Of a stretch of DNA of 64,000 nucleotides, positions 1 through 64,000 are shown one piece after another (the first letter of the stretch is position 1; the number at the start of each line of letters is the position of its first letter). Location of the stretch: positions 73,272 to 137,271 of the forward strand of contig CAZECE010000042.1 of assembly GCA_964510525.1 (NCBI GenBank). Direction: 5' to 3'. The position numbers and the translations under genes are program-made. The notes beneath the pieces are model-generated. The model saw nothing but the letters and a program-made list of their open reading frames with translations. It was not told where the DNA came from and ran no database searches. This DNA comes from an uncultured Pseudomonadales bacterium (lineage in GTDB: Bacteria > Pseudomonadota > Gammaproteobacteria > Pseudomonadales > JANQJO01).

Positions 1-319
1 TGCGTGCGTGAGCTGCTATGTGAAGGTCATTGATGCCGATGATCTGCCCTTGTTTTTCCAGTGAGGCGCGAATGTCGCCATAATGATCTGCGGCTTTTTG
101 ACCGTAATCGAGTATATCCAATCGAGATAAAAAGTCTTCCACTTGTCTTCGGTTATGAGCCGGTTGTTGGCTTTTTTCAACACCGTGTTTTAACTCAGAT
201 ACGGTGATAGCGCTGATGCAAAGCAGGCCAGTGAGTTCATTAAAGGTTTGTAAAACTTCGAGAGGCCGACGTTTAATGACGTAAATGACAATGTTGGTAT
301 CCAGCATGTATTTGAGCAT
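1..319 (-). CDS. vapC: PIN-domain toxin VapC (first 106 codons; gene runs off the left edge of the window)
   Basis: Not in the ORF track. Manual minus-strand translation from ATG (319-317) gives MLKYMLDTNIVIYVIKRRPLEVLQTFNELTGLLCISAITVSELKHGVEKSQQP...GINDLHIAAHAR. This resembles VapC/MvpT PIN toxins ('MLDTN' acidic motif). The start codon directly abuts the vapB stop. Confidence 0.8.
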   Translation of the reverse strand, partial: MLKYMLDTNIVIYVIKRRPLEVLQTFNELTGLLCISAITVSELKHGVEKSQQPAHNRRQVEDFLSRLDILDYGQKAADHYGDIRASLEKQGQIIGINDLHIAAHAR

Positions 320-553
320 CTAAAAGGACTCTCTGGGAGGTTGCTCTTGTGAGGCGCGTTGCTCTAGGAAGTCATCAGAGGTTTTTTCTTCCGATAAAAA
401 GAAGCTGTCCCAGGTGCTTTCAATGGGGGATAGTATGCGGTCTGAGCCCACAATGCGCACGTTGACTTTACGAATGCCTTCTGGAAAGCGCGCATCGATG
501 GGTAGGCGCACGGCTTGAGTGCTGTTGTTTTTAAAAACGGTGCCTGTTTCCAT
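320..553 (-). CDS. vapB: AbrB/SpoVT-type antitoxin VapB (VagC-like)
   Basis: 77 aa with 'NSTQAVRLP', typical of the swapped-hairpin DNA-binding domain of VapB/VagC antitoxins. It lies immediately upstream of the PIN gene. Confidence 0.8.
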   Translation of the reverse strand: METGTVFKNNSTQAVRLPIDARFPEGIRKVNVRIVGSDRILSPIESTWDSFFLSEEKTSDDFLEQRASQEQPPRESF

Positions 554-582
554 AGGTTCCTCATCTGAATGAAATGAAAATG

Positions 583-633
583 TGTAGATACCTTAAGTAT
601 ATACATGGAGGTTGTAGATATTCAAGGTATCTA
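583..633. promoter_or_regulatory. candidate vapBC operator
   Basis: Inverted repeat tagatacctt (585-594) / aaggtatcta (624-633), plus direct repeat tgtagata (583-590 and 613-620), within 100 bp upstream of vapB. Function is inferred from TA autoregulation. Confidence 0.35.
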
Positions 634-653
634 TTTTGGTTTTGAGAGGGAAT

Positions 654-1325
654 TTAAGAAAAAATCAGCGAATGTAGGGCTTCCGGCTGCTCTGCCAATG
701 CATCAGCGCCCCAGCTGGCGGGTTGGTCGGTTGGATCTAGGTATCCATAAGCCGCCGTGATGGTGGTCATGCCGGCGTTGATGCCGGCTTGGATATCTCT
801 CGGGTGATCACCGACATAGACACTCTTTTGGGGAGCCGCTTTTAGGGTTTTGCAGGCTAAAAACAGAGATTCAGGGTCGGGCTTGCGTTGAGTGACGTGA
901 TCTGGGCACACCAGAGTGCTGCAGCGTTGTGCCAACGCCAATTGCTCGAGCAAGGGCGCGGCGTATAACACGGGTTTGTTGGTCACGATGCCCCAGGGAA
1001 TGTGTTGTTGTTCCAGCTGTAGTAAGAGTTCATCTAGAGACGGGAATAGTGTTGTTTTGACCGCCAAATGGTTTAAGTAGCCATCGAGCAAGGCTTGTCG
1101 TTGTTCAGCAAAACTTGGGTGAGACTCTTCAATGTGCAGCCCTTGTTCTACCAAGGCTTTCGAGCCGTTAGACACTAAGGCTCGAATGTCAGGGTAGGCC
1201 ATCGGCGGTAGATCGTTTGCGTTGCGTAATTGGTTTAACACCACAGCAAAGTCAGGAGCCGTATCCAATAAGGTGCCGTCTAGGTCAAAGAGTACAGCTT
1301 CATACAGGCAGGAAGGGCGGGTCAT
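654..1325 (-). CDS. HAD-IA phosphatase (phosphoglycolate phosphatase / MupP-like MurNAc-6-P phosphatase)
   Basis: HAD motif I 'LFDLDGTLLDT' and motif IV 'YVGDHPRDIQAG'. It sits immediately downstream of ubiG with an ATGA overlap, the position of mupP in Pseudomonas. Confidence 0.85.
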   Translation of the reverse strand: MTRPSCLYEAVLFDLDGTLLDTAPDFAVVLNQLRNANDLPPMAYPDIRALVSNGSKALVEQGLHIEESHPSFAEQRQALLDGYLNHLAVKTTLFPSLDELLLQLEQQHIPWGIVTNKPVLYAAPLLEQLALAQRCSTLVCPDHVTQRKPDPESLFLACKTLKAAPQKSVYVGDHPRDIQAGINAGMTTITAAYGYLDPTDQPASWGADALAEQPEALHSLIFS

Positions 1326-2113
1326 GCGTTGGGTTCCCTGTTGTTGGGTTCTGTGTTGTTGGGTTCCGTATTGGTGTTTGTGCTCTGAGTCACCTGAGGT
1401 TTTTTGAAATGCATGATGTAATTCACTTGCACGTCAGGCTTTAATTTATAACGTTTGGTGATGGGGTTGTAAGTGAGGCCAATGATGTCCCGCTCTTCTA
1501 ACCCTGCAGTACGTGCCCAGCTGGCTAATTCAGAAGGGCGAATAAAATATTCGTATTGATGAGTGCCCTTGGGCAACAGTTTTAAAATATGCTCGGCGCC
1601 GACAATCGCAAATAAAAAGGACTTGGGGTTGCGATTGATCGTTGAGAAAAATACATCACCGCCGGGTTTGACCAGGTCTGTGCAGGCCGCGATAGTACCC
1701 GCTGGGTCTGGTACGTGTTCCAGCATTTCAAGGCAAGTGACGACGTCGTATTGTTCGGCGTGCTCTTCTCGCCACTGTTCGGCTGTTGATTCGGTGTACT
1801 GAACTTGCCATTGTGATGATTCGATGTGTTTTTTGGCCACGTTGAGGGCTTTGGTGGCCATGTCGATACCGGTCACTTGAGCGGCACCGCGTTGTGCTAA
1901 GCCTTCCGTTAATATGCCCCCGCCACAACCGACGTCCAGAACATTCTTATTCACAACAGGTACTTTCGATTCAATCCAATTTAAGCGCAGGGGGTTGATC
2001 TGGTGTAGAGGGCGAAAGTCACCGTTGGGATCCCACCAGCGTTCCGCTAAGGCGTCGAATTTTTGGATTTCATCCGGGTCTAGGTTTTCTGTTGCGGAAT
2101 TAGGTGTTGCCAA
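1322..2113 (-). CDS. ubiG: ubiquinone biosynthesis O-methyltransferase UbiG with a repeat-containing C-terminal tail
   Basis: 'WWDPNGDFRPLHQINPLRLNWI' and SAM motif 'VLDVGCGGGILTE' match UbiG. The last ~25 aa are an extra low-complexity tail. Confidence 0.93.
   Translation of the reverse strand: MATPNSATENLDPDEIQKFDALAERWWDPNGDFRPLHQINPLRLNWIESKVPVVNKNVLDVGCGGGILTEGLAQRGAAQVTGIDMATKALNVAKKHIESSQWQVQYTESTAEQWREEHAEQYDVVTCLEMLEHVPDPAGTIAACTDLVKPGGDVFFSTINRNPKSFLFAIVGAEHILKLLPKGTHQYEYFIRPSELASWARTAGLEERDIIGLTYNPITKRYKLKPDVQVNYIMHFKKPQVTQSTNTNTEPNNTEPNNREPNA
1326..1385. repeat. 15-bp in-frame tandem repeat at the ubiG 3' end
   Basis: Three to four units of the form (t/g)tgttgggttc(c/t)(g/t)t(a/g), encoding EPNNT/EPNNR/EPNA on the minus strand. 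Confidence 0.8.
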
Positions 2114-3464
2114 TTTTTGTGCCCCATTCTTTTGCTTCGGCGAGGGTTTGGTGTAAGTCTAATGTGGATAGCTGACGGTCTTTTAAAACGGGTTTGCCTG
2201 CTATCCAAACGTCTGTGATTTGGTTGGATTGAGCGGCGTACACCACCTGAGAGATGGGGTGATAGATGGGTTGCGTGTTGACTTGATTCAGGTCCATCAA
2301 AACCACATCGGCCAGTTTGCCAACAGCAAGGCTGCCCAGCTCTTGGTCTCGGTTGAGGGATTTGGCGGCATTTATCGTCACCATTTTAAGGGCTTCGTAA
2401 GCGGAGACGGCGGTGCTGTCGTGGTGAACGGCTTTGGCCAGTTGAGCGGCTAGGCGGGTTTCGCTGAGCAAGTCGAGGTCGTTGTTGCTGGCGGCGCCGT
2501 CTGTACCTAGGGTGCAATTCACGCCGGCTTGAGTAAGAGCACCCAAAGGGCAGAAACCGCTGGCCAGTTTCAAATTGGATTCAGGGCAGTGCACGATGGT
2601 CGCGTTTTGTTGCGCGAAGAGCTCAATTTCAGACTCATTGAGTTGCGTCATGTGCACGGCTTGCAAATTGGGGCTGATCAACCCAAGCTGCTTTAAGCGT
2701 TCGATTGGACGCAGTCCCGTGTTTTTGATCGAGTCGGCGATTTCTTGTTGGGTTTCATGTAAATGAACTTGAATGAAGGTATCTAATTCTTCGGCCAGTG
2801 TGGCAATTTTTTCAAAACTTTTATCTGTGACGGTGTAGGGTGCATGGGGTCCAAAGCCGACTTGAATCAAATCTTGGTGTTTAAAGTCATCGTGTAAGGC
2901 CAGAGTTTTGTGGATGTGTTCGTCAGCCGTTTTGGCCCAAGGGGTTTGGAATTCAATGGTTGGCGCTGCCAGTTGTGCTCGTATGCCGGCATGCAGGGCT
3001 TCCTTTGCGGTCACCTCAGGGAAAAAATACATGTCAGTGAAACTGGTGGTGCCGGATAAAATCATTTCAGCGATGGCCAGTTTGGAACCCGTTGCCACAA
3101 AGGTTTCATTGACCCATTGGCCTTCAGCTGGCCAGATGTGCTCTTCGAGCCAAGTCATTAAGGGTAAGTCATCGGCAAAGCCACGGAACAAGGTCATTGG
3201 GCTGTGGCCGTGGTTGTTGATCAACCCGGGCAGAGCCACATGATTGGGTTTATGAAGAACGTGTGTTGCTTTGAGGGTTTCGGGGACCTCTTGGCTTGGG
3301 CACAGCCCTAGAATTTTACCTTGATCAATGATTATGGCTTGTTGATCTAGGCAGGTGGGTTCGGGCGATTCCATCGGAATGGCCCAACCCACGTGAATCA
3401 CATAATCAACTTCGTGATTGACGTTGGCTAAGGGGCTAGGATTCGGTTTGGTGTTTGTTGTCAT
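2100..3464 (-). CDS. mtaD: amidohydrolase of the TRZ/ATZ family, 5-methylthioadenosine/S-adenosylhomocysteine deaminase-like
   Basis: 'LPGLINNHGHSPMTLFRG' carries the metal-binding HxH motif, and 'LGTDGAASNNDLD' is also present. The gene overlaps the ubiG start by 14 nt. I place the start at the ATG giving MTTNTKPNP (3464); the track extension to 3554 translates a palindromic repeat. Confidence 0.8.
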   Translation of the reverse strand: MTTNTKPNPSPLANVNHEVDYVIHVGWAIPMESPEPTCLDQQAIIIDQGKILGLCPSQEVPETLKATHVLHKPNHVALPGLINNHGHSPMTLFRGFADDLPLMTWLEEHIWPAEGQWVNETFVATGSKLAIAEMILSGTTSFTDMYFFPEVTAKEALHAGIRAQLAAPTIEFQTPWAKTADEHIHKTLALHDDFKHQDLIQVGFGPHAPYTVTDKSFEKIATLAEELDTFIQVHLHETQQEIADSIKNTGLRPIERLKQLGLISPNLQAVHMTQLNESEIELFAQQNATIVHCPESNLKLASGFCPLGALTQAGVNCTLGTDGAASNNDLDLLSETRLAAQLAKAVHHDSTAVSAYEALKMVTINAAKSLNRDQELGSLAVGKLADVVLMDLNQVNTQPIYHPISQVVYAAQSNQITDVWIAGKPVLKDRQLSTLDLHQTLAEAKEWGTKIGNT

Positions 3465-3483
3465 CACGCTTGTTGGGGGGGGG

Positions 3484-3597
3484 GCGTCATTCCGTGCTTG
3501 ACACGGAATCCAGGGTATGTGGCACGGACAAAAACAACCACCGAACCTTAACAACGAGTTCTTAACCCTGGATGCTGAATCAAGTTCAGCATGACGC
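3484..3597. repeat. nested-palindrome intergenic element (REP/MITE-like), possible sodB terminator
   Basis: Outer inverted repeats gcgtcat (3484-3490) / atgacgc (3591-3597) and atccagggt / accctggat. Each arm has its own hairpin: attccgtg..cacggaat and atgctgaa..ttcagcat. Confidence 0.6.
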
Positions 3598-3628
3598 TTC
3601 GCCTAATATTTCAAATAATCGGACGTTA

Positions 3629-4204
3629 TTACAGGTTGTTATTGGCGAATTCCCAATTTACCAGGTTCCAGAAAGCTTCCATGTATTTGGGTCTGGCATT
3701 ACGGTAATCAATGTAATAAGCGTGTTCCCAAACATCACAGGTTAGAATAGGGGTTTGGTTTTCGGTTAATGGGCAGCCGGCATTTGAGGTGCTAACCAAT
3801 TCCAATTTGCCGCTGGCATTCTTGATCAACCAACCCCAGCCAGAGCCAAAGGTCGTGACACAGGTTTTGGTGAAGGCTTCTTTAAAGTCAGCAAAGGAAC
3901 CAAACTCAGCGGCAATGGCATCAGCAATCGCGCCGGTGGGCTCACCACCGCCATTAGGGCTCAAGCAGTTCCAGTAAAAGCTGTGGTTCCAAACTTGGGC
4001 CGCGTTGTTGAATAAACCACCAGAGCTGGATTTAATAATGTCTTCTAGAGTTTTGCTGGCTTCGGGCTTGCCTTCGGTTAAGTTGTTTAAGTTAGTGACA
4101 TAGGTTTGATGGTGCTTGTCGTAGTGGAAAGACAATGTTTCTTCTGAAATATGGGGGGCTAGCGCATCTTTGGCGTAAGGCAGAGCTGGCAATTCAAAAG
4201 CCAT
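3629..4204 (-). CDS. sodB: Fe superoxide dismutase
   Basis: '[18 protein letters not shown]', '[14 protein letters not shown]' and '[13 protein letters not shown]' are canonical Fe/Mn-SOD motifs. Confidence 0.95.
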
Positions 4205-4321
4205 GGTGGAACTCCTTATTAATAAGTGTTAGTAAATCAGTGGTAAAGGTACAGGCTCAAAGTAAAGGCCAATATTTTACCGGCCTTTATTAGAACACTC
4301 AATGACGATAGGACGCTAAGC

Positions 4322-5401
4322 ATGACCACCCCGTTAAAACAGGTCTATACCGACGCTTATTTGAACGACATTGGCCAGCGCATTCAAGCCGTAGATCCGG
4401 CTTTTGAGCACAAGCGCTTTGTTAAAGCGGTGTTTGCTGAGCCTTGGGAAGCGTTAGAGCTGAAAGCCCGGATGCGACGCATCACCGAAACCTTAAAGCA
4501 GTTTTTACCCGATGATTATGATGCCGCGTTGGAGCGCCTGAAACCCGCGGCGGTCTATTTTTCTGGGTATGAGGCGATGTTTTTTCCAGACTTTGTGGGC
4601 TGTTATGGTGTTAATGAGTGGCAACGCTCGATGGTGGCATTGAATCATTTTACGCGTTATTCCAGTTCTGAGTTTGCGGTGCGACCCTTTATTGAATTGG
4701 ATCAAGAGCGCATGTTGCAGCAGATGCTGGTGTGGGCCGGGGATGAGAATGAGCACGTTCGTCGCTTGGCATCCGAAGGCTGTCGACCGCGCTTGCCGTG
4801 GGCGAGTACGCTGCCGGCGTTAAAAAAAGACCCAACACCCGTTTGGTCGATTTTAGAAACGCTGAAATCAGATTCGAGCGTTTATGTTCGAAAAAGTGTC
4901 GCCAATCACTTAAACGACATCAGCAAAGACCATCCAGATTTGGTGGTGGATCGTGCACGACAATGGTTGGGTCACAGTAAAGAAACCGATTGGATTGTCA
5001 AACATGGATGTCGGACGTTATTAAAAGCGCGTCATCCTGAAGTGTTGCAACTATTTGGTGTGGCTGGTGCGGATCATATCTCGGTAACAGATGGTTGGGT
5101 TCAGGATGAAGTGGCGTTAGGGGCTGAGTTGACATACGGTTTCACGCTTTGCTCAGAACTGGGTGAGCTAGGTAAGGTGCGCGTTGAGTTAGTGATGCAC
5201 TTTTTGCGTGGTCGTGGTCAGTACGGTCAGAAAGTCTTTAAAGTATTTGAGGGGCTTGTCAGCGATTCGAAGAAAAAAGTTGAACGCTCTTTTTCGTTTA
5301 AACCCCTAACGACGCGTCGGTATTATCCGGGGATTCAAAAGTTAGAGATTGTGGTGAACGGAGCTTCTTTGATGGCAAAAGAATTTTTGTTGGTTGAGTG
5401 A
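4322..5401 (+). CDS. DNA alkylation repair protein (HEAT-repeat, AlkD/YhaZ-like)
   Basis: 'NEHVRRLASEGCRPRLPW' and 'YVRKSVANHLNDISKDHP' are characteristic of this family, recognised by eye. Confidence 0.7.
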   Translation: MTTPLKQVYTDAYLNDIGQRIQAVDPAFEHKRFVKAVFAEPWEALELKARMRRITETLKQFLPDDYDAALERLKPAAVYFSGYEAMFFPDFVGCYGVNEWQRSMVALNHFTRYSSSEFAVRPFIELDQERMLQQMLVWAGDENEHVRRLASEGCRPRLPWASTLPALKKDPTPVWSILETLKSDSSVYVRKSVANHLNDISKDHPDLVVDRARQWLGHSKETDWIVKHGCRTLLKARHPEVLQLFGVAGADHISVTDGWVQDEVALGAELTYGFTLCSELGELGKVRVELVMHFLRGRGQYGQKVFKVFEGLVSDSKKKVERSFSFKPLTTRRYYPGIQKLEIVVNGASLMAKEFLLVE

Positions 5402-5413
5402 TGCCGAACAGTT

Positions 5414-6187
5414 TTATTGCGACTTATATTTTTTAACAACCATATGAAAATAACGCCCGGTGTATTTGTAAGGCTCTTTGTTGTTGTATCGATTTTCCAG
5501 CTTAATTAAGCCTTCAATATTTGATTTTTCTAGCGTTTCTTTTGGTAGCCAATCGTAAATGACGCGAATGCCGTATTCCCCCAAAGTCTTGTAACCCAAC
5601 TCTTGAAACCAGTTGGCTACGGTTTCAGGGTATTGCGGGTTCATTGGCGTCAGGCCTTTGCGTTTGGCTTTTTTAACGGTTTTTTCAGTCAAAATATCGG
5701 TATTGCCTTTCAATGCATTTTTGTAGACCAGCGAGTGCCGGTTATAAAACGCGAGTGAGAGGTGCCCTCCAGGCTTTAGGTTGTTCAGAAGTTTAAATAC
5801 AGTTTCTTTGGGCTCGGCTAACCATTCCAACAGGGCGTGGCACACAATAATATCGAATGTTTCTTCAAGCTCGTGAATGTGTTGAATCGGGCCATGGTGG
5901 AATTGAATGTTGCTGACACAACAAAGTCGTTGTTTGGCGCGATCCAACATGTTCTCAGACAGATCGTTTAAGACCACGTTGTGTTTCAGAGTCGCCAGCT
6001 GCTTGCTCATCTGCCCTAAACCGCCGGCGGCATCGAGTATGGTAAGAGGCGAATCTGTTTCTAAGTGGGGAATGTGCTGGCGCATTTGCTGCCACAACAA
6101 TATTTCTCTTAGCTGGCCTTTTTTAGAACCGTAAATACGCTGCTCGAACTTTTCAGCAAGTGGGTCGAAGTTTCGGTCTTGGAGCAT
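5414..6187 (-). CDS. cmoM: tRNA uridine 5-oxyacetic acid(34) methyltransferase CmoM (SmtA-like)
   Basis: The N-terminus 'MLQDRNFDPLAEKFEQRIYGSKKGQLREILLWQ' closely parallels E. coli CmoM/SmtA. SAM motif 'ILDAAGGLG' is present. Confidence 0.8.
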   Translation of the reverse strand: MLQDRNFDPLAEKFEQRIYGSKKGQLREILLWQQMRQHIPHLETDSPLTILDAAGGLGQMSKQLATLKHNVVLNDLSENMLDRAKQRLCCVSNIQFHHGPIQHIHELEETFDIIVCHALLEWLAEPKETVFKLLNNLKPGGHLSLAFYNRHSLVYKNALKGNTDILTEKTVKKAKRKGLTPMNPQYPETVANWFQELGYKTLGEYGIRVIYDWLPKETLEKSNIEGLIKLENRYNNKEPYKYTGRYFHMVVKKYKSQ

Positions 6188-6205
6188 GAGTTGAAGTGGG
6201 GATGA

Positions 6206-6282
6206 TGGTAGCTACGGGTGGACTTGAACCACCGACCCCAGCATTATGAATGCTGTGCTCTAACCAGCTGAGCTACGTAGCC
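6206..6282 (-). tRNA. tRNA-Met (anticodon CAU, elongator type)
   Basis: The reverse complement GGCTACGTAGCTCAGCTGGTTAGAGCACAGCATTCATAATGCTGGGGTCGGTGGTTCAAGTCCACCCGTAGCTACCA folds as a cloverleaf and is near-identical in its arms to E. coli metT. Confidence 0.95.
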
Positions 6283-6364
6283 ATTTCGATCTGAGTTATC
6301 CGGTTGGTCGCATGCGATAACCGCATGGCATATAAACGCTGGACCTCAAAATGTAGGAGCGGAA

Positions 6365-6393
6365 ATCGTACGGACTGATCGAGTTCTCGTCAA
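6365..6393 (-). promoter_or_regulatory. candidate sigma-70 promoter for tRNA-Met
   Basis: Minus strand TTGACG, 17-nt spacer, TACGAT, about 85 nt upstream of the mature tRNA 5' end. Confidence 0.4.
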
Positions 6394-6431
6394 GCTGTAT
6401 TTGCGTGAATCTGGGTGATTAAGGTTAACAA

Positions 6432-7760
6432 TTGGCTGTGTTGGTGGTTAAATTCATTTTTTTAAACGGATGTCGCAGGTTGAAAAGTATGCAGTGGATG
6501 ATGGGTAAAGTAGGGCAGCGGTTTTTGCGTCCTGCCGCAGTTGGGGCTGGATTGGGGGGTGTCTATGCGGCTTCTTCAGGTGATTCAAATGTCAGTGGTT
6601 CAAACAAGCGTTTGGAGGCGGCTTCTTTTCATCAGGTGCCTAAAGAGACGCTTAATTTGGATCGTCTAGGTGCGACTGGGGTAACACGGTCCCATTTAAA
6701 ACAGGCAACGGTTTCTGAGCGATTACATCAGGTGGAGATCGTTGTTTTTACGGGAGGAGGGGATAACCGGTTGGCACGAGGGTTCGTCAATGAGCTTAAA
6801 GCTATCATGCCGGGTGTCGAGATTCGTGAGGGGAGATGTACGGTTGGTAAATTCAGTGATGGTGAAACTCAAATCCATGTTCATGAAAGTTTGCGCAGCC
6901 CAGTGGTTGATCCTCATCAAAAAAAAATTCCGTTTATCTTTCAAGAGCTGTCCCCGAACCCCAATGATCGATTGGCCGAATTAGAGCTTATGGCGGATGG
7001 TATTCGTCGCTCGGGTGGGGAAAATATAACGGCGATTACCCCTTATTTTGCTTATGGGCGGGCAGATCGTCGTCCGGCTTCAGCCAAGGTGCCGATCAGC
7101 GCGCAAGTCATTGCCAATAGAATTTCCAATGTTGGTATCAAGCATTTATACACCGTTGATGTGCATGCGCCTCAAATCGAAGGTTTTTTCCCAAAAGAAA
7201 CTCGTTTTGAAGACCTTTATGCCAGTAAAGTGCTTTTTAGGCATCTTAAAAACAAGATGCTTGGCAAGCAATTATCGTTAGACTCTACCGTGATCGTTTC
7301 CCCTGATTTGGGCGGTGGGCAAAGGGCGCGTAAGGGGTACGCTGAGCCGTTGAATTTGGATTTGGTGCAACTTGAGAAAAGGCGTCCTGGCCCAAATGTG
7401 GCGGAAGTGTTGAATATTATCGGTGACCCTGACGAGAAAGATTGTGTGATTGTTGATGATTTATCGGATACATCGGGTACCTTGATAAAAGCGGCTGAGG
7501 CCTTAAAGGCAGCAGGGGCACGATCCGTTCATGTGCTTTTTACTCATCCTGTGTTGTCGGGTCCCGCCATTGAGCGTCTAGCGTCGGCACCTATTGAGAC
7601 TCTCGTGTTTACGGACACCATCCCGTTGTCAGAAGCGGCTAAGTCAAACCAGCAATTTATGGATAAAGTGGAAGTGGTGAGTGTCGCTCCTTTAATTGCT
7701 GAGGCGGTCATGCGCTCGCTCACCGGGCGTTCAATCAGTGCGATGTATAAGCGCGATTGA
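6432..7760 (+). CDS. divergent ribose-phosphate diphosphokinase (PRPP synthetase) paralogue, start uncertain
   Basis: Aligns along its length with the canonical Prs of this window: 'KFSDGETQIHV', 'ITPYFAYGRADRR', 'TVDVHAPQIEGFF', 'VIVDDLSDTSGT'. The maximal ORF starts with TTG at 6432. ATG 6486 or GTG 6732 are alternatives, and GTG 6732 aligns with the usual Prs N-terminus. Confidence 0.8.
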   Translation: MAVLVVKFIFLNGCRRLKSMQWMMGKVGQRFLRPAAVGAGLGGVYAASSGDSNVSGSNKRLEAASFHQVPKETLNLDRLGATGVTRSHLKQATVSERLHQVEIVVFTGGGDNRLARGFVNELKAIMPGVEIREGRCTVGKFSDGETQIHVHESLRSPVVDPHQKKIPFIFQELSPNPNDRLAELELMADGIRRSGGENITAITPYFAYGRADRRPASAKVPISAQVIANRISNVGIKHLYTVDVHAPQIEGFFPKETRFEDLYASKVLFRHLKNKMLGKQLSLDSTVIVSPDLGGGQRARKGYAEPLNLDLVQLEKRRPGPNVAEVLNIIGDPDEKDCVIVDDLSDTSGTLIKAAEALKAAGARSVHVLFTHPVLSGPAIERLASAPIETLVFTDTIPLSEAAKSNQQFMDKVEVVSVAPLIAEAVMRSLTGRSISAMYKRD

Positions 7761-7817
7761 TGGGGGCTGGTTTTGTTTCATTAATAAAGGCATAGCAATT
7801 TAGGTGTAATCAGTAAA

Positions 7818-8951
7818 GTGTTTAACAATGTGTTTTCTTTAGGGCTGCGACAAGGGGTGAGGGCTGAAGTGTGTGCTGCGGCCTCAATAATTTTGTTTGA
7901 TAGACGCGAGCCTGTTGTCAATGAACCTCTGTTATTGATAAAAAAAACGGCTTTATCACAGAAGAAAATCATTCACTTTTCCGACATGCGAAAAGGGGAT
8001 CTTATTGTCAGGCAGGATAAAATTCTCTCGAATGCCAGCAGTGACCACTTAATGATTTTTGCCGGTGGTCAAAAGCCGATTATTCATGCCAAGGTCGATG
8101 GTCGGGTGCGCGGTGTGATTCGCCAATCGTGGAATACGATGGTGAAAGCTGAGAAGGAAGACCCTGTTAAGCACGTGGTTTATCGGATAACAGACAGCGT
8201 GTTGGCTAGGGAGATGCTTCGATTCGCTGTGGTGTTTTCCTTAGAAACGCATTCTGAACAGTTTAATCAATTAGTACGTTTCAGTAATCAACATGGCTTG
8301 AGGGTTGATGATCATAGTGTTGTTCTCCCGACGGCCTACTCGGTAAAGAAGTTGGCTATCGCGAGAAGATATACGGAGCAAACTGCGATTCCAGGGTTTC
8401 CTGAATCCAAAAAGGTTGGCGTGTTTAGAGCGTTAAAGTCGTTGGTAAGAGCGGAGGGGGATCATGCGAAACGTGTTTTTGGTACTAGAGTGTTGTCTTC
8501 GAAAGGTACCACCTGTTCTGAGTTTGTGTTGCTTTGTTTGCAAGGGGCTGTCTTGAAACGTTTTTTGCAACAACACGGTTGCAATGTTCCTGAATGTATT
8601 GAGTCTGCACTAGGTCATTCAGGTGTGTCTTCTAAGCGTCAGCCTAAAATAGTGTCGAAGGATTTGGTGGCTGCTGACACAGGCTTGGTGATCAATCCGC
8701 GACTTAATGTGCAGCTTAAAGAGCTGATCGTGTTTTTGGAGCAGCTGATAAAATTAAAGGGGTTTGATGAAACATTTAATGGTTTGGATATGGATCCTAG
8801 AGAGGCGACGGTTCGATCTCTCATTCGCCTGATGTTGTTTCATCAACGGGTGTGTTATGTGGGGGAGTTGGAGGTTCACTCAGAGCCTGAGGATCGCGCC
8901 CCAAAATCGTCAGAAAGCCATCCTCATCCAAATACCCGATATCTTCCGTGA
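7818..8951 (+). CDS. hypothetical protein, possible circularly permuted papain-like (His..Cys) fold
   Basis: 377-aa ORF with a GTG start (ATG at 7986 is an alternative). Ordered motifs are 'RKGDLIV', 'SDHLMIFAG', 'IIHA', 'GTTCSEFV'. I recognise no family with certainty. The last 131 nt overlap the convergent aas ORF. Confidence 0.5.
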   Translation: MFNNVFSLGLRQGVRAEVCAAASIILFDRREPVVNEPLLLIKKTALSQKKIIHFSDMRKGDLIVRQDKILSNASSDHLMIFAGGQKPIIHAKVDGRVRGVIRQSWNTMVKAEKEDPVKHVVYRITDSVLAREMLRFAVVFSLETHSEQFNQLVRFSNQHGLRVDDHSVVLPTAYSVKKLAIARRYTEQTAIPGFPESKKVGVFRALKSLVRAEGDHAKRVFGTRVLSSKGTTCSEFVLLCLQGAVLKRFLQQHGCNVPECIESALGHSGVSSKRQPKIVSKDLVAADTGLVINPRLNVQLKELIVFLEQLIKLKGFDETFNGLDMDPREATVRSLIRLMLFHQRVCYVGELEVHSEPEDRAPKSSESHPHPNTRYLP

Positions 8952-11900
8952 TAAACCATTGACGGCCATCCAGCATGACGGTTGGCTGGGTTTGAGTTGA
9001 ATTCTGGGTTTGCGGTGGATTTACGTACCCGAGCATAATTTGGGTCCCGCCTATTAAAATGACCCCGGCCTCACCGGTGTTTTTTTCGGCTTGAGTAATT
9101 GGATCGATGATCTTAAAGCTGGTGCCGGGTAGCGGCATGCCGACGGTGCCTTTTTTGCCGCCCAATTGCACCTTCCAGGTACGGGTATCCAGGGCATCTG
9201 GCAGATTGACGCTGGCGATCGGTGTGGTCTCTGTGGTGCCATAGCCTTCCATGATGGGTTTGTTAAATTTTTGCTCGAAGGCTTGGCGAGTATTGTCGGT
9301 GAGCTTGTGGCCGCCTGAAATCACCAGGCGTAACGGCTGCAGCATTAAGGGGTGAATGCGTTCTTCGCGTGCAAGTTTGTCCAGCATCGCGGGTGTGGAG
9401 CACAGCAGGGTCGTATTGTTTTGTGTGACTCGTTTGGCTAAGCCTTCTCCATCCATGGGGTCGGGGTGGCAGACAATGGGTAGGCCGCAGAGCAGGGGCA
9501 TGAATTGATTGACCGTCATTGCATAAGCATGAAAACTGGGCAATGCCGCCATTGTGATGTCCTGTTCTTGCAGGTTCAATACATCGGAGGCTTGTTTGGC
9601 GTTGGCCATGATATTTCGGTGGCTTAATCGAATGGCTTTGGGTAAATCGGTGGTGCCACTGGAAAATACCAGAGTAGCGCAGTCGTTGGCGTGTTTGGCG
9701 CGATTGAAGAGCACATTCAGAACCGCTGACGGGGTGAGTGTGACGGCTATTTTCATCCACCGTTGTGTTTGTGGTGTGAACTTGGTTTGAAAGTGGTCCA
9801 GTATCACCCATTGCACATCCAGTTGATCGAGTGGATAGCCTTGTTCCAGTAGCGTGTTAAAAAAAGCTTGAGTGGTACAGAGGTTTTTGAGTTGGGTGCT
9901 TTGAATGGTGTGTTTGAAGGCTTTAAAGCCATAGGTGTAATTTAAGTTGGTGATGGTTTTGCCGGCAAATAAGGCGGCCATGTTGGCTGTCATCTGGGTT
10001 GAGCTGGTGGGTAATACGAAGCCCAGCAAAGAATCCTTGACGGTGCTCCTTATCTGTCGAGACAGCCATAAACTTTGCGCTAACATCGCGCGATTTGAAA
10101 TTTTGGTCGTATGGTTGGTTTCTGAATGTGTGGCTTCCAAGGTTGCGGTTTTACTTAAAGCGCCTTTGGCTGTTTTGAGCCAGGCCGCGGGTAGAGTATC
10201 AAGAGAGTGGGCGTATTGCTCCCAAGCATCGATTGAGAGATCAAACACTTGTTGTTTTAAGCGATCCGGTGGGGTGTCTTTGGGAACGGGCTGGCCGAAG
10301 GTAACCACCAAGTCGCGGGTAATCCCGGCTTGGTTTAACGATTGAGTGTGAGTCGAGGCTCTGGAAAATTGGCTGCCCCACAAGCCTCGAAGGTAAAAAG
10401 GCACAATTTGCACGGGGGCTGAAACCTTTTCAGTGGCTCTGAGGTAACCATGCCGAAATTCGGCTAAATGTCCGGTGCGGCTGATTTTTCCTTCGGGAAA
10501 TAAACACACGGCTTCCCCGTTTTCCAGTAAGGCCGTGATGTCGTCAATCGCTTTTTGGCTGTTTGGGCCTTGCTCGATTGGAATACAACCCATCAGTCTC
10601 AGAAAACCGTTGAGATACCAGCGGTCGTAAATGGATTTAATCATCACAAAGCGAATGGGTCTGGGGCAGGCAATTTGCAAAATAGCCCAATCGATCCAGC
10701 TGATGTGGTTGCCAAGGAATAAAACCGGGCCTTTTTCTGGGATGTGCTCAACGCCTTGGGTATTGACTCTGTAATGCTGTGTGAGTAACGCGGTAAAGAC
10801 AAAACGGATCAAGCTTTGAGGGATGCGATACACGGTATACAAGCAACCAACGCAGGCGACAATGGCAATAAAGTACAGCAGCCATAACGTATTAATGTTA
10901 AGAAGAGCGAGTACTACTGTCAGTGTTAGAAAAGCCAGCATGGCTAACGTTTGTATCCAGTTGGTGAGTGCTATGATGCTGCCTCGCTCACTGTCGCTGG
11001 CGTTAAATTGAATCAGGGCATTCAGTGGTACGATAAATAGGCTGCCAGCCACGCCAATCAAAAAGAAGGTGAATGCTTGGGTGGCGGTATCAATAGCGTT
11101 GGGCAGCCAAAACAAACCTAATGTCACGCCAAGTGCGCCTAATGGAATCAGCCCGGTTTCGATGTGAGAGCGTGACCACCGACCGGCCAATACGGCGCCT
11201 ATCGCAATGCCTATGCCGCTGGCAGCCATGGCGCCTTGGATGGCCATTGTGTTGGTGATGCCAAATTGACTTTTGGCGTGCGCAGGGAAGGCGGCGAGCA
11301 TGACTTGCCCAACCGACCAAAAAACAGAGAGTCCAATGATGGACAAACGAATGGTCTGGTGTTGGCTGAAAATGTGCAGTTTATCGCGCATCAATTGACC
11401 GCGTTTATAGGCTTTCCAATCGAACCTGGTTTTTTTAGGAGGGGACTCTAATGTGGGTAAACGATAAATCAGTGCCAGTTCAATCACACTGTTAAAGATC
11501 AAAAACCAACCGACTGGTGCGATCCCTCGAATAACATCGCTTTCTTGTGCCCAGTTGGCATCAAACCGGCTTTCAAAAAACCAGGAGAACAGCCCTGTTG
11601 CGGCGAGAATTGCGGTGATGCTTGCACTCTGCGCTAAGCCATTGGCTTGAGCTAGGTTGTCCTTGCCAAATAGGGGGGCTAAATAGCTCAGTTTGGCGGG
11701 GCCGTAAAAAGCCGATTGAATGGCAAGCACTAACGTGAGTGAGAAGGCGGCCCAAAACCAGCCTTGGTAATAACAATAAGTAATGCACAAGGCGGTGCCA
11801 AAAGCGACCCAGCCGGTGAAACGCATGACGTGGTTTTTGGGGGATTGGTCAGAGATAAAGCCTGCTGGGGACATTAAGAGGACAAAAGGCAGCAAGATAA

Positions 11901-12060
11901 GCGCGTTTACGATTGCGGTTAAGATGACTTGTGTTTGATCATCGTAGATTTTAAAAATGGTGTTCTGGATGATGATCTTATGGCCAACGTCAATCAGAGC
12001 GTTTAAAAAGATCACGGTTAGAAAGGCGATGGCGCCATGCGTTTTGAGTAGTTTATTCAT
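8821..12060 (-). CDS. aas: fused LplT-like MFS transporter / lysophospholipid acyltransferase / acyl-ACP synthetase (Aas); adenylation domain ends at the hinge
   Basis: The first ~410 aa are polytopic membrane protein. Then comes HX4D acyltransferase 'FLGNHISWIDW ... FPEGKISRTG', then an AMP-binding domain 'FSSGTTDLPKA', 'EGYGTTETT', 'TEDIGYLDEDGFLTILGR'. The C-terminal subdomain (A8-A10) is absent. Confidence 0.85.
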   Translation of the reverse strand: MNKLLKTHGAIAFLTVIFLNALIDVGHKIIIQNTIFKIYDDQTQVILTAIVNALILLPFVLLMSPAGFISDQSPKNHVMRFTGWVAFGTALCITYCYYQGWFWAAFSLTLVLAIQSAFYGPAKLSYLAPLFGKDNLAQANGLAQSASITAILAATGLFSWFFESRFDANWAQESDVIRGIAPVGWFLIFNSVIELALIYRLPTLESPPKKTRFDWKAYKRGQLMRDKLHIFSQHQTIRLSIIGLSVFWSVGQVMLAAFPAHAKSQFGITNTMAIQGAMAASGIGIAIGAVLAGRWSRSHIETGLIPLGALGVTLGLFWLPNAIDTATQAFTFFLIGVAGSLFIVPLNALIQFNASDSERGSIIALTNWIQTLAMLAFLTLTVVLALLNINTLWLLYFIAIVACVGCLYTVYRIPQSLIRFVFTALLTQHYRVNTQGVEHIPEKGPVLFLGNHISWIDWAILQIACPRPIRFVMIKSIYDRWYLNGFLRLMGCIPIEQGPNSQKAIDDITALLENGEAVCLFPEGKISRTGHLAEFRHGYLRATEKVSAPVQIVPFYLRGLWGSQFSRASTHTQSLNQAGITRDLVVTFGQPVPKDTPPDRLKQQVFDLSIDAWEQYAHSLDTLPAAWLKTAKGALSKTATLEATHSETNHTTKISNRAMLAQSLWLSRQIRSTVKDSLLGFVLPTSSTQMTANMAALFAGKTITNLNYTYGFKAFKHTIQSTQLKNLCTTQAFFNTLLEQGYPLDQLDVQWVILDHFQTKFTPQTQRWMKIAVTLTPSAVLNVLFNRAKHANDCATLVFSSGTTDLPKAIRLSHRNIMANAKQASDVLNLQEQDITMAALPSFHAYAMTVNQFMPLLCGLPIVCHPDPMDGEGLAKRVTQNNTTLLCSTPAMLDKLAREERIHPLMLQPLRLVISGGHKLTDNTRQAFEQKFNKPIMEGYGTTETTPIASVNLPDALDTRTWKVQLGGKKGTVGMPLPGTSFKIIDPITQAEKNTGEAGVILIGGTQIMLGYVNPPQTQNSTQTQPTVMLDGRQWFITEDIGYLDEDGFLTILGRDPQALSEPPTPPHNTPVDETTSGE

Positions 12061-12153
12061 AGCTGTCTCGTAATCATCGACAATATGTCATAAGGCTGTG
12101 TTAAAATCCGCGACGTTTTATACATTATAGATTGATAGAGCAGGGAGATTCTG

Positions 12154-12723
12154 TTGCAAAGGACCATTTATTCGACGCCGATTGTAAAACACTTTTTTTA
12201 CTTTGTGTCTTTGATTAGCTTAAAGCTCGCTGGTTGGAAAGTGGAAGGGCGTCCCCCTGAGGAAAAAAAATACGTGCTGATTGCGGTGCCCCATACCACG
12301 AATTGGGATTTCCCGATCACCTTGGCCTTGGCGTTTTTGTTTAATATGAAAATCTACTGGCTGGGTAAGGCTTCACTGTTTAAGTGGGGGCTGGGCCCGA
12401 TTATGCGTTGGTTGGGGGGCATTCCTGTTGAGCGTTCTTCTTCGAATAATCTCGTTCAAAAAATGATTGATGCTTACAATGCAGCTGAAGAAATGGTTGT
12501 GACAGTATCAGCGGAAGGTACGCGAGCTAAGGTGAATCGTTGGAAAACCGGGTTTTATTATATTGCTCAAGGAGCAAAAGTGCCGATTGCTCGAGGGTTC
12601 TTGGATTACAAACGTAAAATCGGTGGCTTTGGGCCGACGTTTTATCCAACCGGTGATTTCCAATTGGATATGGCGAACATCAAGGAATTTTACATCAAAA
12701 AATTTGGCCCCAGTGTGGCTTAA
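12154..12723 (+). CDS. lysophospholipid acyltransferase family protein (PlsC-like)
   Basis: HX4D motif 'PHTTNWD' and 'VSAEGTR' block. TTG start in the track. Divergent from lplT-aas. Confidence 0.8.
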   Translation: MQRTIYSTPIVKHFFYFVSLISLKLAGWKVEGRPPEEKKYVLIAVPHTTNWDFPITLALAFLFNMKIYWLGKASLFKWGLGPIMRWLGGIPVERSSSNNLVQKMIDAYNAAEEMVVTVSAEGTRAKVNRWKTGFYYIAQGAKVPIARGFLDYKRKIGGFGPTFYPTGDFQLDMANIKEFYIKKFGPSVA

Positions 12724-12775
12724 TGCCGCGTGGTGCGATTTGGTGTCGTCATTTTTGTTCAAGGATTGAAAATTT

Positions 12776-14620
12776 TTGCAGCGGACGCCCCCATACGATT
12801 CCCCTGAAGACGTTCTGCAACATGTGTACGGTTATGATCATTTTCGTGGTCAGCAACGAGAGATCATAGACTCTGCTGTTAATGGGCAAGATGTCTTGGT
12901 ATTGATGCCCACGGGGGGCGGTAAATCGTTGTGTTATCAAATCCCCATGTTGCTCGGCCAAGGCATGGGCCTGGTAGTCTCACCCCTGATTGCGTTGATG
13001 CAAGATCAAGTCTCTGCGTTGCAACAATTGGGTGTTCGAGCGGCTTTTTTAAATTCAACGTTATCGGCAGAAGAAAAACGCCGTATTGCGTCTGATCTGT
13101 ATGCGGGTGAGATGGATGTGCTCTACATTGCGCCCGAACGACTCCTGCAACCCAATACACTCAGTTGGATTCAACAATTTGATATTTCACTGATTGCCAT
13201 TGATGAAGCCCATTGTGTGTCGCAGTGGGGGCATGATTTTCGTCAAGATTATTTGCAATTATATCAACTTAAAGACGCTTTTCCTGGTGTGTCTCGAATG
13301 GCGTTAACCGCCACGGCAACCCCGCGTTCACAGCAAGAGATTGTGCATAATCTGCAACTGGATAATCCGAAGAAATTCGTTAGCAGTTTTGACCGACCGA
13401 ACATCCTATATAAAGTCGCCCCAAAAGAAGACGTTAAAAAACAGTTGATCCGTTTTGTAAAAAAATACAAAGGCTCCAGCGGTGTGGTTTATTGCTTGTC
13501 GCGCAAAAAAGTGGAAAGTTTTGCGGATTGGCTTCAGCAGCGCGGGTTTGTGGCCTTGCCCTATCATGCGGGGTTGCCCGCTAAAGTGCGTGCTGAAAAC
13601 CAGGCTCGGTTTTTAAGAGAGGACGCTGTGATTATGGTGGCCACCGTTGCTTTTGGTATGGGGATCGATAAGCCCGATGTGCGCTTTGTGGTGCATTTGG
13701 ATTTGCCCAGTAGTATGGAAGCGTACTATCAAGAAACCGGTCGCGCAGGGCGAGATGGTGAACCTGCTGAAGCTTGGATGGTGTACGGTTTGAATGATGT
13801 GGTGCAGCGTTTTCAAATGGTCGAGCAATCTCAGGCTGCGGATGAGTACAAGCGCAACGAGCGCGCTAAGCTGGATGCGTTGTTGGGCTGGTGTGAGGTC
13901 ACGACTTGTCGACGTATTGAGTTGTTGCGCTATTTTGGCGAGGTCTTGGAGACTCCTTGTGGCAACTGTGATACCTGTCTGCAGTCGCCTACTACTTGGG
14001 ATGCGACCGAAGCGGCGCAAAAGTTATTGTCTTGTGTCTATCGCACTGGGCAGCGCTTTGGTGCGGGGCATGTGATTGATGTGTTGCGCGGTAAAGTCAG
14101 TGAACGCATGACGCAATTGGGGCATGACACCTTGTCCACATACGGCATTGGTAAAATCCTGACGCAAGATCAATGGCGTTCGATCGTACGTCAGTTGATG
14201 GTGCGAGGGTTTATTTTTTCTGATCCTGAACGTTATGGGGCATTGATATTAACCGAGTCGTCCAGAGCGTTATTAAAAGGTGAGTTTGATTTGCTGTTGC
14301 GTGAAGATGTGGCTGAGGCAAAAACAGCGCATAACTCCTCTCAAGGTTGGCGGCGGGGCGATCGTATGTCTGAAGATCGCAGTCGGGTTGCGGATGAGGA
14401 TCGAGCGCTGTGGAATGCGTTAAGAGCTTGCCGTAAAGAGTTGGCGGATGAGCAGGGCATTCCACCTTATATGGTGTTTCATGATGCGACGCTGATGGAG
14501 ATTATGGAGCAACAACCGACTAAAGATTATGAGTTGTTGCACATTAATGGCGTGGGTGAGGCGAAGTTAGAGCGCTTTGGTGATGCCTTTTTAGAAGTGG
14601 TGAAGCAATACGTACGTTAG
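12776..14620 (+). CDS. recQ: ATP-dependent DNA helicase RecQ
   Basis: 'VLVLMPTGGGKSLCYQIP', 'DEAHCVSQWGHDFR', a zinc-binding Cys cluster and a C-terminal HRDC region. Confidence 0.95.
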   Translation: MQRTPPYDSPEDVLQHVYGYDHFRGQQREIIDSAVNGQDVLVLMPTGGGKSLCYQIPMLLGQGMGLVVSPLIALMQDQVSALQQLGVRAAFLNSTLSAEEKRRIASDLYAGEMDVLYIAPERLLQPNTLSWIQQFDISLIAIDEAHCVSQWGHDFRQDYLQLYQLKDAFPGVSRMALTATATPRSQQEIVHNLQLDNPKKFVSSFDRPNILYKVAPKEDVKKQLIRFVKKYKGSSGVVYCLSRKKVESFADWLQQRGFVALPYHAGLPAKVRAENQARFLREDAVIMVATVAFGMGIDKPDVRFVVHLDLPSSMEAYYQETGRAGRDGEPAEAWMVYGLNDVVQRFQMVEQSQAADEYKRNERAKLDALLGWCEVTTCRRIELLRYFGEVLETPCGNCDTCLQSPTTWDATEAAQKLLSCVYRTGQRFGAGHVIDVLRGKVSERMTQLGHDTLSTYGIGKILTQDQWRSIVRQLMVRGFIFSDPERYGALILTESSRALLKGEFDLLLREDVAEAKTAHNSSQGWRRGDRMSEDRSRVADEDRALWNALRACRKELADEQGIPPYMVFHDATLMEIMEQQPTKDYELLHINGVGEAKLERFGDAFLEVVKQYVR

Positions 14621-14633
14621 CTTGCGGAAGTTG

Positions 14634-16118
14634 TTAATCGTGTGAGCCGGTTTTAAGCGATTCATTACTCGCATGAGGTAGGACAAAGAAAAAACCACTG
14701 CCTCCAGTGTCGAGATGGCGGTAACCAATTTTCCCGTTATGGGCATCTATGATGTTTTTGCAGATCGCTAAGCCCAATCCTGTTGAGGATTCGCCGGCGG
14801 TGGTTTGGCTGCCTAGGGTTTGGTAGGCCCCAAATAAGTTTTTTTCTTGCGCCTCAGGGATGCCAGTTCCTTGATCATTGATGTCGACTCGAATGTGTTT
14901 TTCTGAACAGGTCAGTAAGATGTCTATCGTCGATTTTGAGGGTGAGTATTTGAGCGCATTACTCAAGAGGTTATCCAAAACGCGACCCATGTTATTGCTG
15001 TCACAGAGTATGGTGTCCGCTGCTTCGAATTGAGCGTTCAAGCGAATGCTTTTTTCTTCTGCTTTGGCTTGGTAAAGCGTTAATCTTTGTTCAATGAGAG
15101 CTTGTAGGTTGGTGGGTTGAACGTTTTGTTTAAGGCTTCCACCATGCTCTATGGCTGTGGTATCGAGTAGATTGTCCACTAGATCAGAAAGATTGTTGGC
15201 TGCATCGACTAATGTATTGAGGTACTTGTCTCTTTTCGTGTCGTCATTGACGCCGTTAAGTAGAATGCCTGCCAGGCCTGTGATGCCGCTAAGAGGGCTG
15301 CGAATGTCATGGGCGGCGGTGCCTAACGTTAAGTTGATCAGCTCCCGTGCTTGTTGGTGTTCTTGGACAACGTCTAAAAACTCGATGTTTTGATTGATGC
15401 GACAATGAAACTCTTCTGGCTGGAAGGGTTTTACTAGAAAATCGTTGGCGCCACTTTTAATAAAGTTAGGTGACATGTTGCGTCCACTGCTGCTGGAGAC
15501 GCCAATGATGGCCATCTTTTCTTTGCTGTAGTTTTCACGAAATTTTTCCGTCAGTTCAAGGCCAGACATGTCTTCCATATTGCAATCGACTAATGCGATG
15601 CGAATATCGGGGTTTTCAGCTAAGGTGTCGATCGCTTCTGAACCAGAGCTTGCTTTTAAGATTTGAAAACGCTGCACGGCGAGTAAGCGTTGCATTTCCA
15701 TGCGAGCCGTGGCCGAGTCATCTGTGATGAGAATTTTAACGTCCGAGTTTTTATAGAGTCGATGTACCAACGAGGCGACGTATTCTAGGTTGTGCTGACC
15801 GTCTTTTTGTACGTAGTCGGCGACGTTCATTTGCAGCATGTCTTCGCGCAAGGCTTCGTTTATCTTTCCGGTGAGCACGATTGGGGAGATGTTTGGGTAA
15901 TGATCGATGATTAAATTAACCGCTTCCCCTTTGGTCGCGTCTGGCAAATTGATGTCTATGGTGGCACAAAAGAACTGGTCGCTGTTGCTTTCGAGGATAT
16001 CAACGGCTTCTTGAAGACTGTAAGCAGGTACGCACTCAACGTCAAACACCGATTGAATCTCCATCATCAGCATTTTGCTGAATGTTAGAGAGTCTTCAAT
16101 TATCAACACCTTATCCAT
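14634..16118 (-). CDS. cytoplasmic hybrid histidine kinase, REC-REC-HisKA-HATPase_c
   Basis: Two receiver-like domains (residues ~1-115 and ~125-245), H-box 'AAHDIRSPLSGI', and N/G boxes 'LLSNALKYS' and 'GTGLGLAICK'. There are no TM or sensor domains. Confidence 0.85.
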   Translation of the reverse strand: MDKVLIIEDSLTFSKMLMMEIQSVFDVECVPAYSLQEAVDILESNSDQFFCATIDINLPDATKGEAVNLIIDHYPNISPIVLTGKINEALREDMLQMNVADYVQKDGQHNLEYVASLVHRLYKNSDVKILITDDSATARMEMQRLLAVQRFQILKASSGSEAIDTLAENPDIRIALVDCNMEDMSGLELTEKFRENYSKEKMAIIGVSSSSGRNMSPNFIKSGANDFLVKPFQPEEFHCRINQNIEFLDVVQEHQQARELINLTLGTAAHDIRSPLSGITGLAGILLNGVNDDTKRDKYLNTLVDAANNLSDLVDNLLDTTAIEHGGSLKQNVQPTNLQALIEQRLTLYQAKAEEKSIRLNAQFEAADTILCDSNNMGRVLDNLLSNALKYSPSKSTIDILLTCSEKHIRVDINDQGTGIPEAQEKNLFGAYQTLGSQTTAGESSTGLGLAICKNIIDAHNGKIGYRHLDTGGSGFFFVLPHASNESLKTGSHD

Positions 16119-16218
16119 AGAACCAGTTCACTGAGCGTTTGTTTATTTAGTGGGTACAAACTTTATTTTAGAAGAGCTCGTCAGTAATAGGGCAGAATCA
16201 AGTGATTTATTTTAAGCA

Positions 16219-16301
16219 GGTGCCTATAACGTTGGTTCTATAAAGCGGATGCTATAACTTTGATCCTATAGTTTTATTTTGATTCTATAGTTTTGATTCT
16301 A
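16219..16301. repeat. degenerate ~14-bp repeat array (CTATA core) between the M48 gene and the kinase gene
   Basis: CTATA occurs at 16224, 16238, 16252, 16266 and 16285, giving spacings of 14, 14, 14 and 19. The last copy contains the M48 stop codon, and a related 'gattcta' lies inside the CDS end. Confidence 0.7.
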
Positions 16302-24416: not shown

Positions 24417-25649
24417 ATGAAGAAACCAATGGCATTGGGGGGCTTGCTGGCGGGAGGTTTGACAATACTCTCTGTTTTTTATTACTCCGTTTTTTATTAT
24501 ATGAAAGGTGTTGATGTTCAAAGCCCACCGTTGCAAGAAAACGAGCTTCAATCTGAGTTTTCTATACCTGAGCTTCATGAGCCTGAATTTCATGAGCATG
24601 AGCTTCGTAAATCTGAGCCGCCTGAGCATCAAAGTGTGATCGAACCTTTAGCTGATCAAGAGGCTTTGGCTGAGCAAGAGGCTGTGAACGAGGTTGAACA
24701 TGATGGCTTTAAGGTTCAGCAGGCATTTGGACACACTTTGTCGCTGCCTGTTTCCGTCAGGTTACACTCTAAGTCAGTATTTTCATTGCAGGGGCATTAC
24801 GCAGGCTACTTGTCAGTAAGGCAATTACTGAGGGAGGGGGTCATGCCTCGGCTGGATCAGTTTGTTGCGGCCGATTTGGTGAATTATTTTGATTACCCTT
24901 ATGAAGCGCCGGACAGTGACAGGCAACCACTGCAGCCTTTAGTGGCCATTTTTCCTGCCCCATGGGATGATCAAGTTCGTGTTCTGTTTTTGGGTCTTAA
25001 AGCCTATGAGCTTGCTTTGCCAGAGAGTGATGCGTTAAATGATGCATTAGATGGCCCGAGGCTGGATGATCCGGTGGTTGCTCAACAGGCTCGTGCCGAG
25101 GTGCATTTTAACCCCGATGTGGTCTCCGCATTTCGGTTGTTGGGGCATTTGCCAATGGGCCCTGAGTTCTTTGATTCTGAGGTTGAAATGCTGGGTTGGG
25201 ATGTACCTTCAGGGCATGAAGTGACGGTTTTATATGAGTTAACACTCAATCAAAGTACGGCTAATTTGATTAATGATCTTCGTTATAATCAAGCGATTGA
25301 CCCAGAGCGTGTAAATTTGTCGGAGTTTGGTCAGTTGCACTTTTCTTATCAGCCTCCGAATGAGGTCAATGACACCTTGTTGAAACTGCATATTGATCAA
25401 GGTTATGTCTTTGATTCCATTGAAGCGGCGGGTAGGCAGGTGATGTTTGCGACCTCTGTCGCGATATTTGGTGAGCTGTTATCAGGTGGTATTGCTGTCG
25501 AAGGTTATGGCTATGAACAGGTGCAACAGTTGGCGGTTCGCGCGCTTGAGTTGAATCAATCTGCATGTCGTCAGGCTTTCTTGGGCTTATTGGAGAAAGC
25601 TAAGTCTTTGTCGAGTGTTAAGCCACAATCGTTGTCTTCGGAGGATTAG
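24417..25649 (+). CDS. membrane-anchored YfbK-like protein lacking a recognisable vWA core
   Basis: N-terminal TM helix and an acidic pentapeptide repeat. Next come '[17 protein letters not shown]' (vWA-associated N-terminal motif) and '[16 protein letters not shown]' (DUF3520-like). Too few residues separate these two motifs to hold a vWA domain. Confidence 0.55.
24567..24626. repeat. 15-bp in-frame tandem repeat ([20 protein letters not shown])
   Basis: Four adjacent units: cctgagcttcatgag / cctgaatttcatgag / catgagcttcgtaaa / tctgagccgcctgag. Confidence 0.7.
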
Positions 25650-26737
25650 ACGTTAAAACGAAAGTGAATGACGTCACCGTCTTGAACAATGTATTCTTTG
25701 CCTTCCAGGCGCCACTTGCCTGCATCTTTGCAACCGGCTTCGCCCTTATGGGTAATGTAGTCATCATAAGCGATGGTTTCGGCTCGAATGAAGCCTTTTT
25801 CAAAATCAGTGTGAATGACACCGGCTGCTTGAGGGGCTGAAGCACCGGTTTTTATGGTCCAAGCACGTGCTTCTTTTTTGCCTGCCGTGAAATAGGTTTG
25901 CAATCCTAATAGGGCATAGCTTGCTCGGATGACTCGGTTCAGTCCAGGCTCGGTTAAGCCTAAGGCCTCTAGGAATTCCAGTTTGTCTTCGTCATCGAGC
26001 TCAGCGACTTCGGCTTCAATTTTTGCGCAAACGGGGATAACGCTCGAGCCTTCTGATTCGGCATGGGTTTTCACTGCGTTCAGTTTTGGGTTGGCCTCAA
26101 AGCCATCTTCAGCCACGTTGGCAACATAAAGCACAGGCTTTCGAGTTAGGAGCTGGTAGGGGTGGAGCAGTGTTTGTTCGTTGTCATCTAAATCAAGGCT
26201 GCGGACAGGCTTGCCTTCGTCTAAATGCTCGCTGACTTTGCTCAAAAGGGCCGCCAGTGCAATGGCCGTTTTATCACCTGATTTTGCTTGTTTTGTTTGC
26301 TTGGTCAGTGCTTTGCTAACGGTTTCCAGGTCGGCTAGGGCCAGTTCGGTTTGAATGGTGTCAATGTCTGCTAGTGGATCTACTTTGCCATTTACATGCA
26401 CAATATTGTCGTCTTCAAAGCAGCGTACGATGTGCATGATGGCATCTGTACTGCGAATGTTGGCTAGAAACTGATTGCCTAACCCCTCACCTTTGGAGGC
26501 GCCTTCGACTAAGCCGGCTATGTCGACAAATTCCATGGTTGTTGGAATTGTTTTTTCTGGCGTGACCAAATTGGCGATCGCATCCAGTCTGGGATCAGGA
26601 ACGGCTACCGTGCCTTGGTTGGGTTCAATGGTGCAAAATGGAAAATTTTCCGCGTCGATGCTGGCTCCGGTTAACGCATTATATAGGGTAGATTTTCCTA
26701 CGTTGGGTAAGCCAACCAGTCCGCATTGTATGGCCAT
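25646..26737 (-). CDS. ychF: redox-regulated ATPase YchF
   Basis: '[19 protein letters not shown]...[11 protein letters not shown]', near-identical to E. coli YchF. Confidence 0.97.
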
Positions 26738-26753
26738 TTCGAGCTCCTAGGTT

Positions 26754-27347
26754 CTAATCGGCAGTTGTTTTGGTGTGAAGTGTTTTCATTAATTTATCAA
26801 TATGGCCGCCTAATAATGCCTCGGTGTGAGGTAATAAGTTTTGAATGCCAGTCAGTAGCGTGGAGTGTTCCGTTTTACTGGGGCGACTGAGTACGTAGCT
26901 GTGGACTTTTTTTGAGTGGCCTGGGTGGCCGATGCCAATGCGAACGCGATGAAATTGTGCTGTTTGGCCGAGGCATTTAATGATGCTCTTCAAGCCATTG
27001 TGACCTGCGGTTCCACCACCACTTTTTAATTTTATTACCCCGCTGGGCAAATCCAGCTCATCATGCGCGACCAGTAAGCTGTCGACTGAGGTTTTATAGA
27101 ATTGCAATAACGCTTGAACGGCCATGCCGCTGTCGTTCATATAGGTGGTTGGCTTGGCTATCCAGAGCGGTTTGTCTTGCCAATGGCACTTGGCAACCTG
27201 TGCAGAGAGCTTTTTTTCTAAAGAAAAAGTCGCTCCCAATTGATCAGCTAATGCATCGACATACCAAAAGCCCGCGTTGTGGCGAGTTTGCTCGTATTCT
27301 GATCCAGGGTTACCCAGGCCAACCACTAGCTGAATTGGGTTAGACAT
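26754..27347 (-). CDS. pth: peptidyl-tRNA hydrolase
   Basis: 'LVVGLGNPGSEYEQTRHNAGF'. Confidence 0.97.
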   Translation of the reverse strand: MSNPIQLVVGLGNPGSEYEQTRHNAGFWYVDALADQLGATFSLEKKLSAQVAKCHWQDKPLWIAKPTTYMNDSGMAVQALLQFYKTSVDSLLVAHDELDLPSGVIKLKSGGGTAGHNGLKSIIKCLGQTAQFHRVRIGIGHPGHSKKVHSYVLSRPSKTEHSTLLTGIQNLLPHTEALLGGHIDKLMKTLHTKTTAD

Positions 27348-27359
27348 GGCTTTCTTGTG

Positions 27360-28004
27360 TTAGGAGGCTGCGGGTTCGCTATCACCACCTTCAGCTTCTG
27401 TGCTGGCCTCATCGTCAGATTCACCCTTAGGCGGTTTGACAAAAACAACGCTAAGGTTGTGATCTTCGCCATGGCTGAGTGCAAACGAGCTGACGCCTTC
27501 TGGTAGTGTCAGGTCTGTTAAGTGAATAATGTTACCAACATCAACGTCTGCCATGTCCAGGTCGATGACCTCAGGCAGGTTTTCGGGTAAGCACACGACT
27601 TCAATTTCGGTGAGTTGCTTAGAAATAAGGCCGCCTTTCAATTTGACGCCTATGCACTTGTCTTCATTTAAGAAATTGATTGGAACCAGCTTTCTAATGG
27701 GTTTGGACAGGTCGATGGCCAGAAAATCCGCGTGTAAGGGGGTTTCTTTAGCGGGGTGCCGTTGAATGTCTTTTAAAACGACTTTGATGACTTGGCCTTC
27801 TAGGTTGAGCTCGATGATTTTCGAATAAAAAGAACGGTTTTCCAGTTTTTTCTTAAGGTCTTTTAGTTCGGTTGTAATGGGCAACGGTTGTTGATTTGGG
27901 CCATAAATAACGCCTGGTACTTTCTCAAGTCGGCGCAGTCGGCGATTTGCTCCTGTTCCTGATTCGGTTCTTTTTACGCAGTTTAATGCCAGTGCGTTAC
28001 TCAT
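27360..28004 (-). CDS. rplY: 50S ribosomal protein L25 / general stress protein Ctc
   Basis: 'RRLRRLEKVPGVIYG', an acidic C-terminal tail, and the conserved position between prs and pth. Confidence 0.93.
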   Translation of the reverse strand: MSNALALNCVKRTESGTGANRRLRRLEKVPGVIYGPNQQPLPITTELKDLKKKLENRSFYSKIIELNLEGQVIKVVLKDIQRHPAKETPLHADFLAIDLSKPIRKLVPINFLNEDKCIGVKLKGGLISKQLTEIEVVCLPENLPEVIDLDMADVDVGNIIHLTDLTLPEGVSSFALSHGEDHNLSVVFVKPPKGESDDEASTEAEGGDSEPAAS

Positions 28005-28066
28005 GATGGTTTCCTTTTACTAGATACTCGAATTTAAAAAATATATCGGCTTGGTTCTACTTGTCT

Positions 28067-28100
28067 TAAGGTTCTTCGTGTCTTTAGGTTCTTCGTGTTT
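28067..28100. repeat. 17-bp tandem duplication in the prs-rplY intergenic region
   Basis: aggttcttcgtgt occurs at 28069-28081 and again at 28086-28098. Confidence 0.8.
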
Positions 28101-28143
28101 TTAGTTGTGTTCTTATCAATATGATGTTGTTCTCTTAGGGCGG

Positions 28144-29106
28144 TTAGATTACTGAGTAATCAGCTTCAAACATGGCGCTTAAAGATTCTTCGTTGTTGAT
28201 TCGGCGGACTGATTCAGCTAGCAGCGCCGATAAAGTAACCTGGCGGATTCTACTACACTTTTGGGCGGCTTGGGAGAGTGGAATGCTGTCAGTGACGACC
28301 AGCTCATCCAGCTCAGAGCTTTCAATGTTTTTGATTGCGTTGCCGGAGAGGACAGGGTGGGTGCAAAAAGCCAATACTTGTTTAGCGCCTTCTTGTTTTA
28401 AGGCGGTAGCGGCGTTGCACAGGGTGCCTGCGGTATCTACGATGTCATCCACTAGGATGCAAGCCCGGTTATTGACTTCACCAATGATGTTCATCACTTT
28501 GGATTCGTTGGCATGAGAGCGCCGTTTATCAATTATCGCCAGATCGCAGTCATTAAATTGTTTGGCAAATGCTCTGGCCCGAACCACGCCGCCGACATCA
28601 GGGGATACAATCACAGGATTTTCATAGTTGCATTTTTCAAGCTCTTGTAAGAGCACGGGGGTGCCATAAACGTTGTCGACAGGGATGTCGAAGAAGCCCT
28701 GTATTTGATCGGCGTGCAAATCAACGGTTAATACTCGATCAATTCCGACCGTCGTAATCATGTCAGCGACCACTTTAGCGCTGATCGGGACTCTGGCTGA
28801 GCGGACTCGTCGATCTTGTCTGGCGTATCCAAAATAAGGAATGACGGCCGTGATGCGGCCTGCTGAGGCGCGTCGCAGCGCGTCTGCCATTACGAGGAGT
28901 TCCATTAGATTGTCGTTGGTTGGGGCGCAGGTGCTTTGAACGAGAAAGACATCATTGCCGCGGACATTGTCGATAATCTCGACGGTGGTTTCTCCGTCGC
29001 TGAACTGGCCAACATTGGCTTTTCCCATCGGGATATGTAGATAGTGGGCAATCTTTTTGGTCAGCTCTGGGTTGGCGTTACCTGTGAAGACCACCAGCTT
29101 AGTCAT
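28144..29106 (-). CDS. prs: ribose-phosphate diphosphokinase (canonical PRPP synthetase)
   Basis: '[11 protein letters not shown]', '[11 protein letters not shown]', '[11 protein letters not shown]' and '[12 protein letters not shown]'. Confidence 0.97.
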
Positions 29107-29136
29107 CGAGTGCTCCGTTATTTGGAATTAGGAATT

Positions 29137-29211
29137 TGGCTGGGCCGGTAGGATTCGAACCTACGCATGGCGGGATCAAAACCCGCTGCCTTACCACTTG
29201 GCTACGGCCCA
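29137..29211 (-). tRNA. tRNA-Gln (anticodon UUG)
   Basis: The reverse complement TGGGCCGTAGCCAAGTGGTAAGGCAGCGGGTTTTGATCCCGCCATGCGTAGGTTCGAATCCTACCGGCCCAGCCA folds as a cloverleaf with anticodon loop TTTTGAT. Confidence 0.93.
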
Positions 29212-29242
29212 ATTATTCCAAAACTTAATAACGCTGCCGGGT

Positions 29243-30088
29243 TTATATTAGCCCAAGGCGTTTGTGGAGCGGTGAGTGATCAAGGCTTTTGGTTATAAAA
29301 CCTTGCCAATCCAGTGGTAATTTATTGTAGGCGCTTTGGGCATTTGTTGCATCTTTAAATGCAACAAAGCAACTGGAGCCTGTGCCACTCATTTTTGCTT
29401 CACCAAACTGCTTTAGCCAGTTTAATGCTGTTTCGATCGCAGGGTATTGTTTTACCGCAACCGGTGTACAGTCATTTTCAGCTTGCCCGTTTTGGAAGGC
29501 CGATAATGTAATAGGCTGCTGATCTCGTGTCAATTCTTTTGCGCTAAACACGCGTTTTGTGCAGCTGTGACATTGAGGGTAAACCACCAAAAACCACTGA
29601 TTAGGCAGTGGGATGGGGGTAAGTTGATCGCCTATGCCTTCAGCCCAAGCGCTTCGGCCGTTAATAAAAACAGGTACATCGGCACCAATTTCAGCACCGA
29701 TGTCTTGTAAATGGGGTAGGCTGAGCTTTGCTCCCCAAAGCTGGTTAAGAGCTAATAGCGTGGTGGCTGCATCGGAAGAGCCGCCACCGAGCCCGGCCCC
29801 TTGGGGGATGCGTTTGTCGATGGCAATGGAAACGCCTAGCGAGTGATTTGGGCTTAAATAGCGTTGTAAGTGTTTGGCTGCTTTAAAAACAATGTTGTCG
29901 GTTTCAATAATGCCTGGGCAGTTGACTTGGATTAAGCCGTCTTGGGTGGCTTGAAAGGTCAATAGATCGCAAAGGTCTATCAGTTGAAACACGGTTTGCA
30001 GGTTGTGATACCCGCTGGGCTGTCGATTCAATACCCTTAAAAATAGGTTGAGCTTTGCGGGGGCGGGCAGTTGCAGTGTATTCATCAT
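29243..30088 (-). CDS. ispE: 4-diphosphocytidyl-2-C-methyl-D-erythritol kinase
   Basis: 'PAPAKLNLFLRV' and GHMP kinase motif 'IPQGAGLGGGSSDAA'. Confidence 0.95.
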   Translation of the reverse strand: MMNTLQLPAPAKLNLFLRVLNRQPSGYHNLQTVFQLIDLCDLLTFQATQDGLIQVNCPGIIETDNIVFKAAKHLQRYLSPNHSLGVSIAIDKRIPQGAGLGGGSSDAATTLLALNQLWGAKLSLPHLQDIGAEIGADVPVFINGRSAWAEGIGDQLTPIPLPNQWFLVVYPQCHSCTKRVFSAKELTRDQQPITLSAFQNGQAENDCTPVAVKQYPAIETALNWLKQFGEAKMSGTGSSCFVAFKDATNAQSAYNKLPLDWQGFITKSLDHSPLHKRLGLI

Positions 30089-30157
30089 CGATGTGATTAG
30101 TTGGTAGCGGGAATTGTTGTCGAAGATGGTAACGCGAAACTGGTTGATTATGAAACA

Positions 30158-31336
30158 CTATCTGAGTGAAGCGTGATTTTCTTCAAGCCAAGCTTGAATG
30201 GGTTGGACGATGGTTTGGTGGCGCCAACCAGTGAGGTGTTTGGGCCAGTCATTGATTGAGGTGTCAGGGTGAGTGATCGTGACCCTGAGTAAATCGTTAA
30301 TAAAACGTTTGCCCATCAAAAATTCGGGCTGAATACCGAGTTGCGTGGCTTTATCTTGAATCAGCTTTTTGATTGGTTTGAGCAGTTCTTGGTGCTGTTT
30401 CGCGAGTGGGCTTTTGACTGGTAGCCTTGTTTTTTCTGATTCACCTGTTTTTTGGGGGGGCTCAATCAGTGTTGACCACTCATCTTGGTAGCGCTTTATT
30501 TTTCTTGGTGACAGGCTTTTGAGTTTTGCCAATTGGTTGGATGTGGCTGAGTTGAGTTGGGCAAGGTCAAACAAAGCTTCGTCATCGAGGACACGCTTTC
30601 TGGGCCTGTTTTCTTGTTGTGCGGTTTGTTCACGCCAAATGCACAGTGTTTTCAAGGTGTTGAGCTTGTCAGGTGGCAGTCGCCAATGTTGGCGTACTTT
30701 CATGTATGTTAGTTCTGCGGAGAGGCCATCTGTGATGCGTTGTTGTAGGTAGCCTTGTTCTTCGACGAGCCAGTGGTTTCGTTGGGCTTGGTCGATTAGC
30801 TGTTTAAAGTGATGATACATAGGTAATAGGTAACACACATCCAGGGCGGCGTAAGCGCACTGATCTGCTGTTAAGGGGCGGTGTTGCCAGTTGGAGCAGG
30901 TCTGTTCACTGTTTAAGTCGGTATCAAAGAGTGATTTGACTAGGTTGGCGTATCCGACTTGACTCTGTCCGCCGATGCAGGTGTTGGCAAGCTGGGTATC
31001 AAATACAGGGGTGATGTGAGTGCCTATGAGGTGATAAAAAATCTCCAAGTCTTCGCTGCCTGCGTGTAACACCTTGATGATGTGGGGGGTGGCAAGGAGT
31101 TCAAGTAACGGGCTGAGGTCTTTAATGGCTAACGGGTCAATTAAGCACGGTGTTTCATTATCTGGCCAGGTGATTTGAATCAAAGCCAAAATGGGATAAT
31201 AAGTGTCCCGCCGGATAAACTCCGTATCCAGGGCAAGTAAGTTGTGTTTGGCGGCTTGTTGGCAAGCGGCTTCTAATGCTTGTGAATTATCGATCAGTTG
31301 ATAGTGGGTTGATGGGGGTGTGTCTTGATTCGTCAC
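30158..31336 (-). CDS. rnd: ribonuclease D
   Basis: DEDD exonuclease motifs 'LALDTEF' and 'KVLHAGSEDLEIF', 'YAALDVCYL', and an HRDC region. Confidence 0.9.
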   Translation of the reverse strand: MTNQDTPPSTHYQLIDNSQALEAACQQAAKHNLLALDTEFIRRDTYYPILALIQITWPDNETPCLIDPLAIKDLSPLLELLATPHIIKVLHAGSEDLEIFYHLIGTHITPVFDTQLANTCIGGQSQVGYANLVKSLFDTDLNSEQTCSNWQHRPLTADQCAYAALDVCYLLPMYHHFKQLIDQAQRNHWLVEEQGYLQQRITDGLSAELTYMKVRQHWRLPPDKLNTLKTLCIWREQTAQQENRPRKRVLDDEALFDLAQLNSATSNQLAKLKSLSPRKIKRYQDEWSTLIEPPQKTGESEKTRLPVKSPLAKQHQELLKPIKKLIQDKATQLGIQPEFLMGKRFINDLLRVTITHPDTSINDWPKHLTGWRHQTIVQPIQAWLEENHASLR

Positions 31337-31340
31337 AGTT

Positions 31341-31955
31341 TTAGGCGCCGTTGGTAATCAGTTTTCGATCGGCTAGGGCGTAGGCCAGAGTGTTGCTGCT
31401 GGTCATTTCGAGCTCTCCACCAACGGGTATGCCGTGGGCAATGCGAGAGACCTGGGTGTGCGGGCTAAATTGACCCAGTAGCTCTGTAATATAGTGGGCT
31501 GTTGCTTCGCCTTCAATGGTGGCGTTGGTGGCTAAAATAACCTCTTCGATGTTTCGCATGTTTAAGAGTTCGCGCAGGGTTTCGATGCCGAGTGCCTCTG
31601 GCCCTATGCCGTCGAGGGGGGAGATGCGCCCATGGAGTACGAAGTAATAGCCATTGAAGTTGTTGGCCGTTTCGATTGCCATGACGTCCAAGGCATTTTC
31701 AACGATGCACAGCAGTCCGCTTTCGCGGTTGGGGTCGCTGCAGATTCTGCAAACAGGCTCTTCTGTGTAATTGCGGCAATTGGTGCACAGGTCAATTTGT
31801 TTCATGGCATCTTCGAGTGCATCGGACAGGATCAGACCGCGGGTGCGGTCTTTGCTGAGTAAATGCAGCGCCATGCGTTGTGCTGATTTTTGGCCAATAC
31901 CGGGTAGGCATTGTAGCGCTTTGATGAGTTGCTCGAGTAGCGGGCTGAGTTTCAC
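31341..31955 (-). CDS. recR: recombination protein RecR
   Basis: 'LPGIGQKSAQRMALHLL', a C4 zinc finger and a Toprim region. Confidence 0.96.
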   Translation of the reverse strand: MKLSPLLEQLIKALQCLPGIGQKSAQRMALHLLSKDRTRGLILSDALEDAMKQIDLCTNCRNYTEEPVCRICSDPNRESGLLCIVENALDVMAIETANNFNGYYFVLHGRISPLDGIGPEALGIETLRELLNMRNIEEVILATNATIEGEATAHYITELLGQFSPHTQVSRIAHGIPVGGELEMTSSNTLAYALADRKLITNGA

Positions 31956-31972
31956 GGATAGAGTGTTGAGGG

Positions 31973-32293
31973 TTATTTAAAGCCCATGATTTTATCAAGG
32001 TCTAAGCCGGCCGTTAAGTTGGCTAGGTTGCTTTGATTGTGGTTTTTGGATTTTTCATGCGCGTCATTGATGGCTGAAACCAGTAAATCTTGCAGTACGG
32101 TTTTCTTCTCTTGAAAAAGTGCGTCATCAATGTCGATGGAGAGTGCCTGGTTGTGGCCATTTATGGTGATTTTGACCATGCCCGCGCCGGCTTCACCAGT
32201 AAAAAAGACTTTATCTAGGTTTTGTTGCTTTTCGGAAATTTTAGATTGCAGGGCTTTGGCTTGTTCCAGGATTTGGTTTAGGGTGTTGCTCAT
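31973..32293 (-). CDS. ybaB: nucleoid-associated protein YbaB/EbfC
   Basis: 106 aa with 'FTGEAGAGMVKITINGHNQ', located between dnaX and recR. Confidence 0.93.
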   Translation of the reverse strand: MSNTLNQILEQAKALQSKISEKQQNLDKVFFTGEAGAGMVKITINGHNQALSIDIDDALFQEKKTVLQDLLVSAINDAHEKSKNHNQSNLANLTAGLDLDKIMGFK

Positions 32294-32327
32294 GTTTTGG
32301 TCCTGAGTATGAATTATGTGTTGTTAA

Positions 32328-32359
32328 GAGTTTGTGTAGTTAAGAATTTGTGTAGTTAA
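32328..32359. repeat. 16-bp tandem duplication spanning the dnaX stop codon
   Basis: gagtttgtgtagttaa (32328-32343) and gaatttgtgtagttaa (32344-32359). A third degenerate copy lies just upstream at ~32312. Confidence 0.8.
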
Positions 32360-34095
32360 ATCGGGGTGATCGAGTTTGGCTTGATCATGGCTCCCATTTT
32401 TGTTTTTAGATCCTGAATGGTTGGATCGCCTTCAATGGCTGCGGTGGCTGATTCTAAGTCTTTTTTGGCGGTGTTTTCCAGGTTTTGTTGTGGTGATATG
32501 GTATCTGATTGGCCTATTTGGATGCTCACTTTCAGATGGGGGTTTAGATGTTGTTGCAGAGCTTGAGTGAGTTGTTGTTCGCTGTTCGATGTTTTTAAGG
32601 CTTCACGATCTGGGGTGAGATTAAGGCAGAGTGTGTTGTCTTGAAAGCTCAGTAAGCTGCAGTTTTTGGCCAGATTGAGTGTGCTTTTGGAGAGTTGTAA
32701 TTGATCGGTGGTGGTGTCCCAGTTTAACTCAGCGGGTGTTTTGGCTTTATTAAGGGTGTTGGATTTACTATTAAGGGTGTTGGGTTCACTGGGTGCGTTG
32801 GCATTTAGTGGGGTTTGTTTGTGAGCTGGTAGCTCATTGAGTGGTTCGTTTTGTATGGGGGGCTGTGCCGGGGCTGGTGTGGGTGATTGTATGGATTGTG
32901 GTTTGGGTGTTGGCTGTGGTGCGTTAGAGGGCGATTGCGGTATAGCTGGAGTTTCAGTGGGGGGTTCATGAGCAGGGCTGCTTGTAGCAAGGTGTTCAGC
33001 CAGGTAACCGTCCATTGTCAGCAAACGCAGAACCAGCATTTCAAAGCCTTCACGAAGGTTCGGGTGCAGTGTCAGGTCTCGGTGGCCTAAAATTACCAGC
33101 TGGTAATACAGCTGAATGTCTTCTTTGGTGAATTGTTTGGCCCATTCGGCGATGTTTGGATTGTCTGTGGGAACAGCTTGGGTGTCGGGTGGCAACCACT
33201 GATGTAGGGCAATTGTGTGTAAGGCGCTGGCTAATGCTTTGGTGGTTTCAACAAAGTCGGCACCCAGTTGCGCCAGTTTTTCGATGGCTTGGAAGGCTTG
33301 GCTTGGCGACTGGGCCAGTAAAGCATTGATCAGGCCTGAGACCTTGTCTTGGCTGACAGTCCCCAGCATGCTTTCAATGACGTCGAGTGTGATGTTGCCG
33401 TTGGTCAGTGCAATGGCTTGATCGGCCAGGCTTAAGGTGTCTCGGACGCTGCCGTTACCGGCATTGGCAATTAATTGTAGGGCGTTGGTTTCAAAGGTGA
33501 TGTTTTCAGCGTTCAGCACCTTGCTGAGGTGTTCGGTCAGCATGTGAGCTGATACGGCTCTCAAGGTGAATTGCAAGCAGCGGGAGAGTACGGTGATAGG
33601 CAGTTTTTGTGGGTCTGTAGTCGCTAATAAGAACGTTAGGTGCGCAGGCGGTTCTTCTAGTGTTTTCAGCAAGGCATTAAAGCTATGCGTGGAGAGCATG
33701 TGTACTTCGTCAATGAGGTAAATTTTGATCTTGCCTTTGACGGGTGGGTATTGTGCGCTTTCTAAGAGTTCTTTGGTGTCTTCGACTTTGGTGCGTGAAG
33801 CGGCGTCGACTTCTATTAGATCTACGAAGTTGCCAGCGTTGATTTCTTGGCAGGTTTTGCATTGTTCGCAAGGGGTTGGGCTGGCGCCTTGCTCGCAGTT
33901 TAGGCACTTGGCAAGTATTCGCGCTAGGGTGGTCTTCCCGACGCCACGGGTTCCGGTAAATAAATAGGCTTGATGCAGTCGGTTTTGCTCGATGGCGTTG
34001 CTGAGTGCGGCAACCACGTGAGGTTGGCCGATAACGTCAGCGAAGGTTTTTGGGCGCCATTTTCGGGCTAAGACGTGATGCGACATTGAAGACAA
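32356..34095 (-). CDS. dnaX: DNA polymerase III subunit gamma/tau
   Basis: 'LARKWRPKTFADVIGQ', 'GTRGVGKTT', a zinc module, and a Pro/Gln-rich linker. Confidence 0.95.
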   Translation of the reverse strand: MSSMSHHVLARKWRPKTFADVIGQPHVVAALSNAIEQNRLHQAYLFTGTRGVGKTTLARILAKCLNCEQGASPTPCEQCKTCQEINAGNFVDLIEVDAASRTKVEDTKELLESAQYPPVKGKIKIYLIDEVHMLSTHSFNALLKTLEEPPAHLTFLLATTDPQKLPITVLSRCLQFTLRAVSAHMLTEHLSKVLNAENITFETNALQLIANAGNGSVRDTLSLADQAIALTNGNITLDVIESMLGTVSQDKVSGLINALLAQSPSQAFQAIEKLAQLGADFVETTKALASALHTIALHQWLPPDTQAVPTDNPNIAEWAKQFTKEDIQLYYQLVILGHRDLTLHPNLREGFEMLVLRLLTMDGYLAEHLATSSPAHEPPTETPAIPQSPSNAPQPTPKPQSIQSPTPAPAQPPIQNEPLNELPAHKQTPLNANAPSEPNTLNSKSNTLNKAKTPAELNWDTTTDQLQLSKSTLNLAKNCSLLSFQDNTLCLNLTPDREALKTSNSEQQLTQALQQHLNPHLKVSIQIGQSDTISPQQNLENTAKKDLESATAAIEGDPTIQDLKTKMGAMIKPNSITPI

Positions 34096-34105
34096 TCAGA
34101 TAACT

Positions 34106-34217
34106 GGTGGCGGCTTCACCAGCTTAACCCTGCACACGCTTAATCTGTTACCGTTGCTCCCTTCCGGGCCTGGCGGGGTTGGCAGGCAAGCGTTGCAGTG
34201 GGACCAATGAAACCACC
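34106..34217 (-). ncRNA. ffs: signal recognition particle 4.5S RNA
   Basis: The minus strand contains CCAGGCCCGGAAGGGAGCAACGGTAACAG (compare E. coli CCAGGUCCGGAAGGAAGCAGCCAAGGCAG). The ends GGTGG... / ...GCCGCCACC can pair. It lies directly upstream of dnaX. Ends are approximate. Confidence 0.85.
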
Positions 34218-34427
34218 TCAACTTGGACGATTAGTTTCGCTCAATTTACATGTTTGTTCAAACACTTCCTTGCAGAAATGCTTGCGGGTGCAGAGTGAGG
34301 CTGTTATTGGGTGGCTGGTATGTTGGGTGTCAGATTTTTTTACGGTTACTTTTGATTTTTTGTGGTGTTGTTTGTAAGTGCCTGTAATAAATGCTTTTTT
34401 TAATGTGGCATAAATTTTGTATATGAG

Positions 34428-34465
34428 TTTTGTGTTTGTGTTTGTGTTCGTGCTTTTGCTTTTTT
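34428..34465. repeat. TTTGTG-type hexanucleotide microsatellite upstream of the PEP-CTERM gene
   Basis: tttgtg x3, then ttcgtg, cttttg, cttttt, located 50-90 nt upstream of the start codon in a ~300-bp AT-rich spacer. Confidence 0.7.
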
Positions 34466-34515
34466 AAATTGAATATTTAGTGATTGTTAATAAGCGAATT
34501 TAATAAAATAGGAAA

Positions 34516-35229
34516 ATGATAATGAAATTTGGAAGTTTGATTCAAGGTGCTGTTTTCGCGGTTTCAAGTGTGTTTTTGACGGCTGCTAATGCGGCGATTA
34601 TGACCAAAGGTGCGGTCACCGATCTGGGTGGTGAATATGTGATTAGTAATTTGGGCGGTCGTGGCTCTGATTTGAGCTTGGATGCTTTCAGTGTTGAATC
34701 TATGTTGGGCATGGCTAGTGGGGAGTTGAGTACTTTTCGTGGTACGGCTTATGAAGGTTCTTTTATTTCCGGATCTTATGCTATTAATGCAGGTGATACG
34801 TTCAGTTTTGATTGGGATTGGGATGCTGATTCTGAGTTGGCGTATGCGTTAAGGCTGGCGGATCCTTACAGCTCTCCCTTTATGGATTTTGCGTTTTTGC
34901 AGCTAGAGGTTGATGGAACCCTTGTTGATGGCGGTGTTAAAGAGTTGGCGTATGCGTTGAGCGCTTATGACGCAAATCCAAGTGATCCTTTTGCTGCTTA
35001 TGCCGGTACCTACTCTTGGGTGGCGGACCGGTCGGGTGTGTTGAATTTTGGTGTTGGGGTCATGGATGTGGCTTCTGGTCCTTTGTCTCTTTATGGTTTT
35101 ATGGGGGATTCTTTGCTGACGGTGAGCAATATCGATGTTTCTGCTTTGCCAGTGCCTGAGCCTGGTATGTTGGCCCTGGTGTTGGTTGGTTTTGCGGGTC
35201 TTGGTTATTCGCGTCGGCGTCAGGCTTAG
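34516..35229 (+). CDS. PEP-CTERM sorting domain-containing secreted protein
   Basis: N-terminal signal peptide and C-terminal 'LPVPEPGMLALVLVGFAGLGYSRRRQA' (PEP motif + TM + basic tail). Confidence 0.85.
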   Translation: MIMKFGSLIQGAVFAVSSVFLTAANAAIMTKGAVTDLGGEYVISNLGGRGSDLSLDAFSVESMLGMASGELSTFRGTAYEGSFISGSYAINAGDTFSFDWDWDADSELAYALRLADPYSSPFMDFAFLQLEVDGTLVDGGVKELAYALSAYDANPSDPFAAYAGTYSWVADRSGVLNFGVGVMDVASGPLSLYGFMGDSLLTVSNIDVSALPVPEPGMLALVLVGFAGLGYSRRRQA

Positions 35230-35244
35230 TTTGAATTTTTAGGT

Positions 35245-35276
35245 TAGTCCGGTCTGTTTATAGTCCAGTCTGTTTA
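35245..35276. repeat. 16-bp tandem duplication ending on the alaA stop codon
   Basis: tagtccggtctgttta (35245-35260) and tagtccagtctgttta (35261-35276). The final tta is the complement of the alaA TAA. Confidence 0.8.
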
Positions 35277-36509
35277 ATTGGGGCGGTATTGTTGTAAAAA
35301 CCGCTCCATTCGTTTGCCGACCTCGATGAGGTCTTCCTTTCTTGGTAGAAATACCATTCTAAAATGTTGCTGGCCTTGGATGTTGAATGCGCTGCCAGGA
35401 ACGATGAGTAGCTTTTCTGAAATCAGTAATTCTAAAACAAAGTCTTCATCGGATTGTATGGGGTATAGCTTGGGGTCTAGCCTAAAAAAGACGTACATGG
35501 CGCCCTTGGGTTTGACGCAGCTTACTCCAGGAAGTTTGCAAAGGGCCGAATAAATTTGATCTCGTTGTTGGCAGAGGCGGCCAGTGGGGAGAACCAGGTC
35601 GTTGATGCTCTGATGGCCTCCCAGGGCGGTTTGTATTGCAAATTGGGCGGGGACATTTGAGCACAGTCGCATTGAGGATAATATGTTGAGTCCTTCAATC
35701 AGATCTTTGGCTTTTTGTTTGGGGCCGGTTAGCATCAACCAGCCGGAGCGGAAGCCGGCGCAGCGATAAGCTTTGGATAGACCGTTAAATGTGAATACCA
35801 TGAGGTCGTCGGTTAGGCTGGCGGTTGGTGTGTGGGTTGCGCCGTCGTAAAGGATCTTGTCGTAAATTTCGTCAGAGAAAATGATGAGCTGGTGTTTTCG
35901 GGCGATGTCTATCAGGGCGGTCAAAATATGAGGTGGGTAAAGAGCGCCTGTCGGGTTGTTGGGATTGATGATGACGAGTGCTTTGGTGTTTTGGGTGATT
36001 TTGCGTTCAATGTCTTCTAGGTCGGGCCACCAGTCTTTGGATTCATTGCAGTGGTAGTGGATTGGTTTGCCGCCAGCTAGGCTGGTGCTGGCAGTCCAAA
36101 GGGGGTAGTCCGGTGCTGGGATTAAGACTTCGTCGCCATTGTTGAGTGTTGCCTGGGTGGCCATCACGATAAGTTCCGAGACGCCGTTGCCTAAATAGAT
36201 GTCGTCGATTTGGATGCCGTGGATGTTTTTGGCTTGGTAGTGTTGCATGACGGCTTTTCTGGCCGGAAAAATGCCTTTTGAATCGCTGTACCCGGTGGCT
36301 TCTTTTAGGTTGTAAATGACGTCTTGTAGGATTTCTTCGGGTGGCAAAAAGCCAAATGGCTCAGGGTTGCCGATGTTGAGCTTAATGATCTGGGTGCCTT
36401 CTTCTTCAAGGCGTTTGGCCTCTTCCAGTACTTTGCCGCGAATGTCGTAGCAGACATTGTCTAATTTTTTGGATTTAACTAGCAGGTTTTTGTGGTTTTC
36501 TGAATTCAT
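35274..36509 (-). CDS. alaA: PLP-dependent aminotransferase, glutamate-pyruvate (AlaA-like)
   Basis: 'KLDNVCYDIRGKVLEEAKRLEEEGTQIIKLNIGNPEPFGF' closely parallels E. coli AlaA (YfbQ). The 'LSKAYRCAGFR' PLP-lysine region is present. Confidence 0.88.
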   Translation of the reverse strand: MNSENHKNLLVKSKKLDNVCYDIRGKVLEEAKRLEEEGTQIIKLNIGNPEPFGFLPPEEILQDVIYNLKEATGYSDSKGIFPARKAVMQHYQAKNIHGIQIDDIYLGNGVSELIVMATQATLNNGDEVLIPAPDYPLWTASTSLAGGKPIHYHCNESKDWWPDLEDIERKITQNTKALVIINPNNPTGALYPPHILTALIDIARKHQLIIFSDEIYDKILYDGATHTPTASLTDDLMVFTFNGLSKAYRCAGFRSGWLMLTGPKQKAKDLIEGLNILSSMRLCSNVPAQFAIQTALGGHQSINDLVLPTGRLCQQRDQIYSALCKLPGVSCVKPKGAMYVFFRLDPKLYPIQSDEDFVLELLISEKLLIVPGSAFNIQGQQHFRMVFLPRKEDLIEVGKRMERFLQQYRPN

Positions 36510-36602
36510 TGGATTGGCTGCTGAAAATGACGGTTTGAGGAGTGTTTTTTTTAGTATAGTTGTTGGTTAAGTATAGAGTGAGATGCCGGGCGTTGGCCAT
36601 GG

Positions 36603-37151
36603 TTGTGTGATAACATCCGGAAATTTACTGCGCTTATAAGGTGGTCAATGGTTTGTGTTGCTTGGTTTGGGTGTGGGGAGGTTGGTTTGAGTAATAGCGG
36701 TGGTCAAAAAAGTGGGCTTAAAAAAGCAGGTGAATCTGGAGCGGGTGATGGGGCGATTGCGAGTAAGATTAAAGCCTCTGCTAATCAAATCTGGTTGGCG
36801 GGTTTAGGTGCCTATGCTAAGGCGGAGCAAGAGGGTGGGCGTTGGTTTGAAGGCTTGGTTCGTGATGGTGAGCTGACGCGAGCTATTGTTGATAAGCAGT
36901 TGTTGCAGGCGAAGGAAAAGGTTGGTGAAGTCAGGGAGCGGGTTATTGGGGTGCGAGATCGCGCGGCCGATTCTTGGGAGCGAATTGAGCACGCCTTTGA
37001 TGAGCGTGTGGCGGGTGCTTTGGGGCGTCTTAATATCCCTAATAAGCATGATGTTGATGAGTTGGCTGGTCAGGTGGCGAAGCTGCAGGCTCGTGTGAAA
37101 AAGTTGGAGTCTCGAGTTGCGTCGGGTGTGGATGAAAAAGCGCGTCGTTAA
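36603..37151 (+). CDS. phasin family (PHA granule-associated) protein, start uncertain
   Basis: 'IWLAGLGAYAKAEQEGGRWFEGLVRDGE' is typical of the phasin family seen in Pseudomonas PhaF/PhaI N-terminal regions. The real start is probably downstream of 36603 (for example ATG 36648). Confidence 0.65.
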   Translation: MCDNIRKFTALIRWSMVCVAWFGCGEVGLSNSGGQKSGLKKAGESGAGDGAIASKIKASANQIWLAGLGAYAKAEQEGGRWFEGLVRDGELTRAIVDKQLLQAKEKVGEVRERVIGVRDRAADSWERIEHAFDERVAGALGRLNIPNKHDVDELAGQVAKLQARVKKLESRVASGVDEKARR

Positions 37152-37156
37152 TCTTG

Positions 37157-37714
37157 TCAGAGGATTTTGGTGGCGTGTGCCTCAAGAGTGAATAAAATCC
37201 AGTCTGTTTTGTTGGGTTGGCATTTTGGGTCGGCTAATTGGCTGAATAAAATGAAGGTGATTTGCTCGCAGAGGGTTTCAGCTTGTTTTAGCGATGAGAT
37301 GTTTAGAATGCCGTGGTTCTGGTAGCTTTCGATCAGCATTAGAAAGCTGTTTTTGCTCTGTTTTATTAATAATTGAAGTTTGCGTTCTAGGTGAGGGTTT
37401 TGCTGAGTTATGCTGTGGGCGTCACGGAAAATGAAGAGGTACTCTTTAATTAGGGATGAAATGCAGTCGATTTGTTTGGTCAGTTGAGCCCAATTCAGTA
37501 ATCCCAGTGCGATATCGTTAAGGGCGTTTTGGAGGGGGTGTTTGAGGTCTTCTAGTAAGCACTGGATGATGTCGTCTTTGTTTTTGAAGTAGTAGTAGAG
37601 GTTGCCAGGGCTGATGTCGAGAAGGCTGGCGATTTCAATGGTTGAGATGTTGGGTGCGCCATGGGCGTTAAACTCCAATAAGCTGGTATTTAATATCCGT
37701 TCCCGAGTGTTCAT
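37157..37714 (-). CDS. TetR/AcrR family transcriptional regulator
   Basis: N-terminal HTH 'FNAHGAPNISTIEIASLLDISPGNLYYYF'. Confidence 0.88.
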   Translation of the reverse strand: MNTRERILNTSLLEFNAHGAPNISTIEIASLLDISPGNLYYYFKNKDDIIQCLLEDLKHPLQNALNDIALGLLNWAQLTKQIDCISSLIKEYLFIFRDAHSITQQNPHLERKLQLLIKQSKNSFLMLIESYQNHGILNISSLKQAETLCEQITFILFSQLADPKCQPNKTDWILFTLEAHATKIL

Positions 37715-37835
37715 TGGGCTTGCCCCATCGCAGTTAAATCATAGATAATACGTCGCGCAAATGTTGATGTATATCATGGATCTGAGAGGCTTTTGATAAA
37801 TTGCCAATGTAGGAATGGATGCTATGGAGTTATCT

Positions 37836-37857
37836 TGTGGTAACTTTTTGTGGTAAC
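37836..37857. repeat. 13-bp tandem duplication upstream of gap
   Basis: tgtggtaac occurs at 37836-37844 and 37849-37857, about 45 nt upstream of the gap start, in the tetR-gap divergent region. Confidence 0.7.
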
Positions 37858-37899
37858 GATGGGTTCTTTTGATAAGTATATATAAAGGTAGTAACGATA

Positions 37900-39372
37900 A
37901 TGAGTGTGAGTAGTACGCAAAAACAGGCTTATTTCGAGCGTTGGCAAACCAGTGAAGCCTTAGCTGAAGCGATGATTCCTCTGATTGGTCAATTGTATCG
38001 AGAGCGTAATGTGGTCACTAATATTTACAGTCGGCCCATTGTGAATCGCTCGGTGATTTCGATTATCAAGCATCACAAATTTGCGCGGCAGCTACAGAAA
38101 GCAGAACTGAAAGTTACGGACACGTACCCTGTTTTAGAGGCATTAACAAAACTACCCTTGGCCCCTAGTCGAGTTGATATTGGAAAATTAGCGGTTAAAT
38201 ATCAGCGCTTTGGTGAAGGCAAAACGGTTGAAGAATTTGTCAAAACTGAAGTATCTGAAGCTTTGGAAGGTGGCGATGCACCGAATTTCGTCTCTCAACC
38301 CATTGTGCTTTATGGGTTTGGTCGAATTGGACGTTTATTGGCGAGAATTTTGATTGAAAAAACAGGTGGTGGCGCTGGATTACGCTTGAAAGCTATCGTT
38401 GTGCGTAAAAAAGACGATATGGATTTGTTTAAGCGAGCCAGTTTGTTACGCCGTGATTCCGTTCATGGCAGCTTTGAAGGTACGATCAGTGTTGATGAAG
38501 AAAATAATGGTTTGATTGCCAATGGTAATTTTATTCAAGTGATCTACGCCAACAGCCCCGCAGAGATTGATTACACGGCCTATGGTATTGATAACGCCAT
38601 TATTGTTGATAATACGGGCAAATGGCGTGACCGTGAAGGGCTCGGTCAGCACTTGGATTGTCCTGGTGCGAGTCAGGTGGTCTTAACGGCGCCAGGTAAA
38701 GGGGATATCAAAAATATTGTTTACGGTGTTAATGAAGGGTTAATCGACGGTGAAGACCGTATTTTGTCGGCGGCTAGTTGTACGACTAATGCGATTGTGC
38801 CTGTGTTGAAAGTCGTTAATGAGCTGTACGGTATTGAAGCGGGTCACGTTGAAACGGTTCATTCTTACACAAATGATCAGAATCTGATTGATAATTTTCA
38901 CAGTGGTAATAGACGTGGTCGTAGTGCGCCGCTCAATATGGTGATTACCGAGACAGGTGCCGCTAAAGCAGCTGTCAAGGCGTTGCCTGAATTAGCAGGT
39001 AAGCTGACAGGGAACGCGATTCGTGTGCCGACGCCCAATGTTTCTTTGGCTATTTTAAGTTTGACTCTGGATAAGTCGGTTGGCAAAGAGCAAGTTAACG
39101 AAGCTTTAAGGGAAGTTTCTTTGGATTCCCCCTTGCGTAAACAGATTGACTACGTAAACTCTCCGGAAGTGGTTTCTTCTGACTTTGTTGGGTCTCGGAG
39201 AGCCAGTATTGTTGATGCTCAGTCGACTGTTGCCAATGGTCGTCATTGTGTTTTGTATATTTGGTATGACAACGAATTTGGTTACAGTTGCCAAGTGATT
39301 CGTTTGTTGCAAAAACTGTCTGGTATTACATATCCTGCCTTTCCGAAGGATATGTCTGCAGTTGCTGTTTAA
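37900..39372 (+). CDS. gap: glyceraldehyde-3-phosphate dehydrogenase, long form (~490 aa)
   Basis: 'LYGFGRIGR' and 'ASCTTNAIVPVLK' (catalytic Cys), with a ~130-aa N-terminal extension as in the Pseudomonas long GAPDH located next to nqr. Confidence 0.9.
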   Translation: MSVSSTQKQAYFERWQTSEALAEAMIPLIGQLYRERNVVTNIYSRPIVNRSVISIIKHHKFARQLQKAELKVTDTYPVLEALTKLPLAPSRVDIGKLAVKYQRFGEGKTVEEFVKTEVSEALEGGDAPNFVSQPIVLYGFGRIGRLLARILIEKTGGGAGLRLKAIVVRKKDDMDLFKRASLLRRDSVHGSFEGTISVDEENNGLIANGNFIQVIYANSPAEIDYTAYGIDNAIIVDNTGKWRDREGLGQHLDCPGASQVVLTAPGKGDIKNIVYGVNEGLIDGEDRILSAASCTTNAIVPVLKVVNELYGIEAGHVETVHSYTNDQNLIDNFHSGNRRGRSAPLNMVITETGAAKAAVKALPELAGKLTGNAIRVPTPNVSLAILSLTLDKSVGKEQVNEALREVSLDSPLRKQIDYVNSPEVVSSDFVGSRRASIVDAQSTVANGRHCVLYIWYDNEFGYSCQVIRLLQKLSGITYPAFPKDMSAVAV

Positions 39373-39483
39373 AAATAGCTTTTCCGTTGTTTTTGTAATA
39401 GAGAAAGCCCCCTTGCGTTAAGTCTTCCAGGGGTGAATGGTAAGGGTTTGGTTTTAATCGCGTAGTTAACTTTAGGTGAATGT

Positions 39484-40860
39484 ATGACATCGACCCCAGC
39501 TCAGGCGCGTGGCAGTGAGGTGGTTGCCTCTTTTAAGCTTAAAAAAGGTCTTGATATCCCCATCAGTGGGGCCCCCAAGCAAACCATAGAATCGGCGCTG
39601 CCTGTTAAAAAGGTGGCTGTTCTGGGTTGTGATTTTTTTGGCTTGAAGCCCACAATGAAAATCGCTGAAGGCGATCGAGTGGTGGCCGGCCAAGTGCTTT
39701 TCGAAGATAAGAAAAACCCAGGTGTTGTTTTTACAGCGCCGGCCAGTGGCACTTGCGTTGAAATAAATCGTGGTCACAAACGTGTACTGCAATCGGTGGT
39801 TATAGAGAAAGAGGGTTCTGAGTGTCAGGATTTTGAGTCCTACCTTAAAAAATCGGCAGCGGATTACACGGCAGAGGAGGTGAGGGCCTTTTTATTAGAG
39901 TCAGGTGCTTGGATAGGGTTTCGAACTCGCCCTTACAGTAAAGTGCCGGCTGTTAATGCCAGCCCAGAACGTATTTTTGTGTCCGCCATGGATACCAATC
40001 CATTAGCTCCCCGGGCAGATTTGGTTATTGAGCAATACCCTGATTCTTTTAAAGAGGGGTTAGAAGCGATTTCAAAATTGGCGCCGGTGTTTCTATGTCA
40101 AACCCCGGGAGATTCTGTCCCCTCGGTTGATGGGGTTTCAGTGGCTGAGTTTTCTGGCCCTCATCCTGCCGGTTTGCCGGGTACTCACATGCATTTTTTA
40201 TCGCCGGTATCTTCTCAACGTACCCATTGGACCCTGGGTTATCAAGATGTCATTGCTATTGGGTATTTGTTTAAAACGGGACAGCCTTGGCTTGAGCGGA
40301 TTGTTTCTTTGGCCGGTCCTCAAGTCAAAAAACCTCGTTTAATGCAGGTGCCTTTGGGGGCTTCGATTCAAGAGTTGACGGCTAATGAGCTGGAGACTGG
40401 GGAGTCTCGTATTATTTCGGGTTCGATTTTGTCAGGGCGAAAGTCGTTTGGGCCGTTTGCTTATTTGGGGTATTACCACGTACAGGTCTCGGTTTTGCGG
40501 GAAGGTACTGAGCGAGGTTTGTTTGAATACCTTTGGGCTGGAAAAAATAAGCATTCTGTTCTGGGGGTTTTTCTTTCCAAGCTCAACCCAAAGTTAAGTT
40601 TGCCTCTTACCACAAGTACGCAGGGCAGTGAGCGTGCTATGGTGCCGGTTGGCTCGTATGAAAAAGTCGTGCCCTTGGATGTTCTGCCTACCCAATTACT
40701 GCGTGCTTTGATTGTAGGGGATTTGGAGTCGGCTGAAGCTCTGGGGAGTTTGGAATTGGATGAGGAAGACCTCAGCTTGTGTACTTATGTTTGCCCTGGC
40801 AAATACGAATATGGCCCGATGTTACGCAGTCATCTTGAGGAAATGGAAAGAGAAGGTTGA
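39484..40860 (+). CDS. nqrA: Na+-translocating NADH:quinone oxidoreductase subunit A
   Basis: '[14 protein letters not shown]', first gene of the six-gene nqr operon. Confidence 0.95.
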
Positions 40861-40890
40861 TATTAAAAACTCAGTCATTGTGGGAATAAA

Positions 40891-42117
40891 ATGGGATTAA
40901 GAGCATTTTTAGATAAAATTGAACCGGATTTTCATAAAGGAGGGCGTTATGAAAATTGGTATGCCCTATATGAAGCTGTAGATACGTTTTTTTATAGCCC
41001 GCCGAGTGTCACGCGCGCTGGTTCGCATGTTCGCGATGGTATAGACCTAAAACGAATCATGATAACCGTTTGGGTGGCAACCTTCCCAGCCATGTTTTTT
41101 GGTATGTATAACCTGGGTTGGCAAGCCAATCATGCGATTCATTCTGCGGGTTTAACCCAGCAGCCGCTTGAAGTATTGATTGGCTGGCAAGGCTGGCTAT
41201 TGAGTTTGCTCGGTATTACTGAGCTGGGTGGTTTGTGGTCTAACTTTATTTTTGGAGCCTTACATTTTCTGCCCATTTATATGGTGACGTTTATCGTGGG
41301 CGGTTTTTGGGAAGTCTTATTTGCGATGAAACGGGGTCATGAAGTCAATGAAGGCTTTTTTGTTACCTCAGTTTTGTTTGCTTTGATATGTCCACCTGAC
41401 TTGCCGCTTTGGCAGGTGGCGTTGGGTATTAGCTTTGGTGTGGTGATTGGTAAAGAAGTTTTTGGTGGTACCGGTAAAAACTTTTTAAATCCGGCGTTAA
41501 CGGGGCGCGCTTTTTTGTATTTTGCATACCCGGCCTCTTTGTCTGGGGATGCGGTTTGGGTCGCCATTGATGGTTATTCCGGGGCGACGGCTTTATCTCT
41601 TGCCGCCAGTGGTGGCTTGGAGGCTATTCAAGCCAGTGGTATTACCTGGACTCAAGCGTTTTTGGGGCAGATCCCTGGCTCCATTGGTGAAACATCAACG
41701 CTGATGATATTGATTGGGGGTGTGATTATTTTAGGGATGCAGATCGCTTCGTGGCGTATCGTGGCAGGGGTGATGCTGGGCATGGTGGCTATGAGCACTT
41801 TGCTGAATGTCATTGGCAGTGATACTAACCCTATGTTTTCGTTACCTTGGTATTGGCACCTGGTATTAGGTGGCTTTGCTTTTGGTATGATTTTTATGGC
41901 AACGGACCCTGTGTCTGCGGCTATGACGCACACCAGTCGTTGGTTATTCGGTATTTTAATTGGGGTTATGACGGTGCTAATACGTGTGGTTAACCCCGCA
42001 TTCCCAGAAGGTATTATGCTGGCTATTTTGTTTGCTAATTTGTTTGCCCCTATATTGGATTACTTTGTTGTTCAGGCCAACATCAAGCGTAGGAGGATGC
42101 GTTATGTCCAGTCATGA
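40891..42117 (+). CDS. nqrB: Na+-NQR subunit B
   Basis: '[26 protein letters not shown]', polytopic, and 'GYSGATAL' FMN-attachment region. Confidence 0.96.
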
Positions 42118-42895
42118 AAGTCCGCAACGCACGTTAATTGTCGCTTGTGTCCTCTGTATTGTGTGCTCGATTATTGTCTCTGGGACAGCTGTCGCTCTAA
42201 AAGATCTTCAGCAAGAAAACAAGCTGCTCGATAAAAAACGCAATATTTTAGTGGCGGCCGGTTTATTGGCAGAACAAGAGACGGCTGGCCCTGATCACCT
42301 AAAACGTTTGTTTGAAAATATTGAGGTTAGGCAAGTTGAGTTAAGCAGTGGTCAGTATGTAACTGATGTACCATCAGGCTATGACCACCTCAAAGCATCA
42401 AAAGAGCCGGATCAAAGTCGCGGACTCACTTCGGCTGAGGATCTTGCCGGAATTAAGCGTCTTGAAGTTATTGGCACGGTTTATTTGACGAAAGATGCAT
42501 CGGGAGCATTTTCTCGGGTTATTTTGCCGGTACGAGGGTATGGTCTGTGGTCTACTTTGTATGGCTTTTTGGCTTTAGAGGCGGATCTTAAAACGGTTGC
42601 GGCCCTCAGTTTTTACCAGCATGCTGAAACCCCTGGGTTGGGTGGGGAAGTCGATAACCCAGGTTGGAAAGCGCATTGGGCTGGTAAGTTAGTGTTCAAT
42701 GAGCAAGATCAGCCAAGCATTAAGCTCCACAAAGGTAAGGTTACGCCAGCAGTGACAGGTCATGAGTACAAATTTGATTCTTTGGCTGGCGCTACCTTGA
42801 CGAGTCAGGGTGTGGAGAATTTGTTGCGCTTTTGGGTTGGTGATTTGGGTTACGGGCCATACTTAAAGCAATTGAAAAGTAACAGTGACGCATAG
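42104..42895 (+). CDS. nqrC: Na+-NQR subunit C
   Basis: Start placed at ATG 42104 after an AGGAGG RBS, in frame with track ORF 41984. '[12 protein letters not shown]' is the FMN-binding threonine motif. Confidence 0.93.
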
Positions 42896-42950
42896 TTTTA
42901 TAAATAGTTCTATATCTCTGCGTGTTTAAGGAAATCTAAGGAATTTTGGT

Positions 42951-43622
42951 ATGAGTGATGATCAAGTAAGCAATAAAAGCATCGTCCTAGACCCTATTTT
43001 TGATAATAACCCCATCGCGTTGCAGATTTTGGGAATTTGCTCGGCTTTGGCTGTCACCAGTAACCTCAATACAACCGTGACCATGTGTATTGCATTGACG
43101 GTCGTTGTGGCGTTTTCAAATTTGTTCATCAGTATGATTCGCAACTTTATTCCTTCCAGTATTCGAATCATTGTTCAGATGACGATCATTGCTTCCCTGG
43201 TGATTGTTGTTGACCAGTTTATTAAAGCTTTTGCTTACGATATCAGTAAACAGCTGTCGGTTTTTGTGGGGTTGATCATCACCAACTGTATTGTAATGGG
43301 GCGCGCAGAAGCCTTTGCGATGAAAAATCCTCCTGGCGTCAGCTTCTTGGATGGAATTGGCAATGGGTTGGGTTACAGCGTGATTTTGCTGGGGCTTGGT
43401 GTAGTGCGAGAGCTGCTTGGTTCGGGCAAATTGTTTGGTATTGAAATCTTGCCGCTGGTTACAGAGGGCGGCTGGTATGTTCCGAATGGCATGTTGTTAT
43501 TACCTCCCAGTGCCTTCTTTTTAATTGGTGGAATGATTTGGGGTATTCGTACTTGGAAGACAGTCCAGGTAGAAAAAAGTGAATTTAAGATTCAATCACA
43601 CACCGTTTCTTCATCCTTCTAA
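42951..43622 (+). CDS. nqrD: Na+-NQR subunit D
   Basis: Polytopic RnfE/NqrD family, '[17 protein letters not shown]'. Confidence 0.95.
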
Positions 43623-43662
43623 TTACGGCGTTTTTAACCTGATCTTGTATTGAGAATCGAAC

Positions 43663-44274
43663 ATGTTAGAGCACTATTTAAGTTTGTTTGTCCGTTCCGT
43701 CTTTGTAGAAAACATGGCTTTGAGTTTTTTCTTAGGCATGTGCACGTTCATTGCGGTTTCGAAAAAAATTAAAACCGCTATTGGTTTGGGTGTTGCAGTG
43801 ATTGTGGTGATGACCATTACAGTGCCTGTGAATCAGCTGATTTACAATCAGCTGTTGCGTGAGGGGGCGCTTGGTTGGCTGGGTTTTCAAGAAGTAGATT
43901 TAAGCTTTTTGGGGTTGCTCAGTTATATTGGTGTGATCGCCGCTATGGTGCAGATTTTGGAGATGGCACTGGATAAATACATGCCGGCACTTTATAACGC
44001 GCTGGGCGTTTTCTTGCCCTTGATTACTGTAAATTGCGCCATCTTGGGTGGTTCTTTATTTATGATTGAGCGCGATTACCAGTTCTCTGAAAGTTTGGTT
44101 TTTGGTTTTGGTTCAGGGTTTGGTTGGGCGCTGGCTATTGTGGTACTAGCTGGGATTCGGGAAAAGCTGAAATACAGTGATGTCCCTGATGGGCTTCAAG
44201 GGCTTGGGATTACTTTTATTACAGTAGGGTTAATGTCTTTGGGCTTTATGTCGTTTTCGGGTATTTCTCTCTAA
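43663..44274 (+). CDS. nqrE: Na+-NQR subunit E
   Basis: RnfA/NqrE family, '[15 protein letters not shown]' and '[10 protein letters not shown]'. Confidence 0.95.
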
Positions 44275-44353
44275 GTTTTCGCGGTGTTTCTTTGTTGTTT
44301 GTGGCTGTTCGTGGTTTTGTTGAATTGATATTGATAGGGGTTAAGGGGTCGTT

Positions 44354-45583
44354 ATGGATCTAACCGTCCTTTTGGGTGTGGCCATGTTCACGGTGGTGGT
44401 GATGGCGCTCGTTGGTGTGATATTGGCGGCGCGTTCGCAGCTGGTGAGTACAGGTAATGTGCATATTGATATAAACCATGATCCCGAGAAGGCGGTGAAT
44501 GTCCCCGCAGGTGGTAAGTTATTGACTGCTTTGGCCGATGAGAAAATTTTTGTGTCTTCGGCTTGCGGCGGTGGCGGCACATGCGGGCAATGTAAGGTAT
44601 TGGTTAAAAATGGTGGTGGGGATATTTTGCCGACCGAAGAGGGCCATTTTACTCGCAGCCAAATTAAAGAAGGGTGGCGTTTATCTTGCCAGGTGGCTGT
44701 TAAGCAAGACATGGATATCGAGTTGGATGAATCCTTCTTTGGTGTTAAACGTTGGGAATGTGAAGTGGTTTCCAATCACAATGTGGCGACCTTTATCAAA
44801 GAGTTGGTTTTAAAACTGCCTGATAATGAAGTGGTGGATTTTAGAGCGGGTGGGTATGTCCAAGTTGAGGCACCTGCTTATAAGCTCGATTATAAAACCT
44901 TTCATATTGAAGAAGAGTATCGCGGGGATTGGGAGCGGTTTAAGTTTTTTGACCTTAATGCTGAAGCAAAAGAGCAGGTTATTCGTGCCTACTCGATGGC
45001 CAACTACCCGGAAGAAAAAGGGGTATTAAAGTTTAATATACGAATAGCAACACCGCCTCCGGGTACCCAAGGCATTCCAGCCGGACTCATGTCTTCTTAT
45101 GTGTTTAATTTAAAGCCGGGCGATAAGATGACGGTGTTTGGTCCCTTTGGTGAGTTCTTTGCTAAAGAAACAGAAGCGGAAATGGTGTTTATTGGTGGTG
45201 GTGCTGGAATGGCTCCGATGCGGTCGCACATTTTTGATCAGTTAAAGCGCCTTAAATCCAAACGTAAGATCAGCTTTTGGTATGGCGCAAGAAGTTTGCG
45301 TGAAATGTTTTATGTCGAAGATTTTGATGGTCTTGCTAAAGATAATGAGAACTTCGAATGGCATGTTGCGTTATCGGACCCTCAGCCCGAAGATAACTGG
45401 ACAGGGTACACCGGCTTTATTCATCAGGTTTTGTTGGAGCAGTACTTAAAAGACCACCCAGCTCCTGAAGATTGTGAATTTTATATGTGTGGCCCACCAA
45501 TGATGAACGCTGCATGCATCAATATGCTGGAAGATTTAGGCGTTGAGCGGGATAACATCCTTCTTGATGACTTCGGCGGGTGA
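44354..45583 (+). CDS. nqrF: Na+-NQR subunit F
   Basis: N-terminal TM, 2Fe-2S motif '[12 protein letters not shown]', and FAD/NADH-binding 'RAYSMANY' and '[11 protein letters not shown]'. Confidence 0.96.
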
Positions 45584-46659
45584 CAGCTTTACAACCTGAT
45601 ACGTCAAGACAGCTGAGGGAAGACTGGAAAAAACGGTCTCTCTTGGCTGTTTTGGTTTTAGGGCTGCTTATTTTTGGCTTGTTACGTCAGCAAGCCGCGA
45701 AAGTTGAGCACTTCTATGGTCATACGATGGGTACGACCTATCAAATCAGTTATGTGCCAGCGAATGATGTTCACTCTATTGCTTATTTGCAATCTCAAGT
45801 TGAGCAAACGCTGGATACCTTGGTTGATTCCATGTCGACCTATGAGAGTAACTCTGAAATCAGTCGTTTCAACGCATCCGCTTTGAATGAGTGGTTTTTG
45901 CTCTCGAATGCAATGGCCGATGTTGTGGCAGAAGCCATTGTGATCAGTAAGCAGAGTAATGGGCGTTTTGATCCAACGATTGGTCCATTGGTGTCCGTGT
46001 GGGGTGTTCAGCAAGCGGTTGGGACTGCTGTGTTCACTCCACCTGAGGAATTAAAAATCAGTGCGGCTTTAACTCAGGTCGGTTATCAACACTTGGTCTT
46101 TGATGCGGTGGGGCAGAAGTTACAAAAAAGGAAGGACATTCATTTAGATTTGTCTGCCATTGCTAAAGGGTATGCCGTGGATCGAATTGCGGTTCAGCTG
46201 CAAGAGTTCGGAGTGGACAGCTTTTTAGTTGAAATTGGTGGAGAGGTTTATGCTAAAGGCCTTAAACCCAGTGGTCAGGCTTGGCGGGTTGCCATTGAAG
46301 AACCCAAGCCAGAAGCGCGGGTGGTGAACCATATTATTGAGCTGGACGGCCGAGCCATTGCCAGCTCAGGCGATTATCGTAACTACGTGTCTTATCAAGG
46401 GCAGCTTTTTGGCCATATTTTAGATCCGACGACGGGTTACCCGGTGTCGCATCAGTTATACTCGGTTACAGTGGTTCACCCTTCAGCTATGACTGCTGAC
46501 GGATGGGCGACCGCTATGTCTGTATTGGGGGCTGAAGAGGGGCTGAGGTTGGCTGATGAGCTGGGGTTGGCGGTGTTGTTTTTAATGGATCAAGCGGGTC
46601 AAATTGAAGCATCCTGGAGCCAGGCTTTTGAGCCTTACCGAGTGTTTAGTGAGTCATGA
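45580..46659 (+). CDS. apbE: FAD:protein FMN transferase ApbE
   Basis: '[12 protein letters not shown]' and '[12 protein letters not shown]'. Overlaps the nqrF stop by 4 nt. Confidence 0.92.
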
Positions 46660-46669
46660 GGAGTGTTAG

Positions 46670-46855
46670 ATGTTGGCAACAGTTGGGTTAACCATGATTG
46701 GTTTTATGCTCGCAATATTGGGTTTGTCGGTGGGTTGGATTTTAAGAAAAAAACCCTTAAAAGGTTCTTGCGGTGGTTTGAATGCTGTTGGTTTGGATGG
46801 TGAATGTAAATTGTGTGGTGCTAAAAACCCTGCTATTGAGTGTAAAGATAATTAG
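46670..46855 (+). CDS. nqrM: (Na+)-NQR maturation protein NqrM
   Basis: 61 aa with one TM helix followed by the Cys-rich 'GSCGG...GECKLCG', directly after apbE. Confidence 0.85.
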   Translation: MLATVGLTMIGFMLAILGLSVGWILRKKPLKGSCGGLNAVGLDGECKLCGAKNPAIECKDN

Positions 46856-46866
46856 GTTTAAGTGAT

Positions 46867-47931
46867 ATGAATGTATTAGCCAAGTTGAAGTCTGGATTGG
46901 CGGTTGTTAAAACCCCTATGTCAATCATGGGAGGCCTGGGAGGCATAGAGGGCGCTTGGAAAGGGGTGACGGCGGGCGTGTTGTTGCTTTTGTTGGTATT
47001 GTTCTGCGGTTTGGGTTTGTATTGGTCGACTGAGCCGGACGTGTTTCATGTTCGTGAGCGGGTGGATGCTGAGGCTTCTCGCCGAGGTGAAGTGCCTGTG
47101 GTGGGTTATTACACGACGTTAACATTGATCCAAGTGGTCGAGACTTTGTTAAATAAGTCCGGTGGGTACCTGACCAACGATGTGATCTTGCCGAGCATTT
47201 TTTTGGATAATATGCCAAGTTGGGAGTTTGGTGTACTGACTCAGGCGCGTGATCTTAGTATTGCAATGCGTAAAGATTTGAGTCGTTCGCAATCGCAATC
47301 GAAAGAAGATCCGGATCTGGCCAAAGCTCAGTCGACGTTAAATTTTGATAATGATAGTTGGATATTTCCTGCGACAGAATCGGAGTATAAAGACTCCATT
47401 GCTTCGCTGTACCTGTATTTACAGCGCTTAGCTCAATCGAATCATCCTGAGGCGCAGTTTTACGCTCGAGCGGATAATCTCAGCCGTTGGTTGGCTTATA
47501 TTGAAAACAGTTTAGGGAGTATGTCGCAACGCTTGAGCGACAGCGTTGGTCATGATGTTTATCAGCAGGCCATGGGCAGTGCGCCGGGTGTGGGATCAAC
47601 CCCCGTGGCGCCGCAGCAAGCAACCAAGACCTCTTGGTTTGAAATTGATGATGTTTTTTTTGAAGCGCGAGGCACTAGCTGGGCGTTGTTGCACTTGTTA
47701 AAAGCCGCATTAATCGACTTTGAAGACATTTTGATAAAGAAAAATGCGTATGTGAGTTTTCAGCAAATTATTCGAGAATTGGAGTACACCCAAGCAACTC
47801 TGTGGAGTCCGGTGATCTTAAATGGCGGTGGCTTTGGCATCTTGGCCAATCATTCCTTGGTGATGGCTAATTATATTTCGCGGGCCAATGCAGCCATCAT
47901 TGATTTAAGAGAGTTGTTATCCCAGGGGTAG
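46867..47931 (+). CDS. membrane-anchored conserved hypothetical protein (DUF2333-like)
   Basis: N-terminal TM 'GVLLLLLVLFCGLGLYW' followed by a soluble domain. The family name is recalled from memory and not verified. The gap after nqrM is 11 nt. Confidence 0.55.
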   Translation: MNVLAKLKSGLAVVKTPMSIMGGLGGIEGAWKGVTAGVLLLLLVLFCGLGLYWSTEPDVFHVRERVDAEASRRGEVPVVGYYTTLTLIQVVETLLNKSGGYLTNDVILPSIFLDNMPSWEFGVLTQARDLSIAMRKDLSRSQSQSKEDPDLAKAQSTLNFDNDSWIFPATESEYKDSIASLYLYLQRLAQSNHPEAQFYARADNLSRWLAYIENSLGSMSQRLSDSVGHDVYQQAMGSAPGVGSTPVAPQQATKTSWFEIDDVFFEARGTSWALLHLLKAALIDFEDILIKKNAYVSFQQIIRELEYTQATLWSPVILNGGGFGILANHSLVMANYISRANAAIIDLRELLSQG

Positions 47932-47977
47932 TACGTGTAGGGTTAAGTGGTATTTTTGTCGAGTTGCTTAAAGGAGT

Positions 47978-49237
47978 TTAAGGCAGTAACCGCAAAAAGC
48001 GATCTACTGAAATTACCCAGGCTGTTTCGTCGTATTTTTTAAATATGCCGCCATGCTGAATGACTTGTAGGATGGGTACCTTGAGTGATTTAGAAAATCG
48101 CAGTGTTGAAGACGAAATGGTTTTATTTGATAATTTTGCTTCAACCAAAAGAGTAGGTTGGTCATTAAGTGTGATTAAAAAATCCACCTCTTTTTGGTCA
48201 AAGTCTCGTACATAGAAAACTTTTGCTTTTCCCCACCCTTGTTCGGTCCATATGTGGCATGCTCGATATAGTTGTAAAGCCAAAAAATTTTCGAAAATGA
48301 TTGCATCGGTTTTGCAGTAAGCCCAATCCATAAAATACACTTTTTCTTCTTTTTTCACAGTGCGAGCAAGGTTTTTGCTCCAGGGTTTGATGGAGAATAT
48401 CAGCCACAGTTTTTTCAGCTGGTTTAGGTAATTTTTAATTGAGGGGTGCGAGGTTTCAACATCACGTGCTAATGAGGCAATAGATAAAGGGCTGCCTATG
48501 CGCTCAGGCAGTAGTTGCATCATACGCTCAACGGAATCGATGTTTTTGATGTTAGTGAGGTCACGTAAATCTTCGTGCAGCAATAGAGAGATATAATCTT
48601 GATGCCATTTAAAAGAAAAGCGTTGTGAGGCTCTAAAGAGGGGTTCTGGAAAGCCTCCGAATGTTAATAACTGTGCGATATGCTCGGTGTATTCATTGTT
48701 ATCAGCTGTGTTTTTTAGTCGTTCAAATAGCTGTGTTGCCGGTTGTTGCCAATCTGCTTTGCTGCACAACCATATGTCGGAAAGTGGGGTTGATGCCAAC
48801 TCAGAAGCTGAGAAGGGGAAAAGGCTAAAATGAGTGTAGCGTCCTACTAAAGAATCTCCCGATTGCCGAAAGAGATTTAAGCGGGCGCTACCCGTTACGA
48901 AAATACGGTGTCGATGTTCAATAGAATCAAAAGCCCCTTTTAGAATATCTTTCCATTGTTGCCGTTTGTGGATTTCATCAAAAACGATTAAAGAGGGTTG
49001 AGCAGGGTTGATATCCTGCATAAAAAAGAAGGGGTTTTCATTGTAAGCGCGCCTGATGCTTGGGTTATCCCAATTATAGTAATGACCTTGATAGGCCTGG
49101 GATAACATATGTTTAGAAAAGGTGGTCTTACCAATTTGCCGCGGGCCTGATAAAAATACCATTTTATTGGTGATTAGTTCAGGATCGTCAATATATGATT
49201 CAATTTGACGCTGTTCCGTTAGTCCATTGTTTTTCAT
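47978..49237 (-). CDS. AAA+ ATPase with C-terminal PD-(D/E)xK-like domain (COG1373 / AAA_14 + DUF4143 type)
   Basis: Walker A 'GPRQIGKTT', Walker B 'LIVFDEIHK', and C-terminal 'DFDQKEVDFLIT...LLVEAKLS' (D...E-x-K nuclease-like motif). The gene is visibly AT-rich. Confidence 0.75.
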   Translation of the reverse strand: MKNNGLTEQRQIESYIDDPELITNKMVFLSGPRQIGKTTFSKHMLSQAYQGHYYNWDNPSIRRAYNENPFFFMQDINPAQPSLIVFDEIHKRQQWKDILKGAFDSIEHRHRIFVTGSARLNLFRQSGDSLVGRYTHFSLFPFSASELASTPLSDIWLCSKADWQQPATQLFERLKNTADNNEYTEHIAQLLTFGGFPEPLFRASQRFSFKWHQDYISLLLHEDLRDLTNIKNIDSVERMMQLLPERIGSPLSIASLARDVETSHPSIKNYLNQLKKLWLIFSIKPWSKNLARTVKKEEKVYFMDWAYCKTDAIIFENFLALQLYRACHIWTEQGWGKAKVFYVRDFDQKEVDFLITLNDQPTLLVEAKLSNKTISSSTLRFSKSLKVPILQVIQHGGIFKKYDETAWVISVDRFLRLLP

Positions 49238-49291
49238 CAGATATTTTATGATTGGTTTTCGTGTAAATTAAGTATATCTATGAAATTAACG

Positions 49292-49323
49292 CGTGCAAAT
49301 TAAATATATGTTAATTTTGCACG
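49292..49323. promoter_or_regulatory. imperfect 32-bp palindrome upstream of the AAA+ ATPase gene
   Basis: cgtgcaaatta - aatatatgt - taattttgcacg, located 55-85 nt upstream of the start at 49237. Its role as an operator is inferred. Confidence 0.3.
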
Positions 49324-49359
49324 GATTTGGGGCGGTTTTTTTGTGTGTGAAATAATAAA

Positions 49360-49390
49360 GGCCAGAAACGTTGAGCTTCTGGCCTTTTTA
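49360..49390 (-). terminator. hairpin terminator downstream of ppa (bidirectional-looking)
   Basis: Stem ggccagaa / ttctggcc with a 9-nt loop. It is flanked by a T-run on the plus side and TTTATTATTT on the minus side. Confidence 0.6.
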
Positions 49391-49407
49391 AATGTGCGGC
49401 GCTGAAA

Positions 49408-49932
49408 TTATTGCGCGGCTGCAATCGATTTTTCAATTTCAGTTTTAGCGGCAGCGGCGTTTTCCCAGGCGTCAACTTTAACCCACTTGCCGGCTTCTAA
49501 ATCTTTGTAGTTTTCAAAGAAATGCTGGATTTGTTTGATCAGCAGTTCGGGTAAATCTTCAATTTCTTTCACGTCTTTATAAAGTACGGTGAGCTTTTCG
49601 TGAGGTACGGCCAATAGTTTTGCGTCTTTACCGGATTCGTCGCTCATTTGCAGCACACCGATCGGGCGGCAGCGAATGACTGAGCCTGGCGCCACAGGAT
49701 AGGGGGTAACGACGAGTACGTCTAATGGGTCGCCGTCTTCAGATAAAGTATTTGGGATGTAACCGTAGTTGCAGGGATAGAACATTGGGGTGGCCATGAA
49801 ACGATCAACAAACAGGGCGTCACTGTCTTTATCGATTTCGTATTTGATGGGCGCATGATTGGCGGGGATTTCGATGATTACATTGATGTCTTCGGGCGGA
49901 TTTTTGCCGGGAGAGATGGTTTGATAGCTCAT
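49408..49932 (-). CDS. ppa: inorganic pyrophosphatase
   Basis: '[19 protein letters not shown]' and '[23 protein letters not shown]'. Confidence 0.96.
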
Positions 49933-49969
49933 AATGGGCGTCCTAGATATTTATTTAAAGAGGGTAATA

Positions 49970-50046
49970 TGGCGGGCCTGGCAGGACTCGAACCTGCAAC
50001 CCTCGGCTTCGAAGGCCGATGCTCTATCCAGTTGAGCTACAGACCC
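49970..50046 (-). tRNA. tRNA-Arg (anticodon UCG)
   Basis: The reverse complement GGGTCTGTAGCTCAACTGGATAGAGCATCGGCCTTCGAAGCCGAGGGTTGCAGGTTCGAGTCCTGCCAGGCCCGCCA folds as a cloverleaf with anticodon loop CTTCGAA. Confidence 0.9.
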
Positions 50047-50150
50047 AATGATTAGACCCGTTGTTGTGTTTGTTAAATGTGTCCAACTCTGTATTTAGAA
50101 CACGCGATGATACTGTAATGGGTTTTATAAGCAAGTGAATCTTTAATGCT

Positions 50151-50474
50151 TCAGTGTTTATTTTGATCAAAGAAGACCTGGCCGTGGTTTTTGATGTGCT
50201 CCAATAAGGCTTTCTCTTCAATTTGGCGTTTGAGTGATAAATCAATGGTGTAAGGCAAATTTAAATCATCTAACTCAACGTTTAATTTCATTAGGTTTGA
50301 TGAGGGAAACTCGCTGCTAATAATGGTGAGATCGATGTCGGAGCCATTTCGAAAAGTGCCTTTCGCTCTAGAGCCATAAATAATGACTTGTTCAATATCT
50401 GGGTGTTGTTCAAAGACATGGCAGATCTTATTAATGGTATTTTCATTCAAACCGAAGCAGGCTAAAGAGTTCAT
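50151..50474 (-). CDS. minimal nucleotidyltransferase (MNT, HI0073-like)
   Basis: 'IYGSRAKGTFRNGSDIDLTI' is the GSx(n)DxD NTase motif. The start overlaps the upstream stop (TAATG). Confidence 0.85.
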   Translation of the reverse strand: MNSLACFGLNENTINKICHVFEQHPDIEQVIIYGSRAKGTFRNGSDIDLTIISSEFPSSNLMKLNVELDDLNLPYTIDLSLKRQIEEKALLEHIKNHGQVFFDQNKH

Positions 50475-50890
50475 TATTTTGCGTCACTTAAGGTTTCAAG
50501 TTTGGTGCTGAGTTGAGCAAACATGGGATAATACTGGTGAATGATCTTGTTATTGATTTCTTCGGCTGTTTCCTGATTGTATGCGTGGGTAGTGATGTTG
50601 CGACTTAAGATGGATTCCATCCAGGCTTCGCCGTCTTCAATTAAGTCAGCAGTGAAGGCTGCACGAAAGGCGTCTCGGCTGCCAGTGATGTTTGAGTTTC
50701 CTTGGTAGGCGAAGTAATCTTTCAATACCTTCCAGGCCAATTCATGGGTCATTTCAAAGGCTTGGATCATGCCCTGTTGTTCCATGATATTGAGCTCTCG
50801 TTTGTTGCTTTCAGCGACCATTGAGCCCAGATTCGTTAAAGCATTTTTATAATGTACGAACCGCTGCTGCCAGCGGACTTCTTCAGCCAT
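50474..50890 (-). CDS. HEPN-domain / nucleotidyltransferase substrate-binding protein (HI0074 family)
   Basis: Start placed at MAEEVRWQQRF (50890). 'SRNITTHAY' is the Rx4H HEPN motif. It is paired with the MNT gene. Confidence 0.8.
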   Translation of the reverse strand: MAEEVRWQQRFVHYKNALTNLGSMVAESNKRELNIMEQQGMIQAFEMTHELAWKVLKDYFAYQGNSNITGSRDAFRAAFTADLIEDGEAWMESILSRNITTHAYNQETAEEINNKIIHQYYPMFAQLSTKLETLSDAK

Positions 50891-51057
50891 GATTGATCCC
50901 TCTATCTTCTCCCGCTCTATGTTTTTATCTGAGCTTTTTCTTCTGAGCTTTTTCTTGCTTTGGCAAGTAGGGCAGATAGTAATGCAGTCGTAGAGCATTG
51001 ACCAGTTTTTGTCATGAACAGCTGATAGCTAAGTAATTGAAAAACTTATTATTCCTC

Positions 51058-51086
51058 TTGTGGAGGTAGCAAAAGATGCGTACAGT
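51058..51086 (+). promoter_or_regulatory. candidate rnpB promoter
   Basis: TTGTGG (51058-51063), 17-nt spacer, TACAGT (51081-51086), placed 7 nt before the predicted RNA 5' end. Confidence 0.45.
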
Positions 51087-51093
51087 GCGCCTC

Positions 51094-51471
51094 GAGTTGG
51101 CTAAGCAGTCGCTTCAGGTGGTTGTGTTTTCTTCGGAGAATGCTTCGGGCCTGGAGAGGAAAGTCCGGGCTCCATAGGGCAAGGTGCCAGGTAACGCCTG
51201 GAAAGCGCGAGCTTATGGAAAGTGCCGCAGAAAATATACCGCCCATGCTTATTTATATAAGTGTGTGGTAAGGGTGAAATGGTGCGGTAAGAGCGCACCG
51301 CGCATCTGGCAACAGATGTGGCAGGGTAAACCCCACCGGGAGCAAGGCCGAATAGGATCCCTTTGACACGGCCCGTGTTGGGATCGGGTAGGCTGCTTGA
51401 GGCATGGTGCGAATCATGTCCCAGATGAATGACTGTTCACGACAGAACCCGGCTTATCGGCCAACTCATCA
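51094..51471 (+). ncRNA. rnpB: RNase P RNA, bacterial type A
   Basis: GAGGAAAGTCCGGGCTCCATAGGGCAAGGTGCCAGGTAACGCCTGG and ...GGTAAGAGCGCACCG...ACAGAACCCGGCTTATCGGCCAACTC match universally conserved rnpB blocks. The 5' GAGTTGGC pairs with the 3' GCCAACTC. Confidence 0.93.
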
Positions 51472-51561
51472 TTTCTGATTTTTGATCTGTAGTCCTAAGT
51501 CTGTGTTTTTATTGAGGTGTATTCACACCAGTTTTTTCTGTTTACTGTAAATTTGTCTGGA

Positions 51562-51590
51562 TTGACACCTTTTGGGTCGCGCCTTAAGGT
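51562..51590 (+). promoter_or_regulatory. candidate Pmra promoter of the dcw cluster
   Basis: TTGACA (51562-51567), 17-nt spacer, TAAGGT (51585-51590). Confidence 0.45.
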
Positions 51591-51628
51591 TCGCTTCTGT
51601 GGTTTTTTGAGGAAAAAAAAGTAGAGAA

Positions 51629-51654
51629 GTGGGGGATTGTGGGATTTTGGTGGG
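51629..51654 (+). promoter_or_regulatory. MraZ operator: three GTGGG direct repeats
   Basis: GTGGG at 51629, 51639 and 51650 (10-11-bp spacing), 45-70 nt upstream of mraZ. This matches the TGGGN direct-repeat operator described for E. coli MraZ. Confidence 0.6.
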
Positions 51655-51698
51655 AATGAGTTGGCAATGTTGGTATGTAAGCTGGGTGAGATTTAACC

Positions 51699-52157
51699 TT
51701 GTTTAGAGGGATATCGGCGCTCAGCCTAGATGCCAAAGGGCGTATGACCTTGCCAACTAAGCATCGCGATAGTGTTCAGTCTGAATCCGATAACCGCGTT
51801 GTAATCACCATTGATATCGAAACCAAATGTTTGCTGATTTACTTGCTGCCTGATTGGGAGTTGATTGAAAAAAAATTAGCGGCATTGCCCAGTTTTAATA
51901 AAGCCACTCGGCGGATGCAAAGGTTGTTGATTGGGCATGCAACGGAAGTGGAAATTGATGCTCAAGGGCGCTTGAGTTTGCCGGCACCATTACGTGAGTA
52001 CGCCGACTTAGAAAAGAAAGTCATGTTGGTTGGGCAAGGCAATAAGTTTGAGTTGTGGAGTGAAGCCGGTTGGCACGCTTCTCGGGATGCTTGGTTAGAG
52101 GAAGTTGGTCAGGGTGATGATGAGCTGCCTGAAGAAATGATGTCGTTCTCTTTGTAG
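51699..52157 (+). CDS. mraZ: transcriptional regulator MraZ
   Basis: 'MFRGISALSLDAKGRMTLP' matches the MraZ N-terminus. The start codon is TTG. Confidence 0.95.
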   Translation: MFRGISALSLDAKGRMTLPTKHRDSVQSESDNRVVITIDIETKCLLIYLLPDWELIEKKLAALPSFNKATRRMQRLLIGHATEVEIDAQGRLSLPAPLREYADLEKKVMLVGQGNKFELWSEAGWHASRDAWLEEVGQGDDELPEEMMSFSL

Positions 52158-52196
52158 AGGAGGTCAAGCAAAGTAGTAGTGAGCCAGTGAGGCTGT

Positions 52197-53174
52197 ATGG
52201 ATAAGCCTGAACATATAAGCGTTTTATGGCAGGAATCGTTAGAGGCGTTAGCTATTCAACCTGATGGCTTTTATCTGGACGGGACCTTTGGTCGCGGTGG
52301 ACACAGCCGAGGGGTTTTAAAGCGATTGGGGCCGGGCGGGTTGCTGTTAGCGGTGGATCAGGATCCTCAGGCTGAGCAGGAAGCGACAAAATTACAGCGG
52401 GAATTGATGAGTTTAGGCGATGATTGTGCTGAATTTCAGTTTTTAAGAGGGCGCTTTAGTGAAGTTGAAAAAGCGGTAGCCCAATTGAATCGGCCATTGA
52501 TGGGGGTGTTGTTGGATTTGGGGGTGTCGTCCCCTCAGTTGGATGAAGCAGAGCGAGGGTTTAGCTTTCAGCAGTCAGGGCCTTTGGATATGCGAATGGA
52601 TCCACACAGAGGCGAGCCGTTGCAAGAAAAATTGTTGGCCGTGTCGGATGAAGACTTGGCCAACGTTTTGTGGACATTGGGGGAAGAGCGGCATTCACGG
52701 CGAATAGCAAAAGCGATTTTGTTGGCGCAAGCAGAAGGGCGGTTGAATACAACGGGGGAATTGGCTGAGGTGATCAAAGCGGCGCACCCGAAATGGCAGC
52801 CAGGCAAGCACCCTGCGACGAAAAGCTTTTTGGCCTTGCGGTTGTGGGTCAATCAAGAGTTAGACGAGTTGGAGAAGGCGCTTAGGCAATTTACGGAGTT
52901 GCTGGCTCCCGGAGGGCGCTTGGTGGTGATTAGCTTTCATTCTTTGGAGGATCGAATCGTAAAACGGTTTTTCAAAGGCCAACAAGAGTCGACGCCGGAT
53001 ATTCCGCCTTGGGTCCCAGTGGCTAGTGGTGGGGGCGATAAGAAAAACCAGCATCCCTTGCGGGTGCTGATAAAAGGGCAAAAGCCTTCGGCAGAAGAGC
53101 AGAATAGAAATTCAAGAGCGCGTAGCGCTATTTTGCGGGTGGCAGAGAAAATTGAGAGTGGCAGAGAAAATTGA
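52197..53174 (+). CDS. rsmH: 16S rRNA (cytosine1402-N4)-methyltransferase
   Basis: 'HISVLWQESLEAL', 'DGTFGRGGHS' and 'DLGVSSPQLD'. Confidence 0.96.
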   Translation: MDKPEHISVLWQESLEALAIQPDGFYLDGTFGRGGHSRGVLKRLGPGGLLLAVDQDPQAEQEATKLQRELMSLGDDCAEFQFLRGRFSEVEKAVAQLNRPLMGVLLDLGVSSPQLDEAERGFSFQQSGPLDMRMDPHRGEPLQEKLLAVSDEDLANVLWTLGEERHSRRIAKAILLAQAEGRLNTTGELAEVIKAAHPKWQPGKHPATKSFLALRLWVNQELDELEKALRQFTELLAPGGRLVVISFHSLEDRIVKRFFKGQQESTPDIPPWVPVASGGGDKKNQHPLRVLIKGQKPSAEEQNRNSRARSAILRVAEKIESGREN

Positions 53175-53518
53175 GTAAACCACAGCGCAGTCGAACCTCG
53201 AGACGCCAAAAGGCTCAGCAAAATGCTTTGGGGTTGCCTGTTGGTACCGAAAAAGGATGCTGGTTAATGGCGCTGTGTTTGGGAGCAGTGGTGGCTTCGG
53301 CGATGAGCGTTGTGGTGCTGAAACACGTTTATCGCCAGCAAGTTCAGTATTTGTATCACCTCACTGAAACGCGTGAGGCTTTGCAAGCAGAATGGAATCA
53401 ATTACAAGCCGAATATTCTTCTTTATCGGCTTTGGATCAGGTTGAGTATATTGCCAAAAATGAGTTGGGTATGCGGTTGCCCAGTCCACAGGATATTGGG
53501 GTATTGGCTGTCCCCTAA
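53171..53518 (+). CDS. ftsL: cell division protein FtsL
   Basis: Small bitopic protein with a coiled-coil region 'LQAEWNQLQAEYSSL', in the conserved position. TTG start overlapping the rsmH stop. Confidence 0.85.
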   Translation: MSKPQRSRTSRRQKAQQNALGLPVGTEKGCWLMALCLGAVVASAMSVVVLKHVYRQQVQYLYHLTETREALQAEWNQLQAEYSSLSALDQVEYIAKNELGMRLPSPQDIGVLAVP

Positions 53519-53545
53519 GCTTAAAGATTAAAGGATTAACCCGTT

Positions 53546-55279
53546 ATGACGCGACATTCCCGATCAAAAGTAAGCAGCAAGAAAACGTCTGTAGCCTACC
53601 CTTGGCGGTTTAGGGTGTTGTTGCTTGGGTTTACCTTGTGCTTGGGGGCTATTGGAGGGTATACCTTCCAATTGAATTGGGGACAGGGCGATTTTTTGCG
53701 TCAGCAGGGATCCATGAGAGCTACAGGAGGGTTAACCATTCCGGCTTATCGTGGCACCGTAGTGGATCGTAATGGTGTGCCTTTGGCGGTGAGTACCGAG
53801 GTGGTGAGCATTGGTGTTAACCCTCAGGTGTTAAGTCAGCGTCCTGAGCATTGGCTTACTTTTGCAACGGCTTTTGAGGTTAGCTTGGATGATGTTGCGG
53901 ATTGGTTGAATAAATATTCGGGGCGCCAGTTTGTGTATTGGCGTCGTCACCTGGACCCGCAGGTTGCAAACGCTATTTTGGCGCTGAAAATTCCCGGTGT
54001 ATCAGGAAGAACGGAGTATAAACGCTATTACCCCGCCGGTGAGGTGACGTCACATCTGTTAGGGTTTACGAATATTGATGATCAAGGTCAAGAAGGAATA
54101 GAGCTTTCCTACAACGCAGTGTTGGCAGGGGAGCAGGGGCGTGCTTCTTCGTCTCGTGATCGCCGTGGGCGAGTGGTGGATATGTGGGAAGTCGATGAGG
54201 CCGCCAAAGAAGGCCAAGATTTGGCCTTAACCATCGATTTGCGTATGCAATACTTGGCTCATAGAGCATTAGCGAAAGCCGTCGATCAGCATAATGCAAA
54301 AGGTGGATCTTTGGTGGCTTTAGATGTCGCCACTGGTGAGGTGTTAGCCATGACCAACCAGCCCGCGTTCAACCCAAATAACCGAATTGATTTGGATTAT
54401 GATTCTGTTCGCAATAGAGCGGTGACGGATGTTTTTGAACCGGGGTCTACAGTGAAACCTTTTACGGTGGCAGCTGCCCTGACCTCTGGTACTCATGAAG
54501 CCTATACGCCGATCCAAACGGCTCCAGGTACGATGCAAGTGGGTCGTAAAACCATTCGTGATATCAGTAATTATGGCTTGATTGATGTGCAAACGGTGTT
54601 GACTAAATCAAGCAATGTGGGGGTTGCGAAAATCGCGTTATCCATGGCGCCAAATTATCTCACGGGGTTTTATGATCGTTTAGGGTTGGGGCACGCCACT
54701 GATTTGTTGTTATCTGGTGAGCGAACCGGTTATATGCCAATGAAGAATCGCTGGAGTGATTTGGAAGTGGCGACCTTATCATTTGGTTATGGAATGTCGG
54801 TGACCGCCTTGCAGTTAGCACAAGCCTACTCTGTGGTGGCGGATAATGGTGTTAAGCGTTCTTTATCTGTGGTTTCTCAGACTGGAATTCCTGCTCAACG
54901 CCAACAAGTAATGGATCCAGAGGTCGCTTCCACGGTCAGCGATATATTGGAAACGGTCACGGGTCGAGAAGGGACAGCCAAGCGGGCTCAAGTGCCAGGT
55001 TATCGCGTAGCAGGTAAAACTGGCACCGTACATAAAGTTGTTAAAACGGGTTATGCGGAAGATCAGTATTTATCGCTGTTTGCAGGCTTTGCTCCGGCAA
55101 CAGATCCTAAAATTGTGATCGTGGTCGTGGTAGATGAGCCGAATGCGGGTCAACATTATGGGGGGCAGGTGGCGGCTCCTGTTTTTTCCGAAGCCATGGG
55201 TGGGATGTTGCGATTAGCGGGCGTTCAAATGGATGATATGAGCATAAAAGACCAATACTATGCTCAAGCTAAGTTGTAA
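53546..55279 (+). CDS. ftsI: peptidoglycan D,D-transpeptidase FtsI (PBP3)
   Basis: 'RGTVVDRNG' with transpeptidase motifs 'STVKPF', 'SSN' and 'KTGT'. Confidence 0.95.
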   Translation: MTRHSRSKVSSKKTSVAYPWRFRVLLLGFTLCLGAIGGYTFQLNWGQGDFLRQQGSMRATGGLTIPAYRGTVVDRNGVPLAVSTEVVSIGVNPQVLSQRPEHWLTFATAFEVSLDDVADWLNKYSGRQFVYWRRHLDPQVANAILALKIPGVSGRTEYKRYYPAGEVTSHLLGFTNIDDQGQEGIELSYNAVLAGEQGRASSSRDRRGRVVDMWEVDEAAKEGQDLALTIDLRMQYLAHRALAKAVDQHNAKGGSLVALDVATGEVLAMTNQPAFNPNNRIDLDYDSVRNRAVTDVFEPGSTVKPFTVAAALTSGTHEAYTPIQTAPGTMQVGRKTIRDISNYGLIDVQTVLTKSSNVGVAKIALSMAPNYLTGFYDRLGLGHATDLLLSGERTGYMPMKNRWSDLEVATLSFGYGMSVTALQLAQAYSVVADNGVKRSLSVVSQTGIPAQRQQVMDPEVASTVSDILETVTGREGTAKRAQVPGYRVAGKTGTVHKVVKTGYAEDQYLSLFAGFAPATDPKIVIVVVVDEPNAGQHYGGQVAAPVFSEAMGGMLRLAGVQMDDMSIKDQYYAQAKL

Positions 55280-55324
55280 CCCAAAGGCAGTGGTTGTTCC
55301 GTGTAATGGTTAAGTTGAGTTGTC

Positions 55325-56935
55325 ATGGCGTCAGGTTTGCCCGTCTGGGAATTACAGGTATTACTTGAACCTTGGTTGGAAATCAGCTCTGAGGCGAACC
55401 TTGTCGTTTCGTCGTTGTGTACTGACAGTCGTATTTGTCAGTCCGGTGCGCTCTTTGTTTGTCTATTTGAATCGATAGATAGTACGGTTGAGTCCTACAT
55501 TCGGCAGGCCGTCGAGAAAGGCGCGGTGGCTGTTCTCAGTGTTGTGTCGATTCCGCACAGTGTGCTGAGTGATGATTCTGTTGTGGGTTATGTTTGGTCT
55601 GAGCTCAAGGAGCGCTGGCCAGAGTTTGTAGCGCGTTATTTTGATTACCCGGGAGCCGGCATTCAGTTAGCGGCTTTTACCGGCACTAACGGCAAAACCA
55701 CCTGTGCTTGGTGGTTGGCGCAGGTAATAGAGCATTTAGGGGCTCCATGCGGTGTGCTAGGTACCTTGGGGTCTGGCCGGGTGATGTCTTTGCAGTCTAC
55801 AGGGTATACGACGCCGGACTTGTTGCAGTTACAAAGCACTTTGTTTCATTGGCGTGAACAAGGGGTTCGTTTTGGCAGTCTTGAAGCATCGTCTCATGGC
55901 ATTGATCAGGGGCGTTTGGATGGGGTGCCATTGGATGTTGCGGTACTGACGAATTTGAGTCGTGATCACCTGGATTATCATGGCAGCATGGAGGTATACG
56001 AGTCTGTTAAAGCTCGCTTGTTTGAATGGCCAGGTTTAAAGCACGCTGTGTTGAATTTGGATGAGCCAATGTCTTTAAGAGTGATAGCGCGTTTGCAAGC
56101 TCAACAACAACCGTTTTCTACCTATCGTTTAGATCATGGCGGTGTTGAGAGTGATGGTGTTGAGAGTGATGGTGTGGAAAGTGACGATGTTGAAAGAGTG
56201 GTGGATATAGCATCACAAGCACATCAAGCTGTTGTTGTGAGAGTGCAAGATCAGCAGACTGAAGGTTCTTCCGTTGTGGTTAAGTTATCCCAGGGAGATC
56301 ATACCGAAACGGTTATGGCTCAATGGCCTTTTTTTGGCGCTTACAATATTCAAAATGCATCTGCTGTGCTGGTTGCTGCAATGACGCTAGGATTTTCGTT
56401 TCAGAAGGTGGTGGCGGCTTTAACTCACGTGGCTTTACCACCAGGTAGAATGCAGAGTATTTCTAATCCGCTTAATGCGAAAATCTTAGTCGATTACGCG
56501 CACACACCTGATGCGTTACAAAAAGCGTTGATGGCTTGCCGAGAAGTGTGTTCTAAACGGTTGGTGGTTTTGTTTGGGTGTGGTGGGGATCGAGATAAAG
56601 GTAAGCGGCAGGCGATGGGCGCTGTTGCTGGAGAACTCGCGGATCATATTATTTTAACCAACGACAATCCTCGGTCTGAATCTCCGCAACAGATTATAGA
56701 GCAGATCTTAATGGGTGTGCCTGGTGCTGAAGGTCGGGTTGAGAGTATTTCGGATCGTCGGGAAGCTATTGCTGTTGGGGTTAAGCAATTGCAATCCGGT
56801 GATGTGTTGTTAGTGGCCGGTAAAGGCCATGAATCTTACCAATTAGTTGGAACAGAACGTATTGAATTTGATGATGTGAAAGAAATAACAGCCGTGGTTG
56901 CATCATTAGGTCAAAATGAAAAGCAGATTAATTAG
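55325..56935 (+). CDS. murE: UDP-N-acetylmuramoyl-L-alanyl-D-glutamate--2,6-diaminopimelate ligase
   Basis: 'FTGTNGKTT', 'TNLSRDHLDYHG' and 'NDNPRSE'. It contains a tandem-repeat insertion. Confidence 0.94.
   Translation: MASGLPVWELQVLLEPWLEISSEANLVVSSLCTDSRICQSGALFVCLFESIDSTVESYIRQAVEKGAVAVLSVVSIPHSVLSDDSVVGYVWSELKERWPEFVARYFDYPGAGIQLAAFTGTNGKTTCAWWLAQVIEHLGAPCGVLGTLGSGRVMSLQSTGYTTPDLLQLQSTLFHWREQGVRFGSLEASSHGIDQGRLDGVPLDVAVLTNLSRDHLDYHGSMEVYESVKARLFEWPGLKHAVLNLDEPMSLRVIARLQAQQQPFSTYRLDHGGVESDGVESDGVESDDVERVVDIASQAHQAVVVRVQDQQTEGSSVVVKLSQGDHTETVMAQWPFFGAYNIQNASAVLVAAMTLGFSFQKVVAALTHVALPPGRMQSISNPLNAKILVDYAHTPDALQKALMACREVCSKRLVVLFGCGGDRDKGKRQAMGAVAGELADHIILTNDNPRSESPQQIIEQILMGVPGAEGRVESISDRREAIAVGVKQLQSGDVLLVAGKGHESYQLVGTERIEFDDVKEITAVVASLGQNEKQIN
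56142..56201. repeat. 15-bp in-frame tandem repeat inside murE (GVESD x3-4)
   Basis: ggtgttgagagtgat x2 (perfect), then ggtgtggaaagtgac, then gatgttgaaagagtg. Confidence 0.9.
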
Positions 56936-56940
56936 GAGTC

Positions 56941-58455
56941 TTGATCTTAATGTCAGTGATAACATTGAAATGTTCAGAAGTCATTCAAGCGTTAGATGCA
57001 CAGGTTTTGTCGGCTGGAGAAAGCTCAAGCCTTGTGTTTAAGTCCGTGAGTACTGACACACGTCATATTGATCGCGATGCATTATTTGTCGCATTACAGG
57101 GCCCTAATTTTAATGGTGAGGACTTCGTTGCGGCAGCACTGAATGCTGGAGCTGTGGGAGTGGTTGTTTCGCCACGCTTTGATCTGGCCAGTTTGGATAA
57201 AGTTGCAGGGTTCGATAAAACCTGGCTGAATTCTGCCATCATATTGGCGGTACCTGATACCTTGGTGGCTTTGGGGCAATTGGGGCGTTTGTGGCAACAA
57301 CAGCTTTCTTTAAACCATGCTTTGAAAAAAGTAGCGATCACAGGCAGTTGTGGCAAAACGACAGTAAAGGAATTGATCTCTCAGGTTTTGCAAGCAGAAT
57401 TTGAAACACTCTCGACAGAAAAAAATTATAATAATGAAGTGGGTGTGCCATTAACCTTGTTGCGATGTCAGCCGCATCACCAACGTGCGGTATTGGAGTT
57501 GGGAGCTGGTAAACCTGGAGACATCGCGTATTCAGGGCAGTGGGTGCAGCCGGATGTTGTGGTGATTACTAATGCGGGGGCTGCGCACTTAGAGGGTATG
57601 GGGTCTTTGGCCGGCGTTGCAAAAACTAAGGGAGAGTTACTGGATGTGGTGTCTGATCAAGGTGTCGCTGTTCTTAATGCCGATGACGACTTCTATACTG
57701 AGTGGCGGGAGCGTGCCAAGCGGGTAACCATTTTAAGTTGCTCTTTGCATGAGGAAAGCAAAGCCGATCTCATCGCGACCGATATTAAGCAGACCGAAGA
57801 TCTGCAAACTTTAATACGCGTTTCTTTGACGGGTACTGCGGCAGCCTACCTTAAAGATAAAGGAGGCGATGCTGATACTTTAGAGTTGCTGACTTCTTTG
57901 CAAGGTGGGCATAATGTTTTAAATATATTGCAGACAGTGGCTGCAAGTATGGTGTTAGGTGCCTCTGTTGAGGCTATAAAAAAAGGGGTAAAAGGAATGA
58001 CGGCAGTGGCAGGACGCTTAAAATCAAAAGAAGGGTGGCAGTCAAATATTACACTGTTGGATGATACTTATAATGCCAATCCAAATTCAGTAAAAGCCGC
58101 TATTGATGTGTTAGCTGAATTACCAGGGCAGCGTTTTCTCGTCATGGGGGATATGGCAGAGCTCGGTGATTACAGCTTGGAAGCGCACCAAGAAGTGGGG
58201 GCTTTTGCGCGACAGCAAGGCATTGATCAGCTGATCGCTATTGGTCGGTATGCGTCTGCCACATTAGCTGGCTTTGGTGCCGGAGGGATTGAAGTGTCTG
58301 ATTTTGATCAGGCCGCTGACCGCTTGAAGGGTTTAACAGAAGACGAAGATGTGCCACAAACCATTTTGTTTAAAGGTTCGCGCAGTGCTGGGGTTGATCA
58401 ACTGGTGGGGCGGCTAACAAACGAGTTAGCGGCTGCAGACCCGGGTCAACACTGA
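56941..58455 (+). CDS. murF: UDP-N-acetylmuramoyl-tripeptide--D-alanyl-D-alanine ligase
   Basis: '[12 protein letters not shown]', '[10 protein letters not shown]' and 'DDTYNANP'. The start may be ATG 56950. Confidence 0.94.
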
Positions 58456-59537
58456 TGCTGTATTGGCTGGCTGAATACCTAGCGCAATTTTCTTCGTTTT
58501 TTAATGTATTTCATTATTTAACATTCCGAGGCATTTTGGGTGCGTTGACGGCCCTAGTGATTTCATTGCTGTTAGGGCCAAGGTATATCCGTTATATGGT
58601 CTCAAAGCAGATTGGTCAGTCAGTTCGTCAGGATGGGCCACAGACGCACTTATCCAAAGCGGGTACCCCCACCATGGGGGGCGGTCTGATTTTGCTAGCC
58701 GTTTCGATCAGTATTTTGTTGTGGGCTAATTTAAGCAATCATTACATTTGGACGACGTTTTTTGTATTGATTGGCTTTGGTGCCATTGGCTGGGTGGATG
58801 ATTACCGTAAGGTGATTCAAAAAAACAGTCGTGGTCTGCCTGGCCGATGGAAGTACTTTTGGCAATCGGTGATCGGTATTTTAGTCGCTGTGTTTCTGTA
58901 CCAGAAGGCAGTAGATCCCAGTATGCTCTCTTTAATCGTACCGTTCTTTAAAGAGGTGTTTATACCGTTGGGTATCTTTTTTATTCCACTCACTTACTTT
59001 GTGATTGTTGGTTCCAGTAATGCGGTCAATCTGACGGATGGTTTGGATGGTTTGGCCATTATGCCCGTGGTGTTGATTGCGGGTGGCTTAGGGGTGTTTG
59101 CTTATTTGTCTGGGCATGTTGGGTTTGCCGAGTATTTGCACATTCCTTATATTGCGGGCAGTGGTGAGCTGATCGTTATTTGCAGTGCGCTTATTGGCGC
59201 GGGGTTGGGGTTCTTGTGGTTTAATACCTATCCGGCTCAAGTGTTTATGGGTGATATTGGGTCTTTGTCTTTAGGCGCCTGTTTAGGGGTTATGGCGGTT
59301 ATTGTTCGCCAAGAACTGGCTTTTTTTGTGATGAGTGGTGTTTTTGTGATGGAAACCCTCTCGGTTATTTTGCAAGTGGCTTCGTTTAAGTTAACCGGAA
59401 AACGTATTTTTAAGATGGCTCCTATTCATCACCATTTTGAGTTAAAAGGTTGGCCTGAGCCTAAGGTGATCGTTCGGTTTTGGATTATAACGGTTATTTT
59501 GGTGTTGTTAGGTTTGGCTACTTTAAAACTTAGGTAA
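58455..59537 (+). CDS. mraY: phospho-N-acetylmuramoyl-pentapeptide transferase
   Basis: 'MLYWLAEYL...[10 protein letters not shown]' and '[13 protein letters not shown]'. TGATG overlap with murF. Confidence 0.97.
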
Positions 59538-59580
59538 AATCTAGAAATTTTAGGCTTAACTGTTTTCAAGGTTTAATTAG

Positions 59581-60993
59581 ATGATAGAGCTGCCCCTCCC
59601 ATATCAGCATGTGTTGGTTGTTGGGCTGGGTGAAACCGGTTGGTCCGCCGTCAAATTTTTAATCTCTCATCAAGCTCGGGTTACCGTACTAGACACTCGC
59701 CAATCGCCTCCTTTTTTAGAATCGGCTCGAGCATTAGCTGAATCATCCGATGTGACGATCGTGTTAGAAGCATTATCGGATACTTGGGAAACCGAGCGCT
59801 GGACGTCGATTGATGCCATCGTGTTAAGCCCCGGCATTGATCCTCGACAGCCTTTTTTTGTTGCGGCTGCTGCTCAAGGGGTTCCTATTATTGGTGATGT
59901 TGAGTTGGCGCTGCAATTGGTGCAACCCAAAGTGATTGCGATTACGGGCAGTAATGGGAAAAGTACCGTGACTGATTGGGTTGCTTATGTACTTGATCAA
60001 ATAGGGTATCCAGTTGTTGCGTGCGGTAACTTAGGGGTGCCACTGTTGAGTTTGATCGTGCGAGATTGCGACCCTAAGATTTTAGAGAAAGTCTGGGTGA
60101 TTGAGTTATCGAGTTTTCAGCTTGAAAGCTTAAAATCTCTGCAAGCGGAAGTCGCGGTCTGTTTAAACGTTGAAGCCGATCACTTGGATCGATATCGAGA
60201 TATTGATGAATACGCTCGTGTTAAGCATCGTATTTATGACGGCGCTCATCAGGCGGTGATCAATCGAGATTTGCCCAAAAACTTGCGAACGGACATCTCT
60301 CAGCCTGAGCAGAATACGTGGTCTTTCGGTGAAAAGAGCGATAGTGAAGGCATTCATGATTTTTATTTGGCAGAACAAGAGGGGCATGTTTGTCTGATGT
60401 TATCAGGAAAACCTCTTCTTGCGGTTTCAGAGCTGGGTATTTACGGTCGACACAATCAGTTAAATGCATTAGCTGTTCTGGCCATATTGGATGCCTACGG
60501 GGTTGATTTAACGGCTGCAATAGCACCATTAAAAAACTATCGTGGTTTACAGCACCGCTGTCAGTGGGTCGGGTGTTATGATGGCGTGCATTGGTTTAAT
60601 GATTCTAAAGCGACTAATGTGGGCGCAGTCATTGCTGCGATAGAAGGGCTTTGTGATGCGAGCACCGGTCAGCTGATCTTGTTATTGGGTGGCGTCGCTA
60701 AAGAAAACGGTGGGTATGAGGCCTTGGTTGATCCCATCTTAAACTATGTGAGTACAGTGGTGTTGTTTGGCCAAGATAAAGCTTTTTTAAATCAACTCTT
60801 TCAGCCGGTAGCTGATGACCGTTTAGCAATAGTTGAGGCCGATGGGTTGCTGGATGCGGTGCAACAGGCTCGTGAATTAGCAAAGCCTGAAGATGCTGTA
60901 GTGTTATCGCCGGCCTGTGCCAGTTTTGATGAATTTAAAAACTACCAAGAACGTGGTGATCAGTTCATGCAGTGGGTGAAAGAGGGGATTTGA
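59581..60993 (+). CDS. murD: UDP-N-acetylmuramoylalanine--D-glutamate ligase
   Basis: 'VVGLGETGWS', 'ITGSNGKSTV' and 'NDSKATNV'. Confidence 0.95.
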   Translation: MIELPLPYQHVLVVGLGETGWSAVKFLISHQARVTVLDTRQSPPFLESARALAESSDVTIVLEALSDTWETERWTSIDAIVLSPGIDPRQPFFVAAAAQGVPIIGDVELALQLVQPKVIAITGSNGKSTVTDWVAYVLDQIGYPVVACGNLGVPLLSLIVRDCDPKILEKVWVIELSSFQLESLKSLQAEVAVCLNVEADHLDRYRDIDEYARVKHRIYDGAHQAVINRDLPKNLRTDISQPEQNTWSFGEKSDSEGIHDFYLAEQEGHVCLMLSGKPLLAVSELGIYGRHNQLNALAVLAILDAYGVDLTAAIAPLKNYRGLQHRCQWVGCYDGVHWFNDSKATNVGAVIAAIEGLCDASTGQLILLLGGVAKENGGYEALVDPILNYVSTVVLFGQDKAFLNQLFQPVADDRLAIVEADGLLDAVQQARELAKPEDAVVLSPACASFDEFKNYQERGDQFMQWVKEGI

Positions 60994-60995
60994 TC

Positions 60996-62162
60996 ATGAG
61001 TATGCCATCGTTAAATCTCTGGCCTCAAATGAGAAGCCTGTATTGCGAGCAAATTTTGCTGTTTCTAATCGTATCTTTGTTGCTATTTGGTTGGGTTGCT
61101 GTGACGTCGGCCTCGATGGAAGTGGCGTTGAATTACAATTTTGAAGCCTTGCATTATTTCAAGCGCCATTTAGCTTTTATGGTGGTAGGGGTGTTGGGTG
61201 CCTTGTTGATGTTGCGTATTCCTCTTGCTTTTTGGGAGTTGAGAGGCTGGATTTTGTTGCCTGTGACCTTGTTTTTACTGCTGCTGGTGTTGATTCCAGG
61301 TGTTGGCTATGAGGTGAATGGTGCCCAGCGTTGGATTCGATTAGGTCCTGTTAATTTTCAAATCAGTGAGTTGGCAAAGATAACCTACTTAATCTACTTG
61401 GCGGGGTATTTGGTGCGACACCAAGCCTCGGTTCAGCAGTCATGGTCGGGTTTTATGAAACCCTTGATTTTGTTGTTTGGTATTGTGGTGTTGATTTTGG
61501 CGCAACCCGACTTTGGGGGTGTGTTGGTGTTGGTGGCCGCCACGATGGGGGTGATTTTTTTATCCGGTGTTCGGCTAAGCCAATTGATTTTGGTGGGCGC
61601 CGTGGTGTTGTTTTTGGGTAGTTTATTGATAGTGTTTGAGCCCTATCGATGGCAGCGTATTTTGGCGTTTCGGGATCCCTGGGCGGATCCTTACAATGGC
61701 AGTTACCAGCTAACCCAAAGTTTGATTGCGCTTGGGCGAGGGGATTGGTTTGGTATTGGGTTGGGGGGCAGTTTGCAAAAATTGTTGTATTTGCCGGAAG
61801 CTCATACGGATTTTATTTTTGCCGTTATTTGTGAAGAGCTGGGGGTCATTGGGGGTATTTTCTTAGGGTGTGTATTTGCGACCTTGGTGGCAATGTTATT
61901 TCGAGTGGGGCGGACTGCAGAAACTCTGGGTAAGTTTTTCGGGGCTTACTTGAGCTATGGCGTGGGTATGCTGATTGGCATGCAGTTTTTAATTAATATT
62001 GGTGTTAACACCGGACTGCTGCCCACCAAAGGGCTGACGTTACCGCTGATCAGCTACGGTGGGTCGAGTTTGGTATTTACGATGATCGCCTTAGGGTTAG
62101 TGTACCGTGTGCAGATCGAAAACCGCCAGACCCTGGGCTGGCCAAAGAAAAAAGGTTTTTGA
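60996..62162 (+). CDS. ftsW: peptidoglycan glycosyltransferase / lipid II flippase FtsW
   Basis: SEDS family: 'GAQRWIRLGPVNFQISELAK', 'PEAHTDFIFA' and 'TKGLTLPLISYGGSS'. The start is placed at ATG 60996, 3 nt after the murD stop; the track ORF begins at 60972. Confidence 0.94.
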   Translation: MSMPSLNLWPQMRSLYCEQILLFLIVSLLLFGWVAVTSASMEVALNYNFEALHYFKRHLAFMVVGVLGALLMLRIPLAFWELRGWILLPVTLFLLLLVLIPGVGYEVNGAQRWIRLGPVNFQISELAKITYLIYLAGYLVRHQASVQQSWSGFMKPLILLFGIVVLILAQPDFGGVLVLVAATMGVIFLSGVRLSQLILVGAVVLFLGSLLIVFEPYRWQRILAFRDPWADPYNGSYQLTQSLIALGRGDWFGIGLGGSLQKLLYLPEAHTDFIFAVICEELGVIGGIFLGCVFATLVAMLFRVGRTAETLGKFFGAYLSYGVGMLIGMQFLINIGVNTGLLPTKGLTLPLISYGGSSLVFTMIALGLVYRVQIENRQTLGWPKKKGF

Positions 62163-62178
62163 TCGAGCTTATTTTCTT

Positions 62179-63915
62179 TTATCCCAGCCGTTCATCCACC
62201 GCATTCAAAAAACCAAACATATCAACAATGCTCTCATTGTCTGGTTGCTTAGTTTTGCCTTTTAAGTCACCGGTGATGATGCCTTCATCGACGGTTGCAA
62301 TCAGGGCAGCTTTGAGTTTATGAGAATACTCGATCAGTTCTTGGTTGTCTTCTCGCTGGCCTAAAATTTCAAGCGCATTGGCAACCGCGTAGAGCAGGGC
62401 GGAAGAGTTAAACAGTGCTTCTTTGCCATCGGTTTCTAAATACTTCAAGTACAGATCGTGTGCGGTACCGTGAGGGGCTTCGTAGAGCATGGTGCCGTCT
62501 TTGCTTTCAATGATTGAGCTGGCTGTAGCCAAGCTGCCGCCTAGGGCTGCAGAAATATCGGAGAAGATATCGCCATCTAAATTAAGAGCGGGATAGATAG
62601 CATTACGGGGTGGGTCGGAGATCATTTTTTTCAGTTGGCTCGAGGGGCGCATGATCATGAAGGAAGGCGGCTGAATGTCATCATCGACAAGCTCTTCGCG
62701 AACTTCATTGATCACTGTACTAAACACGTCATCGTATTCCATGTATTCACGCTTTAAGCCGAAATAGATTTCTTTTTCGTTGTTGGCGGCATCCCGAAAC
62801 ACTTGCTTGACCCAGTCTTTAATGGCATTGCGATCGTTGGCCATAAAAATGATGGGGTCATTGGCCTTGATCTCTCGAGCGTGTTTTTCTTCCCCATCAA
62901 GAGAGATCTTAATCAATCCATCTTCTTTCGCGGCCATGTTAAAACTGCCGTATTGATCGCCGCCGCCGGCGCTCATGCGGGAGATGGATTGAGTAAATTG
63001 TCGTTCGGGGATACCGTGTTTTTTCAGCGTTTCGACGAGCTTGTAGAGCTTTCTGCCTGAGGTGTTTTCAGGAACGCCCCAAATGGCACGCTCTGGTGGG
63101 TTGGCGATGATTCTTGCTGCTTGAGCATCGATCAGTTCGTAGTGGTAGGCCAAGCCAGCTGCTTTGAGTTTGTCTTTGTACTCACTTTCATAAATGGCTT
63201 CGATGGTGTGTCGCATTGCGCCGTCGTAGCCTGGAATTACGGTGTCTTTTAATCCTAAGTAAACATCTCTTTTTTCATCGAGAGCGCGTTGAAAAAATTG
63301 GTGGGCCCAAGCTTTGACGTCTTCTGAGCTGTTAGTTGCGATGAGCCAAGGGTCGCCTTTATTAATTTTACGACGGTGCAATTCAACGGGTTCGCCGCTG
63401 CTGCCTACAAAGAGAACTTTAATGATGCCAGAGACCCTTGATAATTCGTTATGACTGTCTTTGTTGCCACCATGTGCCATTGTGTCAACCACAATGTCTC
63501 GGTTGATCCAGTCAGGGGTTAAACGTTTTAAGTTATTAAAAGGAATGTCTTCGCGGGTGATGTTGCCCCCAATGCCTTTGCGTATGGCACCGTTGGGTGA
63601 TTTTGTGGCTAGGGGGTCAAGGTTGTTTTTTTGGATACTGGGGTTTTCAGTCAGTAGCTCGTTTAGCTGGGTTTTGTTGACCGTCATGCCAGCATTTTTA
63701 ATGCCGACGCCGTAAGTTTTCAGTTCTTCAATTGCGTCTCGGACCACCTGGCCATTGGTTAATAGCCGGTGTTCAGCTGATAAGTCAATTTCAATGAGTT
63801 CAATTTCAAGTTTGTTTTTAACAAATTGCTCTATCACGCGCTCAAAGGCGATTTGTGCCATCTCATCGCCATGGAGTAAGACTAATGGCTTTTTGACTTT
63901 GATTTTTGAGCTCAT
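62179..63915 (-). CDS. isocitrate dehydrogenase-like protein (eukaryote-type/type II fold) with an internal ~165-aa duplication
   Basis: 'LHGDEMAQI', 'KSPNGAIRKGIGGNITRE', 'LNLDGDIFSD' and 'YEAPHGTA' parallel the IDH1/IDH2-type enzymes. At 578 aa it is about 165 aa longer than that type. Confidence 0.75.
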   Translation of the reverse strand: MSSKIKVKKPLVLLHGDEMAQIAFERVIEQFVKNKLEIELIEIDLSAEHRLLTNGQVVRDAIEELKTYGVGIKNAGMTVNKTQLNELLTENPSIQKNNLDPLATKSPNGAIRKGIGGNITREDIPFNNLKRLTPDWINRDIVVDTMAHGGNKDSHNELSRVSGIIKVLFVGSSGEPVELHRRKINKGDPWLIATNSSEDVKAWAHQFFQRALDEKRDVYLGLKDTVIPGYDGAMRHTIEAIYESEYKDKLKAAGLAYHYELIDAQAARIIANPPERAIWGVPENTSGRKLYKLVETLKKHGIPERQFTQSISRMSAGGGDQYGSFNMAAKEDGLIKISLDGEEKHAREIKANDPIIFMANDRNAIKDWVKQVFRDAANNEKEIYFGLKREYMEYDDVFSTVINEVREELVDDDIQPPSFMIMRPSSQLKKMISDPPRNAIYPALNLDGDIFSDISAALGGSLATASSIIESKDGTMLYEAPHGTAHDLYLKYLETDGKEALFNSSALLYAVANALEILGQREDNQELIEYSHKLKAALIATVDEGIITGDLKGKTKQPDNESIVDMFGFLNAVDERLG

Positions 63916-64000
63916 GGAAGCTTCCTTTAAGTAGGGTGTTGAATGACTTGGCTAATTATAGCGCTTCTGCAGCTTGTTTAAATGGGTCTTTTCTCGGCTT

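Follow-up and report, generated by a model that had tools for sequence, protein, structure and literature searches.

A diverged PRPP synthase paralogue and a rare, putatively permuted papain-like protein beside a truncated aas gene in an uncultured gammaproteobacterium

On the chromosome of an uncultured gammaproteobacterium from a marine biofilm, two genes lie between a tRNA-Met gene and aas: one encodes a second homologue of ribose-phosphate diphosphokinase (Prs), here called PrsL, and the other an orphan protein with papain-like motifs. An earlier note on this DNA had taken the pair for a horizontally inserted module acting in nucleotide or ADP-ribose metabolism, and the locus thus raises the question of whether the two genes belong together or have merely come to lie side by side. 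Having analysed the window, i.e., the whole stretch of 64 kb, we favor, at a probability of roughly 0.55, the view that the segment consists of two unrelated lineage-specific accessory genes, for a diverged PRPP synthase and a permuted papain-like enzyme, left by a rearrangement that truncated aas.

PrsL, a diverged class I paralogue

The longest PrsL ORF (6432..7760, plus strand) has 442 codons from a TTG, the likely start being ATG 6489 (423 aa), as in public gene calls. That it is a second Prs homologue in addition to the resident canonical prs (28144-29106, minus strand, adjoining tRNA-Gln) was confirmed by matches to Pfam Pribosyltran_N, Pribosyltran and Pribosyl_synth (79.5, 39.4 and 67 bits, all over their cut-offs) and to TIGR01251 (268 bits; cut-off 113), while PRK01259, the NCBIfam model of gammaproteobacterial-type Prs, scored 296.4 bits at a cut-off of 297. 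The best solved-structure matches are bacterial Prs (6nfe, 2e-71, full length), and identity is 42% to the resident Prs and no higher than 47% to any other protein. The catalytic core (6732..7757, plus strand) is collinear with residues 4-315 of E. coli Prs (alignment A4, in which E. coli Prs is included), has a codon score of 0.158 as against a genome average of 0.165, and begins at GTG 6732, which aligns with the normal Prs start.

The motifs VIVDDLSDTSGT, HAPQIEGFF and YGRADRR singled out in the earlier note are all present, the name 'PP-loop' given there to YARQDRR/YGRADRR being mistaken, as YARQDRR is the regulatory flexible (RF) loop (PMC9232217, PMC13586617). With class I bacterial Prs (E. 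coli Prs, PDB 7XMU; PDB 6NFE), PrsL has in common the two-domain architecture, the FSDGE ATP flag, R96/D98/R99/R100, H131, the SPDxGG loop, the catalytic KRR loop, the DDxxDTxGT ribose-5-phosphate loop and the C-terminal helices with R302 and the SxS motif (alignment A4). In E. coli numbering D170/G172/G173, K194/R196 and D220/D221/D224/T225/T228 are unchanged, and every residue that binds ribose 5-phosphate (R5P) is retained. Since the catalytic residues are intact, the reaction of PrsL is most likely still the formation of PRPP from ATP and ribose 5-phosphate. It differs from class I Prs in its low identity (42-47%), in changes in the RF-loop region, in four insertions in the core (7, 8, 2+6 and 4 aa), in an N-terminal extension of about 80 aa, in coexisting with a normal prs and in its very long branch.

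The changes specific to PrsL are A95G, Q97A, V101P, R102A, R105K and E133P. R102 and E133 of E. coli Prs have roles in allosteric site 2 (PMC9232217), so that residues serving ADP/AMP allosteric regulation have been replaced here. This, the Q97A change in the RF loop and the 8-aa insertion beside the site-1 arginine, among other grounds, suggest that nucleotide feedback has probably been escaped or altered in PrsL, which would then be a second isozyme under different regulation. Changes in the RF loop, Q97A among them, could also affect donor binding, and not just regulation.

The N-terminal extension (6489..6731, plus strand; about 81 aa), already suspected in the earlier note together with the Prs start at GTG 6732, is rich in Gly, Ala, Ser and Leu, has a net charge of +5, and has neither a homologue nor a counterpart in any aligned Prs. 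Its in-frame codon score is 0.088, the other five frames scoring -0.12 to -0.33, and coding windows of the same size have a mean of 0.175 and a 5th percentile of 0.074. We calculate that, at this composition, a run of 100 codons with no stop ahead of the homologous Prs start has a chance of about 0.6%. The extension is therefore probably translated, most likely from ATG 6489. No clear transmembrane segment is apparent (maximum Kyte-Doolittle 15-residue value 1.11), and a signal peptide or membrane anchor was rejected because the hydropathy does not reach that of a transmembrane helix. Two signal-like readings are seen in the sequence, 'VYA|A' after ATG 6489 and a lipobox-like 'LNGC' after TTG 6432, on which we do not rely.

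As to ancestry, PrsL is farther from the resident Prs than from other gammaproteobacterial Prs, and it was the sole sister of the resident gene in none of 100 bootstraps, which together rule out a recent duplication of the resident prs. The PrsL branch is 0.65 long and that of the resident Prs 0.18, i.e., about 3.7 times shorter.

The ADP-ribose role proposed for PrsL in the earlier note was modelled on the phage NARP1 pathway. Adps of NARP1 is a protein of about 280 aa that has lost the C-terminal alpha11-alpha12 module; its PP loop (Cys215-Ser220), to which the ATP donor binds, is remodelled, and Namat is its partner (PMC13586617). The fold is PRPS-like in Adps and PrsL, which also share the Asp and His of the acceptor site common to Prs and Adps (PMC13586617). 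Unlike Adps, however, PrsL keeps the alpha11-alpha12 region, aligned to the last Prs residues including R302 and S308/S310, and has the canonical loop DDLSDTSGT (DTxGT), and is thereby set apart from Adps as described in the literature. No Namat-like gene lies beside PrsL, its neighbors being tRNA-Met and the papain-like orphan, and the latter has no PRTase or Namat-like match in Pfam, PHROG or PADLOC. With neither published Adps signature and no Namat neighbor, the NAD/ADP-ribose reading finds no support. The suggested defence role fares no better: PADLOC returned nothing at the locus apart from one chance match to a PRTase loop, and the only PHROG match is to the generic Prs family.

The orphan and its family

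The orphan ORF (7818..8951, plus strand) has, at its longest, 377 codons from a GTG. Its coordinates, 57 bp downstream of PrsL, are as the earlier note gave them; the better start is GTG 7869 (360 aa), preceded 5 nt upstream by GAGGG and used in the public gene call, so that the gap between the two same-strand genes is 57-108 bp depending on the start. A word-indexed protein search retrieved the orphan itself only. An exhaustive phmmer search of 1.84 billion representatives found seven remote homologues, with E from 2e-6 to 8e-4, profile searching added Paraburkholderia proteins, and the homologues were confirmed by profile search and tblastn. Over searches of 1.8 and 5.8 billion proteins the family comprises 13 members, all unannotated, and no viral or plasmid relatives were found.

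The family core (residues 57-352; 7986..8873, plus strand; alignment A2) is preceded in the orphan by an N-terminal extension missing from the rest of the family. The order of motifs, RKGDLIV / SDHLMIFAG / IIHA / GTTCSEFV, places His before Cys, as the earlier note had observed. G60 and D61 of the GD motif (7995-8000), H77 (8046-8048), C233 (8514-8516) and S234 are invariant in all 13 members. H90 (8085-8087), which supplies the polar third residue 13-15 positions beyond the His, is shared by 12 of the 13, P0129 having Glu, and C233 follows H77 by 156 residues. The core has a codon score of 0.114, all other frames being negative. The existence of homologues, the invariant residues and a coding signal confined to the frame show that the orphan is a real gene and not a spurious ORF.

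The relationship to circularly permuted NlpC/P60 enzymes put forward in the earlier note finds weak but consistent support in profiles and models. Positions 40-87 of the 105 in the Pfam NLPC_P60 profile correspond to orphan residues 45-98, at a below-threshold E of 0.013, and the C92 profile gave a sub-threshold match to the family. When compared with E. coli YiiX/YaeF by hhalign, the orphan gave two collinear local matches (P 0.0023 and 0.0053; probability 12% and 7%) that pair His with His and Cys with Cys. An AlphaFold2 model of moderate confidence (pLDDT 65, pTM 0.68; pLDDT 32 from the single sequence) predicts five N-terminal strands holding the GD motif (on strand 6-10) and both His, past which the Cys would be the first residue of a long helix (177-196). 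A Cys at a helix N-terminus following an N-terminal sheet, as predicted here, would match the permuted NlpC/P60 architecture, in which a conserved GD motif lies on the first strand (PMC3142127). The fold search that the earlier note had called for gave no Foldseek match of the better model to the PDB with an E below 0.6; weak Foldseek matches were to proteins annotated as giant-virus 'permuted papain-like amidase' and LRAT (Marseillevirus). Syntaxin, the only result of the family profile against PDB sequences, was dismissed as spurious.

With YaeF/YiiX-type permuted enzymes the orphan family shares the GD motif, the His, the polar residue 13-15 positions later and a far-downstream Cys-Ser, placed by the model at a helix N-terminus, and its CSEF/CSQF resembles the CSEFV of YaeF. 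It differs from them in that no score exceeds threshold, His takes the place of Glu as third residue in most members, a helical insert of about 85 residues separates the sheet from the Cys helix, a helical C-terminal region of about 120 residues is present, and the family has no signal peptide. LRAT/PLAAT acyltransferases and phospholipases have the same His...Cys order, with a small or acidic residue and a Phe coming directly after the Cys, but no sequence match to them could be detected, and the orphan lacks a C-terminal membrane anchor and contains far larger helical inserts. The permuted type VI secretion system (T6SS) effectors Tox-Act1/TseH, which have phospholipase activity, are by description alike in the His-then-Cys permutation. 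NlpC/P60 enzymes have a conserved Tyr, at the oxyanion-hole position, a short way ahead of the Cys, but in the family alignment no conserved Tyr occurs among the 40 residues preceding C233; those conserved there are R204, A205, R211, K229 and G230.

On this weak but consistent profile and model evidence, we would place the orphan in the circularly permuted NlpC/P60 group (YaeF/YiiX, LRAT, Tox-Act1 type), with a predicted triad of His77, His90 and Cys233. By analogy with YiiX/BcPPNE, LRAT/PLAAT and Tox-Act1/TseH, it would most likely cleave or transfer an acyl group, in ester or amide linkage, on a lipid-like substrate; lipid-directed functions are found among the permuted NlpC/P60 clades, T6SS toxins included (PMC12994826).

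The aas junction and the surroundings

The aas gene (8821..12060, minus strand) encodes a fusion of lysophospholipid transporter, acyltransferase and acyl-ACP synthetase (Pfam MFS_1, Acyltransferase, AMP-binding), and is convergent with the orphan, which it overlaps by 131 bp at the 3' ends (8821..8951; delimited by tblastn of relatives' Aas C-termini and by alignment). Its product has 1079 aa as compared to 1149-1236 aa in relatives, matches positions 3-1040 of the 1147 in PRK08633 (NCBIfam), and aligns with all 160 relatives over residues 1 to about 1055 only. The missing stretch of about 95 aa runs from the hinge behind 'ILGR' to the lysine motif 'GSGKTDF' and comprises the C-terminal subdomain of the adenylate-forming domain in full; no remnant of it was found anywhere in the window. 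The earlier note had seen aas lose homology where the two-gene cassette ends; the break exists, at about 8896, but falls 55 bp inside the orphan ORF. Positions 8821-8895 code for 24 unrelated Aas residues and 8896-8951 are genuine aas sequence, so that the last 18 orphan codons are antisense to aas, the conserved core of the orphan stopping short of the junction. Since aas loses its C-terminal subdomain exactly there, the junction marks, as far as sequence can tell, a rearrangement.

The arrangement is identical, at an identity of at least 99.87%, in three further assemblies (L001-L003), the aas junction included, and is thus not an assembly chimera; no SNP occurs in either PrsL or the orphan gene among the three same-species contigs. 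On the left the segment is flanked by tRNA-Met (CAT; 6206..6282, minus strand; ARAGORN, Rfam tRNA 69.6 bits), the only Rfam match upstream of PrsL in a search covering riboswitches and other RNA elements, and it adjoins the 5' (promoter) side of the tRNA gene, not its 3' end. The nearest aas relatives in the genome and metagenome contig collections (genome_contigs, metagenome_contigs) are at most about 53% identical, and their contigs have no neighboring gene in common with the window. As regards horizontal insertion, both genes are lineage-specific and the junction is rearranged, but the locus displays no GC or other compositional anomaly, no convincing repeats, direct or inverted, flank the segment, and no integrase or transposase was seen among the adjacent ORFs.

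Two separate genes or a functional pair

In the reading that we prefer, a rearrangement removing the 3' end of aas would have left PrsL and the orphan between tRNA-Met and aas in the core chromosome, PrsL being a second PRPP isozyme under altered regulation and the orphan an acyl-directed cysteine enzyme, with no shared pathway indicated. In some lineages the orphan family may act as an interbacterial toxin, one homologue residing in a PAAR-marked effector island. The two may nevertheless be co-transcribed, because no terminator is predicted between them. Close same-strand spacing of this kind is compatible with an operon and hence with a functional link.

Unlikely, yet the strongest of the alternatives, is that the orphan is a lipid-targeting interbacterial toxin similar to Tox-Act1/TseH, which would have lost its immunity gene and delivery components with the aas deletion, PrsL being unrelated to it. 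Permuted NlpC/P60 T6SS toxins have been published (PMC12994826), and a marine biofilm is a competitive habitat. The best-scoring homologue (P0126) has a PAAR gene (E 1.9e-25) about 1.25 kb downstream of it, in an array that also encodes a Lipase_3 protein and one with DUF6861 whose match to Tox-REase-5 is near threshold, and at the PAAR locus (L085) the downstream gene, an immunity-like candidate, has a paralogue within the array. Behind another homologue (P0129) comes a protein that has a lipoprotein-type signal, a typical feature of periplasmic immunity proteins. However, most homologues are solo genes in housekeeping surroundings, just one of some ten contexts being T6SS-like, and most members, the window copy included, have neither such a context nor an adjacent immunity candidate. 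Genes downstream of the homologues are not homologous from locus to locus, and no fusion to PAAR, Rhs, VgrG or MIX domains occurs in the family. Among the ORFs scanned in the 64-kb window there is no T6SS-related Pfam match, PAAR, VgrG or immunity-like gene, and the gene downstream of the orphan is the convergent aas.

That the locus is decaying, PrsL and/or the orphan being relics under relaxed selection with no current function, seems improbable to us. Such decay could account for an aas devoid of a subdomain needed by adenylate-forming enzymes, for an orphan stop codon lying within antisense aas sequence, for the long PrsL branch, and for an orphan codon score slightly below 0.120, the 5th percentile of coding windows of the same length. 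Against it, the ORFs are intact across 423 and 360 codons, the catalytic residues of PrsL and the family-invariant residues of the orphan are all retained, the orphan core ends ahead of the junction, and the codon usage of PrsL is typical of the genome.

We are likewise doubtful about a functional two-enzyme module, in which PrsL would be retuned to another substrate or to PRPP flooding and the orphan would act on its product or on a protein, be it in defence, counter-defence or as an effector pair. The shared strand, the short gap with no predicted terminator, the restriction of both genes to this lineage, the altered RF loop and nearby residues of PrsL, and the N-terminal extensions of both proteins, which are missing from their families, are what one would expect of such a pair. 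But the absence of published Adps signatures, of a Namat-like partner and of a PADLOC match, together with the complete retention of R5P-binding residues, argues otherwise, and a conserved pairing is contradicted by the lack of any Prs neighbor in about ten orphan-homologue contexts. A more radical version, which we consider very unlikely, would make PrsL (with Q97A, R102A, E133P and the extension) a deregulated or re-targeted pyrophosphokinase, e.g., an ATP-draining or nucleotide-modifying effector, with the Cys enzyme processing PrsL or using its product; if true, such a module would be a conflict system of a kind not described so far.

The evidence thus falls short of a new defence or NAD-related system, and our re-examination mainly removes that reading. 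The orphan brings to light a very rare protein family that lacks annotation and appears to extend the circularly permuted NlpC/P60 group. PrsL would be a natural bacterial PRPP synthase lacking E. coli-type site 2 contacts while retaining the catalytic residues; feedback-resistant Prs variants have been used for higher yields of PRPP-derived products (PMC9232217), and PrsL may help in the study of how PRPS paralogues diverge.

The two-gene segment and the aas junction

The segment is bounded on its left by a tRNA-Met gene (6206-6282, minus strand) and on its right by aas (8821-12060, minus strand), and carries on the plus strand the ORFs of PrsL, a second and divergent class I PRPP synthase (6432-7760, 442 aa), and of an orphan protein (7818-8951, 377 aa). 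The GC content of the two genes (0.45-0.50) is the same as that of their flanks, and the rest of the 64-kb window is ordinary core chromosome, with mupP, ubiG, a TRZ/ATZ-family hydrolase gene, sodB and cmoM on one flank and a PlsC-like acyltransferase gene, recQ, the prs-rplY-pth-ychF block, dnaX, the nqr operon and the dcw cluster on the other. An assembly chimera can be set aside, because the identical arrangement, aas junction included, is present in three further public assemblies at 99.87% identity or more, one of which derives from marine-biofilm metagenomes (PRJNA438384).

An earlier note on this DNA had proposed that aas loses homology where the two-gene segment ends, and this is borne out: the alignments of the 160 Aas relatives retrieved cover residues 1 to ~1055 of the window protein and go no further, and the break lies at 8896. 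Past 'ILDRYSRFAKIAGE...' the relatives have another ~95 residues, which include the 'GSGKTDF' lysine motif. In the window protein 'ILGR' is followed by 24 unrelated residues and then the end of the chain, and no remnant of the missing subdomain is found anywhere in the window. The orphan ORF extends 55 bp beyond the break and has its stop codon within antisense aas sequence. Judged from these alignments, a deletion or insertion event has left its scar at the junction, and this scar is the strongest indication that the segment is secondary here; no repeats, integrase or tRNA-3' attachment were detected at the junction itself. The adenylate-forming domain encoded by aas has lost its entire C-terminal subdomain and, with it, the conserved lysine motif. 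From what is established about adenylate-forming enzymes, the synthetase half is therefore probably inactive, whereas the transporter and acyltransferase parts may have remained functional. The gene is an LplT/acyltransferase/acyl-ACP synthetase fusion whose homologous ORF of 1055 codons is intact. By coincidence or not, this lysophospholipid-repair gene adjoins both a predicted lipid-acting papain-like enzyme (the orphan) and the PlsC-like acyltransferase gene (12154-12723).

Several other features of the window deserve mention. In the TRZ/ATZ-family hydrolase gene, SNPs relative to other assemblies of the same species cluster within ~80 bp (3232-3315, and 3506), with ~10 differences, half of them non-synonymous, against only 2-3 in the other 15 kb, a pattern suggestive of a short recombination tract or of a hypervariable patch. 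Among the core genes, a 753-aa ORF (17207-19468) has no Pfam or NCBIfam match whatsoever, and the only match of a 359-aa ORF (4322-5401) is a weak precomputed one to DNA_alkylation. An AAA_14/DUF4143 ATPase gene (47978-49237) adjoins a tRNA-Arg gene (49970-50046) and is followed by ~2 kb lacking any ORF of at least 180 aa before the dcw cluster begins; this patch (47978-52197) may be a small accessory or non-coding one.

A divergent PRPP synthase with a probable N-terminal extension

PrsL exceeds the Pfam cut-offs for Pribosyltran_N, Pribosyltran and Pribosyl_synth, and solved bacterial Prs structures match it end to end (best 6nfe, 2e-71). It is nevertheless divergent, being 42% identical to the resident Prs encoded by the canonical prs gene (28144-29106) and, outside its own species, at most 47% identical to any of 5.8 billion clustered proteins, against which the resident enzyme reaches ~71-74%. 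In neighbour-joining trees its terminal branch measures 0.65, compared with 0.18 for the resident Prs. A recent internal duplication of prs is ruled out, since the distance of PrsL to the resident Prs (0.93) exceeds its median distance to other gammaproteobacterial Prs (0.83), and PrsL was never the sole sister of the resident enzyme in 100 bootstraps. It may have come by transfer or be an old paralogue. The codon usage of PrsL is native (score 0.158; genome mean 0.165).

Alignment with E. coli Prs, whose numbering is used here, indicates that every residue checked is retained apart from a set of private changes. FSDGE, R96, D98, R99, R100, H131, the SPDxGG loop, K194, R195, R196, the DDxxDTxGT loop, R302 and S308/S310 are all intact. 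The private changes (A95G, Q97A, V101P, R102A, R105K and E133P) lie in or beside the regulatory flexible (RF) loop, which is what the YARQDRR motif, wrongly labelled a 'PP-loop' in the earlier note, represents, and PrsL carries insertions of 7, 8, 2+6 and 4 residues, one of which immediately follows the region of the site-1 arginine. From these residues we infer that PrsL would still be competent to make PRPP but would be under altered feedback control.

The earlier lead to NARP1, the phage NAD+-reconstitution pathway in which the Prs-like enzyme Adps acts, finds no support. Adps enzymes have lost the C-terminal alpha11-alpha12 module and have a remodelled PP loop (PMC13586617), whereas PrsL bears neither mark in the structure-match and E. 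coli Prs alignments. No gene resembling Namat, the enzyme paired with Adps, lies beside PrsL, PADLOC has no match at the locus, PHROG assigns PrsL to the generic Prs family only, and in the phage collection its best matches, at 43% identity or less, are to ordinary prs genes.

The start of PrsL is less clear-cut. Public gene calls place it at ATG 6489, and the homologous Prs start is GTG 6732, ahead of which 81 residues have no homologue. This extension is probably translated, because the frame is open over 100 codons upstream of the homologous start (by our own calculation a ~0.6% chance at this composition) and its in-frame codon score is positive (0.088), the other five frames all being negative. 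It is rich in Gly, Ala and Ser, has a net charge of +5, and is too low in hydrophobicity for a membrane helix. The first codons of the longest PrsL ORF fall within a sigma-70-like promoter match at 6425-6454 (TTAACA, 18 nt, TAAATT); were this promoter used, ATG 6489 would be favoured as the start. TTG 6432 is preceded at 6 nt by a better Shine-Dalgarno sequence (TAAGGT), and starting there would give the protein a hydrophobic 'MAVLVVKFIFLNGC' N-terminus. PrsL is not the only housekeeping-type enzyme of the window with a long N-terminal extension: in a 490-aa glyceraldehyde-3-phosphate dehydrogenase homologue (37900-39372), the NAD-binding domain begins only at residue 135.

The orphan and its family

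A word-indexed search with the orphan returned only the orphan itself. Exhaustive phmmer over 1.84 billion representatives found seven remote homologues (E 2e-6 to 8e-4). With five further members from a profile search, Paraburkholderia hypothetical proteins among them, the family numbers 13 sequences (263-377 aa), none annotated. Their alignment spans orphan residues 57-352, with G60, D61, H77, K86, G99, S104, R123, R204, A205, R211, G230, C233, S234, Q242, A244 and G349 invariant and H90 kept in 12 members (Glu in the remaining one). This alignment and its invariant residues show that the ORF is a genuine gene and that the family, though very rare, is genuine as well. The conserved core stops short of the aas junction. 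GTG 7869, which has GAGGG 5 nt upstream, is the best start; from it, ~38 residues precede the point where other members begin.

The permuted papain-like order proposed earlier, with His before Cys, stands, and the fold itself is backed by clues that are individually weak and all point in the same direction. Positions 40-87 (of 105) of the NLPC_P60 Pfam profile match orphan residues 45-98 below threshold (E 0.013); this region contains both His residues, and the invariant Cys lies outside it, 135 residues further towards the C-terminus. Two other family members match NLPC_P60 (best E 0.0018) and one matches Peptidase_C92. When the family was compared with E. coli YiiX and YaeF by hhalign, the top matches were two collinear local alignments, of GD...His to GD...SH (P 0.0053) and of KGxxCSxF to CSEFV (P 0.0023). 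An alignment-based AlphaFold2 model (pLDDT 65, pTM 0.68) places GD and both His on five N-terminal strands and the Cys as the first residue of a long helix, the architecture described for permuted NlpC/P60 proteins (PMC3142127). When the model was searched against viral models with Foldseek, 'permuted papain-like amidase' and 'lecithin retinol acyltransferase' were in the top eleven, not significantly. Speaking against the assignment, Foldseek gave no match in the PDB and no conserved Tyr could be identified in the family. We put the probability that the orphan belongs to the permuted papain-like NlpC/P60 superfamily at roughly three in four. Since the characterised permuted members (YiiX/BcPPNE, LRAT/PLAAT and the T6SS toxins Tox-Act1 and TseH) act on lipid acyl groups, the orphan would by analogy most likely be an acyl hydrolase or transferase.

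Genomic contexts and the reading of the gene pair

A conserved PrsL-orphan cassette is contradicted by the homologue contexts: a Prs-like neighbour occurs in none of the ~10 examined, and among these the pairing is confined to this genome. The homologue with the best score (P0126) belongs to an array of co-directional genes that also holds a PAAR gene (E 1.9e-25) and genes for a class-3 lipase and for a DUF6861 protein whose Tox-REase-5 match is close to threshold. Another homologue is followed by a gene whose product has a lipoprotein-type signal. These contexts suggest that some members of the family may be interbacterial toxins, the window copy being no more than a candidate. Among the window ORFs scanned there are no T6SS genes, and no immunity-like gene follows the orphan. 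Paraburkholderia homologues occur within a conserved four-gene cluster of proteins lacking Pfam matches (~212-275 aa, the 272-aa orphan-family member, 215 aa and 366-408 aa; contigs L084, 7092-11003, L087, 3004-6642, and L091, 1233-4315), and the remaining homologues are solo genes amid housekeeping genes.

The P0126 array (384-11470 of contig Ga0466966_0001881, JGI metagenome 3300044684) comprises ~15 mostly unannotated genes, which include, besides the PAAR gene (5678-5965), the lipase gene and the DUF6861 gene, those for a two-helix membrane protein, a DUF6795 protein, a TPR-methyltransferase, a pair of paralogous proteins (~211 and ~227 aa) and a 223-aa protein that weakly matches Peptidase_C58 (YopT-like). 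With its many undescribed families, the array resembles an effector/immunity island of the T6SS type.

The sequence observation of the earlier note is confirmed, and of its interpretation the accessory nature of the genes, the permuted order and the aas scar are kept, the nucleotide or ADP-ribose defence module not. The most economical reading is that two unrelated lineage-specific genes lie side by side. The first would encode a PRPP synthase isozyme, probably deregulated and with an unexplained N-terminal extension, and the second an enzyme from a small, new clade within the permuted NlpC/P60 group; both would be variants of already known kinds of enzyme.

Follow-up and report, generated by a model that had tools for sequence, protein, structure and literature searches.

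A 578-aa isocitrate dehydrogenase (IDH), encoded in a 64,000-nt window (the whole stretch of DNA analysed here) from an uncultured Pseudomonadales bacterium, contains about 165 extra residues, which sequence comparison shows to be a second, tandem copy of the small and clasp domains. Each copy keeps half of the catalytic set and, judging from sequence and a predicted structure, the single chain probably builds an active site that ordinary IDHs make from two chains. The gene itself is ordinary: its sequence marks it as an orthologue of ClIDH, the published NAD+-specific 'type II homohexameric' IDH of marine Gammaproteobacteria, and thus one more member of a known family. What is added here is a reinterpretation of that family together with sequence evidence linking type II to monomeric IDHs.

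The gene occupies 62179..63915 on the minus strand, stop codon included. Its product matches Pfam Iso_dh (PF00180) with an E value of 3.7e-22 (79.5 bits against a cut-off of 27), its best sequence matches in the PDB are type II IDHs (E 3e-52), and sequence comparison identifies its core as a type II IDH. The cut-offs of both NCBIfam NADP-IDH equivalogs, NF006156 and TIGR00127, are missed (256 versus 335 and 204 versus 397, respectively), which we attribute to an interruption of roughly 170 residues that splits the alignment; these models moreover describe NADP enzymes, whereas this one is predicted to be of the NAD type. Matched as a whole, the protein hits PF03971 (Monomeric IDH) weakly and partially, over positions 373–637 of 734 (26.8 bits against a cut-off of 25). 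An earlier, sequence-only reading of this DNA had likened the protein to eukaryote-type NADP-IDHs; the type II core does align, but the cofactor is predicted to be NAD+ on the basis of Asp487 and Leu488, which stand where human IDH1 has Arg314 and His315. The source species is known from metagenomic contigs. In this lineage the gene lies inside a cell-division cluster, a position specific to the lineage and absent in Motiliproteus and Halioglobus, and the gene neighbourhood yields no clue to function.

The interruption itself has a recognizable origin. Phmmer against the PDB aligned aa 3–271 with residues 17–276 of yeast NADP-IDH and aa 443–577 with residues 285–419, leaving about 170 residues (aa 272–442) unmatched between the two alignments. 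The sequence-only reading had claimed an internal tandem repeat at 62557–63501, which corresponds exactly to aa 139–453, and the motifs it quoted for both copies are all present as described. Formal pairwise and HMM alignment of the two halves, which it had called for, finds the repeat at 26–29% identity. BLASTP of aa 101–300 against aa 271–470 pairs residues 143–279 with 311–441 (26% identity over 139 columns, 54 bits, E 5e-14), and hhalign of the two segments, cut from a family alignment of 36 sequences, returns a probability of 98.5% (E 2.8e-15, 129 columns, 29% identity). The small and clasp domains occur as two homologous copies, at residues 141–280 and 309–442, and copy 2 with the C terminus aligns alone, and colinearly, to type II IDH residues ~135–311. 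We reject a chance match or an assembly artefact: a relative is encoded by 247 stretches of a species-representative genome collection, and of these the 80 retained loci match over essentially their full length.

The chain, encoded throughout on the minus strand, begins with the N-terminal part of the large, cofactor-binding domain (aa 1–115, 63571..63915), delimited by mapping onto human IDH1. This part includes T78, S106, N108 and R112, the equivalents of IDH1 T77, S94, N96 and R100, all invariant in 83/83 family sequences. The following small-domain segment (aa 116–140, 63496..63570), which bears the IDH1 R109 equivalent R121, is single-copy, as the repeat alignment begins only at aa 141/309. 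Copy 1 (aa 141–280, 63076..63495) and copy 2 (aa 309–442, 62590..62991), both delimited by BLASTP, hhalign and the IDH1 mapping, flank a linker helix (aa 281–308, VPENTSGRKLYKLVETLKKHGIPERQFT, 62992..63075), which the AlphaFold2 model folds as a helix at 284–300. The linker represents a decayed metal-binding helix, and in alignments it falls on the PD..Y...IE..K.HG linker of monomeric IDHs. The C-terminal part of the large domain (aa 443–578, 62182..62589) aligns to yeast IDH 285–419 and holds the DGDIFSD metal ligands (aa 447–453, nt 62557–62577) and the Asp487/Leu488 pair predicted to confer NAD+ specificity (nt 62452–62457).

The catalytic residues are divided between the copies. In copy 1, Arg132 and Tyr139 of human IDH1 are replaced by T145 and K152, Lys212 and Asp252 are preserved as K223 (codon 63247–63249) and D263 (codon 63127–63129), and the DGD..D motif is gone. 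In copy 2, Arg132 corresponds to R313 (codon 62977–62979; a 2-residue indel intervenes) and Tyr139 to Y322 (codon 62950–62952), both catalytic by homology; Lys212 corresponds to K388, and Asp252 to S425, leaving no Asp at this position. Copy 2 leads into D449 and D453, the equivalents of Asp275 and Asp279. R313 and Y322 are the sole Arg132 and Tyr139 equivalents of the chain. The Lys212- and Asp252-type residues, present in copy 1, are those donated by the partner subunit in dimeric IDH. K223, D263, R313, Y322, D449, D453, D487 and L488 are invariant in all 83 family sequences (82 from genome loci plus the query), and every isocitrate- and metal-binding residue of IDH1 has an invariant equivalent in the family. 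Conservation in the two copies matches that of the large domain, with mean identities of 72% (copy 1) and 75% (copy 2) against 70–77% (n = 83). The complementary residues that the sequence-only reading had described are thus found as it proposed, rather than all in a single copy; its alternative, an insertion with a regulatory or new function, finds no support, because the chain has no Arg132 or Tyr139 equivalent outside copy 2.

A similar division of residues is found in monomeric IDHs. An AlphaFold2 model of the single chain, a prediction that the sequence-only reading had also suggested, has a pLDDT of 80 and a pTM of 0.77; pLDDT falls below 50 at loops 225–228, 317–322 and 483–501, the first of which adjoins K223 and the second of which contains Y322. 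Foldseek searches of the PDB with this model returned monomeric IDHs as the best whole-length matches (5kvu, 1itw, 7y1u, 4zda and 1j1w, TMq 0.68–0.73), so that the model resembles monomeric IDHs over its whole length, whereas dimeric type II chains matched only in part (TM 0.42). Profile searches pair the copies with the repeats of monomeric IDHs in order: copy 1 matches repeat 1 (for example, 7y1u 161–290, E 3.9e-11), and the linker with copy 2 matches repeat 2 (7y1u 329–518, E 3e-17; 1itw 347–527, E 2e-16). One unbroken alignment to 7y1u and 1itw spans the tail of copy 1, the linker helix and copy 2. The profile alignment places D263 on Asp350 of the Azotobacter vinelandii enzyme (AvIDH), Y322 on Tyr420 and the K223 position on K255. 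The extra segment alone matches PF03971 at positions 373–522 of 734, whereas human IDH1 and three type II IDHs of ~400 aa gave no match to this model even at E ≤ 10. Profiles were needed for such comparisons; a single-sequence phmmer search of the PDB with a fragment of the distant relative P0165 gave no matches.

On this evidence we lean, if only slightly, towards one ancient small/clasp duplication in an NAD-type, type II-like ancestor, with the ClIDH family and uncharacterised two-repeat families of 594–702 aa, MCQ2965752.1 among their members, as surviving intermediates on the way from dimeric type II to monomeric type III enzymes. The duplication may instead have arisen independently of that in monomeric IDHs, with convergent resemblance, which we regard as possible but doubtful. 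The literature has three IDH subfamilies evolving independently, a profile built from ClIDH-type sequences only lies far nearer to type II IDHs (E 2.6e-59) than to monomeric 7y1u (E 1.1e-4), and monomeric IDHs are about 160 aa longer and use a different Arg, in LRD where the window protein has DGD. A separate origin sits less easily with the unbroken alignment through the linker helix, with the matching of each copy to the repeat of the same number, with the 594–702-aa families, which have the same architecture and match both type II (E ~5e-29) and monomeric IDHs (E ~8e-18), and with the lack of any PF03971 match in the ordinary type II IDHs searched. A single ancient duplication, if true, would contradict the published independent evolution of the three subfamilies and would provide a stepwise sequence path from a dimeric enzyme to a single-chain one. 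In sequence, the ClIDH family and its 594–702-aa relatives form a bridge between type II and type III IDHs, which makes the origin of monomeric IDH testable by phylogeny and ancestral reconstruction.

For the enzyme itself, we consider it likely that the duplication was followed by complementary decay, that one active site forms within each chain, as in the type III design, and that such chains assemble into the hexamer. Complementary degeneration after the tandem duplication would have left copy 2, which runs on into the C-terminal half of the large domain, to supply the 'own-subunit' set of Arg313, Tyr322, Asp449 and Asp453. Arg112 and Arg121, from the N-terminal region that is present once, would join this set, and Lys223 and Asp263, the second-subunit residues of dimeric IDH, would come from copy 1. 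Packing of the copies against each other within one chain would recreate the dimer interface, and homology to known IDHs would place K223 and D263 close to Y322 and D449, giving an active-site geometry with one complete site per 64-kDa chain. These pseudo-dimeric chains would then form the published hexamer. A pseudo-dimeric one-chain site like that of monomeric IDH had been put forward in the sequence-only reading; the residue pattern, the AlphaFold2 model with its TM scores and the profile alignments support it well at the level of sequence and model.

The copies might instead complement one another between chains, with K223 and D263 of copy 1 completing the copy 2 and large-domain site of a neighbour in a domain-swapped hexamer. 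This is unlikely. The enzyme is oligomeric, to judge from the ClIDH hexamer, and model confidence is low at the active-site loops, but the single-chain model forms a compact, monomeric-IDH-like body, and in the homologous monomeric IDHs the counterparts D350 and Y420 come from one chain (Yasutake et al. 2002).

The intrachain site bears directly on the published biochemistry. ClIDH of Congregibacter litoralis KT71 (EAQ96042) is a 580-aa homohexamer, characterised by kinetics, gel filtration and ultracentrifugation, that is NAD+-specific via Asp487/Leu488, and its D487R/L488H mutant prefers NADP+ (Wu et al. 2015, PMC4420465). The window protein comes from another species and is known here from sequence. 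At 578 aa, it shares with ClIDH the D487/L488 pair in place of the Arg/His of NADP-IDHs, the numbering, the HGTAHDLY motif and an extra segment of ~163 aa that starts at Asn272, in a chain of ~580 aa compared with ~410 aa for type II IDHs. The mutagenic primer for ClIDH encodes HGTAH(RH)YLRYL, where the window protein has HGTAHDLYLKYL, and the truncation-primer junction ARIV-S-SAGG-GLYPAQNL corresponds to AARIIA / SAGG / (A)IYPALNL in the window protein. In both cases the taxonomic range is that of marine Gammaproteobacteria, with Halieaceae and Halomonas among them. Wu et al. (2015, PMC4420465) list 38 homologues of 67–89% identity from genera that include Luminiphilus and Halomonas, and the window protein is 71% identical to that of Luminiphilus syltensis NOR5-1B, 72% to that of an uncultured Congregibacter and 72–73% to those of Halomonas, among homologue loci that do not include ClIDH itself.

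Wu et al. (2015, PMC4420465) held the "163-aa insertion" necessary for hexamer formation and activity. With the segment deleted (aa 272–314 and 319–438), the enzyme was an inactive monomer of ~50 kDa instead of a hexamer of ~350–390 kDa, and the authors, noting that the substrate-binding residues align with those of type II IDHs, explained the inactivity by the missing oligomer. Their reading, an insertion for hexamer assembly with catalysis as in type II dimers by residues outside it, now seems improbable. The deletion and the conserved binding residues speak for it, but the 140 residues before the segment are homologous to it, and it carries the invariant R313 and Y322, where the copy outside it has T145 and K152. 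Because the truncation removes both residues, activity would be lost whatever the oligomeric state, and an inactive truncated monomer is what the intrachain-site model predicts. Reread in this way, the "163-aa insertion" is a second small/clasp domain with an Arg and a Tyr that are catalytic by homology. The sequence-only reading had left undecided whether this architecture was already described: the family had been characterised, as a homohexamer rather than a monomer, but was never termed a duplication there. The strings 'duplicat' and 'repeat' each occur 0 times in the text of Wu et al. (2015, PMC4420465), which calls the segment an insertion, and literature searches (type IV IDH, clasp-domain duplication, homohexameric IDH and ClIDH) found no paper terming the segment a duplication and no structure for the family. 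Papers on UmIDH and PtIDH2 were considered as prior descriptions and set aside, as they concern other architectures.

That the protein is a neo-functionalised beta-decarboxylating dehydrogenase with another substrate is scarcely credible: database names do vary (3-isopropylmalate dehydrogenase; isocitrate/isopropylmalate family dehydrogenase) and the NCBIfam IDH cut-offs are missed, but the 170-residue interruption explains the low scores, the IDH1 isocitrate- and metal-binding residues all have invariant equivalents, and ClIDH was assayed as an NAD+-dependent IDH.

Among known systems, the homodimeric type II NADP-IDHs (human IDH1/IDH2, yeast Idp1 and the Desulfotalea and Clostridium thermocellum enzymes) are closest by sequence for the N-terminal 270 and C-terminal 135 residues, and their substrate and metal ligands all have equivalents in the window protein. 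Each of their chains has a single small and a single clasp domain, and two chains make up a site, whereas the window protein has two copies between which the residues are split, and their cofactor pair (R314/H315 in IDH1) is replaced by D487/L488. With the monomeric type III IDHs (A. vinelandii 1itw/1j1w, Corynebacterium glutamicum 2b0t and Campylobacter corcagiensis 7y1u) it shares the colinear order of repeat 1, linker helix and repeat 2, the first repeat carrying Lys and Asp and the second Tyr, and, on our reading, the principle of a duplicated small-domain pseudo-dimer with one active site per chain. It differs from them in being about 160 aa shorter, with a middle domain of ~327 rather than ~430 residues, and in lacking a full-length match to the ~734-position model and a ~740-aa chain; its N-terminal half matches type II instead. 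It is also strongly type II-like in sequence, whereas less than 10% identity is quoted in the literature between type III and types I/II. At the metal site it has DGD (N445-L-D-G-D449) where monomeric IDHs have LRD, with Gly in place of the type III Arg, and it keeps the type II Arg (R313), which is Leu in 7y1u. The ClIDH family is hexameric, to judge from the measurements on ClIDH, and type III IDHs are monomeric, but the AbIDH2 dimer of Acinetobacter baumannii and the PtIDH2 tetramer of Phaeodactylum tricornutum are precedents for oligomers of chains that each already have a pseudo-dimeric site; these are canonical, NADP-specific type III enzymes of ~740 aa, whereas the ClIDH family has ~580-aa chains that form, as measured for ClIDH, NAD-specific hexamers. 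Monomerisation by domain duplication, an idea that Yasutake et al. 2002 set out for monomeric IDH, would gain in its textbook case a far more compact relative, of 578 aa and still type II-like.

The enzyme is encoded by a 578-aa ORF at 62179–63915 on the reverse strand, and the segment that the sequence-only reading had marked as a tandem duplication corresponds exactly to aa 139–453. The protein matches Pfam Iso_dh (PF00180, E = 3.7e-22), and its closest relatives among PDB sequences belong to the type II NADP-IDHs (yeast 2qfv, E = 3e-52). This match is interrupted: aa 3–271 pair with residues 17–276 and aa 443–577 with residues 285–419, and roughly 170 residues in between are left unpaired. 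NCBIfam NADP-IDH equivalogs give strong but sub-cut-off scores, split in two pieces. Chain C of 6lkz, a 495-aa PDB 'isocitrate dehydrogenase', matches the N-terminal ~250 residues only (E = 1e-21). BLASTP of aa 101–300 against aa 271–470 pairs 143–279 with 311–441 (26% identity over 139 columns, 54 bits, E = 5e-14), and hhalign of the copy 1 and copy 2 segments from 36 family members gives a probability of 98.5% (E = 2.8e-15, 129 columns, 29% identity). These comparisons bear out the duplication, and its period of 162–170 residues agrees with the ~165 aa first proposed. The duplicated unit comprises the small and clasp domains, about residues 128–268 of human IDH1. Copy 2 plus the C terminus alone aligns colinearly to type II IDH residues ~135–311, so either copy can take up this one position of the IDH fold.

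Mapping to human IDH1, whose sequence was validated against well-known residue numbers and PDB alignment fragments, revealed that the catalytic set is divided between the copies, as the sequence-only reading had said. Copy 1 retains K223 (IDH1 K212) and D263 (D252), has T145 and K152 at the R132 and Y139 positions and no longer has the DGD..D motif. Copy 2 supplies R313 (R132, aligned by HMMER with a 2-residue indel) and Y322 (Y139), has S425 at the D252 position and continues into D449 and D453 (D275 and D279); R112 and R121 (R100 and R109) belong to a part of the chain that is present only once. K223, D263, R313, Y322, D449 and D453 are invariant in all 83 sequences compared (the query and 82 retrieved from genome loci), and the degenerate position 152 of copy 1 is K, D, L or R. 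In this set each copy is conserved to the same degree as the large domain (mean identity 72% for copy 1 and 75% for copy 2; 70–77% for the large domain). The copy 2 lysine, K388, is invariant in the close family; an Asp or a variable motif stands there in distant relatives of the same architecture, which argues that K388 is not the catalytic Lys.

IDH1 R314/H315 correspond to D487/L488 in the window protein, the same pair as in ClIDH, the NAD+-specific IDH of Congregibacter litoralis KT71 (Wu et al. 2015, PLoS One, PMC4420465). ClIDH has 580 aa, is strictly NAD+-specific, prefers NADP+ when mutated to D487R/L488H and forms a homohexamer, with a mass of ~390 kDa in gel filtration and ~350 kDa in ultracentrifugation; its 38 marine homologues of 67–89% identity occur in genera such as Luminiphilus, Halomonas and Marinobacter (PMC4420465). 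Primers in that paper translate to HGTAH(RH)YLRYL and ARIV-S-SAGG-GLYPAQNL, in agreement with HGTAHDLYLKYL (482–493) and with the junctions at 270/315–318/440 of the window protein. In a genome scan with one representative per species, 247 relatives turned up; the best 80 are 71–80% identical to the window protein and belong to Halieaceae (including Luminiphilus syltensis and Congregibacter), Halomonas, Motiliproteus, Ketobacter, Porticoccaceae, Arenicellales and others. On these grounds the window protein is an orthologue of ClIDH and a new member of a characterised family.

The ClIDH authors describe 'additional 163 amino acids (Asn272-Met314 and Gly319-Trp438)' in the small domain, which they read as an insertion for hexamer assembly; neither 'duplicat' nor 'repeat' occurs in their paper (PMC4420465). 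Later papers from the same group place 'homohexameric NAD-IDHs' under type II, with three subfamilies that 'evolved independently'. We found no other paper using 'ClIDH' and no structure of the family in the open-access literature, and a report in a subscription journal is possible. The pseudo-dimer principle is already known from monomeric (type III) IDHs, as the title and thesis of Yasutake et al. (2002) confirm. What appears to be unreported is that the ClIDH 'insertion' is the same duplication as in monomeric IDHs.

Several comparisons join the two. The central region (copy 1 tail, linker and copy 2), used as a profile, gives one unbroken alignment to the monomeric IDHs 7y1u (E = 3e-17) and 1itw (E = 2e-16), which pairs the linker VPENTSGRKLYKLVETLKKHG with IPDRCYAGVYQVVIEDCKQHG and places D263 on Asp350 and Y322 on Tyr420 of Azotobacter vinelandii IDH (AvIDH); a second, weaker match places the Lys position on AvIDH Lys255. 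These three residues are catalytic in AvIDH. The copy 1 profile matches the first repeat of monomeric IDHs (7y1u 161–290, E = 3.9e-11; also 4zda, 2b0t and 1itw). The whole protein has a marginal, partial match to PF03971, 'Monomeric isocitrate dehydrogenase' (26.8 bits, cut-off 25; aa 281–542, model positions 373–637 of 734). The insert alone matches PF03971 at positions 373–522 of 734 (E = 3e-5), with no PF00180 match reported; human IDH1 and three ~400-aa type II IDHs, searched as controls, gave no PF03971 match even at E ≤ 10. R313, the type II Arg, and the DGD motif are kept in the window protein, where 7y1u has Leu and LRD; its character states are intermediate between type II and monomeric IDHs.

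With the family alignment as input, AlphaFold2 gave a model (mean pLDDT 80, pTM 0.77) that has identical strand and helix order in both copies, with helix 284–300 between them. Foldseek against the PDB returned monomeric IDHs as the top whole-chain matches (M. tuberculosis ICD2 5kvu, A. vinelandii 1itw/1j1w, C. corcagiensis 7y1u and M. smegmatis 4zda; query-normalised TM-scores 0.68–0.73); dimeric type II chains match part of the model only (TM 0.42), despite higher sequence identity. Loops 225–228 (adjoining K223), 317–322 (containing Y322) and 483–501 are of low confidence, and the active-site contacts are ones that we infer.

Among 1.84 billion cluster representatives, all of which were searched, few full-length clusters lay close to the query: P0121 (61% identity), P0123 (45%) and P0127 (40%). 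Uncharacterised families of 594–702 aa (P0160, P0165, P0173, P0201 and P0268), with two IDH repeats and the catalytic residues split between them in the same way, align end-to-end with the query at 26–28% identity, have partial PF03971 matches and all keep K223, D263, R313, Y322, D449, D453 and D487. The few source names read 'NADP-dependent isocitrate dehydrogenase [Alphaproteobacteria bacterium]' and 'monomeric isocitrate dehydrogenase', and MCQ2965752.1, encoded in an alphaproteobacterial MAG, belongs to one of the clusters. Against type II IDHs, the joint profile of the 594–702-aa proteins gives E ~5e-29 and the ClIDH-family profile 2.6e-59; against monomeric IDHs the values are ~8e-18 and 1.1e-4, respectively. 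Sequence similarity therefore grades from type II through the ClIDH family and the 594–702-aa families to type III. The ClIDH family and these relatives appear to connect type II and type III IDHs, a connection that seems unreported.

Between ftsW and murG, the cell-wall and division (dcw) cluster is interrupted by the IDH gene, a lone gene of opposite orientation (window 52197–63915; locus L001 1–12009). The IDH gene converges on ftsW, the ORF of which stops at 62162, so that 16 nt separate the two stop codons, and a TATAAT-like box and a AAAGGAAG ribosome-binding site precede its ATG; in identical metagenomic contigs, murG and murC come next past the window edge. The orthologues of Motiliproteus and Halioglobus do not have this position and lie in unrelated neighbourhoods. 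Elsewhere, the window carries a class A RNase P RNA gene (51093–51472, forward strand, 331 bits), a small SRP RNA gene (34114–34209, reverse) just downstream of dnaX (32356–34095) and three reverse-strand tRNA genes (6209–6282, 29140–29211 and 49973–50046). An AAA_14 and DUF4143 ATPase ORF (47978–49237, reverse) sits amid housekeeping genes near the last of these and the RNase P RNA gene. A 1,079-aa ORF (8821–12060, reverse) fuses MFS transporter, acyltransferase and AMP-binding domains and resembles an LplT-Aas protein in a single chain, for the transport and re-acylation of lysophospholipids. GC content falls to 0.36–0.41 in 16001–20000, against ~0.46–0.50 elsewhere; this stretch, which may be horizontally acquired, contains a 753-aa ORF without a Pfam match (17207–19468, forward).

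The main alternative for the enzyme is that active sites are shared between chains of the hexamer. The best-supported reading is that copies 1 and 2 pack against each other in a single chain, as the paired small/clasp domains of a dimer do, and would form one composite site in which K223 and D263 join R112, R121, R313, Y322, D449 and D453. The residue split, the predicted fold with its Foldseek matches and the monomeric-IDH profile alignments all favour such a pseudo-dimeric site, the main proposal of the sequence-only reading. Pseudo-dimeric packing also accounts for the published truncation, in which ClIDH without the 163 amino acids is an inactive ~50-kDa monomer (PMC4420465): the truncated protein would be inactive whatever its oligomeric state, because R313 and Y322 are removed and copy 1 is left with Thr and Lys at those positions, and its monomeric state fits a dimer-type interface normally satisfied inside the chain. 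The hexamer would then be assembled from pseudo-dimeric chains, by analogy with AbIDH2, a dimer, and PtIDH2, a tetramer, both oligomers of monomeric-IDH-like subunits.
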